A DNA stretch of 64,000 bases from Ignavibacteria bacterium. GTDB lineage: Bacteria > Bacteroidota > Ignavibacteria > Ignavibacteriales > SURF-24. The position numbers and the translations under genes were made by a program. Below the pieces are notes generated by a model, which was given only the letters and a program-made list of their open reading frames with translations, did not search any database and had not been told where the DNA came from. Below, one piece after another: positions 1 to 64,000 of this stretch; positions within the stretch are counted from its first letter, which is position 1, and every line of letters starts with the position of its first letter. The DNA lies in contig JAAXKQ010000005.1 of assembly GCA_025612245.1 (NCBI GenBank), positions 70,009 through 134,008 of the forward strand, in the 5' to 3' direction.

Positions 1-60
1 TCTCCCGTGCTGAGAATAAATTATTAAGCCGGTCTTTCAGCACTGAAAGGCTTACTTTAA

Positions 61-99
61 GGAAAGTGTTACTTAAGTTTTAACACTTTCCTTTTTTTT
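61..99 (+). terminator. Rho-independent terminator of a gene ending upstream of the window
   Basis: Perfect 11-bp stem GGAAAGTGTTA (61-71) / TAACACTTTCC (81-91) with a 9-nt loop, followed by a T8 run (92-99). Confidence 0.7.
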
Positions 100-300
100 A
101 TCCCGAAGGCTCTTTCCGGTTTTAAGACGAGAGTTGCAGGCATTTGCATTATAGACCCCGGAAGCCTTAATTCCCCAAATCAGATTTTAACTAAAAATTC
201 TCACTTCCGGTGTGACTTAGAATAAAAATACACGACGTCTTATTATTAAATTATTTAGAAAGGAGTGGTTTTTCCGTTACAAGAATGAAAGGCTTTAAGC

Positions 301-759
301 GTGAGATCAGTAATATGCCCAATATCACCGGAACGGGTAAATGAGAACACAGTAAGAATAACAGGTTTTTTTGTCTCACTGCTCCTTGCAATATATCTCG
401 TTACAGGCAACATATACTTAATCTGGGTATTAGTGCCTGATTTTTATATCAGGACATTTACTCCCCTAAAATACAGTCCGCTTAGCGGTACAGCTTCCAT
501 TGTGGCACGTTTGTTCAGGCTCCCGGTAATAAAAATCCCAAAAGCGCCAAAGATTTTTGCCGCACGCTTGGGATTTCTTTTGTCACTTGTAATAGTGCTG
601 CTGCATTATTCGGGGATGAATCTGAGCAGTGACATAATTGCCATGCTTATGATGCTATTTGCACTGCTTGAAGCTGCACTTAATATTTGTGTGGGATGCC
701 AGGTATATACATACCTGATCCTGCCATTTTACAAGAAAGAGCTGGAAGCAGGCGACTGA
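301..759 (+). CDS. DUF4395-like small integral membrane protein
   Basis: 152-aa ORF with a GTG start. The N-terminal CPISPERVNENTVRITGFF motif is followed by several hydrophobic helices, the pattern I associate with DUF4395. The start codon is uncertain. Confidence 0.5.
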   Translation: MRSVICPISPERVNENTVRITGFFVSLLLAIYLVTGNIYLIWVLVPDFYIRTFTPLKYSPLSGTASIVARLFRLPVIKIPKAPKIFAARLGFLLSLVIVLLHYSGMNLSSDIIAMLMMLFALLEAALNICVGCQVYTYLILPFYKKELEAGD

Positions 760-771
760 CTCCCGGGCTAT

Positions 772-1854
772 TTAGTTTCTCAGTCTCAAAAGGTTTTTCC
801 AGCTAGCGGTAAGGGGCTGCATAATCTCATCCACCCTTTCATCCTGTTTTCTTACGAGTGGGATTTCCGGATTAAATGAGGCCGAGGTTCCGAAATCCTC
901 AACTGTTCCGCGTTCAATATAGAAAGCAATAAGGTCAGCGAGCCTGGAAAGGACAACCCTTGAAAAGTAAGGTCCAATCCACCATATATAGGGGCCCGGG
1001 TTGCAGTCAAGCAGATAAAGACTGTTATCCGGTGCAACAATGACGTCCCAGGCGGAGAAGTTTAAGCCCAGGAGCCTGTTTGCCCTGGCGATTAAGGCTT
1101 CGTGTTCGGGGCTGAGGCTTACGGCTTCAAATCCCTTTGCATCGCTGCGGCTGTCGATGTCCTCAGAAACAATCCTGAGAGCAAGAACAACACTGTTTCC
1201 AACCGTGTGGACCCTGATAGTGCTGCCTTTTATTTCCTCCTGGAATAAAGAAGGGCAGTATTGGAGTTCTTCTTTCTCCGGCACCATGTTTTTCAAAAGC
1301 CTCCTTGTTCCTCCGACGCCATAGCCGGCCTTGATGATAAATTCCTCATCATTATGGAGAATCTTTTTTTTATAAAACCTGAGGCTGCCGGTTGCAAATG
1401 TATATGGAACAGGCAGGCCTTCTTGTTCAAGCATGTAGAAAAACTGTGCCTTGGCGTTGTGATGGAAATACGCAGATGGAGGGTTGATTACGAGAGCGCC
1501 TCTTTTTTCAAGCAGGCCGATCATGCCTGAAAATACTTTCTGCCTTGACTCTTCCATTAAGTAGCGTGCCTGCCAGAGGCTGAATTCAGCCGCGTTCAGA
1601 AGAGGCGGAATTACCGGAGGAACGCCGGTATTGATGCACCTTATGTAGACTGCCTTTACCGCAGAGAGATCCTCGCCGTAGACAATTTTATCGTTCCCAA
1701 GTACAATGTTGCTGGTTTTTATCTTGCCGTCTTCCTTAAAAGCCAGCATATAGGGCTTTTTCCCGCGTGACGAAAGTTCTTCAAAAAGAGTTACCGACTG
1801 GGGATCGTTAGCCTCTGGGGCAATTATAAGGCAGTCGGGACTGAAGTGATTCAT
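772..1854 (-). CDS. ATP-grasp family enzyme (RimK/glutathione-synthetase-like fold)
   Basis: 360 aa. Central IIKAGYGVGGTRRL (nucleotide-binding Lys/Gly-rich loop), QEEIKGSTIRVHTVG, and a C-terminal LYLLDCNPGP (D-x-N metal-ligand motif). Overlaps the upstream gene by 4 nt (1851-1854). Last gene of the minus-strand operon. Confidence 0.7.
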   Translation of the reverse strand: MNHFSPDCLIIAPEANDPQSVTLFEELSSRGKKPYMLAFKEDGKIKTSNIVLGNDKIVYGEDLSAVKAVYIRCINTGVPPVIPPLLNAAEFSLWQARYLMEESRQKVFSGMIGLLEKRGALVINPPSAYFHHNAKAQFFYMLEQEGLPVPYTFATGSLRFYKKKILHNDEEFIIKAGYGVGGTRRLLKNMVPEKEELQYCPSLFQEEIKGSTIRVHTVGNSVVLALRIVSEDIDSRSDAKGFEAVSLSPEHEALIARANRLLGLNFSAWDVIVAPDNSLYLLDCNPGPYIWWIGPYFSRVVLSRLADLIAFYIERGTVEDFGTSASFNPEIPLVRKQDERVDEIMQPLTASWKNLLRLRN

Positions 1855-2885
1855 CGAAGCTCCTGATTCTGCTGGATTTCAAACAAGTGGACCAGCATTC
1901 TTTTTAAGAATATTGTCTTTCTTTTTCCCTGAATTACAGGCTTTCGGGGAATCTTTTTCTCCAGGCCTGACTTTTTCAGCATGCCTTCCAGGAGACACGA
2001 CAATGTATAAGTCTGTGCCGCCTGATCCATGTAGGAAATGTTGGGGTCAAATGATACGTCGTAGAACCAGAAATTCCCACTGTCATCCAGAACGCCGAAA
2101 GCCTCGTAAAAGCTCATTCCAAGCAGTCTAAAGAGGGTCTTACCCATATTCTTCAGCACTGGCTGAGGGATATAATGCGTAAATTTTTCCAGCTCCTCTT
2201 TGAAGGCCCCCCTTTCAGGCGGTGAAATCAGACTGATCAGAAGCGGGTTGTCCTCAAAAAATGTAAGCCTTAAAAGGCTTCCGCGCTTTGGTTCATACAT
2301 TAGGTGCGGAAGCGCTAAACTGCCCGCATTAAAAAGTTCTTCCAGCTTCTCGGAACCTATCTCCCTTACAGGCGTCATGGAATCGGGGCTGGACCAGAGA
2401 ATTCCCCCCAGGCGATTGAACATAAGCCTCGCTTCAGAAAGTGAGTTTGTAAGGCATAATTCCGGGACACTTAGCCCTGCATCCTTTAGTCTCATGAGCA
2501 CTTCATGCCTCGAAGTCAGGTTTAAGGACAAGCTGAAATCATTTATTACGGTATATTCATTTTTTTTTGACGAGAGTATGTAAAGCAGGCTGTAGAGCTG
2601 GCTTGTCTGCTGCTGCTGCGACAAGTGAAAGTCCTGAAAAAAGGTCCAGTCGGCAGAAGGTTTTAAGGCAGGGCCGAAGGGGAACCTATAATAGACTCCT
2701 GAAAGAAAAAATACGGATCCTTTTTCGGGCCTGGAGCCACACAGGAGTATTTCCTCCGGGGAAATTGATACTGTAAATTGAGGATCCTTCGGGCACAAAT
2801 TCCTACATTTGATTCCGTTTTTCCGTGCTATTTTCTTCAAGAGCTCCGTCTGAGGGTTATAGTCATCACTTATCAAATAGAGCAT
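1851..2885 (-). CDS. Divergent ATP-grasp-like protein
   Basis: 344 aa. The layout matches an ATP-grasp: RHEVLMRLKDAGLSVPE, then GGILWSSPDS, then LLRLTFFEDNPL, then GVLDDSGNFWFYDVSFDPN. The D-x-N metal motif reads D-V-S, so it is degenerate. Overlaps the TolC-like gene by 20 nt. Confidence 0.45.
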   Translation of the reverse strand: MLYLISDDYNPQTELLKKIARKNGIKCRNLCPKDPQFTVSISPEEILLCGSRPEKGSVFFLSGVYYRFPFGPALKPSADWTFFQDFHLSQQQQTSQLYSLLYILSSKKNEYTVINDFSLSLNLTSRHEVLMRLKDAGLSVPELCLTNSLSEARLMFNRLGGILWSSPDSMTPVREIGSEKLEELFNAGSLALPHLMYEPKRGSLLRLTFFEDNPLLISLISPPERGAFKEELEKFTHYIPQPVLKNMGKTLFRLLGMSFYEAFGVLDDSGNFWFYDVSFDPNISYMDQAAQTYTLSCLLEGMLKKSGLEKKIPRKPVIQGKRKTIFLKRMLVHLFEIQQNQELR

Positions 2886-4608
2886 GTTCCGCCTTCTGAT
2901 TGTCCGTATTATTTATGATTTCCAGGGCCGTCCGGGGTTTAATTCCCAGGTATTGCATAAACTGTATGAGCAGGTCTATCTGGCTGTCGTAAACATTAAG
3001 TATGGCCATTGTTTCCGACAGGCCGGTTTTTTTATACTCGCTGTAGTCAAAGCGTGAAATACGCTGTATTTTGAAGAGCTCCTCGCCTTCCTTCATTATT
3101 TTGTTTGCGTAGGAGAGGTTATTGCGCGCTGAATTAAGGCTGATGTTGGAGGATTTCAGCTTAAATAAAAATTCATTTACCTGCAGATTAATATTCTCCT
3201 TTGTACTTTTGAGGTTCTGTTCCTGCTGTTCGTAATCTTCAATTGCAATCTGCCTCTGTATCCCGGAAGGGGAGGAAAAAAGGCTGAACCTGTAGTTAAA
3301 GCCTACATTCCAGGCAATGCCGTCGGGTTTACGGAAAAGGTTTCCAAGTGAATTTGTAATGGTGGAATATCCAAGCTCATCTGACTCAAAGACAGCCATG
3401 TTGCCTGTAAGAGAAATATCCGGCTTATACTGGTTAAGTGAATAGGCTAAGTTTACCTTTGCCTGTTCGAGCGACTTACGGGAAATTTCTATTTCCGGGT
3501 GCATATCTATAATTTTATCAGTCCCATCCTGCAGGCAGTTATTTACAAGGAACTTTTCGAAAGCCTCAAGATAGGTGTGTACGGAGTCAATTTGTGGAAT
3601 AAAAAGGTACATGTCCTGTGAGTTGACTACACTAGCCGGGTTCAGCTTTGCTGAAAGTGATATATAGTCGAAGAGCATCTGGTCCTTATCAGAAAGCATT
3701 TGCCTGTGTTCTTTTTCTATACGCAGGCGGTCGTAAACCGAGATCAAGTTTTTTGCAGTCAGTACCTGCTGGTCCTGCAACTGAACTTCCGTAAGCGCAA
3801 TCATCTCATGAATCAGCTTGAGCTTGTTCCAGAGGAAATATATTTTGAAGTAGTTTTTAATGGTCTCGTAGGATATGCTGTTTACTGCAATCTGTGAATT
3901 AGTTTTTGCAATATCGATGCTGATTTTTGTAATCTTCTTCTCATTCTCAACAGAAGAGCCTTCCTGTCCGGCATTCTTAAATAGGGGAAGTTCAAAACTG
4001 TTAGACAGTATGGCGCTCCATGGATAGCCGTATGCCTGTGGGAGGACCCTGTTTTTTAAGGAAAGGTTAAGCGCGTTGATGGAAAGTCCGTATGAAGTCC
4101 TGTAGTTAAAGCCCATACTATAAGACTGAAGAAAGTCCCTGTAGTCTGTACTTGCGTGGAGCTCAATTTCTCTTTCCTCCCATCTCAGAGGCTGGGGGAT
4201 CCACATGACGCCGCGGCCGCCGTTGGGAAGCCTGTAATCTGACTTAATTGGGTTCCTGTTATCCCATTCGACGGGAACCCTTGCATTTACGTCAACCAGT
4301 CTGTCGTATGAGCGGTAACCCTGAAGGCCTGCAGAGAGGTTAAAAACGGGTTTATAAGTCTCATCCGACAAAGAAAGCTGAAGGTCGTACTTTTGGATCT
4401 GTGTCCTGATAGAGCCGATTGCATAGGAGCTGCTGACCTGGTGGCGGATAATATCCCCGAGGTCCCTTGCTTTAAGTGAATCAAATACGGCAGAGCGCCC
4501 GGGAAAGATCTTGTTAAAATTATCAAGTATATCGCTTTCCGTCTGGGCATGAGCCGTTGCGGCATAAACAGCTAATATAAACAGTATTCTAGCGAATGAT
4601 CTCAGCAT
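2866..4608 (-). CDS. TolC-like outer-membrane channel (outer membrane efflux protein family)
   Basis: Start reassigned to the ATG at 4606-4608, giving the signal peptide MLRSFARILFILAVYAATAHAQ. About 580 aa with two-fold coiled-coil/beta-barrel organisation typical of the OEP family. The 5' end overlaps the upstream gene by 20 nt. Confidence 0.8.
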   Translation of the reverse strand: MLRSFARILFILAVYAATAHAQTESDILDNFNKIFPGRSAVFDSLKARDLGDIIRHQVSSSYAIGSIRTQIQKYDLQLSLSDETYKPVFNLSAGLQGYRSYDRLVDVNARVPVEWDNRNPIKSDYRLPNGGRGVMWIPQPLRWEEREIELHASTDYRDFLQSYSMGFNYRTSYGLSINALNLSLKNRVLPQAYGYPWSAILSNSFELPLFKNAGQEGSSVENEKKITKISIDIAKTNSQIAVNSISYETIKNYFKIYFLWNKLKLIHEMIALTEVQLQDQQVLTAKNLISVYDRLRIEKEHRQMLSDKDQMLFDYISLSAKLNPASVVNSQDMYLFIPQIDSVHTYLEAFEKFLVNNCLQDGTDKIIDMHPEIEISRKSLEQAKVNLAYSLNQYKPDISLTGNMAVFESDELGYSTITNSLGNLFRKPDGIAWNVGFNYRFSLFSSPSGIQRQIAIEDYEQQEQNLKSTKENINLQVNEFLFKLKSSNISLNSARNNLSYANKIMKEGEELFKIQRISRFDYSEYKKTGLSETMAILNVYDSQIDLLIQFMQYLGIKPRTALEIINNTDNQKAEHALFDK

Positions 4609-6847
4609 AGTCTCCCGGTAAAATTTTATTTCTTGACTGTTCGGTGATCTGGACTGAAATGAGTCCGTCACGATTGGATAATATTTTTCCTTTCCCCGCA
4701 TAGGCCATTTCCTGTTCGCCAAGGAAATCCGACTTTGCGTTGCTGATCCTGGCAAACCTGACTTCCTTTCCGGCCTCAACAATCATGCTTGCCGGAAGCC
4801 TGAGCTGTGCAATTCCATTTTCAACTTTTACAACTTCCATGTAAAGCGGGACGTGCATCGTCACCTCAAAGACCATGCGGAACAAGTTAGGCGGATTGCT
4901 TTTTGCAACCATGCGGTTATAAAAGAGCTGCTTTTTTACTCCCGGTTTTTCCTTGAAGCAATTGAAAACATATTCATTAAGGCCGTCTTTCTGGTTAACC
5001 TGGCAATAGAGGGCTACCTTGGAAATCCTGTTCAGGTTAGCCTGTGAAAGCCTCAGGTTTTCGACATCCACGACTTCAAAGCCGCGTTGTGAAAGATTTG
5101 CCACCAGTGCACTTTTAAGCCTGCTGACGTCAAGTTTTCCATGAGCCTTGACAGGCATGAGAAATATCTTGTTCACCTTGGAGAGGCTTTCAGAATTGAA
5201 GCTCTGGAACATGGTTCTTAATTTACTCTCATCAACAGCTGCCCAGTCGCCATACGGGTGCAATGTAAAGGAGCTGCTGGAATAAATGACTGTCGGATCT
5301 GCCGTCCTGAGTATTGCCTGTATATTTGAAACGACGTTCTGCGAAATGTTATCTTTGCACCACATTAAAGACAAAGGCTCGCTGCCTACGGAGAAGTTCT
5401 CTATGAGATTTGCTCCAGGGTTGGCGTACTTGTAGTAGTAGGCCGCCTCTTCGCTCACGAAGGCCACGTCGCTTTTGCCAGCAATGACAGAGTCAATTGC
5501 ATTGTAGGACATTTTTGCGTAGCTGAGCCTTGAGAAGTATGTCTCGGGATCGACGCCGCTTTTATAGAGCGAGAGGAAGGGTGAAAGGTAAGCATTTTTT
5601 GAAAACACAGCCTTAGTTCCCCTGATGCCATAAATATTTTTGAAAGTCCTTCTGCTCGAAACGGCAACGACATTAACGTAATTTTTCTTGCTCCAGGTCC
5701 TAATCAGTATAGGATGCCCGGAATGCGAAGAGTACAGCCGGTCCGAGATAATATTGTTGAAAATTGCAATGCTTACCGCGCCACTGGTGTAAGCATCGTA
5801 GAGCTCTTCCTCGGAGCCGTAAATCTTGAGCTGGAACTCCACGCCGCAGTTTTTCTTCAGGAACTGCAGCACGGGTTGCCATTCGGCTGCCATGGTGGTG
5901 TTTCCCACCGGCAAGACTGAAGTGCTGCTGATGCCGATTACCACGTCGCCTATACCGGCTAAGCCCTGAAGAGAATTGTTCCCTATAATGGTGAGTTTCG
6001 GGAACTGCGACTGCAGGTCCTCCATTATGCTTGAGCGTTCCTCGGCATTTGTGGATTTCATGTACATGGAATACTTATCCCAGAATTTTTTCCATGCAAA
6101 AGCCTTGGGGTAAAGGTTATTGAATATATATTTAACAGTGCTGTACATGCCGGGAAATTTTTCCTTGAGAACAATGTCGTGAGCCTGAAGTATGTTTGTA
6201 ATGTTAGAGCCGTACGTAAAGAGCGAGTCTATCTTCCAGGATTCCGGCGCAACACTTGCAGCCTCCGGAGGGAGGGGATAATCGTTGTAAAACTTTACGA
6301 ATGGAACGACTTCACGGAACAGGTCGACCAGGAACAGCATGTCGGGATTGTTTTGTTTTACAAGCCTGAAATCCTCCTCATTCATAGCAGCCAGGCTGAC
6401 GTCGCCGTAGGTGGCAAACTCAATTTCAAGATTTATCACGTTCTTTCTGACAATCAGTTCACCGTAAATTTTCTTCAGCTCCTGCCTGGAAGGATATTTG
6501 TCAACTGCCAGCCTGAAGGTTTCTGTCAGGTCGTCAGTTTTTGTAAGAAGAGTATCGATCTGCTCCATTGTGGTGAAATTTCGTTCGGAATACTTAATGT
6601 AATTTTCAAACTCGCCCGTTATCTTTTTAACGTACAGGTTCTCCTCTCGGACGCCTCTGACATAAATAATAGCCGTAAGCAGGACGGAAAGGAATACAAC
6701 CAGGGTTACTCCGAGCATCGTTTTTCTTTTCTTTGAGAGCCTGAAAGCGTTGACCGGTTCTTCTTTAGGGGCTTCTTCTTTTGGAGTTTCTTCCTGTTCA
6801 AGGAAAAGCTTTATTCCCTCTTCATCTGTTATTTTATATTTATTCAC
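4589..6847 (-). CDS. Single-pass membrane protein with large extracytoplasmic region containing a PhnD-like (type-2 periplasmic binding protein) domain
   Basis: 752 aa. Charged N-terminus, then one TM helix (MLGVTLVVFLSVLLTAIIYV). The central segment EWQPVLQFLKKNCGVEFQLKIYGSEEELYDAYTSGAVSIAIF...GTKAVFSKNAYLSPFLSLYKSGVDPETYF...SDVAFVSEEA resembles phosphonate-binding (PhnD) folds. Its start codon directly abuts the upstream stop codon (6847/6848). Confidence 0.55.
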   Translation of the reverse strand: MNKYKITDEEGIKLFLEQEETPKEEAPKEEPVNAFRLSKKRKTMLGVTLVVFLSVLLTAIIYVRGVREENLYVKKITGEFENYIKYSERNFTTMEQIDTLLTKTDDLTETFRLAVDKYPSRQELKKIYGELIVRKNVINLEIEFATYGDVSLAAMNEEDFRLVKQNNPDMLFLVDLFREVVPFVKFYNDYPLPPEAASVAPESWKIDSLFTYGSNITNILQAHDIVLKEKFPGMYSTVKYIFNNLYPKAFAWKKFWDKYSMYMKSTNAEERSSIMEDLQSQFPKLTIIGNNSLQGLAGIGDVVIGISSTSVLPVGNTTMAAEWQPVLQFLKKNCGVEFQLKIYGSEEELYDAYTSGAVSIAIFNNIISDRLYSSHSGHPILIRTWSKKNYVNVVAVSSRRTFKNIYGIRGTKAVFSKNAYLSPFLSLYKSGVDPETYFSRLSYAKMSYNAIDSVIAGKSDVAFVSEEAAYYYKYANPGANLIENFSVGSEPLSLMWCKDNISQNVVSNIQAILRTADPTVIYSSSSFTLHPYGDWAAVDESKLRTMFQSFNSESLSKVNKIFLMPVKAHGKLDVSRLKSALVANLSQRGFEVVDVENLRLSQANLNRISKVALYCQVNQKDGLNEYVFNCFKEKPGVKKQLFYNRMVAKSNPPNLFRMVFEVTMHVPLYMEVVKVENGIAQLRLPASMIVEAGKEVRFARISNAKSDFLGEQEMAYAGKGKILSNRDGLISVQITEQSRNKILPGDYAEIIR

Positions 6848-8098
6848 TTATCTTTTCTCCTTAAATGAGGAAGGGTGGATGTTGTATTTTGTACAAAGCT
6901 GATAGATCCTTGAGAATGACAGACCGGCAGCCTTTGCCACCTGTTTGATTTCACCCTTGCATTCAGTCATCATTTTTTCCAGGGAGTCTTTGCTGTTAAC
7001 ACTTTTGGTGCCGTTTCCCATTGCAGGCACTTCCTCGGCAATAGGTTTATTTATTCCGTTAAACCTGTTCTGGTAAGTTTCCGTCAGGTGCTCAATTGAA
7101 GAAACGCTTCCTTCGGGTGTCAGTGCAATGATGAGTTTTGCAATGTTTTCAAGTTCCCTGATATTTCCCGGATAGTCGTACCTTGAGAACAGGAATTCCT
7201 TTAATTCTGCGCCCAGCTCCGGAACGGGCAGGTTCAGCTCCCTGGAAATGTTGCCCAGAAAATGTTCCAGCAGAAGCGGTATCTCGTCTTTTCTCTCCCT
7301 TAAAGGCGGCATATAGATCTCGCAGACCGAGAGCCTGTAATAAAGGTCCTCCCTGAACTTACCCTGCTCCATAAGGCGGCTTAAATTTTTATTCGTTGCG
7401 GCAATTACCCTTACATCAACGTTGACCGTTCTGTCCAATCCGATCTTTTGAATTTCGCCGAACTGAAGGACGCGCAAAAGTTTAACCTGAGTGCTTTCGT
7501 TGAGTTCACCTATTTCATCAAGAAATATGGTACCCCCGTCGGCTTCTTCGAACTTGCCGGGTCTGAAGCCTGAAGCTCCGGTAAAGGAGCCTTTCTGATA
7601 TCCGAAAAGCTCAGACTCAATCAGCTGCTCCGGTATGGCTCCGCAGTTTACTGGAAGGAATTTCTCTTTTTTGCTCAGCTGGTGAATTACCCTGGCAAAG
7701 ACTTCCTTGCCCGTACCGGTCTCACCAGTAATCAGTATCGGGTAGCCCGTTTTGGCAAAGCGAACGGCCATAGTAAGCAGCTTCATTATTTTGGGATTTT
7801 TACCGATAAAGTTCGGAAATTCGAACTCAGGAGCCCCGGTTCCTTCAGAAATGCCGTAGACATTACTTACCGGTGAGAACGATACGATCTGCCCACGAAG
7901 CATGTCCAGCTCGGTCAAAATCGAATGTCTTTCGGATTCCAGTAGCCTGCTGTTTGCAACCATCTGCCCCCGCAGGACTTCCACATGAAGGAGCATGTTA
8001 TTAATCCTGCTGCCCGAGCTGTAAAACGAAGCACTAACTTTGGCATCCAGTCTGTTGTTATCCTCAAGAGGAAGAATCTTCAGTTTAGTATTTTTCAT
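6848..8098 (-). CDS. Sigma-54-dependent transcriptional activator (bEBP) without a recognisable receiver or sensor domain
   Basis: 416 aa. AAA+ core with Walker [16 protein letters not shown], the GSFTGA loop (GAFTGA variant), Walker [19 protein letters not shown] and [11 protein letters not shown]-terminal Fis-type HTH (IKQVAKAAGLSFSRIYQLCTKY). Only about 95 aa of coiled-coil-like sequence lie N-terminal to the AAA+ core. Confidence 0.9.
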   Translation of the reverse strand: MKNTKLKILPLEDNNRLDAKVSASFYSSGSRINNMLLHVEVLRGQMVANSRLLESERHSILTELDMLRGQIVSFSPVSNVYGISEGTGAPEFEFPNFIGKNPKIMKLLTMAVRFAKTGYPILITGETGTGKEVFARVIHQLSKKEKFLPVNCGAIPEQLIESELFGYQKGSFTGASGFRPGKFEEADGGTIFLDEIGELNESTQVKLLRVLQFGEIQKIGLDRTVNVDVRVIAATNKNLSRLMEQGKFREDLYYRLSVCEIYMPPLRERKDEIPLLLEHFLGNISRELNLPVPELGAELKEFLFSRYDYPGNIRELENIAKLIIALTPEGSVSSIEHLTETYQNRFNGINKPIAEEVPAMGNGTKSVNSKDSLEKMMTECKGEIKQVAKAAGLSFSRIYQLCTKYNIHPSSFKEKR

Positions 8099-8118
8099 GT
8101 CTCTGTTTTTCTATGAAT

Positions 8119-11100
8119 TTACTCGACTCCAAGCTGATCCTTTGCCATTGCATAATAGAATCCTTTCTGACGGATCAGTTCATCGTGAGTGCCTTTCTCC
8201 AGGACAATTCCGTCGCCGAGGAAACAGATTATGTCTGCGTTTCTTACCGTGCTCAGTCTGTGGGCAATGATAAAGGCCGTACGGTTAACGAGAATATTAT
8301 TCAGGTTTTCCTGAATCTTTCTTTCCGATTCCGCGTCAAGGGCTGATGTAGCCTCGTCAAAAATGAATATCTTGGGATTTCTGTAAAGCGCCCTTGCAAT
8401 GCAAATCCTCTGTTTTTGCCCGCCCGAGACTGCAAGGCCTCTTTCGCCGACTATCGTTTTATACCCGGCCGGCAGCTGTGTGATGAATTCATGGGCCGCG
8501 GCCATTTCTGCTGCCTCGCGGACCCTCTTCTCATCGGGATTTATGTCGCCAAGTGCTATGTTTTCCATTACCGTTCCGCTGAAAAGAAAACTTTCCTGGA
8601 GCACCATTCCGATGTTCCGTCTCAAAGAAAGGAGGTTAATATTCTTTATGTCAACCCCGTCAATCAGCAGTGAGCCTCCCGTAGGCATAATGAATCCCGG
8701 GATAGTTTTAATTAAAGTTGATTTGCCGCAGCCCGACTTGCCGACAAAGGCAACAACCTGACCGGGTTCCACTTTAAGGCTTATGCTTTTAAGTACGAGC
8801 GGTGAATCTTCAGAGCCATACCTGAACTGGAGGTTATTAAATTCAATGCGGCCATCGCAGTGTGTCATTTCGCGTTTTATTTCGCCGGCTGATACAACAG
8901 GTTTTTCCTCCGGCTCGCATTCAAAGACGTCGTTCAGCCTGTCCATTGCAACAGAAACCGACTGGTAGTTATCCCACAGTCCTACGATGCTCATGATAGG
9001 GCCCATTACAGAGCCTATAAGTGCATTAAATGCCATTAGCTGTCCGATGGACATAGAGCCATTGATTACCTGGTTGGAGCCCACCCAGAGTATGGCTACC
9101 GTAGATGCCGTATTCAGTGTCTGACTTATGACACCCGAGACTAGTCCCAGCTTCTGTGACTTAAAGGACAAGTTTACGGATTTCAGGAATGATTCTTCCC
9201 AGCGGTTTCTGACATTCCATTCCGTTCCGTTTGCCTTGATGGTCTCGATGCCGTGTATGGCTTCTATGAGATAGGATGACTGGTCGGAGCTAACAATGAA
9301 CTGCTCGTTGCTGATCCTTTTGAAAATAGGCGTAAAGACGAAGGTCAGCGCGATAAAAAACGGAATAAATGCAAGAACCACGAGTGAGAGTGTAACGCTG
9401 TAGAGAAACATCATCTGCAGATATACAACCAGCATAATTACGTTAAGGACCGTAGAAATTGAGGCCTCGGTAAGTATGGCCCTGATCTTTGAGTTTTCGC
9501 CAAAGCGCGTTATCGTGTCGCCAAGTTTCCTGTTGTAAAAATAACTCATCGGGAGGCTGAGCACGTACTTGAAAAACTCAGCCAGCATGCGAAGGTCCAG
9601 CTTGGCTGAAATGGTTGCAATTATGAACTGCTGGGCGCTCGAAGTCAAAGTGGAAAAGAAAGCAACGAGCACCATTCCCATCAGCATCATGTTCAATAGA
9701 GACGTGTTTTTATAGACTATTACGTTATCAAGAATGGACTGAATAAAAAGAGGGCTGGCAAGGCCCAGAATATTCAGTATGAGTGCCCCTATAAAGACCT
9801 CAATCAAGAAAATCTTCATTGGTTTCAGGTAGTTTATGTACCTGAATATCGGGTTCTTCGCCGGCTTGAGCTCATTAAGGCGTTCTGTAGGCTCAAGCTC
9901 AATGGCATAACCGGTCCAGCTTTTTTTGAACTCGCCGTGTGAAATTTTTCTGATTCCGATTGCAGGGTCAGCCACCCACACGAATTCTTTGGATATCTTA
10001 AAAAGTACAATCCAGTGATAACCCTGCCAGTGAAGAATGGCAGGAAGGTTTACATCTTTTAATGCCGGGTATGTAAGCTTCAGCCCGCGCGTCCTGAAGC
10101 CGAGGTTTTCACCTGCCTTGCACACGGCAGCCATTGAGGCGCCTGCAACAGAGACGTTTGCCATTTCCCTTACCATACCCATGCTCAGCTTGTGTCCGTA
10201 GAACTTGGAGACCATCGTAAGGCAGGCAGCACCGCAATCCATTTCGTCGTGCTGCCTGAGCCAGGGGAATTTCTTTATTTTCTTTCCCTCGTCGAAAGCA
10301 GGGAATTCATCCTCAGTTTCGCTTGTGTGAGAGCTGAGTTCTTTCTGGCGCTTCTCTTCAGTTTCGTAGCTGTTGATTTTCTCTAAAAGGGCCTCCCTCA
10401 GTGCTCCGTTCAAGGAAAATATTTCCTGGACAAAATTATTAGGGATTTCGAGCAATGTTGCGGCCGTCTTGGTCCTGGCTTCATAGCCCTGCTTCCGGCC
10501 AGTAATTGCTCCGTACTCGCCCAAAAAGTCGCCATTATGGGCCAGCCCGACGGAGAACTTGCCTTCGGGCATATCCCTGAGAATTTCTATAGAGCCCTTT
10601 ACGACGTAATAAAGGGAGTTGCTCATTTCGTCCTGTTTGAAGATGGTTTCGGCTTCTTCGTAGCCGGAAATCCAGACACTCTCAGAAAGCTGGCCTAGCC
10701 AGGCTTCGTCCGGCTTTTTGACTGCAACTATTTTTGAAAGCAATCTCTTAAATTCGGAGCATGCAATTTCTTTTTTCAGCTTGGAGGCAACACTGGCAAG
10801 CTCTGGCTTCCCGGCATTTATTTCATATACAAGGGTTTCATCGGCCGAAGAAATGGAATAATCCCAGCAGCCGGGCCTGATGAAAGACATCTCGCCCGTA
10901 AAGTCGCCGGCATTTAATTTCCCGACGCTTCTGAGTTTATCGTCAATCTTTTTTTTGAGGCGGAGGCTTCCTGAAACGACGGAAATAAAGGTATTCTGCT
11001 CATCGCCCTCGTTATAAAGCTCTTCGCCAAGAGTGAGCTTTCGTGTTGAGGTATTAGCCGAGAGAGCCTCCATCTCCTCAGCTGTAAGGCCGGAGAAGAG

Positions 11101-11148
11101 TGACACAGAATTTAATTTTTCTAAAACCGCATCTTCTTTAAAATACAT
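8119..11148 (-). CDS. C39 peptidase-domain ABC exporter with two N-terminal cyclic-nucleotide-binding-like domains
   Basis: 1009 aa. Two cNMP-like modules lie at about aa 15-125 and 150-250 (LFSGLTAEEMEAL...GDFTGEMSFI; YYVVKGSIEIL...GDFLGEYGAITG). The C39 domain has Gln299, Cys305 (RQHDEMDCGAACL), His378 (GYHWIVL) and Asp394 (VADPA). A six-helix TMD follows, then an NBD with GKSGCGKST, VSGGQKQR, IFIFDEATSALD and IIAHRLS. Confidence 0.9.
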   Translation of the reverse strand: MYFKEDAVLEKLNSVSLFSGLTAEEMEALSANTSTRKLTLGEELYNEGDEQNTFISVVSGSLRLKKKIDDKLRSVGKLNAGDFTGEMSFIRPGCWDYSISSADETLVYEINAGKPELASVASKLKKEIACSEFKRLLSKIVAVKKPDEAWLGQLSESVWISGYEEAETIFKQDEMSNSLYYVVKGSIEILRDMPEGKFSVGLAHNGDFLGEYGAITGRKQGYEARTKTAATLLEIPNNFVQEIFSLNGALREALLEKINSYETEEKRQKELSSHTSETEDEFPAFDEGKKIKKFPWLRQHDEMDCGAACLTMVSKFYGHKLSMGMVREMANVSVAGASMAAVCKAGENLGFRTRGLKLTYPALKDVNLPAILHWQGYHWIVLFKISKEFVWVADPAIGIRKISHGEFKKSWTGYAIELEPTERLNELKPAKNPIFRYINYLKPMKIFLIEVFIGALILNILGLASPLFIQSILDNVIVYKNTSLLNMMLMGMVLVAFFSTLTSSAQQFIIATISAKLDLRMLAEFFKYVLSLPMSYFYNRKLGDTITRFGENSKIRAILTEASISTVLNVIMLVVYLQMMFLYSVTLSLVVLAFIPFFIALTFVFTPIFKRISNEQFIVSSDQSSYLIEAIHGIETIKANGTEWNVRNRWEESFLKSVNLSFKSQKLGLVSGVISQTLNTASTVAILWVGSNQVINGSMSIGQLMAFNALIGSVMGPIMSIVGLWDNYQSVSVAMDRLNDVFECEPEEKPVVSAGEIKREMTHCDGRIEFNNLQFRYGSEDSPLVLKSISLKVEPGQVVAFVGKSGCGKSTLIKTIPGFIMPTGGSLLIDGVDIKNINLLSLRRNIGMVLQESFLFSGTVMENIALGDINPDEKRVREAAEMAAAHEFITQLPAGYKTIVGERGLAVSGGQKQRICIARALYRNPKIFIFDEATSALDAESERKIQENLNNILVNRTAFIIAHRLSTVRNADIICFLGDGIVLEKGTHDELIRQKGFYYAMAKDQLGVE

Positions 11149-11150
11149 AT

Positions 11151-12569
11151 CTATTTCCTTTCATCCTCACCGCTCAGGTAATCAAAGAACTTTCCTATAG
11201 GGGCAAAGACCAGTTCAATAATCCGTTTTTTACCTACAACAACTTCAGCCAGGCCGTTAGCCCCGTAAATCAGGTTTATTCTGGGGTTCTTTTTCGTAAA
11301 TCCCACCTGTGCTTCATAGACATATCCCAGGCCCTCGACGAGCTTTGTATCCTTTGCCAGGCTGACCAGCTGTCCTTCCTGGACCCCGTACTCCTGGTAG
11401 GGGAATGCGTGGAATTTTACGAATACCGGCTGACCAACTTTGACTTTTGAAATATCCTTGTTCTCAATGTATATCATTCCGTATCTTGGAAAATCGTTCC
11501 TGATTATCCGGCAGACAACCTCGCCCTGGTTGATCATTTGAGACGACTTTACGAAAAGCTGGCTTACGACGCCGGGGAACTGCGCTTTTACGATGGCCTG
11601 GCTTTGTGTTATTTCAACTCCCTCGGTCCTGCTGTTTACATTTTTTATCTGCAGGTTATAGTCCGAAAGCTGCGTGGCAAGGCTCTGCCTGAGTGAGCTC
11701 ATCTGTTTTAAGGCATTAAGGATGTCCGACTTGAATGAGCTGACATAGTTGTCTATTGTTGAAGAGACAGAGTAGTATTCTCTTTCCGAATTCATCAAAT
11801 CGGGACTGGAGATAATGCCTTGATTTAAGAGAGTCTTATTTTCATTATAAATTTTTGCGCGCTTTGAAAGAAGAATATCCGATTTCCTGACTTCATTAAG
11901 AAGATTGTTCGCACGCACCTTTAAGTCGGAGACCATCAGCCTGTATTCGTTGAGGCCGTTATATTGACTTACGTCATAAGCCGAGGAATCAAAACTGAAG
12001 TCATTCAGCTCTGCGATAACCTCGCCTGGAATAGGGACGCTGAATCTTTTATCTTTTTTCCCGTAGTATTCCCCGATTCCCTTTGTCTGCCTGATGAAGT
12101 CGCCCAGTTTTATTATCTTTTTAATTATTTCGTCGCGCTTATCTGTGAGATCCTTTTTTTCGAGTCCTGTCACGTTAATATTGGGGGAATAAATGGACAG
12201 GATTTCGTCATTAAAGGTGACGATGTCATTTTCATTGATCCCGAGTGAGGATACAATTCCGGAGAATGGCGCCTGCACGACGTATTCCTCGCCCCTTACG
12301 ATAAGGGGTGAACTGACCGTGTCGTCGACCTGCACAATTGTCGAATAGATGATGGCTCCGATTACAATTACAAAGACGAGATAGACCGGTCCCCTTAAAA
12401 CCCAGCTTGGAGGCGTATCCAGGAAAGTAGCTACAGAGACGGAAAATTCCTGCCTTGTTGTGTGCTCAAAGAGGTTTAGTGCCTTGTACTTTACGGGCTC
12501 ATTGTCTTTGGGGCTATCCTTTTTAAATTTTTTTCTGAAAAGAGAATAGAGTTTTTTTATTTTATCCAT
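11151..12569 (-). CDS. HlyD-family periplasmic adaptor (membrane fusion protein)
   Basis: 472 aa. N-terminal TM helix (VYLVFVIVIGAIIYSTIV), a lipoyl-like hairpin (VVQAPFSGIVSSL...ILSIYSP), a long coiled-coil, and a C-terminal beta-barrel (IVKAQFPGVVSQL...GEVVCRII). Ends 2 nt before the ABC gene. Confidence 0.8.
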   Translation of the reverse strand: MDKIKKLYSLFRKKFKKDSPKDNEPVKYKALNLFEHTTRQEFSVSVATFLDTPPSWVLRGPVYLVFVIVIGAIIYSTIVQVDDTVSSPLIVRGEEYVVQAPFSGIVSSLGINENDIVTFNDEILSIYSPNINVTGLEKKDLTDKRDEIIKKIIKLGDFIRQTKGIGEYYGKKDKRFSVPIPGEVIAELNDFSFDSSAYDVSQYNGLNEYRLMVSDLKVRANNLLNEVRKSDILLSKRAKIYNENKTLLNQGIISSPDLMNSEREYYSVSSTIDNYVSSFKSDILNALKQMSSLRQSLATQLSDYNLQIKNVNSRTEGVEITQSQAIVKAQFPGVVSQLFVKSSQMINQGEVVCRIIRNDFPRYGMIYIENKDISKVKVGQPVFVKFHAFPYQEYGVQEGQLVSLAKDTKLVEGLGYVYEAQVGFTKKNPRINLIYGANGLAEVVVGKKRIIELVFAPIGKFFDYLSGEDERK

Positions 12570-12640
12570 CTTTTGAAATCTGTCCGTTAAATAAATGACT
12601 GCTGTATTTTGGGAAAAACTAAACTAAAGGCTTAGAGAAT

Positions 12641-14761
12641 CTATTTTAAGATCATGATCTTTTGTGCCTGAGTAAAACTTCCACACCTCATCATCACAAA
12701 GTATGTGCCGCTTGGAAGATATTTTCTCCCCCATGAAAGCTTATGGTAACCTTTGGTCATCAGTCCTTTTAATATGTCTTCCACCTTTCTGCCCGTTACG
12801 TCATATAGTCCGATCTCGACATAGCCTTCCTTCGGGATGGAAAAGTGCAGAGTGGTAGATGGATTAAAGGGATTAGGATAAGGTTCATATAAAGCGTAAG
12901 CGCCTTTTTTAATCATGTCATTCGGAGTCTGGCAGTGCTGGTGAAACAGCCCCGTCACGGCTACGGGAAAAGGATTCGGATGCAGCAGGAATAACGGTAT
13001 TTCATCGGGGTTCTGCATGCCGTCATCTTCACAATAAAGGTAGTTATTTGTTACTTCAAGGTTTACCACTTTGAGGCTTTTCATCGTATCAGGTATTGTC
13101 TTGAGGAAGTTGTCTGATATGTTTATGGTTGCAACCGGGTTTTTGAGCTTTGTCAGGACAAGTGGCATTGAAGTAAACTTGTTGTTGTCGAGAGTTAAGT
13201 TAGCCAGGCTGTCAAGTCCGGAGAAACTCTCCGGAAGGTCCGTTAGCTCGTTATAAGACAGTGTAATGTTTACGAGCCTCATTTTTCCGAAATTCTCCGG
13301 GAGTCTGGCCAGTTTGTTGTTCTTAAGGCTGAGTACCCTGATCTCCGGGAGGTTGCAGAAGCTCTCCGGCAATTCCACCAGTTTATTATTCTCAAGGTTC
13401 TGCACCACAATACCCTTCAGATTTCCGTAGTTTTGCGGAAGGCGGGTAAGTTCGCAATTTTGCAGTGCAATTACGCGGAGCTGGGTCCCTATCTGCCCGA
13501 ATGTTTCGGGCAACGTTTCCAGGGGGTTGTCATTCAGATAAATTTCCTTCAGAGTGTGAAGGTTTCCTATGGAGCCCGGAATACTTGTAAGTGAATTGCC
13601 GTATAAAAAGACAGATTCAATGGATGGGAAGCTTCCGAAGGCAGAAGGCAGCAAAGAAAGGCTGTTGCTCGAAAGGTCCAGCATCTTTAGCTGCGGCATC
13701 AGTCCAATGTCATCCGGCAGAGATGATATCTTATTAACTGAGGCATTGAATGATTCAAGGCTATCCATCTGCCACATGTTTATGGGCAGCGTCTTTAAGG
13801 CATTTTTTGAAACGTTAAGAGACTTTAGCCCCTTCAGGCTTGTAATTCCGCCGGGAAGGACCTCAAAATTATTATCCGCAAGTATGAGCGTCTTCAGGCT
13901 AGTCTTCAGGCTAAAGAGCCCTTCAGGAAGCGTTTTCAGGTAATTTTTCTCAAGGTTGAGCAAATTTAGTTTCTTCAGGCCTCCAAGAGTTCCGGGGAGG
14001 CTTAAAAGAGAGTCATAAGTAAGAGATAATGTTTCGAGTCTGGACAAGCTCCCCGTGCTGTTCGGGAGCTTATAGAGCGAACGGTTGTTATCCAGGTAAA
14101 GTTCTGTAAGAGGTAGCCCATCCAGGTCTTCTTCTTTTATTTCTTTAATTATATTCCCGGCAAGGTTCAGATACTTCAGCTTACCAAGCCTGTTAAAGAA
14201 TTTGATGTCGGAGCCAAAGCCCGGGATGCAGAACAGTGTGTCTGCAGGCAGCCTCTGAAGTCCGTTTGCCGACAGGTCCAGATAGCTCAGTGAATTAAGA
14301 TACACAAACTTTTTCGGCAGGGCGGTAAGCCTGTTGCCGGAAAGGCTCAGGAACTGAAGGCCGGAAAAAGCAGTGATCTCATCGTCGAGGCTTTTAACGG
14401 CATTGTTATTCAGAATCAGTGTGTCTAAATTTGTGAGCTTGTAAAAATTTACGGGCAGGAAGGTAATCTTGTTATAGCTCAGGTCCAGATAGTGCAGTGC
14501 CGTAAGGTTTTCAATTGTTTCGGGAATATTTTCCAGGTCGTAATTGCTTACGATAAGTTTCTCGAGTCTCCCAGTAAAATAATTCCATTTTTGATAACCT
14601 ATCGATCCCGGGGCTTCACCATACAGGCTGTTTGCCGCACACAGATCCCTTATAAATTGAACGTCATCCTCATTAAGCGATAACTGAGCAAAGGTTGTCT
14701 GAAGGAAAATGCACTGAAAAGCTGCAACTAATACTAAATTTCTCAGCCAATTTATTTTCAT
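12641..14761 (-). CDS. Leucine-rich-repeat protein with T9SS C-terminal sorting domain
   Basis: 706 aa. Signal peptide (LVLVAAFQCIFLQTTFAQ). Roughly twenty 23-24-aa LxxLxLxxNxLxxLP repeats by hand estimate. C-terminus is YPNPFNPSTTLHFSIPKEGYVEIGLYDVTGRKV...KIMILK. The 71-nt gap to the HlyD gene has no evident hairpin. Confidence 0.85.
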   Translation of the reverse strand: MKINWLRNLVLVAAFQCIFLQTTFAQLSLNEDDVQFIRDLCAANSLYGEAPGSIGYQKWNYFTGRLEKLIVSNYDLENIPETIENLTALHYLDLSYNKITFLPVNFYKLTNLDTLILNNNAVKSLDDEITAFSGLQFLSLSGNRLTALPKKFVYLNSLSYLDLSANGLQRLPADTLFCIPGFGSDIKFFNRLGKLKYLNLAGNIIKEIKEEDLDGLPLTELYLDNNRSLYKLPNSTGSLSRLETLSLTYDSLLSLPGTLGGLKKLNLLNLEKNYLKTLPEGLFSLKTSLKTLILADNNFEVLPGGITSLKGLKSLNVSKNALKTLPINMWQMDSLESFNASVNKISSLPDDIGLMPQLKMLDLSSNSLSLLPSAFGSFPSIESVFLYGNSLTSIPGSIGNLHTLKEIYLNDNPLETLPETFGQIGTQLRVIALQNCELTRLPQNYGNLKGIVVQNLENNKLVELPESFCNLPEIRVLSLKNNKLARLPENFGKMRLVNITLSYNELTDLPESFSGLDSLANLTLDNNKFTSMPLVLTKLKNPVATINISDNFLKTIPDTMKSLKVVNLEVTNNYLYCEDDGMQNPDEIPLFLLHPNPFPVAVTGLFHQHCQTPNDMIKKGAYALYEPYPNPFNPSTTLHFSIPKEGYVEIGLYDVTGRKVEDILKGLMTKGYHKLSWGRKYLPSGTYFVMMRCGSFTQAQKIMILK

Positions 14762-14903
14762 CTTTTAAGATTCGTTTCGAAGGTTCTTAAAGTAACAAAA
14801 TTTGATTATAAACGAAAGCGTACATAAAAGAAAATTCCTTTAGATTTATTTTCGTATTTTTGCGTAAATTTTTTAATCGAAATTCAAATTATCTTCAGGC
14901 TGA

Positions 14904-16472
14904 ATGATGCCAGTGAAAGTTATAGCTTTAATTTCCTCCATGTTTGTACTTTCGTCCTTACTTACATTTGCAGGGGGAATCCGGGTTAAAAACGCCGTAA
15001 TTGATGAAATAAACCTGCAAAAGAAATATGCCTATGTGAGTTTTGACCTGAGCTGGGAAAACTCATGGCGGAGTGATCTGCCCGGAACGGGCCATGTTGA
15101 CCCTTTTAACCACGATGCCGCCTGGGTATTTGTGAAATATAAGGACCAGGCGGGCTACTTCAGGCATGCATTGCTTTCGAGCATAAGCCGGAGCCACGTT
15201 TCGGACGGGAAAGCTGCAATTAGTGCATCCCCGGATGGCAAGGGGGTCTTTATTTATTCCGGGAGCAATTTTTCGGGGCGCGCTGAATACAGGGGAATTA
15301 GGCTCAAATGGAATTTTGGTTCTGAAAATGCGGAAATTAAGAAAAGTACGGAGATCAGGGTCCTTGCTGTTGAAATGGTCTATGTTCCTGAAGGCTCCTT
15401 TTATGCCGGCGACGGCGCTTCCTATGGAAGCCTCTACGGCAAAACTCAGGATGTGCCATCGCTAATCGGCGAAGGCGAGAGCCTGGTTAGGGCTTCCAGG
15501 AACAGTTTTGATGATGAAGCTCTCATTCAGGAAGGATTTTGGATTTCGGGTAAATCGGGCATAAGATCCAAAGACGGCTCATTTGAAAATCCGGAATACC
15601 CGTGCGGATACGGAGCCTTCTATATTATGAAGTATGAAATATCACAGGGAGAGTATTCCGGGTTTTTGAACCTGATTTCGGTAAAACAGTCATACAGGCG
15701 TGAAGCAAAGGCCTATGGTGAATACAGGAATACGATCAGATTTGACGGAAATAAGTTTATTGCAGAACGCCCTTCAAGGGCCTGCAACTTTTTAAGCTGG
15801 ATGGATGGCGCTGCGTATGCAGACTGGACGGGGCTGCGCCCGATGAGTGAGCTTGAGTTTGAAAAAGCTGCCAGGGGTTTTAACTCCGGGGCAGGTCTTC
15901 CAAATGCCGCAAAAAAGAATGAATTTGCGTGGAATGATGATAGCATCAGTCCCGCACTGTCAATTGGGGGAAAGGAAGACGGTTCTGAGGTGGCCGAAGG
16001 TAATGCTGCATTTGGCAATGTAACCTATAAAGGAGGCGACGGTATGTCCGGTCCCTTGAGGTGCGGGATCTTTGAAAATCCGGGACAGGGGAAACTTTCA
16101 GGCCGAAGCTACTATGGGGTCCTGGACCTAAGCGGCAACCTTGCCGAACAGTGTGTTACAATCGGCAACCAGGCAGGCCGTTCATTTACAGGTAATGAAG
16201 GTGACGGCATGTTGAATGAAGCCGGGGACGCCGACGTAAGCTACTGGCCGGGCATTAATGGCAATTCAGATCAGGAGAAGTCAAGCCTGGCCTATGTGGG
16301 AAATGTTGTTGAAGGGCCCGGGGTTACTGCTGCAGCCGGAAGCGGGCAGAAAGGAGGCAGCTGGTATACGAAAAAGAGTTTCCTCATGATCAGCGACCGC
16401 TCGTACGCTTCACATCCGCTTGACTATAGATCCGAGTCCGCCGGTTTCAGATGCGTAAGAAGTGCCAGATAA
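14904..16472 (+). CDS. Exported FGE-sulfatase (SUMF1/GldK-like) domain protein
   Basis: 522 aa. Signal peptide (VIALISSMFVLSSLLTFAGG). The C-terminal half has SWMDGAAYADWTGLRPMSELEFEKAARG, YGVLDLSGNLAEQC, KGGSW and a terminal GFRCVRS, matching the formylglycine-generating-enzyme fold signature. Confidence 0.75.
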   Translation: MMPVKVIALISSMFVLSSLLTFAGGIRVKNAVIDEINLQKKYAYVSFDLSWENSWRSDLPGTGHVDPFNHDAAWVFVKYKDQAGYFRHALLSSISRSHVSDGKAAISASPDGKGVFIYSGSNFSGRAEYRGIRLKWNFGSENAEIKKSTEIRVLAVEMVYVPEGSFYAGDGASYGSLYGKTQDVPSLIGEGESLVRASRNSFDDEALIQEGFWISGKSGIRSKDGSFENPEYPCGYGAFYIMKYEISQGEYSGFLNLISVKQSYRREAKAYGEYRNTIRFDGNKFIAERPSRACNFLSWMDGAAYADWTGLRPMSELEFEKAARGFNSGAGLPNAAKKNEFAWNDDSISPALSIGGKEDGSEVAEGNAAFGNVTYKGGDGMSGPLRCGIFENPGQGKLSGRSYYGVLDLSGNLAEQCVTIGNQAGRSFTGNEGDGMLNEAGDADVSYWPGINGNSDQEKSSLAYVGNVVEGPGVTAAAGSGQKGGSWYTKKSFLMISDRSYASHPLDYRSESAGFRCVRSAR

Positions 16473-16535
16473 GGGCTTACCTTTTTGGGAGCCCATTTGG
16501 GTTAAAGTTTATATCTATAATTATAATATTCCAGC

Positions 16536-16574
16536 GCCGGACTATAATATTATAATTTATATCAGGCCGGACTA
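16536..16574. repeat. Direct repeat GCCGGACTA x2 with a 30-bp period, each embedded in an AT-rich palindromic context
   Basis: GCCGGACTA occurs at 16536-16544 and 16566-16574, flanked by TATAATTATAATATT / TATAATATTATAATTT. Lies about 65-120 bp upstream of the candidate -24/-12 element. Confidence 0.5.
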
Positions 16575-16639
16575 CGAATATGAAACTTCAATTCCTTAAA
16601 AATCGTTCCAAAAAGCCAAATAGTAGCCTTCAGGGAATC

Positions 16640-16655
16640 AGGCATAAAACTTGTT
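16640..16655 (+). promoter_or_regulatory. Weak sigma-54 -24/-12-like element upstream of the precursor genes
   Basis: AGGCAT-N5-TTGT compared with the consensus TGGCAC-N5-TTGC. GG is at the correct -24 position but the -12 GC reads GT. Lies 55 nt upstream of the ATG at 16711. Confidence 0.25.
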
Positions 16656-16710
16656 CAAGAAATAACAGATATTTATTTATGCTTACTCAAAATTTAACAG
16701 GAGGCCCTAC

Positions 16711-17157
16711 ATGGCAAGAATTAAATTAAATGATCTGGAAGTTAACCAGCAGCTTGATGCTGAGGCACTGAAGAATGTAACCGGCGGCGCCGGGACATAT
16801 ACAAATGCTGCTAATACCGGGACGAAAACCGGAGGAAATTCATCAAACTATGGTACACAGTCCGGCGGAACGGGTGGTTCGGGCGGTTATGCAAGCGGCG
16901 GCTCTACAAGCGGCGGAAGCGGCTTTGGAGGCCAGGGTATAGGCGGCGGAGCATCTTCAGGCGGATGGGGCTTCTTAAATTTTGGCGGCGGAAATAAAGG
17001 CGGCGCTGGCTATGGCGGCAATGCGTCGGCTTCGACCATTGGAGCAGTCGGTGGCGCCGGTGGCGCAGGCGGGTCAGCCGTGGGTGTCATGAATTCCGGC
17101 AATGTTACCGACAACATGTCTGAATCAGTTTCAATTCCTGTTACACTAAGCTTATAA
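16711..17157 (+). CDS. Double-glycine-leader, glycine-rich secreted protein precursor 1
   Basis: 148 aa. AGGAGG Shine-Dalgarno sequence 7 nt upstream. The leader MARIKLNDLEVNQQLDAEALKNVTGG has hydrophobic residues at -4, -7 and -12 and Glu at -9 relative to the GG. The 122-aa core has no Cys and 42 Gly by hand count. Conserved C-terminal tail SGNVTDNMSESVSIPVTLSL. Confidence 0.85.
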   Translation: MARIKLNDLEVNQQLDAEALKNVTGGAGTYTNAANTGTKTGGNSSNYGTQSGGTGGSGGYASGGSTSGGSGFGGQGIGGGASSGGWGFLNFGGGNKGGAGYGGNASASTIGAVGGAGGAGGSAVGVMNSGNVTDNMSESVSIPVTLSL

Positions 17158-17167
17158 GGAGAATAAT

Positions 17168-17620
17168 ATGTCGAGAATAAAATTAAATGACCTCGAAGAA
17201 AATCAGCAGCTTGATGCTGAAGCATTAAAACAGGTTACAGGCGGAAACAATATCACAAACTCAGCAAATACCGGAACCAAGACCGGAGGAAACTCAACCA
17301 ACTACGGCACACAGTCCGGCGGAACGGGTGGTTCGGGCGGCGGATCATACGGCGGATGGACCTCAGGCGGCAGCGCAGGCGGTGGAACAGGTTTTGGCGG
17401 CAGTGCTACGGGCGGAGCCGGAAGCTGGGGCTTCCTGAACTTCGGCAGCACTGGTAATAAAGGCGGCGCTGGCTATGGCGGCAATGCATCGGCTTCGACC
17501 ATTGGAGCAGTCGGTGGCGCCGGTGGCGCAGGCGGGTCAGCCGTGGGTGTAATGGGTTCAGGAAACGTTTCCGACAACGTTTCAGAATCTGTTTCCATTC
17601 CAATTACCATGTCATTATGA
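17168..17620 (+). CDS. Double-glycine-leader, glycine-rich secreted protein precursor 2
   Basis: 150 aa. AAGGAG Shine-Dalgarno sequence. Leader MSRIKLNDLEENQQLDAEALKQVTGG. The core is collinear with precursor 1 (GTKTGGNS.NYGTQSGGTGGSGG, WGFLNFG, NKGGAGYGGNASASTIGAVGGAGGAGGSAVGVM, SESVSIP). Confidence 0.85.
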   Translation: MSRIKLNDLEENQQLDAEALKQVTGGNNITNSANTGTKTGGNSTNYGTQSGGTGGSGGGSYGGWTSGGSAGGGTGFGGSATGGAGSWGFLNFGSTGNKGGAGYGGNASASTIGAVGGAGGAGGSAVGVMGSGNVSDNVSESVSIPITMSL

Positions 17621-17630
17621 TTTTCAAAAA

Positions 17631-17658
17631 GATCCCGGAATATCCGGGATCTTTTTTC
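17631..17658 (+). terminator. Rho-independent terminator after the precursor pair
   Basis: GATCCCGG(A)-loop-(T)CCGGGATC stem (17631-17651) followed by T6 (17652-17657). Begins 11 nt after the stop codon. Confidence 0.8.
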
Positions 17659-17803
17659 TTCAGCTGCATCTCAATGCTGAAAAATAAAAAATGTTCGATG
17701 ATAATTTGTGAATGAATTTTTACTGAGTTTTCGTTAACTTGTTCCCCGATTTTTGTTCCCAAGACCATTGGGAATTTAACTGTTTATCTTGCAAGGAGGA
17801 TTC

Positions 17804-19120
17804 ATGGAAAAATATTTCTTTAATGTTCGTAATTCCCGGATATACTGTTCTGACGTCCTGAACTTCATGAAATTAACCGGCCTTTATCATACAGCTCATA
17901 CCTATACGGCAATGAACTCGGTCCTGAAAGAATTTGCAAAAAAGCTTGGCGTAGCAGTTAGCGATGAGATGCTCCAGAATTATGCTGATTATAAAAGAAA
18001 GCAGCTTGGACTTCTGAAGGCAGAGCAGATGCAGAAATACCTCGATACGCTGGAAGTCTCACTTGAGGACTGGGAGACTTCGCTGGAAGATGAACTCTAC
18101 CGTATTGAGCTCAGGAATAAATTGGGAGGTTCCATTTATGTCGGTGACGCCTGGAACATACTCAAGACGATTCCGGAGATCAGAAACAGCATAAATGAAA
18201 TTATAGCAGAAAAAGCTGGCAGCTGCAAATTGGACTTAAGCGACGAAGAGCTTCAAAAGGAATCGGATGTTTTAAGACGAGCCCTTAACCTCCACAAGAA
18301 AAGTGATCTCTCGGTATACCTGAACAGCCTCAACATGAATGAAGAGGACTGGGAGAAAAACGTAACAGCGAGCGTTTTTTCGAGAAAGTTAAAAGAAAAG
18401 AATATTTCTCCTTTAACCAAAAATGAAGTAGCCAGCATATTAAACCGCTACCCCGTAATAAAGGATCTCCTGAGTAAACTTGTCTTCGGCAATATTATAA
18501 GGGCCAAAGCTTCAGAACTGAATATTTCGGTTAGCGATGAAGAGCTCAACTCCTACGCCGAAAACTTCCGCAGGGCTTTAGGTCTCCATAAAACAGAGCA
18601 TTTTAACATCTGGCTGAATGCCGCCGGATTAAATATAGAAGATTTTGAAATTATGGCTGAAACGGCCATACTGGCAAAGAAGGTAATTCAAAACTCAGAT
18701 GAACTACAGTACAAGGGCGACATTGAAAAAAGCGTAAAGTGCAGTTCATTTTTCAGCGATGCTCTCCTGGAAGTAATCTCGCAGGAGCTCATCGCCTCCG
18801 AAGCAAGGCAGAAAGGAATGAAGGTCAGTGACGCTGAACTGCAGGAACTTTCCGATGCTTTAAGGCGCGTCAACGGATATCACAAGGCTTCAGTATTCGA
18901 AAAACACCTGGAATTCTACGGCCTGCCTGCTGAATGCTGGGAAGAGTACGTTGAAAGACAATCTTTGATTAAAAAGATGAAAGAGGCCCAGACCACTGAT
19001 GAGAGGGTTCTGGAGTATCTCCATGATAATAAAGAAGCTTTAGATTCAATGAAAGCTGAAGCATTCAGGGACTACGCTTATAAGCTGTCTTCAAAGTCTC
19101 AACTTGAATGGTTCAACTAA
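17804..19120 (+). CDS. Cytoplasmic protein built from four SurA-N-terminal-like repeats
   Basis: Start moved to the ATG at 17804, which has an AAGGAGGA Shine-Dalgarno sequence upstream. 438 aa with no signal peptide. A module of about 95 aa recurs four times: x(V/L)SDxELQxxxDxxRRxLGLHKxxxFxxxLxxxGLxxEDWE, with the SD(E/A)E cores encoded near 17957, 18236, 18530 and 18824. Confidence 0.6.
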   Translation: MEKYFFNVRNSRIYCSDVLNFMKLTGLYHTAHTYTAMNSVLKEFAKKLGVAVSDEMLQNYADYKRKQLGLLKAEQMQKYLDTLEVSLEDWETSLEDELYRIELRNKLGGSIYVGDAWNILKTIPEIRNSINEIIAEKAGSCKLDLSDEELQKESDVLRRALNLHKKSDLSVYLNSLNMNEEDWEKNVTASVFSRKLKEKNISPLTKNEVASILNRYPVIKDLLSKLVFGNIIRAKASELNISVSDEELNSYAENFRRALGLHKTEHFNIWLNAAGLNIEDFEIMAETAILAKKVIQNSDELQYKGDIEKSVKCSSFFSDALLEVISQELIASEARQKGMKVSDAELQELSDALRRVNGYHKASVFEKHLEFYGLPAECWEEYVERQSLIKKMKEAQTTDERVLEYLHDNKEALDSMKAEAFRDYAYKLSSKSQLEWFN

Positions 19121-19159
19121 TCAGTTTCATTTTTTCAATAATTTAACCGGATAACTTAC

Positions 19160-19918
19160 ATGGACGAAGTAGTTTTATTAAATGTCAATGATAACCCTGT
19201 TACAAATTCCCAGATCATGATCAGGCTGAAAGCGAAAGGCGAATATAAAAAAGCCTTATCAGAACAGATGATGAATGTTGCATTGAAGGACTATGCCCAG
19301 AAAAACGGCATATCGGTTTCAGATTCAGAACTGCAGGAATATGCCGATAAAAAAAGAAAGGAACTGGGTCTTTTCTCGGTGACCGCTACGGAAAAATATT
19401 TTTCCAACCTGGGAATTAACATAGACCAGTGGAGTGACGGGCTAGAAGAAGAGCTCTTAAAAGAAAAGGTCAAAAAAACAGTTGCTACAGAAGAAAAAGT
19501 AAAAGAGTATTTTGAAGCCAACAGGCTGCGCTTTATTTGTGTGCCGCTGCACAGAATAGTAGTAAAAGAAAAATCCATGGCAGAAGAAATCAGGATGCAG
19601 ATAGAAGACGAGGACGAGGACTTTTCCGCACTGGCCAAAAAGTACTCTATCGACAGCTCTACAGCCCCAACGGGCGGCTATATGGGGGTAATCAGGCGGG
19701 GTGCTCTTCCGGTTGAAGTTGAAGCAAAAGTATTCAGCGCAGCCGAAAATGAACTCTGCGGCGTTTTTGAAGATGCTGATGGATATTCCCTGTACAAGCC
19801 CGGGAAAGTCGTATATCCCGAACTTGACGAGGCCATGAAGGAGAATATAATAAAAGGATTGTTTGACCTATGGACAAATAACCTTCTTAATTCGGCAACC
19901 ATAAAATTCCCTAACTAA
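19160..19918 (+). CDS. Parvulin-type peptidyl-prolyl isomerase with one SurA-N-like module, no signal peptide
   Basis: 252 aa. The N-terminal half is homologous to the repeats of the upstream gene (NGISVSDSELQEYADKKRKELGLFSVTATEKYFSNLGINIDQWSD). The C-terminal rotamase-like segment is HRIVVKEKSMAEEI...FSALAKKYSIDSSTAPTGGYMGVIRRGALPVEVEAKVFS. Confidence 0.7.
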   Translation: MDEVVLLNVNDNPVTNSQIMIRLKAKGEYKKALSEQMMNVALKDYAQKNGISVSDSELQEYADKKRKELGLFSVTATEKYFSNLGINIDQWSDGLEEELLKEKVKKTVATEEKVKEYFEANRLRFICVPLHRIVVKEKSMAEEIRMQIEDEDEDFSALAKKYSIDSSTAPTGGYMGVIRRGALPVEVEAKVFSAAENELCGVFEDADGYSLYKPGKVVYPELDEAMKENIIKGLFDLWTNNLLNSATIKFPN

Positions 19919-19943
19919 CAAAATTTAGTGTGTAACTTTTGAT

Positions 19944-19981
19944 CCGGGGGACAGGGCTGTTTTTTAGTTTTGTCTCCCCGG
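19944..19981 (+). terminator. Possible terminator hairpin after the parvulin gene
   Basis: Imperfect inverted repeat CCGGGGGACA (19944-19953) / TGTCTCCCCGG (19971-19981) with a T-rich loop. No clean downstream U-tract. Confidence 0.3.
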
Positions 19982-20240
19982 TGACCTGTATAAGGCATTA
20001 CAGGAATCCATCTTTATTCTCCATGAAAAACCCTCTTTAAGCCGGTGCCCAAAATCAAAAGCGGTTATTTCTAAGAAAAACCGGTCGTATGGCGCCTCTT
20101 GAAACCTCTCAAAGCCTTTGTCCAGAGAGGCAAGAAGAGATCATTTTCTCCCGCAGCGGCCTTTTTTGCGCTAATTTATGCGGAAATTACTATATTTACG
20201 CAGAACACCACAGTTTCTCAAATCAACGAGGGCGCACAAA

Positions 20241-21959
20241 ATGAAAAAAATCTTCCTTACTGTCTTAATATTCCTCTTGGGAGTACCTTTATTTGCCCAG
20301 GATGCGGCAAAGAAAATTGACGATCTGGTTTCCACTTACAATGAATATGGCTATTTCGACGGGAGTCTTCTTGTCTCGGATAAGGGGAGCGTTGTCCTTA
20401 AGAAAGGATACGGAATGGCAAATATAGAGTGGAATATCCCTAATACGCCGGATACAAAATTCCGTCTAGGATCCATTACAAAGCAGTTCACTTCCATGCT
20501 GATAATGCAGCTGGTTGAAAAAGGGAAGATCAACCTTGATGGCAAAATTACGGACTACCTTCCCTATTACAGGAAAGATACCGGGGACAGAATAACCATA
20601 CACATGCTTCTTACACATACCTCCGGCATACCAAGTTACACCAGCCAGCCGGATTTCGGAAAGACGAGCAGGATGTATTACAAGCCTGACGACTTCATAA
20701 AGGAAAAATGCTCAGGTGACCTGGAATTTGAACCGGGTTCAAAAATTGAATACGACAATTCCGGCTATTTTATTCTTGGCGCCATAATTGAACACGTGAC
20801 GGGTATGAGCTATGAGGAAGCACTCAAGGAAAATATTCTCGGTCCGCTTGGAATGAAGAACACGGGTTACGACCATCCTGAAAGAATCATTCCCAAAAGG
20901 GCCTCAGGATACGACAGGAGAGCCGGAAATTTTAAGAACACAGAGTTCATAGATATGTCGCTTCCTTATGCTGCCGGGGCGCTTTATTCGACGGTGGAAG
21001 ACCTCCTCGTATGGGATAAGGCGCTTCAGACAGATAAGCTGCTTTCTCCGGAGCTGAAGAAAAAGATGTTTCATGGATACATGAAAATGGGGGATATGTA
21101 TTACGGCTACGGCTGGATGATAGGTAAAAAAATCCATGGCAGGGACTCTCTCGGAGTTATTGTGCACGGTGGCGGAATAAACGGATTTAACACGCTTAAC
21201 CTGATGATACCGGAGGCCGGGCAGTACGTGATTCTTTTCAGCAATGCAGGAGGTGCACCCCTGGAAAAAATGGCTGACCAGATCATAGACATACTTGAAG
21301 GCAAAAAGGTATTTGAACCCAGGAAGTCACTTGTTTTAACAATGCGCAGGACACTTGACAATGAAGGAATAGAAAGCGCCATCGCGAAATTCAAAGAGCT
21401 CAAGGATAAAAAGGACGAATATGCATTTGACGAAGGTGAACTTAACCTCCTGGGCTATGACCTGCTGCAAGAGGGAAAAACAGAATACGCCCTGGAAATA
21501 TTCAAACTGAATACACAGGAGTTCCCAAAATCGGCAAATGCGTACGATAGCTATGGCGAAGCCCTGCTTAAAAAGGGACTTAAAGAGGATGCAGAGAAGA
21601 ACTACAGAAAATCTCTTGAACTAAACCCGGGAAATGAAAATGCAATTAAGGTGCTTAAGGAGATGGGGGCTGCTGACATTAAGACTTCAGAGGTCTCTTT
21701 GACTGAGGAGGAACTTAAGGCTTATGCGGGCACTTATCAGCTTGCCCCGACATTCAGTATTACGGTTACAGTTGAAGGCAACAGAATTTTCGGGCAGGGT
21801 TCAGGTCAGCCCAGGTTTGAACTTTTCGCGGCCTCACCCGACAAGTTTTATCTTAAAGTGGTAAATGCACAGATAAGTTTCCAGAGAAAAGATGGGAAGG
21901 TTACAGGCATGGTACTATTCCAGAACAGGCATGAGCTACCGGGTAAAAAGATTGAGTGA
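20241..21959 (+). CDS. Beta-lactamase-family serine hydrolase (class C/PBP-like) with C-terminal TPR-like region
   Basis: Start moved to the ATG at 20241, giving the signal peptide MKKIFLTVLIFLLGVPLFAQ. SxxK motif in GSITKQFTS and YSNSGY-like YDNSGYFIL. The C-terminal part has TPR-like helices (NAYDSYGEALLKKGLKEDAEKNYRKSLELNPGN). Confidence 0.75.
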   Translation: MKKIFLTVLIFLLGVPLFAQDAAKKIDDLVSTYNEYGYFDGSLLVSDKGSVVLKKGYGMANIEWNIPNTPDTKFRLGSITKQFTSMLIMQLVEKGKINLDGKITDYLPYYRKDTGDRITIHMLLTHTSGIPSYTSQPDFGKTSRMYYKPDDFIKEKCSGDLEFEPGSKIEYDNSGYFILGAIIEHVTGMSYEEALKENILGPLGMKNTGYDHPERIIPKRASGYDRRAGNFKNTEFIDMSLPYAAGALYSTVEDLLVWDKALQTDKLLSPELKKKMFHGYMKMGDMYYGYGWMIGKKIHGRDSLGVIVHGGGINGFNTLNLMIPEAGQYVILFSNAGGAPLEKMADQIIDILEGKKVFEPRKSLVLTMRRTLDNEGIESAIAKFKELKDKKDEYAFDEGELNLLGYDLLQEGKTEYALEIFKLNTQEFPKSANAYDSYGEALLKKGLKEDAEKNYRKSLELNPGNENAIKVLKEMGAADIKTSEVSLTEEELKAYAGTYQLAPTFSITVTVEGNRIFGQGSGQPRFELFAASPDKFYLKVVNAQISFQRKDGKVTGMVLFQNRHELPGKKIE

Positions 21960-21975
21960 CGTTTTATTTTACATG

Positions 21976-22004
21976 GAGTCAGTTTTCCAAAAGAAAACTG
22001 ACTC
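21976..22004. terminator. Shared hairpin between convergent genes
   Basis: 12-bp perfect stem GAGTCAGTTTTC (21976-21987) / GAAAACTGACTC (21993-22004) with a 5-nt loop. U-tracts are weak on both strands. Confidence 0.5.
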
Positions 22005-22010
22005 ACATAA

Positions 22011-22790
22011 TTATTTAACAGATATAACGTAAAAGCATGTTGTTACCAGAAAGTCTCTCAGAAATGGAATCTTTGAGATCAGGTCCAGCTGTTTTCTCGG
22101 CTTCAGATTAAACTTCACTTCATAGTTCGGGTTAATAAAGTAAAACAGTTTTTTATCTATCTTGTAGTTCAGCCCTTTAATTATACTTTCAAACCTTTCG
22201 ATCGTAATCCTGGTTTCCTTTATCTCCAGGAGGTGGTCAATCATTCCCTCGTTCTCATGGAACATCCTTAAAAGTCCTATATAAAGAGGATTCGGCAGAA
22301 GATGAATAAAAGGAGCCAGGGACATGAATTTGTTTCTGCACATCTGCTGGTGGCCCCCGAAAGGCATCTGCCACGGTGGGAATGCAAGGAACACTTTTCC
22401 CCCGGGATTTAAGAGGCTCTGAATCTTCTCAAGAATTTTTTCATGCCCGTGGATATGCTCGAGGGCGTCTTTTAGTATGATCAGGTCAAACTTTTCGCTG
22501 CAGAAGTTATAAATGTCATCGCAAATAAAACGGGCTTTGCTTTCTGCAATCTCTTTGGCAAATATTCTTTTTCCCGTTTCAATTTTCGCCTCAACCAGGT
22601 CAACGCCCGTTATGCGGCATCCCTTTTCGCTGAATACCTTTAAGACTCCGCCTTCACCGCTCCCGATCTCAAGGACGCTTTTGCCCTCAAGGTTTATTAT
22701 GCCGTTCAAAAAGGGGAAAATGTATTTCTTTGCATTTGTATATTGCTGTTCGAAGTAAACCTCAGGATTCGTATGGAATTCGAACGCCAT
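22011..22790 (-). CDS. Class I SAM-dependent methyltransferase
   Basis: 259 aa. Motif I VLEIGSGEGGVL, then ITGVDL, then DLIILKDALEH. Confidence 0.75.
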   Translation of the reverse strand: MAFEFHTNPEVYFEQQYTNAKKYIFPFLNGIINLEGKSVLEIGSGEGGVLKVFSEKGCRITGVDLVEAKIETGKRIFAKEIAESKARFICDDIYNFCSEKFDLIILKDALEHIHGHEKILEKIQSLLNPGGKVFLAFPPWQMPFGGHQQMCRNKFMSLAPFIHLLPNPLYIGLLRMFHENEGMIDHLLEIKETRITIERFESIIKGLNYKIDKKLFYFINPNYEVKFNLKPRKQLDLISKIPFLRDFLVTTCFYVISVK

Positions 22791-22976
22791 TGTCAGAAGC
22801 TCCTGTTTCTCAATTTTTTATTATTTATTCAACTCGCATTTGCAACGCAGCAAGTCATTATAATTTATAAAAATAGGTAAAATCCGCGTAAATCCAAAGG
22901 GTTCATTTTTTATCTTTTTTCGTTATTATTACGGGTACATTTTTGAAATTTCTGAAAAACAATTCTATGGTGGAAT

Positions 22977-23780
22977 ATGAAAAAATTTGCTTCTATTTTT
23001 TTGCTTGTAATCATCTTTTCAAGTGCATCATTATTTGCCCAGGACATAAAAAGCTTAAGGGTTATGACATACAATATCCATCACGGGCAGGGAACCGACG
23101 GCAAAATTGACATAGAAAGGATAGGCAATTTGGTTAAAGATAACAAGGCCGGGCTGGTTGCCCTGCAGGAAGTTGACCGGGGCGTGTTGCGCTCGAATAA
23201 AATCGACATAATGCAGTTGCTTAAAAGCCAGACCGGCATGTATACGGCCTTCGGAAAGAACCTGGATTTTCAGGGCGGGGAGTATGGAAACGGGATTCTC
23301 TCCAAATTTCCGGTAGATACGATAAGCAACTATCATTATAAAATGCTGCGTGAAGGTGAACAAAGAGGGCTTCTTCAGACAATTGTTGAAGTAAACGGTG
23401 AAAAAATGGTTTTTCTTGCCACGCATACGGGAGACAAAAATACAGAGGCTGAAAAGCTGGTAAATGCAGAGGAAATGAAAACTATACTGAAAAGCTACCG
23501 GGGAATGCCTGTTATCTTATGCGGGGATTTTAACGACAGGCCTGAGAAAAGCACAATGCACGACAGTCTTACGACTTATTTTGTGGACGTCTGGCAGTAT
23601 CTCCATAAGGACGAAGGCTATTCTTTCCCCTCGGATAAGCCGGATAGAAGGATTGACTATATTTACCTTTCAAAGGATGCATTAAAGAAACTCAAGCCGG
23701 TATCAATAACGGTGCTGAAGTCCGAAGCTTCAGATCATCTGCCTTTAATTGCTGAGTTTGAGCTGTTGGACAATAAATAA
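22977..23780 (+). CDS. Secreted endonuclease/exonuclease/phosphatase (EEP) family protein
   Basis: 267 aa. Signal peptide. EEP motifs MTYNIHHG, ALQEVD, CGDFND and SDHLPL. Confidence 0.8.
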   Translation: MKKFASIFLLVIIFSSASLFAQDIKSLRVMTYNIHHGQGTDGKIDIERIGNLVKDNKAGLVALQEVDRGVLRSNKIDIMQLLKSQTGMYTAFGKNLDFQGGEYGNGILSKFPVDTISNYHYKMLREGEQRGLLQTIVEVNGEKMVFLATHTGDKNTEAEKLVNAEEMKTILKSYRGMPVILCGDFNDRPEKSTMHDSLTTYFVDVWQYLHKDEGYSFPSDKPDRRIDYIYLSKDALKKLKPVSITVLKSEASDHLPLIAEFELLDNK

Positions 23781-23839
23781 TGCTGCACAAAAGCACTGGC
23801 AGTATTTCCATGGATTAAGATAAAAGAGAAGGTAACCGG

Positions 23840-24988
23840 ATGAATAAAAGGGAATTCTTAAAAATACTTGGTTTGGGCAGTATCGGTATTCTTGGCGGCA
23901 ACGCCCTGTCTATATTTGCAAAATCACCTTTAACGGGCAGGGCGGAAAAAAGGAAAATGAAAAACTGGGCATGGATAATGACCGACACGAAAAAATCTAC
24001 GGACGAATGGAAGAGGATTTTTGCTCAGATGCGCGGGTCGGGAATAGATGCCATTTTGCCCGAGATCTACGACAGCAGCTATGCATACTATAAAAGCCGT
24101 CACTTGCCGGTCAAGGAAGCCTGGCTTGAAAAGCTTCTGCCCGTTGCAAAGTCTGAAGGGCTGGAGGTTCATGCGTGGATGAGAACGATGATGTGTAACA
24201 TCAGTGAAATAAGGCAAAAGCATCCCGACTGGTTTGCCATCAACAGGAAGGGTGAGTCTGCGGCCTTTAAGCCGGCTTATGTTCCCTACTATAGGTTTAT
24301 GTGCCCTTCCCATCCGGAAGTGCAGGAATTTGTCAGGGAAAACGTGGAAGAGCTTTCTCAGTTTGAACATCTTGACGGGGTTCACCTGGACTATACGCGT
24401 TTTCCTGATGTGATACTGGCCGAAAAGCTACAGCCAAAGTACAACATAAAGCAGGATAAAGAATATCCGGAGTATGATTACTGCTACTGCGAGTTATGCC
24501 AGAGTAATTTCAAGAAGCAGACGGGCATTGACATAATGAAGCTGGAAGATCCTGCATCAAGCCCGGAATGGAGACAGTTCCGTTACGACAGAATAACAAA
24601 CCTGGTCAACAGCAAGCTGGTTAGGGCAGCGCATAAGCATAAAAGGTCGATAACAGCGGCCGTTTTCCCGAACTGGGAGGCGGTACGCCAGGAGTGGCAT
24701 AAATGGGAGCTTGACGCGTTTCTTCCGATGCTTTATCACGGCTATTACGGAAAAGGCATCGAATGGATAGGGGAAAAGACGGCTGAAGAAATTAAAAGGC
24801 TAAAAAGCCGTGTGCCTTTGTATAGCGGAGTTTTTATTCCCCAGCTTAATCCCGAAGAGCTGGCAAGAGCTGTTGAGGTCTCGGTTTCCGGTGGCGCCTC
24901 AGGAGTTTCGCTTTTCCTTTCAAATTCAATGACAGATGAACACTGGAAGAGTTTCAGTCAAGCCGTTGAAAAAGCTAAAAGCCTTTAA
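23840..24988 (+). CDS. Glycoside-hydrolase-like family 10 (GHL10/DUF187-type) protein with Tat-like signal
   Basis: 382 aa. N-terminus MNKREFLKILGLGSIGILGG (KR variant of the twin-arginine motif). Also GLEVHAWM, HPDWF, CPSHPEVQEFV and LDGVHLDYTRFP. Confidence 0.6.
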   Translation: MNKREFLKILGLGSIGILGGNALSIFAKSPLTGRAEKRKMKNWAWIMTDTKKSTDEWKRIFAQMRGSGIDAILPEIYDSSYAYYKSRHLPVKEAWLEKLLPVAKSEGLEVHAWMRTMMCNISEIRQKHPDWFAINRKGESAAFKPAYVPYYRFMCPSHPEVQEFVRENVEELSQFEHLDGVHLDYTRFPDVILAEKLQPKYNIKQDKEYPEYDYCYCELCQSNFKKQTGIDIMKLEDPASSPEWRQFRYDRITNLVNSKLVRAAHKHKRSITAAVFPNWEAVRQEWHKWELDAFLPMLYHGYYGKGIEWIGEKTAEEIKRLKSRVPLYSGVFIPQLNPEELARAVEVSVSGGASGVSLFLSNSMTDEHWKSFSQAVEKAKSL

Positions 24989-24995
24989 CTTTGTG

Positions 24996-25030
24996 GCTGC
25001 CATGAGTTTTTTACATGGCAGCCTTTAATA
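24996..25030 (+). terminator. Rho-independent terminator
   Basis: 10-bp stem GGCTGCCATG (24996-25005) / CATGGCAGCC (25015-25024), then TTTAATAA. Confidence 0.55.
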
Positions 25031-25094
25031 AGAACATGGTAGAATCATTTGGCCTCACAGAGGTGCTATGTGAATTGCATGACGGGGATAATTC

Positions 25095-26105
25095 TTATTT
25101 CCTGATGCTTTTGCGTTCACTGTCTAGCATGGCCATCTGGTGTTCGTTGTATCGGCTGCCTTTTGCGGCTCCCATGGGAATGGCGCGTTCTATTTCCTCC
25201 AGGTCACTTTTACTGAGTTTAATATCGAGCGCCTTCAGTGCCTCATGCAGCCGTTCTTTCCTGCGGGCTCCTACAAGGGGTACTATGTCAGCGCCGCGTG
25301 AGAGGACCCAGGCAATTGCAATCTGTGCAACCGTAACATTTTTTCTTTCCGCAACTTTTCTTAAAGCCTCGACAAGCAAGAGGTTATGTTCCAGGTTTTC
25401 TTCATTGAAACGGGGACTGAACCTCCGGAAATCATTCTGTTCAACGTTACGTTCTTTCGACCAGTGCCCGCTTATCAATCCGCGCGACAAAACCCCATAG
25501 GCCGTTATTCCGATCCCAAGTTCCCGGCAGGCCGGAAGTATTTCATCTTCAATTCCCCGTGAGATAAGTGAATACTCGATCTGAAGGTCGCTGATCGGGT
25601 GGGTTGAATTTGCACGTCGGATGGTATCTGCACCGACTTCGGAAAGGCCTGCATATCTTACATAGCCTGCCTTAATCATGTCTGCAATTGCGCCGATTGT
25701 CTCTTCTACAGGAACGTTTGGGTCCATTCTTGCAGGGCGGTAGATATCTATGTATTCCGTCCTGAGCCTTTTAAGAGAATATGCCAGGAAATTTTTAACC
25801 GCCTGAGGCCGTGCGTCATAACCCATCCAGTTACCTTTGGGGTCTCTCATCCCGCCGAACTTAACGCTAAGAAAAACCTTTTCGCGCTTGTGGCCTTTTA
25901 GCGCCTCTGCTAAAAGCATTTCATTATGCCCCATACCGTAAAAATCCCCAGTGTCAAGGATGTTAATCCCTCTTTCAAGTGCCTCGTGGATTGTTGAAAT
26001 ACTCTCCTTCTCGTCAGCAGGGCCGTACAGGTCAGACATCCCCATTAAGCCAAGTCCCATTGCCGAGACTTCTGGTCCCTGTGGGCCAAGTTTTCGCGTG
26101 TTCAT
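25095..26105 (-). CDS. Aldo/keto reductase
   Basis: 336 aa. GLGLMGMS, INILDTGDFYG (catalytic Asp/Tyr region), FLSVKFG, YIDIYRPARMDP, and a C-terminal AQIAIAWVL...VPLVGAR. Confidence 0.85.
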   Translation of the reverse strand: MNTRKLGPQGPEVSAMGLGLMGMSDLYGPADEKESISTIHEALERGINILDTGDFYGMGHNEMLLAEALKGHKREKVFLSVKFGGMRDPKGNWMGYDARPQAVKNFLAYSLKRLRTEYIDIYRPARMDPNVPVEETIGAIADMIKAGYVRYAGLSEVGADTIRRANSTHPISDLQIEYSLISRGIEDEILPACRELGIGITAYGVLSRGLISGHWSKERNVEQNDFRRFSPRFNEENLEHNLLLVEALRKVAERKNVTVAQIAIAWVLSRGADIVPLVGARRKERLHEALKALDIKLSKSDLEEIERAIPMGAAKGSRYNEHQMAMLDSERKSIRK

Positions 26106-26496
26106 TTAACTCCTCTCCTTCTCTCTATATATATATCTGACTTAATGAAGTATTTTACTTCATCCTGAGGCTATTATCAAGGGAAAGAAAATAATCCTTG
26201 CCGGTTTTCCAGGCCTTGAAACAGACGCAATTGCAAGCAAGTTTCCTTTTCATACTAAAGCAGCCTTATCCGGGAAGGTTAAGCTTAGAGGAAATCACCT
26301 AAATAAACTTAAAAACGGCGCGCAGAAAATGAATTATTAAATATCGTACCGTCTTAAAGTCCAATTTATCTCTTGCCGTAGTGATCCGGATTGTGTATGT
26401 TGACCCGGTATAAATATATACGGATATGCCGTAATTAAGTTAGTATTTTGCCCGGATTCGGGGTAAGTATAATAAAGTTATTTAGTTGGGGAAATT

Positions 26497-27894
26497 TTGA
26501 AGCCGAAAATATGCACCATACTGATTTTGGCAAGCATTCTTTTTGCCGTTCCTTTTTCATGCCTTCATCCGCAGTTCATAAAGGTAAGGGACAACCACTT
26601 CATATTAAACGAAAAGCCGTATTACTTTGTCGGAACAAACTTATGGTACGGGTTCTATTTGGGGGCCCCTGAACCGAAAGGAAACAGGGAAAGGCTAGTC
26701 AGGGAGCTCGATCGCCTGAAGGCAATGGGCATCGATAATCTGAGGATACTCGGGGGCTCTGAAAAGTCGGACATAAAGAATTCAATAAAACCTTCTATAC
26801 AGCTTTCCCCGGGAGTCTACGACTCCACCTTACTCGAAGGTCTGGACTATTTCCTCTCCGAAATGAAAAAACGGGATATGCACGCAGTTGTAATTCTGAA
26901 CAACTACTGGGAGTGGTCGGGCGGTATGGCACAGTATCATTCGTGGAATGGTGGCGGAAAAGTGCCGGATCCGGAAGAGGATGGCTATGAGGATTTTATG
27001 GACTATTCGGCAGCCTTCTACAGGAATGAAGATGCCAACAGGAGTTTTATGAATTTTATAAAGTACCTCATTAACCGCAAAAACAGGTTTACGGGGCTGC
27101 GTTATTTTGAGGAGCCTGCCATCATGGCCTGGGAACTTGCAAATGAACCCCGCCCTGGAGGCAGCACCAGGAATGCAGGATATTATTATAAGTGGATCGA
27201 CACAACAGCCCAGTACATTCACTCAATTGATCAGAACCACCTCGTTACTACTGGAAGCGAAGGCACAATGGGTACCATGAATTCAGAGGATATTTACCTG
27301 AGGGCGCATCAGAGCAGGAATATCGATTATGTGACCTTTCACGTTTGGGCAAAGAATTCCAACTGGTTTAATGCCAGGCGCTACAAGGAAACGTACAGAC
27401 ATGCCCTGAGGAAGGCAGAAGAGTATATACAGGATCACATTGAGCTTGCCCGCAGGTTAAATAAACCTGTAGTAATGGAGGAATTCGGGCTGCCGAGGGA
27501 CCTCGAACTCTATAGGCCCGGAAGCGCAACCGCATCACGGGATAAATATTTTGCCATGCTTCTGGACCTGGTCTATCAGAGCGCCAGGGCAGGCTCACCC
27601 ATAGCAGGCTCGAATTTCTGGGGCTGGGGAGGTGAGGGCCGTTCAACAAACAGCGACTTTACCTGGAGACAAGGCGATCCTTTTGTCTGTGATCCTCCAA
27701 TGGAAGCCCAGGGGCTTAATTCGGTCTATGACACCGATTCTTCTACAATTAAGGTATTGATGGAAAAGGCGCTACTAATGAAAAGTCTGAGAGAAAATGG
27801 CACTATGGAGGAAGAAAATACTTCATTAGAAAATGATACTTTGCCGCAGAACATCCAGGATCCTACCCAACACAAGCCAAGGATCAGATACTGA
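26497..27894 (+). CDS. Glycoside hydrolase family 5 (mannanase-like)
   Basis: 465 aa with a TTG start and signal peptide. FVGTNLWYG, NYWEWSGGMAQY, acid/base WELANEPR and nucleophile region VVMEEFG. The start codon is uncertain. Confidence 0.75.
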   Translation: MKPKICTILILASILFAVPFSCLHPQFIKVRDNHFILNEKPYYFVGTNLWYGFYLGAPEPKGNRERLVRELDRLKAMGIDNLRILGGSEKSDIKNSIKPSIQLSPGVYDSTLLEGLDYFLSEMKKRDMHAVVILNNYWEWSGGMAQYHSWNGGGKVPDPEEDGYEDFMDYSAAFYRNEDANRSFMNFIKYLINRKNRFTGLRYFEEPAIMAWELANEPRPGGSTRNAGYYYKWIDTTAQYIHSIDQNHLVTTGSEGTMGTMNSEDIYLRAHQSRNIDYVTFHVWAKNSNWFNARRYKETYRHALRKAEEYIQDHIELARRLNKPVVMEEFGLPRDLELYRPGSATASRDKYFAMLLDLVYQSARAGSPIAGSNFWGWGGEGRSTNSDFTWRQGDPFVCDPPMEAQGLNSVYDTDSSTIKVLMEKALLMKSLRENGTMEEENTSLENDTLPQNIQDPTQHKPRIRY

Positions 27895-28171
27895 CTTCCT
27901 GCACCTTCCAGCAGCTAAATTTCCGGTTTATCCACGGGGGAAAAGCTGATAATGGGGAAAAAAGTACGCTGTAATTGATGTCCGTATTTTTTAATTAATT
28001 ATGTCCCCGAAATAAATTCAAGTAAAAGAAATTCGCGCAAGAACTGCCGATTTGCAGCAGTTTTTCTTCCGACACTGCCTTTCTTAAAAATCTATTGCCA
28101 GTGCTATAAATGTTTTTTGCCCTTTGAAAAATCCATTTGATATAAATAAATATTTAATCTATGGAGGGCCA

Positions 28172-31100
28172 ATGAAAAAAGCATTACTATGCCTGCTTTT
28201 ATGTGCATTTGTGCTGCCGGAGGTTTTTCCGGCAACCGGATTTGCGCAAGTTTCCCGGACGCCAGGGTCGGCAGGCACGACTCCGGAGTTTGAAGTGGAC
28301 AGCCTTGCTCCAGGCAGCGGGCCTACAACCGGGGGAACTGCTGTAAAGATTTTCGGGAAAAAGTTCTTACCCAATTCAGCCTATGAGGTTAACTTTGGCG
28401 GAATTCCGGGCAGCAACGTAACCCGAATTGACAACCGGACCTTAAGCGTCATTTCACCGCGCCATCCCTTTGATACTGCTGAGGTAAGTGTAGTAGATAA
28501 AACGGAAAACCCGTATGTGATAAAAATTGCTCCGGATAGTTTCAGATTTTTTCGTGTAGGCACAAAGCTGAGTGTACTTCCGGCCTCGGCCTATTACAAC
28601 GGAAGCGTTGAACTTAGTGCAACTCTAACCGATTCATCGGACTTGCCAATAGACAGCCAGAGTGTCACTTTCACTTTGAACGGAATTCCGGCCGGAACAG
28701 CGCTGACAGACAAGAACGGTCTTGCAAAGTTAAGCGTAAACCTAAACGGAGTCAGCATCGGCCTGCATCCGGGTTACATCGGAGCCGGCTTTGCCGCTAC
28801 TCCTTATTATAATTATTCTATGGCCGAGCCAAAAGACCTGACGGTTAATCCATCCTCAACGAGCTTAGTTGTAAAAGACGCTATTGGCACTTATGGGGGC
28901 ACTGTAACCCTGGAGGCAACACTGACGTTTGCAGGTGCCCCGCTTCAGGATAAGATGGTTAAGTTTACATTTAACAACTCAACATATCAGGCACAGACAA
29001 ACCCGGGCGGCCTTGCACAGGTCAACGGTGTCGGCATTGCCGGCTTTGAAACGGGAACGCACCCTGGCGTAATTATGGCAGAGTTTGCCGCAGCCGATGG
29101 TTATGAGTACAGTTCAGGAAGCGCAGGCCTTACAATTGAGCAGGCCCAGGCAGTAATCAGTGTCGACAACCTGCAGGCGGATTACGGCGCTACGCTTACG
29201 CTTAAGGCTGTACTTTCCTCAACCCCGGGTTTTCTTAAAGGGGAGACAATAAGCTTTACGATTGATGGCATAAGCCCCCAAAATAACATCGCCATTACAG
29301 ATGACAACGGGGTGGCATCCATAGCTGGTATTGATCCCATTCTTCTTGGCATCGGTGCCGGCAGCCACACAATTGCTGCCGGCTTTGCGGGCAATACCAA
29401 CTACAAGGCCGCCTCAGCTTCAGGCAGCCTGACCTTAAAACAGGCTTTAACAAATCTCAGCCTTGAGAACGTTGAGGCGGGCTATGGAAGCACAATTATG
29501 CTTAAGGCAAAACTTGTTTCATCTGTAACCGGGCTTGGGATAAAAGGTGTACAAATCGGTTTTTCAATTGAGGGAGGTCCTGCTATTGAGGCTGCCACGA
29601 CCAATGAAAGCGGTGAAGCCAGTAAGAGCGTCGAACTTGGTACAACTGTCGCCGGGAGCCATAATATTCTGGCAAGTTTTCAGGGGAATAACAACTATGC
29701 CCAAAGCCAGGCCTCAGCCGTTCTTAACGTTAAATTAGAACAGATCCCTACAACCATCACTTTCAATAAAGCTACGGGGGATTATGGTGGCAAAGTAACA
29801 CTTTCGGCCAAACTTACCACTTCACAGGGTTTACCCTTAAGCAATATGACGCTCCATTTCAAACTTAACGGGATAGACAAAGGTGATGCCCTGACCAATG
29901 CACAAGGAGTAGCTGAACTTCCTGAGGTTGGAGTTTCCGGGATTGATGCAGGGATGCATGAAAACTATGTTGAAGTCAGCTTTTCACCGCAGACAAGTAT
30001 TTATGCCCCAAGTGCAGTAAAAGGAAATCTTGAAATTATGCCGGCCGCAACAAAAATTGAGGTTACAAATGTAGAGAGCATCTATAGGGGCACGGTAACA
30101 CTTTCAGCCAAGCTTACCTCAAAGGTTACCGGGCTTGCCATTCAGGGCGAGACAGTTAATTTCTCCTTCAGCGGAGCCGGTCCTACGGGTTCAGGCCTTA
30201 CGGATGAAAATGGTATTGCAACAGTTTCCGGAGTTTCAGTGCCCGGTAATTTGGGCCCGGGCCTTCATTCGGGGGCTATTTGGGCCAGTTTCCCCGGGAG
30301 CCACAACTATAAGTTAAGCACCGGTGCCGGTGACCTTTCGATAAAGAAAACTTCAAGCCAGATTACCGTTTTAAGCGCAGCCGGCTTTTATGGCGCTATG
30401 GTAAGCCTTAGTGCAAACCTTAAATCGGGAAATTCAAATCTGTCCGGGCAGGTAATCAAATTTTACTTAAATGATATTTTCTCAGGCGAAGGCACAACCG
30501 GCAGTGACGGTGTGGCAAGCATAAATGCATCGCTGGGTTCAATAAATGCAGGAGTGTATCCTTCCGGCCTCAGGGCTCAGTATGATGGCTCGGAGACTTA
30601 TGCCTCTGCTTCAGCTTCAAACAGCCTTACCGTGGAGCGGGCCCCAACGAGCATTAGTGTAGAGGACGAAGAGCCTGAAAATATTGGAGACGTAACACTT
30701 AAGGCACGGCTTACTTCCGGAACAAAACCATTGCAGGGTGAGTTAGTTTCTTTTACGATAGATGAAAAGAGCCCCGTACTTAATACTGCAATGACCGATG
30801 AAAACGGACTGGCAAGCTTAAAAGGTATTGATCTTTCTTTATTGGGCATCACTTCGGGGACGCATGTAATTAAGGCTGCATTCGCCCCTTCAAGCGGAAA
30901 TTACTCAGGCAGCAGCGGAACAGGAACGCTGAAAATCCATTCCAACGGGACGAGCCTCACCGTAAATAGTCCTTCAGCTCCTTATGGCGGCAGTGTCATG
31001 CTTCGGGCAACACTAAGTTCATCGGGAAAAGCCATTAGCGGCAAGACGGTTTATTTCACCGTAAATAGCGTTGATGCGGGAAGCGCAACAACCAACGTGG

Positions 31101-34100
31101 ATGGGCTTGTAACAAAAGAGTTTAATTTGAGCGGCCTTAATGCAGGTAACTATCCAATTAAAGCAATATTCAACCCTATAGAAGGCTATGGCTACAGTGA
31201 AGCTGCTGGTACCCTTACCGTCACGCAGGCCGTAAGCAGGATTGCTGTAAATAAGTCAACAGGAACCTATGGCGGGAAAGTCACGCTTTCGGCAAAACTT
31301 ACCACACTTCAGGATGAGCCCTTAAGCAACGCGACTCTCCATTTCAGGCTTAATAATGAGGATATAGGCAATGCAGCAACCGATGCCTCCGGCGTGGCCA
31401 GAATAGCTGAAGTCGCCCTGCCATTAACGATAAACGCCGGGACATACAACGATTATATTGAGGCCGGCTTTTCGCCTCAAGGTGGCAATTATGCTCCAAG
31501 TGCGGCCAAAGGTCAGCTTGAAGTAATGCCCTTAGCAACAAGCCTTAGTGTGGATAATGCCGATGCCGGCTATGGAAGTACCGTTACGCTTACGGCCAGA
31601 CTTACCATACCAGGCGGGACGGGGCTTGGTAGCAAGACAATAGTTTTTAAGATCGACGGAAATGAGGTCGGAAGCGGAATAACGGCTTCAGACGGAAAAG
31701 CAATTGTGAATTATTCTCTGGGCAGTACAACTTCCGGTGAACACGTTATCAGTGCATTTTTCTCACCAGCTGCACCTGGCAATTACTCTTCAAGCACGGG
31801 AACGGCAAAGCTTACCGTAAGAAATCAGGCCACGAGCCTGAGCGTTAATAGTCCAACAGGCATCTTTGGAGGCAGCCTCACGCTGACTGCGGTATTAAAA
31901 AATTCTTCGGGTGCGGGTCTTGACGGCATGAGGGTTAATTTTTTCGTAAACGGGATTGCCGCCGGAACTGCAAAGACCGCCTCGGGAGGTATGGCAAACC
32001 TGTTATTCAGCCTGGCTGGTCTTAATGCCGGGATATACCCCATAAAAGCAGAATTTAATGGCGAAGGAGGCTATGGATACAGCTCGGCAACGGGGGATCT
32101 CAAAGTCCAGCCGGCAATTACGTTTATTGCTGTTACATCTGTCAGCGGCACGTATGGCGGAAATGCAGACCTTTCAGCGGCGCTGAGTTCACTGGGGGCT
32201 CCGTTAAGCGGAAGGACTCTCAGTTTCAAACTGAACGGGAAAGAGGTTGGAAGTGCCTTAACCGGTTCAAACGGAATTGCAATACTTCAGGGAGTAAGCC
32301 TGTCCGGCATTGATGCCGGGTTTTACAGCAACATAATCGTTGCCAGCTTTGCTGCCTCGGGCAATTATAATTCAAGCGTGGGGTCAGGCAATCTGACCAT
32401 AAAACAGGCCGCAACAAAAATTACGGTCTCCAAGGCTTTCGGAACCTATAACGGTTACGTCAGTCTTAGTGCAACTCTTAATGCCGCCTCATCAGGCCTA
32501 GCGCTTAGCGGCAGAACGGTTTACTTCAGGTTTAATGGAGTCGATAAAGGCAGCGCCCTGACGGATAATAATGGCGTGGCGACATTATCCGGGGTAAGCA
32601 TTGCCGGACTTGCTGCAGGCATGTATTACGATTATATTGAAGCCGCATTCTCTCCTTCAGGAGGTAACTACGCCCCGAGCAATGCTAAAGGCCACCTGGA
32701 AATTGGACCGGCTGCAACGAGTATTGCTTTGGATAAAGTTACCTCAGTCTACGGCAGTAAAGTCACTCTCAGTGCCAGGCTTACATCACAAGGAGTGCCC
32801 TTGGGTGGTAGAACAATAGAATTTATGCTCGGCAATGTATTTCTTGGCACTGCTCTAACAGACATAAACGGCCTGGCTACCAGGCAGGAAGTGGATTTAT
32901 CCGGAACTAATGCCGGCCTGTATCCGGGCTTTATCAGTGCAAGTTTTTCAGGAACAGACCTGTACAAGGCTTGCAGCAGTAAGGCTGACCTTGAAATAAA
33001 AAAGGCTGCAAGCGCGGTTACGGTGTTACCCGTAAGAGTGCAGTACTCAGACCAGGTTACTCTTACTGCAATAGTCACCTCACCGGCACAGGTAAACCTT
33101 AACTCGTCCGGAGGAAGGATTGAGCTTAAGTACCAGCTGGGAAGTGAGCCGGAAAAATTCCTGGCAAGTGTTACGTACTACAGCGTCATAAATGGCCGCC
33201 TGAACTTCTTATATACATTTACCTGCACGCTTGCACCCTGCAGCTATAAGATCCTTGCATTGTTTATTCCTTCAGACAACGTTAACTTTGACGGCTCGTG
33301 CAGCCAGTCTCCCTGGGGTCCGCTTACAGTTGAGAAAGAAAATGCACTCTCAGAATACAGAGGTTCGAGATACTTTCTGACACCTGCTTTGACTCCTTAT
33401 AACGCTTCCTTAAGTTTTAGTGCCACGCTTACCGATATGCCGGATGCTTTCCGTGGTGACATCTCAAAGGCTAAGGTTGAGTTTAAGGAAGTGCAGTCTG
33501 ACGGGCTTTTCGAAGAAGGAATTTCCCGCGGAAAGGATCTCCCGGTTCTGCTGACAAATCCTTCCGATCAGACCGTGGGAACTGCGGCAGGCCCGGTGTT
33601 TAACCGCGACTTAAGTCAGGGTGAAATAAATAATGAAGGTACTACTTTTCAACTCTACACTTTGCCAGACGGCTATTACTGCGGGCTGAGTGATCCGGTG
33701 CTTATTACGGTTTGTCTCCCGGGAAAAGACAATATTTCGGGCGGGGGATTTATAGTTCCTAATTCATCGTCGGGTGTGTACCGCAGTCAGACCGGCTCAA
33801 AAGCAGATTTCGGCTTTACGATGAAGTATACGCAGTCGGGAAGCAGTTCCTCTGGGCAGGCCAATATGGTTATACGCGGAGAAAACAATAAGATTTACCT
33901 CATAAAAAGCAGCCTCATTAGTACAGTTGCAGCCTATCTGATTCCTGATATGCCGGGCAAGGCTGCCAGTTTCAGCGCAAAGGCCAGTCTAACGGATATT
34001 ACGGATCCAAGGAAACCGGTTCTTTTGGCCGGGGATCTATGGCTAACGGTTGAAATGTACGACGAAGGCAAGGATAGGCAGAAAGATGCCGTTGCAATAA

Positions 34101-34549
34101 CACTTAAGGATGCAAATTCAGTGCTTTTGTATTCCAGCAACTGGGACGGAACAAGGACCTTCTCTCAGGCACTTTCAGAGCCTTTGGGGAGCGGGAACAT
34201 CAGGGTACTCAGTACAGAGGGTTCGGTAAGCGTGGAAGGGGGAAAAGCTATTCCCAAAGAATATGCCCTGTCCCAGAATTATCCGAATCCTTTTAACCCG
34301 AGTACCAATATAGAATTTGAGCTTCCGGAAGAAAGCAGGGTCGATATAGTAATTTATAACATACTTGGTAAGGAAGTGGCAAGACTTGCTGACAAGGAAT
34401 TCCCGGCCGGAAGGCATCAGGCGGTCTGGAATACTCAGAACAACGGTACTACAGTTTCATCGGGGATGTATATATTGCGACTTACGGCTAAATCCCTCAC
34501 AAGTCAGAGGAGTCTGATATCTACAAAGAAAATGATGCTGTTGAAGTGA
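28172..34549 (+). CDS. Giant surface protein: IPT/TIG domain, 16 tandem Ig-like repeats, C-terminal region and T9SS sorting domain
   Basis: Start moved to the ATG at 28172 (GGAGGG Shine-Dalgarno; signal peptide MKKALLCLLLCAFVLPEVFPATGFAQ). 2125 aa. Sixteen modules of about 95-100 aa with the pattern xYGGxVTLSAxLTS...GxAxTDxNGxA...AGxH...A.F.G..NY..S. C-terminus NYPNPFNPSTNIEFELPEESRVDIVIYNILGKEV. Confidence 0.9.
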   Translation: MKKALLCLLLCAFVLPEVFPATGFAQVSRTPGSAGTTPEFEVDSLAPGSGPTTGGTAVKIFGKKFLPNSAYEVNFGGIPGSNVTRIDNRTLSVISPRHPFDTAEVSVVDKTENPYVIKIAPDSFRFFRVGTKLSVLPASAYYNGSVELSATLTDSSDLPIDSQSVTFTLNGIPAGTALTDKNGLAKLSVNLNGVSIGLHPGYIGAGFAATPYYNYSMAEPKDLTVNPSSTSLVVKDAIGTYGGTVTLEATLTFAGAPLQDKMVKFTFNNSTYQAQTNPGGLAQVNGVGIAGFETGTHPGVIMAEFAAADGYEYSSGSAGLTIEQAQAVISVDNLQADYGATLTLKAVLSSTPGFLKGETISFTIDGISPQNNIAITDDNGVASIAGIDPILLGIGAGSHTIAAGFAGNTNYKAASASGSLTLKQALTNLSLENVEAGYGSTIMLKAKLVSSVTGLGIKGVQIGFSIEGGPAIEAATTNESGEASKSVELGTTVAGSHNILASFQGNNNYAQSQASAVLNVKLEQIPTTITFNKATGDYGGKVTLSAKLTTSQGLPLSNMTLHFKLNGIDKGDALTNAQGVAELPEVGVSGIDAGMHENYVEVSFSPQTSIYAPSAVKGNLEIMPAATKIEVTNVESIYRGTVTLSAKLTSKVTGLAIQGETVNFSFSGAGPTGSGLTDENGIATVSGVSVPGNLGPGLHSGAIWASFPGSHNYKLSTGAGDLSIKKTSSQITVLSAAGFYGAMVSLSANLKSGNSNLSGQVIKFYLNDIFSGEGTTGSDGVASINASLGSINAGVYPSGLRAQYDGSETYASASASNSLTVERAPTSISVEDEEPENIGDVTLKARLTSGTKPLQGELVSFTIDEKSPVLNTAMTDENGLASLKGIDLSLLGITSGTHVIKAAFAPSSGNYSGSSGTGTLKIHSNGTSLTVNSPSAPYGGSVMLRATLSSSGKAISGKTVYFTVNSVDAGSATTNVDGLVTKEFNLSGLNAGNYPIKAIFNPIEGYGYSEAAGTLTVTQAVSRIAVNKSTGTYGGKVTLSAKLTTLQDEPLSNATLHFRLNNEDIGNAATDASGVARIAEVALPLTINAGTYNDYIEAGFSPQGGNYAPSAAKGQLEVMPLATSLSVDNADAGYGSTVTLTARLTIPGGTGLGSKTIVFKIDGNEVGSGITASDGKAIVNYSLGSTTSGEHVISAFFSPAAPGNYSSSTGTAKLTVRNQATSLSVNSPTGIFGGSLTLTAVLKNSSGAGLDGMRVNFFVNGIAAGTAKTASGGMANLLFSLAGLNAGIYPIKAEFNGEGGYGYSSATGDLKVQPAITFIAVTSVSGTYGGNADLSAALSSLGAPLSGRTLSFKLNGKEVGSALTGSNGIAILQGVSLSGIDAGFYSNIIVASFAASGNYNSSVGSGNLTIKQAATKITVSKAFGTYNGYVSLSATLNAASSGLALSGRTVYFRFNGVDKGSALTDNNGVATLSGVSIAGLAAGMYYDYIEAAFSPSGGNYAPSNAKGHLEIGPAATSIALDKVTSVYGSKVTLSARLTSQGVPLGGRTIEFMLGNVFLGTALTDINGLATRQEVDLSGTNAGLYPGFISASFSGTDLYKACSSKADLEIKKAASAVTVLPVRVQYSDQVTLTAIVTSPAQVNLNSSGGRIELKYQLGSEPEKFLASVTYYSVINGRLNFLYTFTCTLAPCSYKILALFIPSDNVNFDGSCSQSPWGPLTVEKENALSEYRGSRYFLTPALTPYNASLSFSATLTDMPDAFRGDISKAKVEFKEVQSDGLFEEGISRGKDLPVLLTNPSDQTVGTAAGPVFNRDLSQGEINNEGTTFQLYTLPDGYYCGLSDPVLITVCLPGKDNISGGGFIVPNSSSGVYRSQTGSKADFGFTMKYTQSGSSSSGQANMVIRGENNKIYLIKSSLISTVAAYLIPDMPGKAASFSAKASLTDITDPRKPVLLAGDLWLTVEMYDEGKDRQKDAVAITLKDANSVLLYSSNWDGTRTFSQALSEPLGSGNIRVLSTEGSVSVEGGKAIPKEYALSQNYPNPFNPSTNIEFELPEESRVDIVIYNILGKEVARLADKEFPAGRHQAVWNTQNNGTTVSSGMYILRLTAKSLTSQRSLISTKKMMLLK
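28556..33335 (+). repeat. Array of 16 Ig-like coding repeats (about 290-nt period)
   Basis: Repeats were recognised in the translation. Some units are close at the DNA level (for example around 29790-29870 vs 31275-31355, both encoding GGKVTLSAKLTT...PLSN.TLHF). Confidence 0.85.
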
Positions 34550-34576
34550 AAGCGCGAGAAAAGATGGGGTATGCAT

Positions 34577-34625
34577 AAAAAAGCCCCCGGGAAAGATGTC
34601 AACACTACCCGGGGGCTTAAATTTA
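34577..34625. terminator. Bidirectional terminator between convergent genes
   Basis: 11-bp GC-rich stem AAGCCCCCGGG (34581-34591) / CCCGGGGGCTT (34608-34618). Preceded by an A6 run (a T-run on the minus strand) and followed by AAATTTATTT. Confidence 0.75.
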
Positions 34626-34644
34626 TTTGAGGTCTAAAGTGCAA

Positions 34645-36219
34645 TTAAACTTCTTCTGAAACAGCCTCTTCTTCAACTTTTGCTTTATTTTCAACCTCTG
34701 CGATGTATCTCTTTGTAGCCTCCGGAAGTTCATTCCAACCCTTCATGGCCAGAAACATTCCGATTAAGGCAAATGGCATTAAGAATACTGGCCACCAGTG
34801 CCAGTCAAGAGCAGTTAAATAACCAACGCCCAGAGACTGAATGCCTGAACCAAGATAGACAAAGCCGTCGACGATTCCCGAACAGGTAGCCGTGGCCTTT
34901 CTGCCTCCAAAGTCAGCAGCAGCGGTTCCTGACATGAGTGAGTGGCAGCCGGTTACAGCCGTAACGATCAGCACTGCCGAAATTCCAACTATTACGGGGG
35001 ACGAAGTTAAGAACAGTGCCATTACGCCTGAAAGTATAAACATTGCTCCGGAGAGGAATACCACCGGGGGAGTTCTCCTTGACTGGAAGAAGTTATCTGA
35101 AATAAGTCCTCCCATAAAGCCGCCAATAATGCCGAAAATGCAGAGCAGAAGTCCCCAGTTATCCATGAAGAATTCGCCGCCGGGTTGTTTAACTTCCTTG
35201 GCAAAGATAGTGTACCACTGCATAATTCCGTTTCTGAGCGCACCGGAGGTCAGTTCGATAAAAGCAAATGTAAGCATGAGTGAGCTTCCAAAGACCATCT
35301 TGAGCAGGTCTTTTGTGGTATAATTCTCATCCATTTTGCCCGATGATGCGTCATGCGTATCGAAGGCCGGGAAACCTGCTTCCTCGGGAGTGTCCTTAAT
35401 CAAGATCCAGTCCAGGATTGCCCAGAAAACCATTATAATGGCAGGGACAAAAAATACTGCCCAGACAGCATTAACCGATCCGGTTTTAAGTGCAAAGACG
35501 CTTTGAAGCAAAGAGCTTAACCAGTTTGTCGGGCCTCCCGGGGTTACTTTGACCATATCAACTACAGCCTGTCCCCAGTCAAATGCAAAATAAACACCAA
35601 TTGAAATTAAAGAGCCGAAAATTGCGCCGAAGACACCGCGTTCCCTGACGTGGAACCAGTAAGCTTTAACTTTAATAATAGAAACGGCGCCGTAGCTCTG
35701 GAAATACATGTTCAGTGCGTAGAGCACAGAGAATATCGTTACCAGGCTGCCCGTGTAGCGCCCGGTTAATACCAGGTAAGTTACTATACCGAGCAAGATG
35801 TTGGCAATAGAAGCACCAATGGAGGAAATAATTATTCCGGCCTTACCACCGATCTTATCGACCAGGGGACCGTTGACGAGAAATGAGCATGCGTAAGTAA
35901 TTGTTCCAGCTGCAAAGATTATTCCGAAATCTTCCTTGGACATGAGTGAGCCCAGTGCATTTTTGGAAACATTCAGGTTGTAACGCCCCATGTAAAGAAA
36001 AGCGTAGGACATGCCGAGAGGGAACCAGTTGATGAACCTTCGGATTAAAAACCATTTGCCGTGTTTTAGAGGGTTATTATAAAAATACAAAAATATTATA
36101 AGCGCAATACTCAACGTAACAATAATGACACCCATATAGATATCCGTCCTGTTGAATTGTTTTAGGGGAAACTTGATGTAACTGTGTGGCTTTAAATTGG
36201 CCAAGTAAAAATATGGCAT
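34645..36219 (-). CDS. MFS transporter (organophosphate:phosphate antiporter GlpT/UhpC-like)
   Basis: 524 aa, about 12 TM helices. N-terminal YAFLYMGRYNLNVS and VDKIGGKAG motifs resemble the OPA family. The start is uncertain; an alternative ATG lies at 36135. Confidence 0.7.
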   Translation of the reverse strand: MPYFYLANLKPHSYIKFPLKQFNRTDIYMGVIIVTLSIALIIFLYFYNNPLKHGKWFLIRRFINWFPLGMSYAFLYMGRYNLNVSKNALGSLMSKEDFGIIFAAGTITYACSFLVNGPLVDKIGGKAGIIISSIGASIANILLGIVTYLVLTGRYTGSLVTIFSVLYALNMYFQSYGAVSIIKVKAYWFHVRERGVFGAIFGSLISIGVYFAFDWGQAVVDMVKVTPGGPTNWLSSLLQSVFALKTGSVNAVWAVFFVPAIIMVFWAILDWILIKDTPEEAGFPAFDTHDASSGKMDENYTTKDLLKMVFGSSLMLTFAFIELTSGALRNGIMQWYTIFAKEVKQPGGEFFMDNWGLLLCIFGIIGGFMGGLISDNFFQSRRTPPVVFLSGAMFILSGVMALFLTSSPVIVGISAVLIVTAVTGCHSLMSGTAAADFGGRKATATCSGIVDGFVYLGSGIQSLGVGYLTALDWHWWPVFLMPFALIGMFLAMKGWNELPEATKRYIAEVENKAKVEEEAVSEEV

Positions 36220-36571
36220 TAAATAATTATTAGCAACTTTTTCCTCGGACTATTAATGCCTCTTCTCTCTTATAATGGGCTTTATGCTGCTCCTCTTCCA
36301 CTGCGCCCGGAATTACCTGTAAAATGAGTGTTTGGGGAGCAAAATGGCTTAAAAAGGGTGAGAAAAATGGAAATGTGGCTATCCTCAAATGCCCACTTAA
36401 GGCCCCGGGAAAATTTTTAAGCATCCGGGGCATAAAATTTTGCACTAAAGAGGGTCACTGAGGCGGGGTATTACTCATCCATAAAATAGGCTTGGAGAAA
36501 TCCGGATTTATTTTATAAATTTAGTCCCTGATAAATAATACTGTTTTTACTTTATTTAGGGGCTTTTTCCA

Positions 36572-37675
36572 ATGCAGATCGAGAAAATTCTGTACAGATT
36601 TATTTTAACATCCATTCTTTACTTAAGTATTCATTCCACGGCACACCCGCAGGCAATACCTGAGCCCAAAATTGATTTTTCCCCGAGGCACTACGTCTGC
36701 TACAGGGCGGATGGGAAGATAAATATTGACGGAAAAATGGATGAGGAAAGCTGGCAGAGCGCTCCATGGAGCGACGCCTTTGTTGACGTTGCAGGCGGAA
36801 AAAAGCCAGCGCCCGAATTTAACAGCAGGGTAAAAATGCTCTGGGACGACAATTTCCTCTATATTGCAGCCCGGCTTGAAGAGCCCGACGTATGGGCAAC
36901 ACTCAGAGAGCGGGATACCACAATTTACGAGGACAATAATTTTGAGGTATTTATTGATCCGGACGGCGATTCGCAGAATTACTATGAGTTTGAAATAAAT
37001 GCATTAAATACTTTCTGGGACCTCCTGATGACTAAGCCCTACCGCGTGGGAGGCTTTCCTGTAAGCGCATGGGATATGCGCGGCATCAAGACGGAGGTTG
37101 GAATTCAGGGGACAATAAATAACCCCGGTGACAGGGATAGCAGCTGGACGGTTGAACTTGCTTTCCCGTTAAAAGTCCTGATGCAGTCTTCAGGGCACAA
37201 AGGGCTTCCCAAGGACAACGAGCAGTGGAGGGTGAACTTTACAAGGGTCGAGTGGGGAGTATCCTCTATTGAAGGCAAGTATAAAAGAAAGGATGACCAG
37301 ACCAGTTACTGGGCCTGGTCGCCAATTGGCAGAGTTGATTACCATTACCCTGAAATGTACGGGTACGTCCAGTTCTCCCGGAATATAGCAGGAACAAAAG
37401 AGGATAATTTCATACAAAGGAAAGAAGAATATGCCAAGTGGGTCTTAAGGCAGATATTCTATAAGGAAAGGGCTTACTATTCAGATCATGGCACTTACAC
37501 AAACAGTTTAGGGGAGCTCAAGTTTCCAAAGAAGGATATCCCCGGATATGAGTGGCCCCCGGTAATTGAGACCGCATCGGATTTCTTTGAAATATCCATA
37601 CTGAGCTCAGACAATGAGACAAAGGCATATATTTATAGCGACGGGAAGACCGGGCAAATCCGGAAGGACAAATAG
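36572..37675 (+). CDS. Carbohydrate-binding family 9-like (CBM9/DOMON-like) secreted protein
   Basis: 367 aa. Signal peptide. WQSAPWSDAFVDV, VKMLWDDNFLYIAARLEEPDVWA, NNFEVFIDPDGDSQNYYEFEINALNT. Confidence 0.7.
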   Translation: MQIEKILYRFILTSILYLSIHSTAHPQAIPEPKIDFSPRHYVCYRADGKINIDGKMDEESWQSAPWSDAFVDVAGGKKPAPEFNSRVKMLWDDNFLYIAARLEEPDVWATLRERDTTIYEDNNFEVFIDPDGDSQNYYEFEINALNTFWDLLMTKPYRVGGFPVSAWDMRGIKTEVGIQGTINNPGDRDSSWTVELAFPLKVLMQSSGHKGLPKDNEQWRVNFTRVEWGVSSIEGKYKRKDDQTSYWAWSPIGRVDYHYPEMYGYVQFSRNIAGTKEDNFIQRKEEYAKWVLRQIFYKERAYYSDHGTYTNSLGELKFPKKDIPGYEWPPVIETASDFFEISILSSDNETKAYIYSDGKTGQIRKDK

Positions 37676-38006
37676 CTATTGGGGTTTTCTAAGTGGGAAA
37701 GATTACCGGGTCAGAATGAGTAAAGCACAACAAAGTTTTCAATATCCGAGCCGGTTTCTTGAATTCCCGAGATAAAGATGTGCATTTTGGCGTCGGAAAA
37801 TTGATTGTAAAAAGTTAAATCAGTAAGTTTTAGCACCTGAATTTCCTGAACTTTGGGCTTTTTGTGGCTGTGTAATATACTTTGGGGTCCGCCACAGAGC
37901 TCAAACCTGGCCTCGAACCGGCCTCTGCCAGGGAAATTCCGGTCTTTTGAGAGGCAATAAACGGTTACAAATTGCATGATTAGATAAAATTTCCAGGAGA
38001 ATTTTT

Positions 38007-38915
38007 ATGCTAGGGTATCTTTATGGATCTTTGCTCGCAATTATCCAGATAATAGTGGGATTAGTGGTATTATATCTATTTGGTTCAAGACTTCAGAAAG
38101 TTGAAGACAAAAGCTTTAAGGCGCGTTTTAAGAACGTTTTTCAGCAGTTTAAGTCTGCCAAAAAGGGGATTTTAATTATCCCGTGTTTATTAATGCTGGC
38201 ACTTTTTGCATTTGACGGTTTTATAGCCGTTAAACTCATTGAGCAAAGAGATGCTGCACAGATAATGGATTTCCTGCTTCTGGACAAGATGCACAGGAAT
38301 GCAGATGACCTTCTGACGGACCTTTCAAAAGAGGTAAAGAACTTTACGGACCAGCATCCGGAGTTTAATGTACAGTATAAGGTTGAAAAGCAGTCAAATC
38401 CGTCTTACGAGGATATGGTAGTCGACCAGGCCTTCCAGGTGGTTTTATATGCCGAACGCAAAGATATGGGGCAGGATCCAGAATTAAAGAAAATTAACGT
38501 GATGCTGGATAACATAGAGGATCTGAGGAAGGAAATGGCAAGAATTGAGGGCTCATTGTCTAACCCAATTAAAGTCCAGAAAGGAGAGACTCACCGTTCA
38601 ATTTGCCAGCATTACCTGAAAGACGAGATGAAACTTGACGACAAGCAGGTTAAATCGATACTTAACAGGACCGCCTTGTTCCCGAACCTGCTGCCTAAGT
38701 TTTATGTATATAACCTGTATAAAGACGGCGTATTTCTGACGACCGTTACGCAGGGAGAGGCTAAACTCTCGCCTATGACCGTAAGCAGGCTTTCGCAGAG
38801 GAGAATGATGAGCGGCGTTCTAAAAGAGAACAATGAACTTAAGGTTTCTCTGGATTCGCTGAGATCCGCCTACAAGATTGGTTCTGAAACGCCCGAACAA
38901 CAACAGGATAATTAA
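38007..38915 (+). CDS. Hypothetical membrane protein
   Basis: 302 aa. AGGAG Shine-Dalgarno sequence. Two N-terminal TM helices. No motif recognised. Confidence 0.5.
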   Translation: MLGYLYGSLLAIIQIIVGLVVLYLFGSRLQKVEDKSFKARFKNVFQQFKSAKKGILIIPCLLMLALFAFDGFIAVKLIEQRDAAQIMDFLLLDKMHRNADDLLTDLSKEVKNFTDQHPEFNVQYKVEKQSNPSYEDMVVDQAFQVVLYAERKDMGQDPELKKINVMLDNIEDLRKEMARIEGSLSNPIKVQKGETHRSICQHYLKDEMKLDDKQVKSILNRTALFPNLLPKFYVYNLYKDGVFLTTVTQGEAKLSPMTVSRLSQRRMMSGVLKENNELKVSLDSLRSAYKIGSETPEQQQDN

Positions 38916-38927
38916 AAAGGAATAAAA

Positions 38928-38962
38928 AAGCCCGGACCTTATAAGCCCGGGCTTTTCTTTTT
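38928..38962. terminator. Bidirectional terminator between convergent genes
   Basis: AAGCCCGG (38928-38935) / CCGGGCTT (38946-38953), flanked by an A-run upstream and TTCTTTTT downstream. Confidence 0.7.
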
Positions 38963-38974
38963 ATAGGCTTCAGT

Positions 38975-39727
38975 TTATCTTACAACGTCTGCCGTAATTA
39001 TCAGTATCTGCGTGGGCTCGTCAGGGTCGTTGCTGCCGATCTTAATATTTTTGGCTACTTTGCCCTTGAGGTTTGAGGTATCAAATTCAACCTTCAGTGT
39101 CCCGTTCTTTCCCGGTTCAATTTTCCTGCTGCTAAGGCGCGTTGCAATGCCCCCGCCCGAAGTAACGACAAAACCTATGTCCAGAGTAGAGCCGCCGGTA
39201 TTTGTAAAATTAAAAGTATACCGTGTAACTTTGCCTTCGTTCAATTTTCCGAAATCGTGCACCTTTTCATTAAATGCAAGTTTAGGGCTTTTTAAGGATA
39301 CCCTTTTTGCCAGCAGATCAGAACTACTCGGGATATTGGAGTTTTTTAAGCTATTAGTTAAAACATTGGCAGTAAAAGTAACGCGTGCGCTGCTGCTGGA
39401 GAGGTCATTCGACAATATCATTACGGTTTTACTCTGTTTACCCTCGCGTCCCGATGAATTAAACGTTACCGTCAGTTCGGTGGATTCGCCGGGCTGCAGG
39501 TCGTTCGTCTTTAATTTTGCTACGGTGCAGCCGCATGAAACGCTGACATTCCTAATGTTCAGAACGGCGGAGCCTTCATTTTTGACCGTATAGACCTTTG
39601 TGACCACATCACCCTCTTTAATGTCACCCATGTCATAGGTCAGGGGGGAGACCGAAATTTTAGGCCCCGTCTGTGCGAGTGCCAGCCCGGAAATAAAAAG
39701 CAAAGCAAATACGGATTTTCTTAACAT
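38975..39727 (-). CDS. Secreted protein with two DUF1573 domains
   Basis: 250 aa. Signal peptide. First module YDMGDIKEGDVVTKVYTVKNEGSAVLNIRNVSVSCGCTVAK. Second module HDFGKLNEGKVTRYTFNFTNTGGSTLDI. Confidence 0.8.
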   Translation of the reverse strand: MLRKSVFALLFISGLALAQTGPKISVSPLTYDMGDIKEGDVVTKVYTVKNEGSAVLNIRNVSVSCGCTVAKLKTNDLQPGESTELTVTFNSSGREGKQSKTVMILSNDLSSSSARVTFTANVLTNSLKNSNIPSSSDLLAKRVSLKSPKLAFNEKVHDFGKLNEGKVTRYTFNFTNTGGSTLDIGFVVTSGGGIATRLSSRKIEPGKNGTLKVEFDTSNLKGKVAKNIKIGSNDPDEPTQILIITADVVR

Positions 39728-39730
39728 TTT

Positions 39731-40174
39731 TTACTCCAGCTTTAGTGATCCTTTCTCAAAATAGATTATGTAAAAGCCTAAGAGGGCAAGAGCTGAATTC
39801 TCAAGGACCTTTTGCCAGCCGGTCCTGAGCACTGAAGAGGTTCCGAAACAGCCGCATTCAATATTCAGGCCGCGTGCGATACTGATTGCAACAAGAATTA
39901 TAAACAAGAAAAGCAGGGAATTGAGAATTGCCGCATTTTCACGCACGAGTATGCCGAATAAAAGAAGTAAACCTGAGACCAGTTCGAGCCAGGGGAGCGT
40001 AACGGCAAAAAAGTTGATAATTGCTTCAGGGAATATCCTGTAGTCATATATAGCCTTGGCAAAGCCGGACGGATCGGAGATCTTTTGCATTCCGGCAAAG
40101 ATAAAAACTCCTCCCAGGGCAATTCTTGCCATAAGGAGCAGGTATTCATTTGATATAATATTTTTTAGCTTCAT
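39731..40174 (-). CDS. MauE/DoxX-family membrane protein
   Basis: 147 aa, four TM helices, ECGCFG motif near the C-terminal end. Confidence 0.7.
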   Translation of the reverse strand: MKLKNIISNEYLLLMARIALGGVFIFAGMQKISDPSGFAKAIYDYRIFPEAIINFFAVTLPWLELVSGLLLLFGILVRENAAILNSLLFLFIILVAISIARGLNIECGCFGTSSVLRTGWQKVLENSALALLGFYIIYFEKGSLKLE

Positions 40175-40669
40175 CTATTTTCCAATTGGATATTTGGCAT
40201 CGGCCCAGGCATTCCAGCCGCCGAAGAAAATAAAAACCTTATTGTAGCCCATGGAAGCCAGTTTATTTCCAAGCATAATGCTAAGTTCACAATCGGATCC
40301 TCCGCAGTAAGAGACTACGGGCTCGTCTTTGGGAATGCTCTTCAGTATCTCCTGATATTTATTAAACCGGTCATAAGGAATATTTATGGCGTGCCCGATG
40401 TGCCCCGCCTGGAAGTCGGGTTCTTCACGGGCGTCAATAAAGGTAACGTGTGCCTCGTAAAGGCGGAGTGCCTCCTTGAGGGAGATGTGCCTTGGCTCAG
40501 CCTCTGGAAGCATGCTTCCCTCACTTCTTAGCAGCTCGTCCGATACGTATTTTTTAATGCTGAAGCCGAATAAGGGCAGAGCTTCAGGTGAAAAATAATT
40601 GTACGTGAGGCCAAGCAAGAGGCTGGCGCATACAATAATTAGAACTTTTTTGAAATCTGGTTTTGCCAT
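40175..40669 (-). CDS. Membrane-anchored rhodanese-domain protein
   Basis: 164 aa. N-terminal TM anchor. FIDAREEPDFQAGHIGHAINIP and the active-site loop region VVSYCGGSDCELS. Its stop codon abuts the start codon of the downstream gene (40174/40175). Confidence 0.75.
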   Translation of the reverse strand: MAKPDFKKVLIIVCASLLLGLTYNYFSPEALPLFGFSIKKYVSDELLRSEGSMLPEAEPRHISLKEALRLYEAHVTFIDAREEPDFQAGHIGHAINIPYDRFNKYQEILKSIPKDEPVVSYCGGSDCELSIMLGNKLASMGYNKVFIFFGGWNAWADAKYPIGK

Positions 40670-40795
40670 TGGATTTTACCAGGCTTGTGTGAGCTGCTTT
40701 AAAGATAAAATACATCCCTGAATGTTAAGAAGCAAACGGGTTTTGTGCCGTGAGTCTACTTTGGGATAAATGATGGGAAAGGAAGATCTGATTGT

Positions 40796-40833
40796 CCAAA
40801 GAATAAAGCCCGGCATCAACAGGTGCCGGGCCT
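40796..40833 (-). terminator. Rho-independent terminator of the beta-lactamase gene
   Basis: GCCCGGCA (40808-40815) / TGCCGGGC (40824-40831). On the minus strand the hairpin is followed by TTATTCTTTGG. Confidence 0.6.
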
Positions 40834-40878
40834 TAAACTTTAGCAAAAATTTAGCAGCGGATGTGGAGAAAACGAGCC

Positions 40879-41787
40879 CTATTTATCACTCTCATTGGCG
40901 GTCCATTTATCCCAGCCCAGCTTAGCAATTTTTGCAATCACGCCTTCGCGCACGCTTTCGGGTGCCTTAGAGTCGGAGACAAAGACTGCCACAAGAAGGT
41001 GGCGGCCGTTTGGAAGAGTTATTATTCCTATGTCGTTCGTTGCCGGTGCAACTCCGTTCCTGCTGCCTGATGTTCCGGTCTTGTGGGCCACTTCTGTACC
41101 TTTGGGCAGGAGGCCTTTAATGCGTTTAGTGCCGGTAACGGTCCCGGTCATAATCTCCAGAAGAACTTTTTGAGTCTCGGGCTTAAAGATCCCGCCTTTG
41201 CCAATTAGGCTCAGAAGTTTTATTGCATCACGGGGTGTGGAATAATTCTTATACTGTGCGGAAAAATCCTTTCCCATTTCGTTTTCTGTATTTACTACAT
41301 GTATATCTTTAAGCCCAAGGCCCGAGAGGTATTTCATTACGCCATGGCTACTTCCGGAGAGGCGCATGAGCACGTCACTTGCGGTGCCGTCACTTTCTGC
41401 AATTGCGTAGCGGATGAGTTCGCGGAGTTTAATGGTGAAATTTCCTTCAGGATGCTGGTCCCTGATCGGGCTATAGCCGTTTTTATCCAATAGGTCAGAC
41501 TTTTTTACCAGTATCATGCTGTCGAGGCTGAATAAGCCGGAGTCGACCTTAGAAAGCATAGCCATTGCAATGGGTAATTTATAAACGCTCTGCATTGGGA
41601 AGTGCCTTTGTGGATTTAGCCATGCCGTCTCCCCGGTTTCCAGTAGCATAATACCAGCACCTACCTTGCCCTTTGCCTCAGAGGAGATTTCTGCCATTCT
41701 TTTTTCAATGCCGTTACTTAGGTCGTTCTGTGCGGCAAGCAGGCTGCTAAATAAAAGAATAAAAAGTAAAATATTCAGTTTTTTCAT
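40879..41787 (-). CDS. Class A beta-lactamase-like protein
   Basis: Start moved to the ATG at 41787 (signal peptide MKKLNILLFILLFSSLLAAQ). SxxK in MQSVYKL, an SDN-like ESDGTASD, and KTG in HKTGTSG. Confidence 0.7.
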   Translation of the reverse strand: MKKLNILLFILLFSSLLAAQNDLSNGIEKRMAEISSEAKGKVGAGIMLLETGETAWLNPQRHFPMQSVYKLPIAMAMLSKVDSGLFSLDSMILVKKSDLLDKNGYSPIRDQHPEGNFTIKLRELIRYAIAESDGTASDVLMRLSGSSHGVMKYLSGLGLKDIHVVNTENEMGKDFSAQYKNYSTPRDAIKLLSLIGKGGIFKPETQKVLLEIMTGTVTGTKRIKGLLPKGTEVAHKTGTSGSRNGVAPATNDIGIITLPNGRHLLVAVFVSDSKAPESVREGVIAKIAKLGWDKWTANESDK

Positions 41788-41825
41788 TTTGATGAACTCA
41801 GATTTTAACAAGTTATTTAAATGTA

Positions 41826-43139
41826 CTACATCAATGCTTCAGGAGTCTGCGGAGTAGATAATATTTTCTTAAAGATCTCCCAGCGTTTTTCTGGGTCAGC
41901 TTCAGTGCCGCCATTTTTCTCAATATAATTTTTAATTATGTCCTGCCCCAGCGTATAATTTATGTCATAGCTCCTGTAATGCTCGAAGAATCTTAAAAGT
42001 CTCTCTGCGCGTTCTTTTGACATAAGGTTATATTTCATAAGCCAGTCAATTGTTTCCTCTTTTGTGAACTTCCCGTCCAGATAATTGCGTGCTGCTTCTG
42101 TTCCGGCATACTGGAGGTTGTTTATGAGTAACCTCAGCTGGTAGTAAAGCCCGGCTTTGGAGGTATCAAGTCCGGCAAGTGGGAACAGGACATTCTTTTC
42201 GAAGCTGAGTCTTTCATCTCCCGGGAAAATCATCTCTATGCCGAAATTTGCGCTGCCTTCTGCTATGAGCGACTGCGGGCTGTAAAGGGGGTAGACCGTA
42301 AACTCGATCCAGCCTTTGCCTTTTGCCAGTTTCTCTTCCAGGAGGGCATTATATACGTGATGCCCCGGGTAGCCCTCGTGCGAGGCGAGGCCGAGCGGTC
42401 CGTCAATATATGTCGGGAGCTCTGTGTTTACTTCAATGAGGCTGAATGCATTTCCCTTATACCAGTTGTAAGCGCCCCAGGGTTTATCTTTTACATATTC
42501 CACCTTGAAATTTTCACCTTCGGGCAGCTTAATATGTTCAAGGGTTCTCCTTCTGCATTCATTTATTGCGGCCGTAAATACGGCATCCAGTTTGTCTTTT
42601 GGAATTATGAACTGGTTTCTGAACTTTTCGTATCTTTCCAGGATGTCACCTTCTCCCGGAAGGAGGCTCTGAAATTCCTTCATGCGGCTCTCAAAATATT
42701 GCCTGTCGTGCACGGGAGCTACGGCATCATAAAGTGCCCTGGATTCCTGGTCGAAAGTCATTTTCTTTCCGTGCAGGATTTCAATCCTGGCCCTTACAGC
42801 CGAGATTTGTGCCTTCAGAAAATCACGGCGGAGTTTCTCAATTTCACTTAAGTCCTTATCCGGAATTTTCGATAGGCCGCTAAGAAGCCTGTCGGCCTCA
42901 CGGGTCAGCTTTTCGTAGGGAAAATTCTTTTTTGCGCTGTCGTTTAATTCAGCCGGTTTCCACTCCCGTGGTCCGTAATAGGCGTCAACATACCCATCGT
43001 CGTACTGCCCTACGTTTAATACCAGCCTGACATAAGTCTCGGCTATCCGGTTCATCTTTTTATCCCTGGCAAAATCTGTTGAAGAAGAAATAATTAGCGT
43101 AAAAGCAGTTAAAAGCCAAATGGCGCTTTTGGTATTCAT
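41826..43139 (-). CDS. DUF885-family secreted protein (putative metallopeptidase-like)
   Basis: Start moved to the ATG at 43139 (signal peptide). HEGYPGHHV motif typical of DUF885. Confidence 0.6.
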   Translation of the reverse strand: MNTKSAIWLLTAFTLIISSSTDFARDKKMNRIAETYVRLVLNVGQYDDGYVDAYYGPREWKPAELNDSAKKNFPYEKLTREADRLLSGLSKIPDKDLSEIEKLRRDFLKAQISAVRARIEILHGKKMTFDQESRALYDAVAPVHDRQYFESRMKEFQSLLPGEGDILERYEKFRNQFIIPKDKLDAVFTAAINECRRRTLEHIKLPEGENFKVEYVKDKPWGAYNWYKGNAFSLIEVNTELPTYIDGPLGLASHEGYPGHHVYNALLEEKLAKGKGWIEFTVYPLYSPQSLIAEGSANFGIEMIFPGDERLSFEKNVLFPLAGLDTSKAGLYYQLRLLINNLQYAGTEAARNYLDGKFTKEETIDWLMKYNLMSKERAERLLRFFEHYRSYDINYTLGQDIIKNYIEKNGGTEADPEKRWEIFKKILSTPQTPEALM

Positions 43140-43390
43140 GGCAAGCCTCAATTTTATAAAGGATACTGCAATATAAATCCCTTAAGCGAGATTGAAAAGA
43201 GCGTGCATAGGCTTGTGTGGAAAAATATTTTATAAAATGCCCCCGGCAAAGGGAAAAAAGAGTCACCCGTGGCGCATGGATTCATCAGCGCTATATTTTA
43301 ATAATAAATCATTTGATGTGACTTTGAACGTGCAATTTATTAACTTCTCTCATTACATTATGACATATTAAGATAATAAAGGAGTGCAAA

Positions 43391-44662
43391 ATGAAAATTC
43401 GTTTTATTCTGCTCATTTCGTTGTCCTTGTTGTTGTCTTCAGAACGCGCTTACTGCCAGATAGGTGCGGCAGCTCTAGAGTTCCTGCAGTTACCCACGAG
43501 TGCAGAGATGTTTGCCATGGGCTGGAGCTCAGTTGCTCTTCCTTCCAGCGATCCTGTAATGGCCTCCTACAACCCCGCTCAGCTTGGGGTGCAGAGTTTC
43601 AATAATAACCTTTCGGCCAGTTTCGTATCAACTGACTGGCTTCCTTCCTATGACCGAATTGAAATGTCAAGTACGTCTATTAATGGCGGAATCAACCTAG
43701 GAAAATATTTAGGGAATGTTCCTCCAATCAGCCTTGGTTTTGGCTATTCAAGGCTGAAAGTGACTTATCCCGAGTATTGGAACTCTACACCCCCAGGTAA
43801 CAAATATGACAAGGCAGACAATTTTACCCTAAGTGCTGCGGTAGATTACTATGTTAAAGCCTCTGTAGGTTTTACATACAAACATGTGGATTCCAATCCT
43901 TTTGGCTCTGTTACACTAGGTGATCAGCTGATGCATCCTTCGGCTACGGCAAATTTATTTGACTGGGGCATTTTTCTTCAGGTCCCTGTCTTTCCAATTA
44001 TGGAAAAATCAATGGCAAGGCCGCTTAGGGTGTATGATAATTTTTCTCCCGTTCTGGACCTGAGCTTCGGGTTTTCCAACAGCAACCTGGGGCAGAATTC
44101 AATTTCCTACATATCCAATGCTTTTGCTGATGCACTTCCAAGGCTTGCCCGTACGGGAATAGGCCTAACGGCTGGAATTCAGTACGAAAAAAACGGCGTT
44201 TCTATTATGCCCTTATCGGGAAGATGGACAGTGGAAGCAACAGACCTTCTGGTCAAGGAAGACGCATCAACCGGATATAAGTGGGTGTACCAATCGGGAT
44301 TTGGAGACATTAAGTTCTTCAAGGATGTAATTGGAGGTAAATCGAACGGTCTTACAGAAAAGCAGAAAGGCTGGGAGTTAAACCTTCTTGAGACAGTGAG
44401 CCTTTACTGGGGGCGTTTCGAGGAGGCATACGACATGCGCAGCCGGTATTTCAAGACTAGCGGATGGGGTTTGAGGAGCGCGGGCTTATTCAAGGTTCTA
44501 CAGATATTGACACCTGAACTTTTGGGCCACAATGTTTTGAGCTATGCCTTTAGCCACCTGGATTTCCGGTATACAATAGGCAAGGTGAAAACCGATATCC
44601 CCAGTTTAGCGCTGGATAATCAGAAATTCAGCTCGTTCAGTGTCATATTCTACGGCTTGTAA
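43391..44662 (+). CDS. PorV/PorQ-like outer-membrane beta-barrel protein
   Basis: 423 aa. Signal peptide. The N-terminal GAAALEFLQLPTSAEMFAMGWSSVALPSSDPVMASYNPAQLG matches the conserved PorV/PorQ-family N-terminal strand region. Confidence 0.6.
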   Translation: MKIRFILLISLSLLLSSERAYCQIGAAALEFLQLPTSAEMFAMGWSSVALPSSDPVMASYNPAQLGVQSFNNNLSASFVSTDWLPSYDRIEMSSTSINGGINLGKYLGNVPPISLGFGYSRLKVTYPEYWNSTPPGNKYDKADNFTLSAAVDYYVKASVGFTYKHVDSNPFGSVTLGDQLMHPSATANLFDWGIFLQVPVFPIMEKSMARPLRVYDNFSPVLDLSFGFSNSNLGQNSISYISNAFADALPRLARTGIGLTAGIQYEKNGVSIMPLSGRWTVEATDLLVKEDASTGYKWVYQSGFGDIKFFKDVIGGKSNGLTEKQKGWELNLLETVSLYWGRFEEAYDMRSRYFKTSGWGLRSAGLFKVLQILTPELLGHNVLSYAFSHLDFRYTIGKVKTDIPSLALDNQKFSSFSVIFYGL

Positions 44663-44687
44663 AGCTTTTGAGTTGGAGCAATGGTTT

Positions 44688-44720
44688 GCCTGGCGGTTGT
44701 TTTAATCATAGCCGCCAGGC
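44688..44720. terminator. Hairpin between convergent genes
   Basis: 9-bp stem GCCTGGCGG (44688-44696) / CCGCCAGGC (44712-44720) with a 15-nt loop. Confidence 0.45.
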
Positions 44721-44737
44721 TTGAAATTAAATAAAAA

Positions 44738-45346
44738 TTATTTGCGCCTTCTGTCCAGATAAATAATTCCGTTCAGGTGATCTATCTCATGCTGAAATAT
44801 CACGGCAGTAAAGCCTTCAACCATTTCCAGGTTATGTGACTTATCCGGCCTATCATATTCAAGAAGTATTGCGAAAGAGCGCGTCCTGGTGGTATCTTTC
44901 ATCCCGGGCACGGAAAGGCAGCCCTCGACCCATTGAATCTTCTGTTTTGTATACTGTTTAATCCTGGGGTTAAAATAGACTTCAAAAGGGTAACCGGGTT
45001 TGTCGTAGCGCTGGACCCAGATTATGTTTTTCAGTATACCAACCTGTGGAGCCGCGATGCCGACTCCGGCGTTAAGGCTATCGTTAACCGTGGCATACAT
45101 CCTTTTAACCAGGTTTTGCAGTGCCGCGTCATTTGTTCCGGCAATGACGTCCTGGCTTTTGGACCTTAAAAGGAGTGAATCTTTCCTGTTGAATATGCTG
45201 AGCACACGCATTACAGTTGAGGAATCGGCCGACATGATTAAGTTTTTCTGTTCGTCTGAGAACTGGCTTTCTTTATTGACATTTCCGGCGCCGGCGCAAC
45301 CGGAAATAAATAAAATGCATGTAAAGAGAATAAATAGTTTTTTCAT
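44738..45346 (-). CDS. def: Peptide deformylase homologue with lipoprotein signal peptide
   Basis: 202 aa. All three PDF motifs are present: GIAAPQVG, EGCLSVPG and QHEIDHLNG. The N-terminus MKKLFILFTCILFISGCAG has a lipobox (ISG-C). Confidence 0.8.
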   Translation of the reverse strand: MKKLFILFTCILFISGCAGAGNVNKESQFSDEQKNLIMSADSSTVMRVLSIFNRKDSLLLRSKSQDVIAGTNDAALQNLVKRMYATVNDSLNAGVGIAAPQVGILKNIIWVQRYDKPGYPFEVYFNPRIKQYTKQKIQWVEGCLSVPGMKDTTRTRSFAILLEYDRPDKSHNLEMVEGFTAVIFQHEIDHLNGIIYLDRRRK

Positions 45347-45451
45347 GCTCCAAAAATGCAGGAATTTTTCTATAATTCAAACAATAATGAAGATGAAATT
45401 GGTGATTTTACCTGGCCAGTCTACAAGTGTAATTCATTATGGAAAGATTAA

Positions 45452-45478
45452 AGCCTTAAGAGTGCCTTTCTTAAGGCT
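45452..45478 (-). terminator. Probable terminator of the MFS gene
   Basis: 9-bp stem AGCCTTAAG (45452-45460) / CTTAAGGCT (45470-45478). On the minus strand it is followed by TTAATCTTTCC. Confidence 0.5.
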
Positions 45479-45527
45479 AAAAACTATGGAATAAAAAGCA
45501 GAGCCCGGTATAGAACTCCGGGAGCGC

Positions 45528-46811
45528 TTATTCTGTCTGCCCGAGCGGCAAGGACTCAGAAGCCCTTAATTTTTGTGAAAGCGCAGGATCAGTACCGGTA
45601 GGCTTTTTAATCCAGCGGCGGAAGAATACGGCTATAAACAAAATTAACATGCATACGGCACAAAGCGCGAAAATAAAGACCGTCCAGCCGAACTGGTGCA
45701 TGATGACTCCTGAACTTGTACCAAGGAGGCTTGACCCGGCGTAATAAAACAGGAAGAAAAGTGAAATGGAAACGGGCCTTGCCGTAAAAGAATGCTGGGC
45801 TACAATTTTACTTGCTGTAGTGTGAGTTCCGAAAAAGCTGGCCGTAAAGATTCCGAGTCCCAGCATGACAAGTATAAGATTTTGTGCAAGCATGAGCAGG
45901 AGTCCCAAGAGAAGGAAAGCTACAATTGCAGGCATCACTTTCTGTGAGCTGAATTTATCGGTCAAAGCTCCGGCAGTTATGGACCCGGCAGAGCCGGCAA
46001 GGTACATGAGGTAAAGAGCCGCAAGTATTTCGTGCGGCAGAAAGAACGGTGCGGACTGCATTCTGAAAGCAAGATAATTATAGATGCTGACGAAGCTTCC
46101 GAGGTTAAGTCCTGCAAGAATGTACATCGACAGCAGCAGCGGATTACGCAAATGTGTACCCATTGCCTTAAGGTTTTTAATGGCGTCGGTCCTATAGGGC
46201 TTAAAGTGTTTTGAGGAGGGCACTTCCATTGTAAAAAGGAGCCCGAAAATAAAGCACAATATTCCAATTATGCCGGCAGCCCACCTCCATGAAAGCCATC
46301 CTGTAATTAGCGTTGCAATTATTCGCCCGCTCATGCCGCCAATGGCATTGCCGGTTATATAAAGACTTGTTGCTTTACCCAGAGCCGAAGGGTGAATTTC
46401 CTCTGCAATATAAGTCATTGCAACAGAAGCGGAGCCGGAAAGGAAAAAGCCTTTCAGCATATTGATGCAAATGAGCACGGGAAAGAGGGTCACAAAAGAA
46501 GATAAAACCGTAAGGACGGATGAGCAAACGAGTGCAAGTCCAATTAGGTGCTTGCGCGAAAGTCTGTCTGCAAACAGTGCTCCTGCAAACAACCCGGCTG
46601 CAATGCCGATTGTAGAAAATGAAACCGTAAGGCTGCTTTCAGCAGGGTTGATTGAAAATTCCCGGCCTATTGAGGGAAGTATGGGCTGAAACAGGTAGAG
46701 CTGCATGAAACAGGAAAGTCCTGAAAGGAATATTCCTCTGGCGATCTTATTAAATTCTTTGCTATCTCTTTTTACTCTGTTGTCTTTAGGGGTATCAGAA
46801 TCCTTAATCAT
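45528..46811 (-). CDS. MFS transporter
   Basis: About 12 TM helices with an ADRLSRKH-type loop motif between TM2 and TM3. The start is ambiguous: ATG at 46811 or 46871. Confidence 0.75.
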   Translation of the reverse strand: MIKDSDTPKDNRVKRDSKEFNKIARGIFLSGLSCFMQLYLFQPILPSIGREFSINPAESSLTVSFSTIGIAAGLFAGALFADRLSRKHLIGLALVCSSVLTVLSSFVTLFPVLICINMLKGFFLSGSASVAMTYIAEEIHPSALGKATSLYITGNAIGGMSGRIIATLITGWLSWRWAAGIIGILCFIFGLLFTMEVPSSKHFKPYRTDAIKNLKAMGTHLRNPLLLSMYILAGLNLGSFVSIYNYLAFRMQSAPFFLPHEILAALYLMYLAGSAGSITAGALTDKFSSQKVMPAIVAFLLLGLLLMLAQNLILVMLGLGIFTASFFGTHTTASKIVAQHSFTARPVSISLFFLFYYAGSSLLGTSSGVIMHQFGWTVFIFALCAVCMLILFIAVFFRRWIKKPTGTDPALSQKLRASESLPLGQTE

Positions 46812-47066
46812 CAAAACTAACTTACTTTTCTTAAAAACCAAAAATACAATTTTAAGCAGCAGGTCATGCACACTTAAATAATTTGAATTACAAACCTACG
46901 TTATTTTTGCCAAAATGACAATCCAATGTTACGGTATAAGCCCTTTATGGGATAGAAAATCCTAATATGTGACATATAAATTTTCCGGTTGTTGGGGCTG
47001 AAGTGCATCCCCGGAGCTTACATGGGCTCCGGGGATGCACTTCTGTAAGTTTCCGGATAGGGAAGT

Positions 47067-49751
47067 TTATTTAAGGATTATCATTTTTTTAATTTGCCTG
47101 AATTCTTTTGTGCCATCATCTGCCCTGGCTTCAAATATGTAGAAATATGCTCCGGATGCGATGCCTTTTGCATCGAAACTTATCTCGTGAGCGCCGGAGG
47201 CCTGGTTCTTAAATACGAATTCCTTTAATATTTTCCCGAGCGGGTTATATACGGCAAGCCTGACTGAGCTTTCCAGGGGAAGATTATACCTGATCAAGGT
47301 AACAGGATTAAAGGGGTTCGGGTAGTTTTGAAAGAGAAAATACTCAGTGGGGCCCGTTCTTGCGCTTTCGGTATAAGTCAGTATAATTGAAGCCGTGTCG
47401 CTGTAAGAGGAGACGGCAAACTGATTGAATGATTTTATCCGGTAGTGATAGTAATCGGGCTGCACTGCAGTAGAATCGAGGTAAGTGACAGCATTGGCCT
47501 TTACAGTATCCAAAGCGGAGAAGTTTTCAGAAAGCATTCTTTCAATTATAAAGCCAGTTTCGTTGCTGGAATTATCCTTCCAGGTAATCTTAATTCCTTT
47601 TGTCATTGCTGAAAGACTTAAGCTGTCGGGCCTGTTTAGAACGGTGGTAAAGTTCCACACTTCCGACCATGGGCTTACTCCCACGCCGTTTCCGGCACGA
47701 AGTCTCCAGAAGTAAATCCGGCCTTCGTTGAGTTCAGTAATGTCTTTCGTCAATAAAGTAATAGCCGAGTCTTCGAGTGCAACATCCTTAAACAAGCTGT
47801 CCTTTGAAAGCTGCAGATGGTACCATTCGGCATTCTCAGCCTTTTGCCATGAGAGCCTTATCAGGCTTAAAGGCTGGTTCTTTGAGTTATTTTCTACTGA
47901 AAGAAGTTTCGGTACAGACGGAAGAAGAAGGGGGGCAATTTCTGAAATTGCGGCGCGCCACAATGTAGTTTCACTTGCGGCAAAAAGATACTCTCCGTTT
48001 TTTTCGATCCATATAATGTTTTTTTGCGGCAAATTTGAACCTGCTTGCTGCCAGCTTAAGCCGTTGTCTGTGGAAACGTAGACTCCGTTGCCGTAAGTGC
48101 CGGCAAAAACAATGCTGCTTGCCCAAAAAGCAAAAGAAGTAGCCTGCTTTCCCGCCAGCTCACCCGTTACAGATGTCCAGCTGCTGCCTTTATCAGTTGA
48201 CCTGAAGGCCCCATCTCTTAGTGTAGCTATGAAGGCCACATTGTCTTTGGCTTTAATCCTTGTCACCTCTTTTCCTTCCAGTCCGCTATTTGTCAGGTGC
48301 CAGACTTTGCCGTCATCAGTAGAGAGATAGACCCTTCCTTGGGCAACGGCAAAAATGTCACTTCCGTTTGATGCCATTGAAACGGTTGCCGGGAAATCCG
48401 AGGTTTCAAAGGCAACTTTTTGCCAGGAACTTCCATTGTTAGTGGAATAGTATAGCTTTCCCGGGAAACCGGGAGAAGCGTATGTTGCAGCAAACATTTT
48501 ATCCTTGTGTGCGTGAATTGCGCTAATTCCTTCGCTGAAGCGGTCAATTCCATTGTTAGCCGTTTCCCAGCTCAAGCCGTTGTCAGTTGACCTGAGTATG
48601 CCGTCCTGTCCGGCTGCCACATAAATATTTTTTGAATCAAAGGCTATATCGCCAAAGTAGTACTGGTTGAATCCGGGAACATTCAGGAATTTCCAGTTCA
48701 TGAGGCTGGCTTCTGCAAAGTATATTCCGCAGTAGCTTGTGCCAATAAAAATGCTGTCACCCCTGGATGCCGTAGAAGAGATCCAAAAGCCGCTTAGACC
48801 ATCGTTTGATTTTGACCATGTAGATCCCCCGTCAGTAGAAAGGAAGACTCCCAGGCCGTATGTCCCGGCATAGATGTTACTTCCGGAACTGGCCATGCTG
48901 TTTACCGCAATTTTCTCCGGCAGCCCTTTATTTGCAGACTGCCAGGCTGAAGCGTTATTAGTCCATTTAAAGACTCCTTCTGAGCCCGTTGCTGCAAGCA
49001 CTATATTATCAAAAGAAATGATGCTGTTAAAATACGGCTGAGACGTCAGCCCGTTATTTTCTCCGTTCCATGTCAAGCCGCTGTCGGCAGAAATATAAAT
49101 GCCGTAACCATTTATGGCGGCAAAAAGAATGCTTCCGTTAATTGCGACTTTAGCGGTAGCTTTTTCGGGTAATCCGTTCGTACTGTGCCTCCAGGTCAGG
49201 CCTTTATCGGGGGAGACATAGATGCCGGATTCAGTTCCCAGTATCAGCAAGCTATCCCTTGCCGCAATTGACAGTACAGGGCTTCCAGGGGAGTCAACCT
49301 CAATTTTTGTCCAGTCCGATCCATCATCCATTGACTGGAAGAGGCCCATATTGCCTCCGGCGAAAATTGTTGTGCCGTTTTCAGCTAAAGCTTCGATGCC
49401 AGTGTAAGTATCCAGCCCGCTGAAATATTTTCCCCAGCTAGAGCCATTATTTGTGGAAATAAAAAGCCCCGCATCTGATTCTCCAAGGAGGATCCTGTCG
49501 CCATGGATGAGGATTGAAGTAATCCAGTTTGAAAGTTGTTCATTGCTAAGGGCGTTCCAGTTTTTGGCTTCGTCAGATGAAAGGAAGAGACCGATGTTAT
49601 TAGAATGGGCAGCCACCGTATTGCCGCTTGCGGCAACCACATTAATTACGCCACTAAAAGGACCGTTAGCGCGGATCCACTGTGCCTTGAGGCCGTTGTG
49701 GAAAGCAGAGGAAAAAAATACGAGAAACAAAAAAAGTAAGGAATGTTTCAT
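47067..49751 (-). CDS. BNR/Asp-box beta-propeller protein with FN3 domains and T9SS sorting domain
   Basis: Start moved to the ATG at 49751 (signal peptide MKHSLLFLFLVFFSSAF). About ten S-x-D-x-G-x-x-W boxes (STDGGSTW, STDNGLSW, STNNGSSW and others). Two FN3-like modules. C-terminus NYPNPFNPVTLIRYNLPLESSVRLAVYNPLGKIL. Confidence 0.85.
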   Translation of the reverse strand: MKHSLLFLFLVFFSSAFHNGLKAQWIRANGPFSGVINVVAASGNTVAAHSNNIGLFLSSDEAKNWNALSNEQLSNWITSILIHGDRILLGESDAGLFISTNNGSSWGKYFSGLDTYTGIEALAENGTTIFAGGNMGLFQSMDDGSDWTKIEVDSPGSPVLSIAARDSLLILGTESGIYVSPDKGLTWRHSTNGLPEKATAKVAINGSILFAAINGYGIYISADSGLTWNGENNGLTSQPYFNSIISFDNIVLAATGSEGVFKWTNNASAWQSANKGLPEKIAVNSMASSGSNIYAGTYGLGVFLSTDGGSTWSKSNDGLSGFWISSTASRGDSIFIGTSYCGIYFAEASLMNWKFLNVPGFNQYYFGDIAFDSKNIYVAAGQDGILRSTDNGLSWETANNGIDRFSEGISAIHAHKDKMFAATYASPGFPGKLYYSTNNGSSWQKVAFETSDFPATVSMASNGSDIFAVAQGRVYLSTDDGKVWHLTNSGLEGKEVTRIKAKDNVAFIATLRDGAFRSTDKGSSWTSVTGELAGKQATSFAFWASSIVFAGTYGNGVYVSTDNGLSWQQAGSNLPQKNIIWIEKNGEYLFAASETTLWRAAISEIAPLLLPSVPKLLSVENNSKNQPLSLIRLSWQKAENAEWYHLQLSKDSLFKDVALEDSAITLLTKDITELNEGRIYFWRLRAGNGVGVSPWSEVWNFTTVLNRPDSLSLSAMTKGIKITWKDNSSNETGFIIERMLSENFSALDTVKANAVTYLDSTAVQPDYYHYRIKSFNQFAVSSYSDTASIILTYTESARTGPTEYFLFQNYPNPFNPVTLIRYNLPLESSVRLAVYNPLGKILKEFVFKNQASGAHEISFDAKGIASGAYFYIFEARADDGTKEFRQIKKMIILK

Positions 49752-49893
49752 GATTCCCTCCATTTATTTATGCCTGATGCACAATGCCTTATTTTTGTGC
49801 CAAAGTAAATGGAGAAATTCAGTGGCGCAGGAAATGAGGACCGAATGTTCAGGCAAACTAAGCCGTCTCCGGCAATACCGGGGGCTTAGGATG

Positions 49894-50772
49894 CTATGGA
49901 ATGGTTTTACCGTTAATGCCTGTCTTACCGAAAATTTCCAGGTAATTTGAATACCCTTCCTCTCTTGCAAGCCGGGTAAGGGCTATATGGGCGGCAAAGT
50001 AAAATGGAATTGCCCATCCGAATCTGAAGGCAGGAGTATTAAAGAAACCGGCAAAGAGAAGCAAAGCCATATCCCTGCAGAAATCGTATTGAAAGTGCAG
50101 CCATCCGGCAAGCGCGATACTCCTGGTTTTATGCCAGGCGTAGCCAAACAAAGCGCTCATGAAGATGTTGGAAACGGACAGCTGAACTGCGAAGGTTGTT
50201 CCAAGCAGGAGAAGCTGAAGCAATGAAATTTTTCCATTGAGGAATTTAAAACTTATCGGGATAACAAGCAGGGGCAGGTGCCACAGCCCTCTTAAGATGC
50301 CGGAGGCAACAACTGCCCTACTCGTCCCGATTTTTTCTGAGAGCTCTGTCAATATGAAGCCTGTCCATCCATATTCTTCACCTATTCCGGCAAACCATCC
50401 AATCATTAAGTAGGAGAGAATAAAGACCAGGTCATAACTGTCAATGGACAAATTTAAATGCATGAACTTATCGAACTGTAGCCATATGATGGCAGGAACG
50501 AACCATATCAGAAAGAAGAAATAAAGCCCATAGCGGTAGTACTTATTTAACTTCCAGTCCATTTTTAACAGAGTCTTTCTGCTTGAGCACTTCAGCACAA
50601 AGATGCCCGCCAGTAAAGGTCCCATCATTGCAGCTGCGTGCCCATAAAAAGCAATTAGCTTTGCAATGCCGGCATTGTGCTGACGGGGAATGAGGAATCC
50701 GTCGACAGCAATAAATATGGACCATGAAAATGCAATAGTTAACAAGTAGTAAAAAGTAAGCCTGGTTTTCAT
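49894..50772 (-). CDS. CPBP-family intramembrane protease-like protein
   Basis: 292 aa, polytopic. GIGEEYGWTGF (EE motif), LRGLWHLP and WLHFQYDF. The Arg of the EExxxR motif is not present. Confidence 0.55.
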   Translation of the reverse strand: MKTRLTFYYLLTIAFSWSIFIAVDGFLIPRQHNAGIAKLIAFYGHAAAMMGPLLAGIFVLKCSSRKTLLKMDWKLNKYYRYGLYFFFLIWFVPAIIWLQFDKFMHLNLSIDSYDLVFILSYLMIGWFAGIGEEYGWTGFILTELSEKIGTSRAVVASGILRGLWHLPLLVIPISFKFLNGKISLLQLLLLGTTFAVQLSVSNIFMSALFGYAWHKTRSIALAGWLHFQYDFCRDMALLLFAGFFNTPAFRFGWAIPFYFAAHIALTRLAREEGYSNYLEIFGKTGINGKTIP

Positions 50773-51044
50773 ACCGATTCCTTTGCCGCATGGAAAAGTC
50801 AGACAATTTCAGGAATTAAAATACGAAAGATAACCAGAATTATAAAGAATCCCGGTTTGAACTGACGAATTCGCTTTCGGCTGGTTTGCGCTTTCAAGTT
50901 AAACAATCGCACAGGAGGGCTTGCAGTAAGAAGTAACGGAACACTGATTGAAGCATTCGGATAATCAGCAGAGCAAAGCCGGATAAAAAATGCCGCACGC
51001 CACTTTTAAGCATAAAAGGTCGCTATATTAGGAACAAAGAAGTA

Positions 51045-51085
51045 GAAAAAATGAAAGCCCGGGAAACTAACATTCCCGGACTTTC
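51045..51085 (-). terminator. Rho-independent terminator ending the inositol operon
   Basis: On the minus strand: GAAAGTCCGGGA-loop-TCCCGGGCTTTC (51085-51053, one mismatch), followed by ATTTTTTC (51052-51045). Confidence 0.7.
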
Positions 51086-51184
51086 TGTCGTCGTCGTGGA
51101 GAGTGCAGGGGAGAACTGCTGAATAAAATATACTGTGTAATTATATTCCATAGAAGAACCCGCCTGCCGGAATAGACTGTCCAA

Positions 51185-52495
51185 TTAGCTCAAAGCCTCT
51201 TCCAGGTGAGTAACAGGCTCTTCATTCATGATTTTTCTGAGTGTATTCTTAAATTTCATCTGCTGAATGAAAAGGTCGTGTTCAGGAACTGTACCCGCAG
51301 AGTGCATAGGGCTCTTGAAATAAAACGAGAGCCAGTCCTGAATTCCCTTAAAGCCGCAGCGCTGTGCGAGGTCCATCAAAAGGACCAGATCCAGCACTAT
51401 TGGTGCAGCCAGGATTGAATCGCGGCAGAGGAAATCTACCTTAAGCTGCATTGGGTAGCCAAGCCATCCGAAGATGTCTATATTATCCCAGCCTTCTTTA
51501 TTATCTCCTCTCGGGGGATAATAGTTAATTCTTACCTTGTGGTAGTACTTCCCGTAAAGGTCAGGATAGAGTTCGGGCTGAAGAATGCCGTCAAGAACTG
51601 AAAGCTTGCTTTCTTCCTTTGTCTTGAATGAATCGGGGTCGTCCAGAACGGCGCCGTCGCGGTTACCGAGTATGTTGGTTGAAAACCATCCCGATAGTCC
51701 AAGCACGCGGGCTTTTAACATCGGGGCAAGCACGGTTTTCATCAGTGTTTGTCCCGTCTTGAAATCCTTACCGGCAATCGGCAGTCCTTTCTGCAGTGCC
51801 AGGTCGGTCAGTGCCTTAATGTCGGTAGTGAGGTTTGGAGCGCCGTTGATGAAGGGGAAGCCTTCCTGCAGTGCGGCGTAAGCATAGATCATGCTTGGAG
51901 AAATGTCGGGGTGATTGGATTTCATTGCCTCTTCAAACATACTGAGGCTTGAGTGAACGCCGTTCATGGTAAGAAATATTTCAGTACTGCCGCACCAGAT
52001 TACAACCAGTCTATCGAGTTTGTTTTCATTCTTGAAATTTCTGATGTCGCTTCGGAGCTGCTCAGCCAGTTCAAATTTGTTTGCAGCTTTTTTCACGTAT
52101 TCACCATTAAGATTAACGACAAAGCGTTTTTCGAATACGCCGGGCATGGGCTGGATTTCCTCGAGTTCTTCCTGGACGAGTTCGAGGTCACTTCTATCCA
52201 GTACGCGGGCTTCCATTGCCGATTCAAAGCAGTTTTCATTTCTGATGTCCCAGCCGCCGAAGACGAGGTCGTTTAGTCCGGCAAGGGGGACAAAGTCCTT
52301 GATGAACGGGAAATTATTCTCGGAGCGGTTCCCCAGCCTTATTGTCCCCATTTGTGTAACCGAGCCGAACGGCTTGCCAAGTCCCTTTCTTACAGAGAGC
52401 ACGCCTGCAATAAACGTAGTGGAGACTGCACCGTTAAGTCCGGCAATAAGGACGCCTAATTTGCCTTTGGGTTTACTGATTTCTGAATTATTCAT
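51185..52495 (-). CDS. ino1: myo-Inositol-1-phosphate synthase
   Basis: 436 aa. GVLIAGLNGAVSTTFIAG (NAD-binding N-terminus), INGAPNLT, GKDFKTGQTLMKTVLAPMLKARVLGLSGWFSTNILGNRDG and SILAAPIVLDL. All are characteristic of bacterial/archaeal MIPS. Confidence 0.9.
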   Translation of the reverse strand: MNNSEISKPKGKLGVLIAGLNGAVSTTFIAGVLSVRKGLGKPFGSVTQMGTIRLGNRSENNFPFIKDFVPLAGLNDLVFGGWDIRNENCFESAMEARVLDRSDLELVQEELEEIQPMPGVFEKRFVVNLNGEYVKKAANKFELAEQLRSDIRNFKNENKLDRLVVIWCGSTEIFLTMNGVHSSLSMFEEAMKSNHPDISPSMIYAYAALQEGFPFINGAPNLTTDIKALTDLALQKGLPIAGKDFKTGQTLMKTVLAPMLKARVLGLSGWFSTNILGNRDGAVLDDPDSFKTKEESKLSVLDGILQPELYPDLYGKYYHKVRINYYPPRGDNKEGWDNIDIFGWLGYPMQLKVDFLCRDSILAAPIVLDLVLLMDLAQRCGFKGIQDWLSFYFKSPMHSAGTVPEHDLFIQQMKFKNTLRKIMNEEPVTHLEEALS

Positions 52496-52548
52496 TTCAA
52501 AACTCCTGTTATGTTTTAAGGTTTAATTCTGTTTAAGTCTATGAAAAA

Positions 52549-53250
52549 TTATTGATAAATGACTATGTTTTTAATTTCAGAAAGTTCACGGACGACATAA
52601 TCTGCCTTTTGTTCTTCATTGTTTTCCTGCCAGCCTTTCAGCTTCAGCCATATCGTCCGGCAGCCCAGCGTATGTGCAGGAAGAATGTCATTGCCGTATG
52701 AATCGCCAATTACAAAAGCATCTTTCGGCTCACAATTTGCCTTGCGAAGGGCAAGGCTAAAAATAGCCGGATCCGGTTTTCTGATCCCGGCAAGCGTTGA
52801 ATCCACAATGAAATCAAAGCAGCAGTCGATGCCGAATTCATTACATATAAGCGATAAGTTCCCGTAGTAATTTGAAACAACTCCCATGGTAAAAAACTTC
52901 CTGAGAGAAGCTAATAGTTCGGTATTCCTTTTAATGTGCTTTTCTACTTCCTGGCGGCATATGTGGGCGAGGTTATATGAAAACCTTACGATGTCATCTA
53001 TGTAGGAAAGCGAGCCGAGCTTTTTCATATATTCAACCTGAAAGGTGATCTTTTTTGCGTATGTCTCCAGAAAATTTAATTTCCTGACATCCGTACGGCT
53101 CATCTGCTGCTCTGAATACTTAAATGCCTCCCTGAAGGCCTCCCTGTCCATGATGATTCCGATAGATGAATATAGGTCCCAGAATTTCTCAAACCAGTGA
53201 ATTCCCCCGGTGTCGATGGTGCCACCGAAATCAAATAGCAATGCTTTCAT
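52549..53250 (-). CDS. HAD-superfamily hydrolase (putative phosphatase)
   Basis: 233 aa. Motif I LLFDFGGTID, motif II VVSN, motif IV VIGDSYGNDI. Confidence 0.7.
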   Translation of the reverse strand: MKALLFDFGGTIDTGGIHWFEKFWDLYSSIGIIMDREAFREAFKYSEQQMSRTDVRKLNFLETYAKKITFQVEYMKKLGSLSYIDDIVRFSYNLAHICRQEVEKHIKRNTELLASLRKFFTMGVVSNYYGNLSLICNEFGIDCCFDFIVDSTLAGIRKPDPAIFSLALRKANCEPKDAFVIGDSYGNDILPAHTLGCRTIWLKLKGWQENNEEQKADYVVRELSEIKNIVIYQ

Positions 53251-54274
53251 CTTTAACTCCGCGTTTTAGGGTTTGAAGAGTTGCCGTAAGACTATCTTTG
53301 CCGATAAACCGGATAAGAACGAGCCCCGTTATGATCCAGAAGAGCTCTCTTATCCTGTTTATGACTGCAATAAAAATTCCTATTCCCGCCGTGATATTTA
53401 TGGACTTCATTATAAACAGCAGACTGCCTTCGCGTATTCCGAGTTCGAGCGGGACGAAAAAGAAAATATTCATGAACAGTGATGAAACGCTGTTAATATA
53501 TATTGCCTGCAGAACCGATGCATCGAGGCCGATGGATCTGAGAATGAAGTAAAACTCAAGCGAAGAGACTATCCGCGCCAAAAATTCAAATGAGAGCGCC
53601 AGGTAAAAAGCCTCTTTCCTTCGGTTATAGAGTTCCTTAATGTTTTCGTCAGCTTCATATATGCTGCGCTCGCGTTTTTCAAAGAACTGAACGAGAGGCT
53701 TTATCCTGAGCTTTTTGACTCCGGAATAAACATATCCTATAAGTCCGTTCTTGTGGCTGCTTATGAAAAGCTGGCTAAATGCAAGTATCAAGGAGAACAA
53801 AATTGCCAAAATCAGCCTGCTGTTCTCTGAGAGCGGCAGTATCAAAAACATGATCAGAATGGTTACAAGCCAGAGAATAAAGTGAGAGAAAAGCTGTACC
53901 ATTTTGCAAAGCACTACCTTTGAGACAGCCGACGGGGTGGAAATATAATTCCTGAGCTTAAATATCCTGAAGGGCTCCCCGCCTACACTGGCAAAGGGGG
54001 TTATGTAATTTATGGCAAATCCGCTGATGGTAATAAGCATGGAATTCCTGAAGCCGACGGAATATCTATCCTTTCCAAGTATAACCCAGAAGGACAGCGA
54101 ATTAAGCAGATAAACTACGGCCCATATGCCAATTATGGGAATCAGCCACCAGCCCGTCCTGGAAAGATTAGTTAATATATTATTTATTCCAAAGTCATGT
54201 ATGAGTCCAAGAAACACTCCAAGGCCTAAGAGAAAGAAAACAAACTTCGAATATTTGGCGGCAGCTTTTAACAT
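53231..54274 (-). CDS. Flippase-like membrane protein (LPG-synthase TM-domain family)
   Basis: 347 aa, about 8 TM helices. GFAINYITPFASVGGEPFRIFKL matches the conserved GGEPxR region of the lysyl-PG-synthase transmembrane/flippase-like domain. Confidence 0.6.
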   Translation of the reverse strand: MLKAAAKYSKFVFFLLGLGVFLGLIHDFGINNILTNLSRTGWWLIPIIGIWAVVYLLNSLSFWVILGKDRYSVGFRNSMLITISGFAINYITPFASVGGEPFRIFKLRNYISTPSAVSKVVLCKMVQLFSHFILWLVTILIMFLILPLSENSRLILAILFSLILAFSQLFISSHKNGLIGYVYSGVKKLRIKPLVQFFEKRERSIYEADENIKELYNRRKEAFYLALSFEFLARIVSSLEFYFILRSIGLDASVLQAIYINSVSSLFMNIFFFVPLELGIREGSLLFIMKSINITAGIGIFIAVINRIRELFWIITGLVLIRFIGKDSLTATLQTLKRGVKDESIAI

Positions 54275-54297
54275 GTTTTATATTAATTCAAAAGTTC

Positions 54298-55308
54298 TTA
54301 AAGTATTACTGTCCTGCTTTCAAGGGCTGAAGTGTAGCAGGCATCCAGAAGCCTGATGGTTTCATAAGCCTCGGTTATGGACTGATAATTTTCCTTTCCC
54401 GCAAGTATCTTTTCAAAAAAGTCCACGAGCAGCCTTTCGTATAAGACAATGTATGAGCTTTTGTCGGAGGCATCGGGTACCTCAATGTTCTGCACTTTGT
54501 CCGCGTCATACCTTGTAAGGCACTTGCCGTTATAAACCAGGCTTGAGCTGCCGGAGGATATCCTGGCAAGATTCTCCCGGTGGTCGGAAGCCCACGTAAG
54601 GTTGAGTTCAACGATCCCCTTTTCGTATTCAAGCAGTACGAATGAGGAATCCTCTACATTGAGGTACGAATTCCCAAGGTTCTTATTTACCGTAGTGACC
54701 TTAACAGGAGCGCCCATGAGCCAGCTGGCAAGGTATAAGTAGTGAACGCCGGTATCCGAGAGGATTCCGCCGCCGCTGACTTTCCTGTCTGTGCGCCAGC
54801 CCGGGTTGGATCTGAAGTATCCGTTGTCGGCACCGGTTCTATAGACGTTAAACTGAATGAAGATTCCGCCATTCCCATTGTGGCATTCCGTGAAATCCTT
54901 GAACTTCATCCATATAGGCGAATATTTATACTGATGGCATATCGAAAAAGCAAGGCTGCTGTTTTTAATCATCAGCTCAATTCGCTTGGAGTCCGAAACA
55001 TTTTGTGCAAGAGGTTTTTCACAGAGAATGTGCTTATTATTCGTCAGGGCTTTTTCAACGGCTAAGCGGTGAAACGATGGAGGAAGGCAGACGTCGACAA
55101 AGTCGATTGCTTCTTCCTCTAACATGAGGTCAACGTCGTTATAGAACTTAATACCGGGAAATTCCGCATTGACAACTTCCCTCAGGCTTTCATCCATGTC
55201 GCAGACTGCCGTAATTTTTGCCTTTGAGCGGATGTCTGGCCTCAGGTATGCGGGCATGTGTCCCGTCCTGGCAATTTTGCCGAAACCAATAAAAGCGCCA
55301 TTTAACAT
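54298..55308 (-). CDS. Gfo/Idh/MocA-family NAD(P)-dependent oxidoreductase
   Basis: 336 aa. N-terminal Rossmann segment GFGKIARTGHMPAY and the LCEKPLA motif. Confidence 0.8.
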   Translation of the reverse strand: MLNGAFIGFGKIARTGHMPAYLRPDIRSKAKITAVCDMDESLREVVNAEFPGIKFYNDVDLMLEEEAIDFVDVCLPPSFHRLAVEKALTNNKHILCEKPLAQNVSDSKRIELMIKNSSLAFSICHQYKYSPIWMKFKDFTECHNGNGGIFIQFNVYRTGADNGYFRSNPGWRTDRKVSGGGILSDTGVHYLYLASWLMGAPVKVTTVNKNLGNSYLNVEDSSFVLLEYEKGIVELNLTWASDHRENLARISSGSSSLVYNGKCLTRYDADKVQNIEVPDASDKSSYIVLYERLLVDFFEKILAGKENYQSITEAYETIRLLDACYTSALESRTVIL

Positions 55309-56234
55309 ACAGTTATCTCTTCTTCTTGTTTTTCTTTTTCAAACAGTTTTATCTTTTTTAGTACTGAGTCGCTTGCCATTTCATGATAAATGACCACGTG
55401 CAAAAGCAAGCCGTTTAGAACCAGGATTTCAAAAGCAAAGTATATCCATGGAATTCCAATAATAAGCGAAACAAAGAGGCAGATCATTCTGGTATTTGTA
55501 GTAAGGATGTTGTAGAATTTAATTTGCCTGAAAGTATATTCACTGTACATTTGTGACAATCTCTGGGGGAGAATGCCGTCAAAGAATTCCTCTGTTTTTT
55601 GCCTCAGTTCGGAGAATTTTGGCGAGATCATTTCCTGTTCTCTTGTATAGTTAAGGTACAAGAGGGTCCAGAACTTCTGAAACGGTTCTTTCTTCCACTT
55701 AAGTCTTCTGTACTGAGAGCCGATCCTTTCCGCCATATCCAGTTCACTTTTACCGGGTGAAACCACAAAGTGCAGGTAGCCGTTGCGGTAGTGGTCGGCT
55801 ACGGCACTTTGAAGCGAATGGCTTAAGGCAGAGAGCAGGGCAACTAGCCAGACCAACTGACTGCCTTCTAAAGCCGTTCTGAGACATAAGCTGATGTATA
55901 TGCTGAGGAAGATAATGTTTGTTACAAAGCCATCAAGCACTCTTCCAAAGCGGGACTTCCTGTTGGTCATTCTTGCAAGCTGCCCGTCAGCACTATCCAT
56001 TGCTTCTGAAACGATGAGCAGGAGAATACCTGCCAAAGTTAACCTGAATTCGCTGTAATAGAAAAGCCAGCCGGCCAGTACTCCTAGAAACATACCTGTG
56101 AATGATATGGCATTCGGAGTGACTTTAATTTTTTTGCAGGCCCTGGCAATCAGGTAGCCTAAGGGCCTGTAAAACTTAATGTCGAGCCACTCTTCTGTTT
56201 CCCTGGCTTTATATGTTGATTCTATCAGCGACAT
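55302..56234 (-). CDS. CDP-alcohol phosphatidyltransferase-family membrane protein (non-canonical motif)
   Basis: 310 aa, polytopic. D80-SA-D83-G-QL-A-R-(x8)-G97-RVL-D101-GFV-T105. The last Asp of the canonical D(x2)DG(x2)AR(x8)G(x3)D(x3)D motif is Thr (ACA codon checked in the DNA). Confidence 0.75.
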   Translation of the reverse strand: MSLIESTYKARETEEWLDIKFYRPLGYLIARACKKIKVTPNAISFTGMFLGVLAGWLFYYSEFRLTLAGILLLIVSEAMDSADGQLARMTNRKSRFGRVLDGFVTNIIFLSIYISLCLRTALEGSQLVWLVALLSALSHSLQSAVADHYRNGYLHFVVSPGKSELDMAERIGSQYRRLKWKKEPFQKFWTLLYLNYTREQEMISPKFSELRQKTEEFFDGILPQRLSQMYSEYTFRQIKFYNILTTNTRMICLFVSLIIGIPWIYFAFEILVLNGLLLHVVIYHEMASDSVLKKIKLFEKEKQEEEITVC

Positions 56235-57570
56235 CAGTAAATACTTCCTCCATTATTTCAAGACCTTCCTCTGCAACTTCCTCTGAAATGACAAGGGGAG
56301 GATTAATTCTAATGTTAGGGTTATATCCCATCGTGATTAAACCACGCTTCAGGCATTCCTTAAATATAATCTTTGCGGTTTCCTTGTCGAGCTTTTCCTT
56401 GGTATCCCTGTTCTTAACCAGTTCCACGCCAATCATAAGGCCTCTTCCGCGCACTTCACCTATGAAGGGGAATTTTTCCTGCATTTTCTTTAGTCTTTCA
56501 ATCATAAAAGCGCCTACGCGCGCTGAATTTTCTACCAGTCCTTCTTCCAGAATGGTGCTGATTGCAGCGTATGCTCCTGTTGAAGCCAGCGGGTTTCCGC
56601 CATAGCTGGAAGAACTGCCTGAAGGATTTGCAAACGGTTTAGCATTTATTATTTCATCGCGCGACATGAGCCCTGTCATCGGGAAGCCGCCGCCAAAACC
56701 CTTGCCTATGGTCATAATGTCCGGTACAACGCCTTCGTGCTGAACGCCGAACATTTTGCCCGTTCTGCCGAATCCCGTTATCATTTCGTCTGCAATGAGT
56801 AAGGCGCCGATTTCATGGGCGAGATCCTTAAGGCCCTGCAGAAATCCCGGCGGGGGCACTATGTTACCGGCTGTACCCTGAATAGGTTCAACAATAATTG
56901 CGGCAACGTTGTTGGTGGTTTCGTACCTGACTTTGTTTCTTATAAAGTCAATGCAGGCGAACTTGCAGCCCGGGAGCGAATTGTTGAAAGGGCAATGCCT
57001 GCAGTCGGCATAGGGAGTCAAATACCGTCCGGCGGGTAAAGGTCCCATTTCGTTTTTGAAGGTATCGCCAAGGAGTCCAAGCACGCCGGCAGTCTTTCCG
57101 TGGAAGCCGTTCCAGAAGCCGATAAATTCGGTTTTCCTGGTGTAAGATTTTGCGAGCCTCAGGGCCGCCTCTACGGCCTCGGCGCCGGAGCTGTAGAACT
57201 GCGTCCTGCAGAGGTCCCCGACTGCAATTGAGGCAAGGAGTTTGGAGAGTTTTGCCCTGTTCTCGGAGGTGAAGCTTCCCACGTGGATCCTGGATACCTG
57301 TTCCTGCATCATCTTTACGTATTTGGGATGATTATAGCCCAGGCTGGCAACTCCAACTCCCGCAAAGAAGTCGATGTAGCGGTTGCCGTCGACGTCCTCA
57401 ATTATGGCACCTTCTCCCTTTTTTACCACAATTTGGGATAATGTCGCAATTGTCTGTGTGCCCGGAGCAATATATTTTTGCTCCTCTTCGAAAATTTCCA
57501 GGGACTTTTTGCCTGGTACTTCAGTAACGATTGAGGAAAATTTCCTCTTGTTTTCAGTATTGGTATACAT
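56209..57570 (-). CDS. Class-III (GABA-AT/acetylornithine-AT-like) PLP aminotransferase
   Basis: 453 aa. SGAEAVEAALRLA, LIADEMITGFGRTGKMFG, and the PLP-Lys region DIMTIGKGFGGGFP. Confidence 0.85.
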   Translation of the reverse strand: MYTNTENKRKFSSIVTEVPGKKSLEIFEEEQKYIAPGTQTIATLSQIVVKKGEGAIIEDVDGNRYIDFFAGVGVASLGYNHPKYVKMMQEQVSRIHVGSFTSENRAKLSKLLASIAVGDLCRTQFYSSGAEAVEAALRLAKSYTRKTEFIGFWNGFHGKTAGVLGLLGDTFKNEMGPLPAGRYLTPYADCRHCPFNNSLPGCKFACIDFIRNKVRYETTNNVAAIIVEPIQGTAGNIVPPPGFLQGLKDLAHEIGALLIADEMITGFGRTGKMFGVQHEGVVPDIMTIGKGFGGGFPMTGLMSRDEIINAKPFANPSGSSSSYGGNPLASTGAYAAISTILEEGLVENSARVGAFMIERLKKMQEKFPFIGEVRGRGLMIGVELVKNRDTKEKLDKETAKIIFKECLKRGLITMGYNPNIRINPPLVISEEVAEEGLEIMEEVFTDVADRINI

Positions 57571-58375
57571 TTTCTAACGCCTTTTTATGAATGAGTTGTG
57601 CAATATTTTTAGCTGCATCATCCCTGACCGGGGCGAAGCTTGGCCAGTCATTTACGTCGATTACAGACATACTGCCGTCCGGGGAAACAATAACGTCGCC
57701 CCCGAAAATCTCTACGCCAAGGACTTCTGCCGACAAGAATGCGAGGCTTTTTAATTCGTTTTGGTCAAATTTTATGTTCTGGTTCCCGCTGGTAAAATAC
57801 CAGTGGAAGAACCCGGTGCCCTGAATGCCGTAATATTTAATTGTGCTGCCCGGGAGGTGCTCTTGAATTACGGCTTCATAAATTCCGCGCCTTTCAAAAT
57901 CCCTGAGTGTAGACTGAAGTTCGGGTAGGGAACTGATAAGCGTGACATCTTCCTTGTGCTCGGCGTGAACGTCGCCGCGTTTAAGCCATAGCTGTTTTGC
58001 GTTAAACAGCCTGAAATAATCTACATCCCTGTTAGTAATGTCAAGTACGAGACTTTTGGGGAACGGTATGTCTGCATTTGTCAAAAGGTAAGTCATCTGA
58101 ATCCTGTAGGTATTTAGCGCCGAGGACGGCGTATTTACAACAGCAGCACCCCTGCTTTCGAATTCCTGAACCCTTTTGATTCCGGCAAGGCCCTGGGCCA
58201 TTGAAAATATGAGCTCTTCACTGATGTCGTTAGTTTCAATAAATCCTTCATCATAAATTGTTACCTCATGCCCGAGCTTTCTTAGAATTTCTGCCGTTTT
58301 AACGATAATTTGTGCGTCATTTGTAATATGATTCGGAGAATATGTTTCTTTTCTGCTTATGCCTGCAATTTTCAC
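57554..58375 (-). CDS. ATP-grasp protein (ligase- or inositol-phosphate-kinase-like)
   Basis: 273 aa. LWLKRGDVHAEHKEDV, VIQEHLPGSTIKYYG, and a C-terminal FGGDVIVSPDGSMSVIDVNDWPSF resembling the xIDxNxFP motif of ATP-grasp kinases and ligases. Confidence 0.65.
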   Translation of the reverse strand: MKIAGISRKETYSPNHITNDAQIIVKTAEILRKLGHEVTIYDEGFIETNDISEELIFSMAQGLAGIKRVQEFESRGAAVVNTPSSALNTYRIQMTYLLTNADIPFPKSLVLDITNRDVDYFRLFNAKQLWLKRGDVHAEHKEDVTLISSLPELQSTLRDFERRGIYEAVIQEHLPGSTIKYYGIQGTGFFHWYFTSGNQNIKFDQNELKSLAFLSAEVLGVEIFGGDVIVSPDGSMSVIDVNDWPSFAPVRDDAAKNIAQLIHKKALENVYQY

Positions 58376-58426
58376 TTTTCAATCTTCCTGTTGTTGATTC
58401 CGGGTTATGATAAATTTGAAGTTTTT

Positions 58427-59389
58427 CTAAAAGACAGACACCTTAAGGTACCTGCTGGGGTTTTCCCTGATGTCATTTGTCAGAGAATTCAGGTTTTCAA
58501 TTGCATTATTTAATTTTTTGTAAAGGTTCTTGTCCGACATGAGTCCGTTAATGACAGAGCTGTCCTGGTCGGCTTTGGCAATTATGCTGTTAAACTTTGC
58601 AGCGGCAGTATTGATCCTCCTGTAAAGGGAGTCGCTTGCGGCAAGCTGTCCCAGGGTTCCTTTGCCGTTATTAATGCCGGCGGCAAGTCTGGAAATGTTT
58701 TCAGAAGCTGAAGTAAGATTTGTATAAAGCTGCTTATCATAAAGCAGGCTGCCGAGTGAGCCTTTAGTGCTTTTGATGTCACTGATGAGCATGTTTATGT
58801 TATTCAATGCACCCGAAACCTCGTTTGCAGTCCTTTTTGTTTTAATGAGTTCACCGATTGTGCCCTTACCGGCATTGATGGAATCTGTCATGTCTGAAAC
58901 GTTATTCAGTATATTGTTCAGTTTGTCGATGCCGGGTACAATTTTGCCTGCAACGTTTTCGAGGTTAAGCCCTTCGGAAAGGGGGATTGTTGCGTTATCG
59001 GCCAATGCCTGTTCACCGGGATTGCCGAGCGTGATATTGATAAACTTATCTCCAAGAATTCCAATGCTGCTGATGCTGGCAACTGAGTTCACGGTTATGC
59101 GGCCCTGGTATTCCTTTAATATCCTGAGCCTGATCTTAATTGCGTCGCGGCTATTTGATGGAACAAAATCCATGCTCTCGACATCACCGATCTTGAAGCC
59201 GCCTAAAGTAACGGGAGCTCCTTTGACCAGGCCGATGGTATTATCTGTATAAATAAACAGCGAGTACGTCTTTGAAAAGAAATAGTCATCTGTCCCAATT
59301 AAAATGATAAAGATCATCAAAACTGCGATGCCGCTAAAGACAGTCAATCCGACCTTCAGGTTTACTTTTTTCTCATTTTGTTCCGGCAT
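58427..59389 (-). CDS. mlaD: MlaD/MCE-domain protein
   Basis: 320 aa. N-terminal TM helix, an MCE domain (GLVKGAPVTLGGFKIGDVESM), and a long helical C-terminal extension. Confidence 0.8.
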   Translation of the reverse strand: MPEQNEKKVNLKVGLTVFSGIAVLMIFIILIGTDDYFFSKTYSLFIYTDNTIGLVKGAPVTLGGFKIGDVESMDFVPSNSRDAIKIRLRILKEYQGRITVNSVASISSIGILGDKFINITLGNPGEQALADNATIPLSEGLNLENVAGKIVPGIDKLNNILNNVSDMTDSINAGKGTIGELIKTKRTANEVSGALNNINMLISDIKSTKGSLGSLLYDKQLYTNLTSASENISRLAAGINNGKGTLGQLAASDSLYRRINTAAAKFNSIIAKADQDSSVINGLMSDKNLYKKLNNAIENLNSLTNDIRENPSRYLKVSVF

Positions 59390-59398
59390 ATGATTCCA

Positions 59399-60151
59399 CT
59401 ACTGATTATTTTGGATTAATGTTGCATCCTGGAAGATTTCATAAAAGAATTCTTGAACGAAGACGTTTTTGGACTGCAGAATTTCCCTGGTTTTGCCCGA
59501 GGCAACAATTCTGCCATCCTTAATGACAGTCAGGGCGTCGCCAATTGAAATAGCGTCGTTAAGAATGTGAGTGACTATTACGGATGTTGTTCCTGCCGCC
59601 CTGAGTTTATTTATAAGGTCGAGTATTGCCTTTGAATTTATGGGGTCCAGCCCCGTCGTCGGTTCATCGAACAAAATAATTTCCGGCCTTGTGGCAAGAG
59701 CCCGGGCAATAGCAAGGCGCTTTTTCATCCCCCCGCTTAACTGATCGGGATACAGGCTTTCAGTCCCGCTGAGATTTACAAAAGAAAGCATCTCGCGCAC
59801 TCTCTCCCTGAGGTCCTTCTTTGAAATATCCGAATTATAGGCTAAAAAGTATGCTACGTTGTCCTCAACATTAAGTGAATCGAAGAGAGCGTTGGCCTGG
59901 AAGACCATTGAAATATTTCTTCTTACCTTAAGGAGGTCGTCACTTTTTAGCTCAAAAATGTTTTTCCCGTTAATATTAACAGAGCCGGCGTTGATCTTTT
60001 CCAAGCCAAGAATGACTTTAAGAATAGTGCTTTTACCGGCGCCGCTGGGCCCCAGGATTACGGAGGTTGTTCCCTTGTCTATCTTAAGAGAAACATCTTT
60101 AAGAATGTCTCTACCATCTATATTCAGGTCTACATTTATTATTTCGATCAT
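59399..60151 (-). CDS. mlaF: MlaF-like ABC ATPase
   Basis: 250 aa. Walker A GPSGAGKST, signature LSGGMKKRLAIARAL, Walker B IILFDEPTTGLD, H-loop VTHIL. Confidence 0.85.
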   Translation of the reverse strand: MIEIINVDLNIDGRDILKDVSLKIDKGTTSVILGPSGAGKSTILKVILGLEKINAGSVNINGKNIFELKSDDLLKVRRNISMVFQANALFDSLNVEDNVAYFLAYNSDISKKDLRERVREMLSFVNLSGTESLYPDQLSGGMKKRLAIARALATRPEIILFDEPTTGLDPINSKAILDLINKLRAAGTTSVIVTHILNDAISIGDALTVIKDGRIVASGKTREILQSKNVFVQEFFYEIFQDATLIQNNQ

Positions 60152-60157
60152 GGCTTA

Positions 60158-60928
60158 TTACATTATCTCCCAGACAACTTTCGTAAAGATAAAATCGAGC
60201 ATTAGTACGACAGTAGATGAAACGACTACCGAACTGATTGCGTTTTTACCAAGGTTTACTGTACCTCCTTTTGTATTAAGTCCGTAGTAGCAGCTGATGC
60301 ATCCGATAAAGAAAGAAAAGAAAACGGGTTTCATTACGCCAACAAACAGGTCTTTAAATTCAAGAACCTTTATGGCCGTACTCCAGAAATAACTCAGGTC
60401 TATGTGGAAAGTAGTATTTGTAATAAACATTCCACCAATAATTCCTGTGACGTCGGCAATCAGTGTCAGTGGCAAAAACATAATTACGGCCGCAGCCACG
60501 CGCGGGAGAACAAGCTTTTCGACTGGGTTAATTCCATAAGCCCTTAGGGCATCCACCTGTTCTGAGAGCTGCATGGCACCAATTTCTGAAGTGTTTTTGG
60601 CTCCTGTCCTTGCGGCAAGCAGAATGCCGCAGATAGCAGGACCCAGTTCCCTAACAATTCCCAGTGAGACTGTACGGCTTACGAGCAGCGTAGCACCGAA
60701 TTTTTCCAGGTTATGTCCGCTTTCAATTGCAAGAATTACTCCTGAGAAGAGTCCCCCGAGAATTGCAAGCAGAAGTGCCTGGCTTCCGATTACGTACATC
60801 TCCCATACTGTCTCCTTTCGGTTTTTCTTCAGCGTGCCGAAAGATCTGAAAATCTCCAGCGTAAGAAGCGAAAAATCCTGCAGGTGTTTTATCAGGTTAA
60901 CAAATGACCCGCTTTTGGAAAGCCTCAT
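60158..60928 (-). CDS. mlaE: MlaE-family ABC permease
   Basis: 256 aa. IVRELGPAICGILLAARTGAKNTSEIGAMQLSEQVDALRAYGINP is the MlaE/YrbE signature region. Confidence 0.85.
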   Translation of the reverse strand: MRLSKSGSFVNLIKHLQDFSLLTLEIFRSFGTLKKNRKETVWEMYVIGSQALLLAILGGLFSGVILAIESGHNLEKFGATLLVSRTVSLGIVRELGPAICGILLAARTGAKNTSEIGAMQLSEQVDALRAYGINPVEKLVLPRVAAAVIMFLPLTLIADVTGIIGGMFITNTTFHIDLSYFWSTAIKVLEFKDLFVGVMKPVFFSFFIGCISCYYGLNTKGGTVNLGKNAISSVVVSSTVVLMLDFIFTKVVWEIM

Positions 60929-61650
60929 ATAATCCTGCCAGAGTGTTTATCTTTAATTTCACTCAAGAACAGCTCGGCCTGCTTTATGTCCGAGATATGG
61001 TCTATGTCAATCATTTTTGAAAAAGAGAATCCTTTCAGCACATAGCCTTCGGAGACCAGAAGGCGCAGGAAGTTTCTCAGCCTTTCAATTCTGTATTTAA
61101 GGGCTCTTTGCACCTCGTTAAAAATTTCAGGCGTAAAATAATAAAGGCCGCCTGTAGCCCAGCTGTAGCCTTCCTTGTTGTCACTGAATTTCAGTATCCT
61201 GTCGTTATCATCCAGTGCAACGCATAAAGGTTTTTCATCATCGATAAAGTTGGTAATGGCAAGCACGCCGTCGGTGTCATTTTGAATCTTGGCATAGCTT
61301 ATATAATCTGAAAATTCCGATTCATCAAAGACTGAATCCACCGTAGCCATGCAGAAAGGTTCCCCCTTAAGCAAAGGTGAGAGCTCGAAGAGGCTGTGCA
61401 TAGAGCTGGGGGTGGATTTGACGATCAGTTGCAGTGGAATGCCAAAATCAGCCTCGGTGAGATACTGCCTCAGCAAATGCTCCTTTTCATTTATTATGCA
61501 GCACGCCCTGTCAATCCCGTTTTCCCTGGCAATGCGGAGTGTCCTTTCAATCAGGTATTCCCCGTTAAGTGAGATCAGATGTTTCGGAACCTGGAGGCCT
61601 TCACTTCTGAGCCTTGAGCTTTCGCCTGCGCCGATAATTGCCAAATTCAT
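60925..61650 (-). CDS. Nucleotidyltransferase (NTP_transferase fold; candidate inositol-phosphate cytidylyltransferase)
   Basis: 241 aa. N-terminal IIGAGESSRL (GxGxRL-type nucleotide-binding loop) and PKHLISLNGEYLIERTL. First gene of the operon. The substrate assignment comes from context only. Confidence 0.65.
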   Translation of the reverse strand: MNLAIIGAGESSRLRSEGLQVPKHLISLNGEYLIERTLRIARENGIDRACCIINEKEHLLRQYLTEADFGIPLQLIVKSTPSSMHSLFELSPLLKGEPFCMATVDSVFDESEFSDYISYAKIQNDTDGVLAITNFIDDEKPLCVALDDNDRILKFSDNKEGYSWATGGLYYFTPEIFNEVQRALKYRIERLRNFLRLLVSEGYVLKGFSFSKMIDIDHISDIKQAELFLSEIKDKHSGRII

Positions 61651-61702
61651 TTTTCGGAATCTGCCTTTTATTATATTTATGTTAATTGTTTTTGAATTAA
61701 TA

Positions 61703-61717
61703 GCTAAAGGCGTGCCA
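61703..61717 (-). promoter_or_regulatory. Sigma-54 (-24/-12) promoter of the inositol operon
   Basis: The minus strand reads TGGCACG-CCTT-TAGC (61717 to 61703), compared with the consensus TGGCACG-N4-TTGC. The GG and GC dinucleotides have correct spacing. The -12 GC lies about 53 nt upstream of the ATG at 61650. Confidence 0.65.
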
Positions 61718-61740
61718 TAACGAGGCAGCAGGAAGATGGC

Positions 61741-61770
61741 CCAAAGGGGGCGAAATTCCCCTGGCTTTGG
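61741..61770. promoter_or_regulatory. Imperfect palindrome in the divergent intergenic region
   Basis: CCAAAGGGGG-cgaaatt-CCCCtggCTTTGG. Lies 25-55 bp upstream of the -24 element (minus-strand sense) and about 80 bp upstream of the activator gene. Confidence 0.4.
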
Positions 61771-61851
61771 AAAACGGTTGCTTAAATAAAAGCACTCCCT
61801 TATTTTAGTTTCTTAAATACAAGCATTCAGGTAAAAATCGGGAAATGCAGC

Positions 61852-63999
61852 ATGTTAAACAGAGATCTTTCAGTAATCATTTCAATTAATGAGACTATCG
61901 CTTCCATTAAGGAGCCGTACAAGCTTTTTGAAAAGATTTTCGATCAGATGCAGGATTTACTTCAGTTTCAGATTGGTGGCATGGCTTTGCTCGATAAAAC
62001 AGGAACCGGGCTGGAGTTTTTTGCAGCTGCGAGCGATGGAATGGGAAAGCCTTTGTCGCAGGTCTTATGGTACAACAGGGTATCCATAAGCGGAACTGTT
62101 TTTTCTCAGATGGTTGCCAATCCGAAAATCAGCATAGCCGACCTGGAAATATTAAGGTCATTTAAGAAATCATCTGACCAGGAACCACTGCTCGAAGAAT
62201 CGATAAAAAATGCCGGCATAAAAAATATCTTACAGATCCCAATGCAGACTGGCGGGGAACTGATGGGGTTTTTGTTCATCCCTTATAATGACTGTGAGCT
62301 TAATGCCGATGACAACAACTACCTCCTGAAAATATCCAATGTTATAGCCACTGCCGTAAGCAACGTAAGAGCTTTCGAGGAAATGAAACAGCACAAGGAA
62401 GTAAACGAGATCCAGCTTCGCCTGATGAATGCGCTGGTTTCCCTAAAAGACAGGAATACGCTTGTAGAAAAATGTGCTGAAGAGCTTACTGAACTCATTC
62501 CCTGTGAGTATATTTCATTCTGGGCCGGTAACCTGGAGGTTGCCAGCAGGCGTTTGGCCTTCAGCCTTATAATGAATGAGGAAAACAGGCTTGTTCCACT
62601 GGCAATTCCGGGAAATGCAGTCCAGGCGGCAGTTATGCTCAGGTCCAAAGAGATCAACGGAAACTATCTTGAGATTGCGGGCGAGGAGTTTAACAGCCTT
62701 TGTGCACAGTCCAAGTATTTTCTGCAGCTTAAGGAAAAACATTCCATAACTTCACTTTTGATGATCCGTTATGCCGCAGAAAACGTGGGGGAACTAATTC
62801 TGATACTTGGAAGAGGCAAAAATATGTATTTTGTGCAGAAAAGAAACAGGAAGCTGGGCATACCCCCAAACACAAGCAATATTTCTTTCATGGACAATGA
62901 GATTGAGGCTGCAATGCACATACTTCCACAGCTTGGGCTCGTGCTTTCAAACTTCTTTGCATTTGAGCAGATAAACCTGCTTAAAAATAAGCTGGAACAG
63001 GAGAAGAACTATCTCCTGGACGAAATCAACCTTTCGAACAGTTTCCAGGAGATCATTGGCAACAGCCCTGCTATTCAGTCCGTAATGAATAAGATTAAGC
63101 AGGTTGCCCCTATCAATGCCACTGTTCTGATACAGGGAGAGACGGGTACTGGAAAAGAGCTTGTTGCACGGGCGATTCATAATTTATCCGAAAGAAAAGA
63201 CAGCGCTTTCGTGAAAATCAATTGCGCGGCGCTCCCGGTCAGTCTGATTGAATCCGAACTCTTTGGACACGAAAAAGGAAGCTTTACAGGAGCAATAGAA
63301 AAAAGGATCGGGAAATTTGAGCTTGCAGACGGCGGTACGATATTCCTGGATGAGATAGGTGAGCTTCCGCTGGAAATTCAGTCCAGACTTTTAAGGATAC
63401 TGCAGGAAAAGGAGTTCGAAAGAATAGGCGGGAAGGGCACAATTAAGGTTGACGTAAGGATAATTGCTGCAACAAACCGAGAACTTGCCGTGGAGGTAGA
63501 CAAGGGGAGGTTCAGGGCTGATCTGTTCTTCAGGCTGAACGTTTTTCCAATTACCGTCCCCCCTTTAAGGGAAAGGACCGAGGATATTCCACTGCTGCTT
63601 AAATTTTTTATTGAAAAGTATTCCAAGCAGGCAGGGCGTGAAAAAAAGATTGTAAGAAAAAGCGACCTCGATATGCTCCTGCAGTATAACTGGCCCGGGA
63701 ATATACGCGAGCTGGAGCATCTGATAGAACGCTCGGTAATAATTTCCGAAGGAGCCGTCCTCAACTTCAACGACGTTATTCATCTAAACATGAAAAATGA
63801 CGCGGAAGCTGAGAAGCTGAAGACACTAAGGGAGATGGAAAAAGAACACATTATTCATGCACTGCAGATTGCAAAAGGAAAAGTAACGGGCGAGAACAGC
63901 GCTTCAAGCATACTTGGAATTAACGGCAAGACGCTTGGCTCCAAGATGAAAAAGCTCGGAATTGCCAGGGAAATTGTAATAAGGACCCAGCTAAACTGA
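61852..63999 (+). CDS. Sigma-54-dependent activator with N-terminal GAF-type sensory region
   Basis: 715 aa. About 390 aa of GAF-like sensory sequence precede an AAA+ core with [42 protein letters not shown] and [11 protein letters not shown]-terminal HTH ([21 protein letters not shown]). Confidence 0.9.
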
Positions 64000-64000
64000 G

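Follow-up and report, generated by a model that had tools for sequence, protein, structure and literature searches.

Two adjacent, paralogous genes in a 64,000-nucleotide stretch of DNA from an Ignavibacteria bacterium, referred to here as the window, are judged with somewhat better than even confidence to encode the precursors of a graspetide-like product that an ATP-grasp enzyme modifies and that the cell secretes. The genes are part of a cluster of about 19 kb that recurs across at least eight phyla and is conserved yet undescribed. The predicted modification, deduced from conservation, is the joining of Asp134 to Lys39, which is probably carried out by the ligase of the cluster. The original prediction offered three readings of the proteins, as a toxin, a cross-linked RiPP-like protein or a self-assembling material. 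The cluster context favored the second, and a cross-link is likely because the cluster contains a pair of ATP-grasp genes (772-2885) and genes for SurA/PpiC-like proteins (17789-19918).

Precursor gene 1 (16711-17157, + strand) encodes 148 aa, of which residues 1-26 (nt 16711-16788) form the leader and residues 27-148 (nt 16789-17154) the core, with the codons of the invariant residues Lys39 and Asp134 at 16825-16827 and 17110-17112, respectively. Its paralogue, precursor gene 2 (17168-17620, + strand), encodes 150 aa, with the leader at nt 17168-17245 and the core at nt 17246-17617. Re-reading the sequence confirmed the positions reported earlier for both open frames, the starts of the cores at nt 16789 and 17246 and the leader residues. 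The Shine-Dalgarno sites were read directly from the sequence, AGGAGG (16699-16704, + strand) lying 7 nt before the ATG of gene 1 and AAGGAG (17156-17161, + strand) 6 nt before that of gene 2. An intrinsic terminator (17626-17661, + strand), consisting of a 14-bp stem and a T-run, closes the two-gene unit; the hairpin was not called by the terminator scanner and was confirmed by folding (dG -20.9 kcal/mol, z -4.55).

The stretch is GC-rich and of low complexity, antisense open frames overlap it, and neither exact sequence has a copy in a collection of 15 billion proteins, all of which might be expected if the two were chance open frames instead of genes. That explanation is scarcely credible and is already refuted by the comparative data. 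The two frames were 82% identical with a dN/dS of 0.18 and the same leader, head and tail occurred in homologues on independent contigs, which places both above chance. These elements were kept in dozens of homologues from many phyla, and the presence of a Shine-Dalgarno site before each frame and a terminator behind the second also argues against chance. Judged by this evidence from sequence comparison, both are real coding genes. They seem to have been missed by gene callers, which apparently skip them, and therefore the precursor family is invisible in current annotation.

The two N-termini read M(A/S)RIKLNDLE(V/E)NQQLDAEALK(N/Q)VTGG. Double-glycine leaders span 15-30 aa up to a terminal GG, GA or GS, with positions -4, -7 and -12 occupied by hydrophobic residues and an acidic one close to -9. 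The claim that both leaders are canonical was borne out, as each has Val at -4, Leu at -7, Glu at -9 and Leu at -12 relative to the predicted cut after Gly26, and the leader was conserved across 11 long-type members of the family. Scoring against the curated leader and bacteriocin HMMs of Pfam and NCBIfam, which had been proposed as a check, gave no match to the precursors at E<=0.1, a result that constitutes weak evidence because short leader models are insensitive. Scans of the precursors with all of Pfam and NCBIfam at the same threshold found no family, nor did scans of the short-type relatives described below.

Core 1 has 122 residues, including 42 Gly, two Lys, one Asp, one Glu and one Pro, and is devoid of Cys, Arg and His; the recount agreed with the Gly, Cys and Pro content given earlier. 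Core 2 has 124 residues, again with 42 Gly and with the same numbers of Lys, Asp, Glu, Pro and Cys. The cores are near-neutral, 34% Gly and disordered. AF2 modelling on seven sequences gave a leader helix at residues 7-24, a disordered core and a pLDDT of 43, and since the leader helix alone was modelled, a fold search was unwarranted. A stretch of the core had been described as glycine-zipper-like, a description that did not survive analysis of the Gly spacing, in which the signal was weak at lag 3 (GGx) and not consistent for GxxxG. Both paralogues do share the two Lys, one Asp and one Glu that had been considered conserved, but across the family only Lys39 (GTKTGG) and Asp134 (V[T/S]DN) are invariant, and neither the Glu (SESV) nor the other Lys (GNKGG) is.

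The homologue search suggested with the original prediction could not be carried out with a word-indexed method, in which Gly-rich words saturated the index and two matches were returned, so that an exhaustive search was needed. A phmmer search over 1.84 billion representatives found four true relatives, identical in architecture. Two other phmmer matches (P0004 and P0007) were rejected as repeat-protein noise, and a metagenome scan with leader-derived patterns gave no match. The family has two types, long with a GG leader and short and leaderless, and 2-5 tandem paralogues occur per locus. The ends of the core are fixed, with the head G-K-x-G-G and the tail (S/T)-D-(N/Q)-x-S-x-x-(I/V), and the Gly-rich middle varies freely in sequence and length. 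Every complete member keeps the Lys of G-K-x-G-G and the Asp of D-N/Q. The K and D columns were masked before HMMs were built, and among the 67 unique segments that these HMMs recovered, the only ones lacking K or D were truncated or frameshifted fragments. In a motif scan, the invariant Lys was the sole Lys in 30 of 46 unique peptides, including most of the short type. The span from Lys to Asp was 37-74 residues in the short type and 89-106 in the long type, so the family has the arrangement of a graspetide core, in which a Ser, Thr or Lys donor lies N-terminal to an Asp or Glu acceptor. Asn46 and Gln50, which are invariant in the long type, were also considered as cross-link residues and were rejected for the family as a whole, the short type having neither. 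In the short-type relatives, which have no leader, the K and D motifs persist even at loci whose peptidase-containing ABC exporter (PCAT) has lost the catalytic Cys, so they do not act as export signals for the peptidase. The family has neither a Pfam nor an NCBIfam model, no trace of it was found in the literature, and the head and tail motif strings had no match in the literature or in the accessible parts of the supplements of two large graspetide surveys, from which absence is not proven.

The ATP-grasp ligase (772-1854, - strand, 360 aa) belongs to the graspetide-synthetase clade and is the predicted cross-linking enzyme. A PDB search returned graspetide synthetases as the top five matches, among them PsnB (7DRM, 8e-30), CdnC (2e-13), MdnC (4e-11) and MdnB (1e-7), while RimK was matched with an E of only 0.05. 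The precursors are thus encoded together with a ligase of the MvdC/MvdD/PsnB clade. Residues R72, K175, T183, R214 and the loop D234-S235-R236 correspond to R72, K172, T180, R213 and the D-x-R loop of PsnB, whose roles were taken from Song et al. (bioRxiv 10.1101/2021.03.09.434688). The first four were invariant in 37 homologues and the loop was D-S-R in every homologue aligned there (36 of 37), with the Asp and Arg kept and the aromatic residue of D(F/W)R replaced by Ser. The scores were below the curated cut-offs for TIGR04184 (50.4 vs 475 bits), TIGR04185 (30.7 vs 425) and TIGR04187 (50.1 vs 350). The adjacent paralogue (1851-2885, - strand, 344 aa) is degenerate, with an invariant Trp in place of the ATP-binding Lys and no DSR loop, keeps the Arg equivalent to PsnB R213, and is the predicted non-catalytic partner.

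Loci carrying the ligase came from Ignavibacteria, Kapabacteria, Fibrobacter, Planctomycetota, Hydrogenedentes, Magnetococcales and Alpha-, Beta-, Gamma- and Deltaproteobacteria. Homologous Gly-rich peptides were encoded in 35 of 46 such loci, in most cases within a few hundred bases of the ligase gene, and no peptide gene was seen within the DNA covered for the other 11. Within the window, 14.8 kb separate the ligase from the precursors, which are at the opposite end of the cluster.

In the proposed mechanism, the ligase would phosphorylate the side-chain carboxylate of Asp134 in the cytoplasm, with the conserved Arg214 acting as Arg213 does in PsnB. The ε-amine of Lys39 would then attack to form one isopeptide (macrolactam), closing a loop of 96 Gly-rich residues in ORF1 and 99 in ORF2. 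For this, the ligase and its non-catalytic paralogue would probably form a complex, which the SurA/PpiC-like proteins may also join. The C39 domain would cut after Gly26 and the ABC-HlyD-OEP type I system would export the product of about 10 kDa, possibly gated by cyclic nucleotides, with transcription dependent on sigma-54. The usual polarity of graspetides is an N-terminal nucleophile joined to a C-terminal acid, and a graspetide synthetase closed an engineered 72-aa (GSSG)18 loop, inefficiently (PMC12291112). A more specific version of this mechanism, put forward tentatively and held to be somewhat less probable than not, is that the product is an almost circular, Gly-rich protein of about 10 kDa with a single Lys-Asp isopeptide, made by a heterocomplex of ligase and pseudo-enzyme that holds the head and tail, and that the family, long and short types alike, represents a new phylum-spanning class of secreted proteins cyclized through their side chains. 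The ring would have about 96 residues here and 37-106 across the family, and of the ligase and its paralogue, one would hold the head motif and the other the tail.

Several observations weigh against the favored reading, 1) native graspetide loops have about 10 aa and a natural ring of 60-100 residues is without precedent (PMC12291112), 2) the ligase scores far below the TIGR04184 and TIGR04187 cut-offs and has DSR instead of D(F/W)R, 3) the precursors of the window are distant from the ligase and nearly a quarter of the ligase loci (11/46) have no peptide gene in view and 4) the sigma-54 promoter match before these precursors is weak.

The ATP-grasp pair could also modify the proteins otherwise, by one or more Ser/Thr-Asp esters near the head and tail or by intermolecular Lys-Asp bonds that yield head-to-tail oligomers or a material. 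This was considered unlikely. Both invariant residues have Thr and Ser beside them (NTGTKTGG; V[T/S]DN.S) and esters are most of the known graspetide links, but the flanking Ser and Thr vary, whereas the Lys is invariant and, as noted, is usually the only one in the peptide. Tandem paralogues are expected of building blocks, the disordered, uncharged Gly/Ser/Ala-rich composition fits a material, and PCAT-exported proteins with GG leaders enable biofilm formation in Synechococcus (EbfG/PteB), which indicates that such substrates can be matrix proteins instead of toxins (PMC4997328). However, ATP-dependent ligation must be cytoplasmic and the PCAT/TolC conduit would pose an obstacle to covalent polymers, and long engineered loops gave no oligomers (PMC12291112).

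The cognate exporter of the precursors is encoded 5.6 kb upstream of them. This protein (8119-11148, - strand, 1009 aa) has two cNMP-binding domains, a C39 peptidase, a transmembrane domain and an ATPase. The C39 domain (PF03412, 8.5e-35) contains the motifs QHDEMDCGAACL, GYHWIVL and WVADPA with the catalytic Gln, Cys, His and Asp intact, so that by its sequence the exporter is predicted to be catalytically competent; it scored 550 bits against the TIGR03796 cut-off of 853. The locus also encodes a HlyD-family periplasmic adaptor (11151-12569, - strand, 472 aa) and a TolC-like outer-membrane efflux protein (OEP; 2866-4608, - strand), whose longest open frame reaches 4782 and whose translation likely begins at the ATG at 4608, ahead of the signal peptide. 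A general lack of GG leaders or of a C39 transporter among homologues had been named as grounds for abandoning the original prediction, and because a C39 exporter was carried by all four of the related loci long enough to judge, the transporter does not provide such grounds.

Since the GG leader is canonical and the cluster encodes all parts of a PCAT-HlyD-OEP exporter, the proteins might simply be exported unmodified, as Gly-rich toxins resembling class II microcins or bacteriocins or as an EbfG-like matrix, while the ATP-grasp enzyme, encoded 14.8 kb away, serves another substrate. Gly-rich microcins with GG leaders exist, and cyanobacterial PCAT-HlyD-SurA cassettes work without ATP-grasp enzymes. 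Such export is nevertheless quite improbable, less so than chance open frames but more so than the ester or oligomer alternative. The ligase adjoins the peptide genes in most of the 35 loci, in many phyla, its nearest characterized relatives are all peptide macrocyclases, the leaderless members retain both motifs at loci whose PCAT is without the catalytic Cys, and there is neither a conserved immunity-like gene in the cluster nor any sequence relation to known microcins.

Downstream of the precursors are genes for two cytoplasmic proteins, a SurA-N-like-repeat protein (17789-19120, + strand, 443 aa, or 438 aa from the ATG at 17804) without a signal peptide and a PrsA/PpiC-like protein (19160-19918, + strand, 252 aa) composed of a SurA-like chaperone part and a parvulin domain. 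Both gave sub-threshold matches to TIGR04500 (99.9 and 71.7 bits vs a cut-off of 180). Cyanobacterial long-type PCAT-HlyD cassettes contain PpiC/SurA-like genes without ATP-grasp enzymes (PMC3140520) and in distant loci the PpiC-like gene sits within the export module, so these proteins may serve export instead of ligation. A membrane-anchored protein (4589-6847, - strand, 752 aa) with a periplasmic-binding-protein (Phosphonate-bd) domain was conserved in loci of the Ignavibacteria/Kapabacteria type. The LRR-T9SS and FGE-like genes were rejected as cluster members since they are not conserved elsewhere. A sigma-54-dependent transcriptional activator (6848-8098, - strand, 416 aa) without a receiver domain is also encoded. 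A scan of the window for the sigma-54 consensus, allowing up to two mismatches, had no hit upstream of the precursors; a weak, uncertain candidate, AGGCAT-N5-TTGTT (16640-16655, + strand), was found by eye and has three mismatches to TGGCAC-N5-TTGCW. Far better matches precede the precursor genes of two other loci, L010 (TGGTAC-N5-TTGCA) and L004 (TGGTAT-N5-TTGCC).

Among known systems, the cluster is like the PsnB-type graspetides (plesiocin of group 2, microviridins, chryseoviridin) in that the ligase is homologous, with the acid-recognizing Arg, the ATP-binding Lys and Thr and D-x-R kept, and the precursor has an N-terminal nucleophile and a C-terminal acid; several graspetide groups are also associated with a GG motif and a PCAT. 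Unlike known graspetides, which have short, repeated, tightly ringed motifs, the long-type core has 122-124 residues and a single invariant donor/acceptor pair 89-106 residues apart, and the ligase differs further in its DSR loop in place of D(F/W)R, in its obligatory dead paralogue and in scores far below the curated family cut-offs. In the rosaritide cluster (group 21; Carter et al. 2026), an ATP-grasp enzyme is encoded alongside a PCAT and a PpiC/SurA-like partner of TIGR04500 (PMC13097080). The cluster described here has the same set of precursor, ATP-grasp enzyme, TIGR04500-like PpiC/SurA-like protein without a secretion signal and NHLM-type PCAT, and the three models that define group 21 (TIGR04500, TIGR04187 and TIGR03796) are all among its best matches, each below the cut-off. 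Group 21 is, however, actinobacterial, with short precursors bearing three lactones (PMC13097080), whereas here there are two SurA/PpiC-like proteins and a pseudo-ligase, with the PpiC-like gene placed among export genes in distant loci. By sequence criteria, the cluster resembles the rosaritide type and is not a member.

The cyanobacterial bacteriocin cassettes (Wang et al. 2011 groups I/II/VI; Dirix et al. 2004) similarly have a C39-ABC protein with an N-terminal extension of about 300 aa, HlyD and a rotamase (SurA), and their precursors, with GG leaders and up to about 160 aa in length, have often escaped annotation. They have no ATP-grasp pair and their precursors (NHLP, Nif11, HetP-like, EbfG) are unrelated in sequence. 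In the original prediction, the genes were compared with colicin V and the class IIb microcins, a likeness that is one of composition only. The class II microcins (colicin V, MccE492/H47/M) share the GG leader, C39-ABC/MFP/TolC export and a Gly/Ser-rich core, and those of class IIb a conserved C-terminal tail, but the cores here are longer, there is no sequence similarity and no immunity gene, and the tail has an invariant Asp-Asn instead of a Ser-rich siderophore acceptor. Neither siderophore-attachment genes, such as mceCIJ-like glycosyltransferase, acyltransferase and esterase genes, nor immunity genes were found in the cluster.

Outside the cell, the product could be a protease-resistant, bacteriocin-like agent or a matrix or surface material. 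If the proposed modification is correct, a graspetide-type ligase would naturally close very long, flexible Gly-rich loops, a reaction so far seen only with an engineered 72-aa Gly/Ser loop, and the product would far exceed all other natural graspetide macrocycles in size. Graspetide chemistry would then extend from small protease-inhibitor peptides to small proteins, and the ligase/pseudo-ligase pair would join the recently recognized cases of partner-dependent graspetide synthesis. It would also define a conserved secretion-coupled system, comprising a sigma-54 activator, a cNMP-gated PCAT, HlyD and an OEP, that spans Ignavibacteria, Planctomycetota, magnetotactic bacteria and many Proteobacteria.

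The two precursor genes lie in tandem on the forward strand, ORF1 at 16711-17157 (148 aa, core starting at nt 16789) and ORF2 at 17168-17620 (150 aa, core starting at nt 17246), and the position, strand and reading given in the original prediction agree with the sequence. Both proteins have the double-glycine leader that had been described, 26 residues ending in VTGG with Val at -4, Leu at -7, Glu at -9 and Leu at -12, and the strong ribosome-binding sites were found as AGGAGG ahead of the ORF1 start codon and AAGGAG ahead of that of ORF2. The hand count of core 1 was also correct: its 122 residues include 42 Gly, two Lys, one each of Asp, Glu and Pro, and no Cys; Arg and His are both absent. 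Core 2 (124 residues) has the same numbers of Lys, Asp, Glu, Pro and Cys. Since a 14-bp hairpin with a U-run (dG -20.9 kcal/mol, z -4.55) comes after ORF2, the two genes were taken to be a single transcription unit. The paralogues share 82% identity (dS 0.82, dN 0.15), and the resulting dN/dS of 0.18 indicates purifying selection on this frame. Two antisense ORFs that overlap the precursor genes, 17010-17225 (-, 71 aa) and 17406-17603 (-, 65 aa), were rejected as genes; their high content of Pro, Ala and Arg is what results when the GGN codons of the coding strand are read backwards. At the level of sequence, the genes and their leader features are established. Only the leader helix was modelled by AF2, while the core was disordered, which would be compatible with a flexible loop but proves nothing.

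No exact match to either protein was found in a collection of 15 billion proteins that does contain the flanking enzymes, and none of the Pfam and NCBIfam models matched the precursors. Evidently the ORFs were either left uncalled or called with other ends, low-complexity precursor genes apparently being overlooked by gene callers. The neighboring enzymes have exact NCBI matches, titled just "ATP-grasp domain-containing protein" and "hypothetical protein".

An exhaustive phmmer search of 1.84 billion cluster representatives gave only four true relatives of the precursors; two further matches were dismissed as repeat-protein noise. With the paralogues on the same contigs, an alignment of 11 long-type members, those with a GG leader, was obtained. 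Common to all 11 are the leader, a head motif (...NTGTK(T/S)GG...N.G.Q.GG), the block IGAVGG.GGAGG.AVG and a tail (G.V(S/T)D(N/Q).S.S.S(I/V)P(V/I)T...), and the Gly-rich middle is variable. The invariant non-Gly core residues are Lys39, Asn46, Gln50, Asp134 and Pro143. Thus, of the Lys pair, Asp and Glu originally thought to be conserved, Lys39 and Asp134 are retained throughout the family, but the second Lys and the Glu are not, leaving a single invariant Lys N-terminal to a single invariant Asp in the aligned proteins. In one relative, P0001 (contig L003, 42-695), the N-terminus of a low-molecular-weight phosphatase is fused in frame to a precursor lacking its own Met; the start was probably miscalled, or the short contig is chimeric. 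In another locus, L004, an ORF of 222 aa (8655-9323) that matches no family lies between the precursor copies.

The genes neighboring the relatives on their contigs match those around the window precursors. On the reverse strand, the window encodes a 360-aa ATP-grasp ligase (772-1854), an unannotated 344-aa protein (1851-2885), a TolC-like outer-membrane efflux protein (OEP, 2866-4608), a 752-aa membrane protein with a periplasmic-binding (Phosphonate-bd) domain (4589-6847), a sigma-54 activator (6848-8098), a 1009-aa exporter (PCAT, 8119-11148) with two cNMP-binding domains, a C39 peptidase and an ABC module, and HlyD (11151-12569). Downstream of the precursors, on the forward strand, are a 443-aa SurA-N-like protein (17789-19120) and a 252-aa PrsA/PpiC-like protein (19160-19918), both without a signal peptide and both with a sub-threshold match to TIGR04500. 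The C39 domain of the exporter keeps all of its Gln, Cys, His and Asp residues and, judged by these, the exporter is competent. Two genes between HlyD and the precursors, one for an LRR protein carrying a T9SS C-terminal sorting domain (12641-14761, -) and one for a secreted FGE-sulfatase/GldK-like protein (14904-16472, +), are not conserved at the other loci compared; the L004 cluster is also flanked by an LRR protein gene (11705-13663). A DUF4395 membrane protein gene (301-759, +), convergent with the ligase gene, lies at the edge of the cluster and is at most a candidate member.

The sigma-54 activator belongs to the conserved gene set, and good sigma-54 promoters precede the precursor genes in L010 and L004; the only candidate site in the window, 16640-16655, has three mismatches. 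The 752-aa protein, which consists of an N-terminal membrane anchor, the Phosphonate-bd domain and a C-terminal region to which no domain was assigned, is conserved solely in L001, L004, L007 and L009 and could be a sensor. The two cNMP-binding domains of the exporter suggest nucleotide-gated export.

A ligase profile built from five orthologues found as its best structures, in order, PsnB (7DRM, 8e-30), CdnC, MdnC, MdnB and AMdnB, all graspetide synthetases, while RimK reached only 0.05. The key residues of PsnB are Arg72, Lys172, Thr180, Arg213, which recognizes the ring-forming acid, and a D(F/W)R loop (Song et al., bioRxiv 10.1101/2021.03.09.434688). They align with Arg72, Lys175, Thr183, Arg214 and Asp234-Ser235-Arg236 of the ligase; the first four are invariant in 37 homologues and the loop reads DSR in all that could be aligned there (36 of 37). 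By this comparison the ligase belongs to the graspetide-synthetase clade and keeps the PsnB residues apart from the aromatic one of the loop, where it has Ser. The 344-aa neighbor proved to be a diverged paralogue (hhalign 98.5%; PsnB 2e-9). It has an invariant Trp in place of the ATP-binding Lys and no DSR loop; 20 of 21 such paralogues keep the equivalent of PsnB Arg213. By these substitutions it is a pseudo-ATP-grasp enzyme, which suggests a role as partner or scaffold.

When the ligase alignment was scanned against 185,579 species genomes and JGI metagenomes, 38 additional loci were found in Kapabacteria, Fibrobacter, Planctomycetota, Hydrogenedentes, Magnetococcales, Methylococcales and other Alpha-, Beta-, Gamma- and Deltaproteobacteria. 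Many retain the sigma-54 activator, PpiC-like protein, HlyD, a PCAT of about 1050 aa, peptides, ligase, paralogue and OEP, a co-occurrence shown to span phyla. Most encode two to five tandem short-type peptides of 85-95 aa without a GG leader, with the pattern M..TGVGV.QSG-K-x-GG-(D/E)...Gly-rich...(V/A)(S/T)D(N/Q)TSIG(S/D)I(N/T)(I/V)xx, so the window proteins are, by sequence, a longer, leader-bearing branch of a larger family. Short-type peptides adjoin the ligase in L015, L018, L020, L022-L032, L034, L035 and L041-L046, from Proteobacteria, Planctomycetota and Hydrogenedentes. HMMs rebuilt with the Lys and Asp columns masked, against circularity, recovered 67 unique segments, in which only contig-edge or frameshift fragments lacked either residue, and a motif scan showed that the invariant Lys is the sole Lys in 30 of 46 unique peptides. 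Because the Lys-to-Asp span differs in length among members (37-106 residues) and shows little sequence conservation, the ends of the core are predicted to be the functional parts and the middle a flexible spacer. The catalytic Cys of the PCAT is lost in four short-type loci (L016, L030, L034 and L036), whose domain would be C39-like, and retained in L012, L017, L022, L026 and the window, whose clade combines a canonical leader with an intact C39 catalytic site.

Graspetide synthetases phosphorylate an Asp or Glu side chain and couple it to an upstream Ser, Thr or Lys (Song et al., bioRxiv 10.1101/2021.03.09.434688; PMC12291112), and one has closed an engineered 72-aa (GSSG)18 loop with no oligomers (PMC12291112). 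We propose that the ligase, probably complexed with the pseudo-enzyme, would activate Asp134 for attack by Lys39, giving a macrolactam of about 96 residues, that the C39 domain would cleave after Gly26 and that the product would be exported through PCAT-HlyD-OEP. Rosaritide synthesis requires a SurA/PpiC-like partner (TIGR04500), found to co-purify with the ligase, and its cluster also includes a PCAT (PMC13097080); the SurA/PpiC-like proteins may, as MirC does, chaperone the ligase or its substrate. Alternatively, they may hold the substrate export-competent, which has some support since such genes also accompany cyanobacterial long-type PCAT-HlyD cassettes without an ATP-grasp (PMC3140520) and, in the distant loci, are located in the export module.

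The system would operate as graspetide pathways do, with export by a PCAT, and its architecture resembles that of the partner-dependent group 21 graspetides. Membership was rejected, as the relevant NCBIfam scores were all far under cut-off, placing it outside the curated families. It differs from described graspetides in core size and composition, its one far-apart donor/acceptor pair, the DSR loop of the ligase and the presence of a pseudo-ligase. No model, paper or motif string for these peptides was found in the sources covered, which include only parts of the survey supplements, where an earlier listing is possible.

No immunity gene was conserved across the loci compared. A gene for a DUF6252/Riean_0653-like lipoprotein of about 165 aa lies directly beside the precursors in three independent loci (L001 140-640, L003 761-1267, L007 9497-9991) and is absent from the window; its product may serve as an accessory protein or in immunity. 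Gly-rich microcins with GG leaders exist, and a bacteriocin-like role would have its precedent in composition alone. The EbfG/PteB proteins show that PCAT substrates can serve as biofilm matrix proteins (PMC4997328), and by this analogy a matrix role would suit neutral, Gly/Ser/Ala-rich, multi-copy precursors equally well. It is possible, if rather less than probable, that the ligase and pseudo-ligase pair makes a naturally side-chain-cyclized, very large secreted protein.

Follow-up and report, generated by a model that had tools for sequence, protein, structure and literature searches.

Organization of the locus

Two paralogous genes encoding glycine-rich precursors, and two genes whose products are here called A and B, lie on the plus strand of the analysed window, a stretch of 64,000 nucleotides from the contig JAAXKQ010000005.1 of an Ignavibacteria bacterium. 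They are accompanied by a set of export, regulatory and maturase-like genes on the minus strand (Table 1). Loci found in other genomes and metagenomes are denoted by L numbers.

Table 1. Genes and other features of the cluster in the window
Feature	Position	Strand	Description
ATP-grasp ribosomal-peptide-maturase-like enzyme	772..1854	-	360 aa
Conserved 344-aa protein	1851..2885	-	distant paralogue of the ATP-grasp enzyme; 4-nt overlap with the next gene
TolC-type outer-membrane factor (OEP)	2866..4782	-	listed start TTG
Sensor-like protein	4589..6847	-	periplasmic-binding-protein (Phosphonate-bd) domain
Sigma-54-dependent transcriptional activator	6848..8098	-	adjoins PCAT also in L005, L009, L016/L020 and L027
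Long-type PCAT	8119..11148	-	1009 aa; two cNMP-binding domains, C39 peptidase, ABC transporter
HlyD-family membrane fusion protein	11151..12569	-	orthologues directly follow B at other loci
LRR protein with T9SS sorting tail	12641..14761	-	LRR genes also in L005 and L016
Precursor 1	16711..17157	+	148 aa; GG leader (MARIKLNDLEVNQQLDAEALKNVTGG), 122-aa Gly-rich core, conserved tail DNxSxSxSIPVT
Precursor 2	17168..17620	+	150 aa; paralogue of precursor 1, 82% identity
Hairpin	17626..17660	+	14-bp GC-rich stem, then T-run; 6 nt past the stop codon of precursor 2
Protein A	17804..19120	+	438 aa; four tandem SurA-N-type modules, no parvulin domain, no signal peptide
Protein B	19160..19918	+	252 aa; one module, parvulin-type domain (about residues 127-214), C-terminal helix

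Both precursors start with a double-glycine leader fitting the pattern M.RIKLNDLE.NQQLDAEALK.VTGG. The core contains one invariant lysine, one invariant aspartate and one invariant proline. The latter, pointed out in the tail by a first-pass annotation of this DNA, is the sole proline of the core in 10 of 11 homologues. Searching for further precursors gave only three matches, the results being swamped by low-complexity glycine-rich candidates. The hairpin separating the precursors from A (-20.9 kcal/mol, z -4.9, none of 200 shuffled sequences equally stable) resembles a terminator or an attenuator. The A reading frame could start at the TTG at 17789 or at the ATG at 17804; the latter is favoured, because it is preceded by AGGAGG.

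PCAT orthologues of related clusters are 53-63% identical to the protein encoded in the window. The listed start of the TolC gene overlaps the upstream gene, and the true start is therefore probably located further downstream. LRR proteins recur in related clusters, and the LRR gene of the window is thus a likely member of the system. An FGE-sulfatase-like gene (14904-16472) was considered as a candidate tailoring enzyme, but is not counted in the system, because its product has a signal peptide and no homologue was found by tblastn in any related locus. Searching the window for the sigma-54 promoter consensus gave results no better than chance.

The product of the 772..1854 gene matches, at scores below the respective cutoffs, the MvdD profile TIGR04184 (1.8e-13, 50.4 bits, cutoff 475), TIGR04187 (2.3e-13, 50.1 bits, cutoff 350) and rimK_fam (45.6 bits, cutoff 143). 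Orthologues 40-41% identical adjoin the precursors in L005 and L016, and three lineages have retained the gene along with the cluster. The neighbouring 344-aa protein is 29% and 31% identical to its orthologues in L005 and L016, respectively, and weakly matches the L016 ATP-grasp gene (E 6e-5). The two maturase-like genes (772-2885, minus strand) had been overlooked in the first-pass annotation.

A is a tandem array of SurA-N-type modules

Protein A can be split into four helical modules of about 100 aa, at about residues 1-108, 109-205, 206-310 and 311-438. Each module is significantly similar to every other in BLASTP comparisons (27-37% identity, E 6e-8 to 5e-15). The NCBIfam profile TIGR04500 matches A in four separate stretches (1.6e-28), and the Pfam profile SurA_N_3 in three (E 1.5e-15). 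The fourfold repetition reported in the first-pass annotation is thus substantiated. Twenty-one modules, from five A-family proteins and B, can be aligned in register, and share the motif VSDxELQxYSDxxRRxLGLHKxxxFxxxLxxxGxxxxDWE. The predicted structure of A is all-helical (pLDDT 79), and a parvulin domain is found neither in the model nor by Pfam scan.

Searches with the whole chain, carried out by phmmer against PDB sequences and by Foldseek against PDB structures, gave nothing significant. The kinship to SurA is revealed solely by a profile of the single module, whose top PDB match is the 48-126 segment of E. coli SurA, aligned over nearly the whole length of the profile (E 1e-3). The SurA-N nature originally assigned to the modules is borne out by this match. 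The A architecture is rare, as it is represented by only about 10 clusters among 1.84 billion representative sequences. Tandem multiplication of the N-domain was not found in any solved structure searched.

A and B look cytoplasmic. By hydropathy, a heuristic measure of export signals, the two proteins lack signal peptide, lipobox and membrane anchor: the maximal Kyte-Doolittle value over 19 residues reaches 1.0 in A and 0.66 in B, versus 1.7-2.4 for the exported and membrane proteins of the window. Neither a signal peptide nor a transmembrane helix had been noticed in the first-pass annotation either.

B combines one module and a degenerate parvulin domain

The N-termini of the two proteins are homologous, as noticed earlier. 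Residues 3-105 of B are 36% identical to residues 2-104 of A (E 4e-20 at full length, 4e-24 between the segments). SurA_N_3 weakly matches residues 25-104 of B, and the Pfam Rotamase profile residues 138-213 (E 3.4e-13), in agreement with the initial description of B as one module fused to a parvulin. The AlphaFold model (pLDDT 88.8 overall) features helices, a beta-sheet domain and a C-terminal helix (residues 224-245); the parvulin fold is intact, with pLDDT above 90. In Foldseek searches the entire model aligns with SurA and PrsA structures (E about 1e-12). A short linker helix is similar in A and B (TDERVLEY against TEEKVKEY; z 3.2). The similarity is limited to this helix: the C-terminal tail of A, considered as a counterpart of the B helix following the parvulin domain, is itself dissimilar and was rejected as such.

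Active parvulins feature a pair of active-site histidines (H59/H157 in Pin1, H146/H239 in PrsA; PMC2678132). In B the first is replaced by arginine, a histidine being found shifted one residue before, and the second by serine. The replacement extends to the whole close family: the first position is occupied by R or K in 8 of 9 close relatives, the second by S, T, A or E in all nine. Both histidines are retained in only 1 of 79 wider relatives. The isomerization of the proline in the SIPVT tail by B, proposed in the first-pass annotation, is therefore doubtful. The loss of the pair is no proof of inactivity, because the Pin1 H59L/H157L mutant retains high activity (PMC2678132), and the active-site aspartate of the YSIDSST segment, equivalent to Pin1 Cys113 and to the PrsA aspartate, is conserved in 8 of 9 close B relatives. 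The role of the parvulin-like domain of B may be structural or one of binding, not that of an active isomerase. The broad alignment of the B family contained no stretch conserved enough to scan loci.

Conservation of the gene association

A-profile scans of genomes and of metagenomes gave only three loci each. A and B genes are adjacent in 10 of the 11 lineages found, and are often placed at the head of an A-B-HlyD-PCAT operon. The complete order is found in L005, L008, L009, L020 and L027, while the contigs of L023 and L024 break off after A-B-HlyD. The operon with HlyD and the cNMP-type PCAT fits a role of A and B before export.

Co-occurrence with precursor homologues was observed in five lineages. 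Genes of the precursor family neighbour A in the window as well as in L002, L005/L007 and L011/L026; in L016+L020 they share its cluster. The precursor still adjoins A in L011-13, where B is not found nearby; in L017-19 precursor homologues occur with neither A nor B within 10 kb. No precursor is visible in six A lineages, in none of which the whole cluster is visible. Each of the three clusters visible in full (window, L005, L016+L020) contains ATP-grasp orthologues; at L002 and L011 a precursor is beside A, and no ATP-grasp gene was seen within 11-21 kb. The conserved cluster also includes the TolC, sigma-54 activator and sensor genes and two ATP-grasp-like genes. On the whole, a cluster of 11 or more genes is common to Ignavibacteria and Fibrobacterota. 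Nothing was found in the literature on the A-B cluster, on glycine-rich GG-leader peptides in Fibrobacter, or on an EbfG/PteB-SurA link.

Comparison with known systems

Genes encoding rotamase-domain proteins called SurA have been described by Wang, Fewer and Sivonen (2011) in the cyanobacterial bacteriocin cluster groups I, II and VI, where they adjoin long-type PCAT and HlyD genes (PMC3140520). The hallmarks of these groups are a long-type PCAT with N-terminal cNMP (CAP_ED) domains, HlyD, a rotamase/SurA gene and GG-leader precursors. The window hosts the same set: a PCAT with two cNMP_binding domains, Peptidase_C39 and ABC domains, HlyD, B and two GG-leader precursors. B-like genes have been found here beside PCAT and HlyD in cyanobacterial plasmids, as published (PMC3140520). 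Their products share 25-30% identity with B in alignments covering 85-96% of B, have the same module motif and no hydrophobic N-terminus, and have similarly lost the first active-site histidine. Two such genes lie side by side in Tolypothrix. Next to a cNMP-PCAT and an HlyD-like gene of a Bacillota locus lie two further B-like genes, and a GG-leader peptide comes after each of the two; a single-module relative was found in a YcaO/TfuA/radical-SAM/LanB cluster. In contrast, no four-module, parvulin-less protein is described for the cyanobacterial groups I, II and VI (PMC3140520). The phyla also differ, the precursors analysed here form a distinct glycine-rich family of about 150 aa, and the cluster of the window includes in addition TolC, the sigma-54 activator with its sensor, and the two ATP-grasp-like genes.

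TIGR04500 (PpiC_rel_mature) is the best NCBIfam match for both A and B (6.5e-20 for B), at scores (99.9 and 71.7 bits, respectively) below the curated cutoff of 180. Among the 139 next-closest relatives, 137 match this profile, which is named putative peptide maturation system protein, at E <= 1e-5 (best 1.9e-49). B aligns to positions 87-336 of the 340 of the profile, the best-scoring A module to positions 119-212. A and B thus lack the N-terminal domain of about 86 residues which precedes the SurA-like part in TIGR04500. One member of this family, MirC, is required for graspetide maturation in the rosaritide cluster (Carter et al. 2026; PMC13097080). MirC co-purifies with the graspetide synthetase MirB, and each is insoluble alone; the N-terminal RRE-like domain is essential, and the PPIase-like part is unlike an active PPIase (PMC13097080). 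The sole interaction demonstrated for MirC is with the enzyme, not with the peptide (PMC13097080). MirC and the A/B proteins share a cytoplasmic SurA-like chaperone core, and in MirC as in B the PPIase-like part is not convincing as a PPIase. In both cases the genes nearby encode a TIGR03796-like PCAT and an ATP-grasp enzyme, a maturase for MirC and a maturase-like protein for A and B, which reside in a peptide-maturation and export cluster featuring PCAT, HlyD, GG-leader precursors and ATP-grasp genes. They differ from MirC in that the RRE-like domain is missing and the module is present four times in A; moreover, the ATP-grasp genes of the window are only distantly related to TIGR04187, as shown by the scores above. 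In the first-pass annotation cytoplasmic SurA-N/parvulin proteins had been regarded as unusual; given the cyanobacterial genes (PMC3140520) and MirC (PMC13097080), this no longer holds.

The periplasmic or lipoprotein chaperones SurA, PrsA, PpiD and PEB4/Cj1289 have the fold of B (Foldseek E 1e-12 to 1e-9), and their domains follow one another as in B, a parvulin being inserted between the helical domain at the N-terminus and a C-terminal helix. In contrast to these extracytoplasmic proteins, A and B lack export signals and anchors by the hydropathy measure given above, and B has lost the histidine pair. In addition, the RRxLGLH...DWE motif of the A and B modules is not found in the aligned SurA segment. 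NifM is a further parvulin-containing cytoplasmic accessory protein, dedicated to one client, the nitrogenase Fe protein. The identification of B as NifM was rejected, as the match (31.9 bits, cutoff 168; 1.2e-7) covers only the parvulin segment and a nif context is missing: no nif genes were found among the ORFs listed or scanned at window positions up to 30000.

Proposed role and alternatives

In the reading to which we incline, with moderate confidence, A and B are a dedicated cytoplasmic chaperone/adaptor pair for the two glycine-rich GG-leader precursors encoded just upstream. Each of the SurA-N-type helical modules would be a peptide-binding unit; a chain of A has four of them, and B has one more, which would be clamped by the parvulin-like domain. 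The two proteins would bind the disordered, cysteine-free precursor region of about 120 residues, keep it soluble and unfolded, and present it to the ATP-grasp enzyme(s) of the cluster. The type I exporter of the cluster, the cNMP-regulated PCAT-HlyD-TolC, would next receive the precursor and remove the GG leader. The cytoplasmic holdase envisaged in the first-pass annotation is sustained in part by the SurA-N modules, the cytoplasmic look of the proteins and the synteny with the precursors, but had been formulated with the ATP-grasp genes of the same cluster unseen. Because these genes share the cluster, a role as partner in peptide maturation is at least as likely as that of a pure export holdase.

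A and B could alternatively be MirC-like partner subunits, stabilising the ATP-grasp enzyme (772-1854) and/or its paralogue (1851-2885) for catalysis, rather than holding or exporting the precursor. The match of both proteins to TIGR04500, the dependence of MirB on MirC (PMC13097080) and the ATP-grasp orthologues in all the fully visible clusters all speak for this option, which we nonetheless rate as rather unlikely: the domain essential in MirC is missing in A and B, whose sub-cutoff alignments begin at profile position 87, and the two genes are operonic with HlyD-PCAT, whereas the ATP-grasp genes are 15 kb away in the window and variably placed elsewhere. Furthermore, B-like genes are found by PCAT/HlyD in Bacillota and cyanobacterial plasmids with no ATP-grasp gene in view, and the same is true of the precursor-A pairs in L002 and L011, within the flanks given above. 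The version put forward originally, in which A is a holdase and B an active PPIase acting on the conserved S-I/V-P bond of the tail, appears improbable. Inactive parvulin domains used as chaperone modules have precedents in PpiD and in the SurA P1 domain. The replacement of the histidines throughout the close B family, the L011-13 loci, which have A and a precursor with the same proline tail and no B nearby, and the lack of resemblance between the PPIase-like part of MirC and an active PPIase (PMC13097080) weigh more than the single invariant proline, the intact fold, the retained aspartate and the activity of His-free Pin1 mutants (PMC2678132).

It is very improbable that A and B have a task unrelated to the precursor, be it the folding or assembly of the exporter cytoplasmic domains, self-immunity, or housekeeping chaperoning linked to the cluster by chance. 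Some A-B loci (L009, L022-L024) have no precursor in the visible flanks, and the PCAT cNMP domains co-occur with A and B as a conserved partner, which both speak for this option. Against it, the family is rare and strictly cluster-associated, all its representative clusters being found in this context; relatives turn up again in RiPP clusters of differing chemistry, which have only a precursor peptide in common; and A adjoins the precursor even when PCAT is not nearby.

A bolder extension of the chaperone/adaptor reading, unlikely as it stands, sees in the product a very large (about 120 residues) glycine-rich RiPP, or a secreted matrix protein, of a new class. A single cross-link may be introduced into it by one or two divergent ATP-grasp enzymes, for example from the invariant lysine of GxKxGG to the invariant aspartate of the tail. 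A and B, with five modules in all, would make up a multivalent cradle in the cytoplasm, a sort of inside-out SurA, wrapping the disordered core and coupling modification to the cNMP-gated type I exporter. The multiplication of modules would then be an adaptation to client length.

Significance

The A-B locus is a rare variant of an association known from cyanobacterial bacteriocin and graspetide clusters, and overturns nothing established. That SurA-like genes associate with PCAT and HlyD is known from the literature, and B is a typical representative of this class. What is new is A, a four-module protein devoid of parvulin. Since A has no such domain, the chaperone module is here separated from it, and the locus multiplies the module fourfold beside an unusually long, disordered client with a single proline. 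Accessory genes denominated SurA-like or PpiC-like are common in PCAT-type bacteriocin and RiPP clusters, and MirC is the only member studied experimentally. The locus is accordingly a useful system for distinguishing among substrate chaperone, enzyme partner and export adaptor, and the cluster conserved in Ignavibacteria and Fibrobacterota points to an undescribed glycine-rich product.

Organization of the precursor and accessory genes

Protein A (438 aa) and the neighbouring protein B (252 aa) are encoded downstream of two Gly-rich precursors (Table). The hairpin found in between has a 14-bp stem, lies 6 nt past the stop codon of precursor 2 and 143 nt upstream of A, and has no entry in a simple terminator scan. 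Its appearance is that of a terminator or attenuator, which would keep precursor transcripts in large excess over those for the accessory proteins. In the 11 precursors compared, cores are 115-132 aa long, contain 26-39% Gly and no Cys, and feature exactly one invariant Lys (GxKxGG). As Asp is likewise invariant at exactly one position, the two residues might be joined by a single side-chain cross-link. A single invariant Pro, the conserved Pro pointed out in the first-pass annotation, lies in the tail DNxSxSxS(I/V)P(V/I/L)T.

Precursor 1 is preceded by a direct repeat and by a sigma-54-like element. The region could be a target of the sigma-54 activator of the cluster, but is only a lead because matches to the sigma-54 consensus are not enriched over the window. 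The FGE-sulfatase-like gene, which immediately precedes the precursor genes and is read in the same direction, has no homologue in any related locus as assessed by tblastn, and is therefore probably outside the system.

The opposite strand hosts a single tightly packed co-directional array, including genes for the C39-peptidase ABC exporter (PCAT), the membrane fusion protein HlyD and the outer-membrane factor TolC/OEP. The families closest to the 360-aa ATP-grasp protein are two of ribosomal-peptide maturases, MvdD and TIGR04187 (about 1e-13), whose curated cutoffs it falls far short of; the conserved 344-aa protein is a distant, very divergent ATP-grasp paralogue. Orthologues of the array gene set are also found in L005 and in the L016+L020 cluster, two related loci in which the ATP-grasp gene adjoins the precursors. 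Both ATP-grasp-like genes are part of the same conserved cluster as precursors, A, B and exporter, a part of the system that the first-pass annotation had not noticed. A leucine-rich repeat (LRR) protein is encoded in all three full clusters; the copy in the window bears a T9SS sorting tail, and those of L005 and L016 have an OMP_b-brl_2 outer-membrane protein alongside. The LRR protein could be a receptor, anchor or immunity protein for the Gly-rich peptide system. A 2141-aa Ig-repeat ORF appears unrelated to the cluster.

Table. Features of the window and of related loci
Feature	Locus	Coordinates	Strand	Remarks
Array	window	14761 to 772	-	LRR with T9SS tail, HlyD, PCAT, sigma-54 activator (6848-8098), sensor-like, TolC/OEP, 344-aa protein, 360-aa ATP-grasp
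ATP-grasp-like genes	window	772-2885	-	two genes
ATP-grasp-like genes	L005	6164-7231; 1866-2867
ATP-grasp-like genes	L016	10702-11775; 7204-8205
LRR protein	window	12641-14761	-
LRR protein	L005	4105-6174
LRR protein	L016	11705-13663
FGE-sulfatase-like	window	14904-16472	+	SUMF1 domain, signal peptide
GCCGGACTA	window	16536-16544; 16566-16574		direct repeat, 30 nt apart, AT-rich surroundings
AGGCATAAAACTTGTT	window	16640-16655		sigma-54-like -24/-12 element (GG-N10-TG)
Precursor 1	window	16711-17157	+	148 aa, double-glycine leader, Gly-rich core
Precursor 2	window	17168-17620	+	150 aa, precursor 1 paralogue, double-glycine leader, Gly-rich core
Hairpin, then T-run	window	17626-17660		-20.9 kcal/mol, z -4.9
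A	window	17804-19120	+	AGGAGG precedes start
B	window	19160-19918	+	starts 39 nt after A
2141-aa ORF	window	28124-34549		many Ig-like repeats, T9SS-type C-terminal sorting sequence
222-235-aa protein	L005; L016; L009; L010	7955-8662; 8655-9323; 6395-7084; 671-1360		between or beside precursor genes and A
Precursor homologues	L017 (also L018, L019)	7665-10426		two genes, same leader, IPVTMN tail
B-like genes	L014	1971-8993		region with two B-like genes and the genes they flank; Bacillota MAG, GCA_049323755.1
Single-module gene with its RiPP-type neighbours	L029	1195-14534		GCA_024449835.1

A and B are built of SurA-type modules

A consists of four modules of about 100 aa each, all pairs of which align significantly (E 6e-8 to 5e-15), and is matched in four stretches by the NCBIfam family TIGR04500 and in three by Pfam SurA_N_3. 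B features a single module, 36% identical to A module 1 over 103 residues, followed by a Pfam Rotamase domain (3.4e-13). Modules of five family members and B (21 in all) share in register the motif VSDxELQxYSDxxRRxLGLHKxxxFxxxLxxxGxxxxDWE, one Arg being invariant and one Glu nearly so. The best solved relative of the module profile is E. coli SurA, residues 48-126 (E 1e-3). Modelled by AlphaFold with pLDDT 88.8, B resembles SurA and PrsA chains over the full length (E about 1e-12), and the model of A is all helices (pLDDT 79, pTM 0.66). Hydrophobicity scoring detected in A and B no segment that would serve as a signal peptide or TM helix; exported neighbours scored in the same way do have such segments. 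Taken together, module alignments, SurA profile and fold matches, and lack of hydrophobic segments confirm what had been noticed at first, namely four module copies in A, the same module joined to a parvulin in B, homologous N-termini, and no signal peptide or TM helix in either. The modules are thus not from an unrelated helical family.

Parvulin residues of B were read from an alignment with PrsA structures and E. coli Par10. Arg occupies the first canonical active-site His position, with a His one residue before, and Ser the second. The first position is R/K in 8 of 9 close relatives, the second S/T/A/E in all nine, and both histidines are retained in only one of 79 wider relatives of about 250 aa. 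Asp is retained at the position of Pin1 Cys113. Catalysis by B seems from these residues unlikely rather than impossible, because the His pair is lost but Pin1 carrying a double His-to-Leu mutation is still active (PMC2678132).

Distribution and genomic contexts

Searching 1.84 billion representative proteins with the A profile retrieved only 10 proteins at E <= 1e-30, eight full-length with four modules and two fragments. The next 560 matches have a single module: some, of about 250 aa, combine it with a parvulin domain as B does, and the others, of about 135 aa, have the module only. TIGR04500, described as putative peptide maturation system protein, matches 137 of the 139 best single-module relatives, about half of which have the Rotamase domain.

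A homologues (32-79% identity) are found in 11 lineages, including Fibrobacter and Chitinispirillaceae MAGs, and B directly follows A in all but one (L011-13/L026). The order A-B-HlyD-PCAT, with two cNMP domains in PCAT, is found in L005, L008, L009, L020 and L027; L023 and L024 contigs stop at A-B-HlyD. Precursor homologues adjoin A in the window, L002, L005/L007 and L011/L026, and share one 26-kb cluster with A in L016+L020, so that the synteny expected from the first-pass annotation is observed; in the other six lineages contig ends fall short of the whole cluster. A conserved 222-235-aa protein, encoded in four loci, two of them from Fibrobacter MAGs (L009, L010), has no family match and is absent from the Ignavibacteria window. 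In one lineage (L017-19) precursor genes occur with no A, B, PCAT or ATP-grasp gene inside 10 kb, their neighbours being genes for a small lipoprotein-like protein and an Rce1-like CPBP protease; precursors of this family are thus not confined to the A-B cluster.

Among the cyanobacterial bacteriocin clusters classified by Wang, Fewer and Sivonen, groups I, II and VI combine a long-type (CAP_ED) PCAT, HlyD and a rotamase-domain 'SurA' gene (PMC3140520). Leptolyngbya and Tolypothrix plasmids similarly encode, next to PCAT and HlyD, signal-less B-like proteins 25-30% identical to B over 85-96% of its length, two side by side in Tolypothrix. L014 has a pair of B-like genes, and after each of them comes a gene for a short GG-leader peptide. 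The pair flanks genes for a 4'-phosphopantetheinyl transferase, a cNMP-PCAT and a truncated HlyD-like protein; unlike B, the products of the pair retain the second active-site His. A 136-aa single-module relative is found in L029 amid YcaO, TfuA, three radical-SAM and LanB-like dehydratase genes, and the module family thus extends to a RiPP-type cluster whose chemistry is of another class.

Possible role of A and B

All these contexts share a ribosomal precursor peptide, in most cases one that has a GG leader and is accompanied by a cNMP-type PCAT, which favours a precursor-directed role; a function unrelated to the precursor is highly improbable. We lean towards A and B being a precursor-directed cytoplasmic chaperone or adaptor: they would pass the precursor to the ATP-grasp enzyme(s) and subsequently to the exporter, the parvulin domain of B being a non-catalytic module. 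The first-pass holdase idea stands in so far as a cytoplasmic, precursor-directed role fits synteny and contexts. Its other part, B as an active prolyl isomerase, is weakened and looks improbable, given the loss of the His pair and one lineage having A and precursor without B.

The graspetide synthetase MirB requires, and co-purifies with, the TIGR04500 member MirC, for which a chaperone or substrate-delivery role was proposed by Carter et al. (PMC13097080). That A and B are likewise purely enzyme-directed partners is rather unlikely, as they lack the essential N-terminal domain of MirC and are operonic with the exporter, not with the ATP-grasp genes. Within the cluster-associated SurA-like class already known, B is an ordinary member, and A, with four modules and no parvulin, is a rare, undescribed variant.
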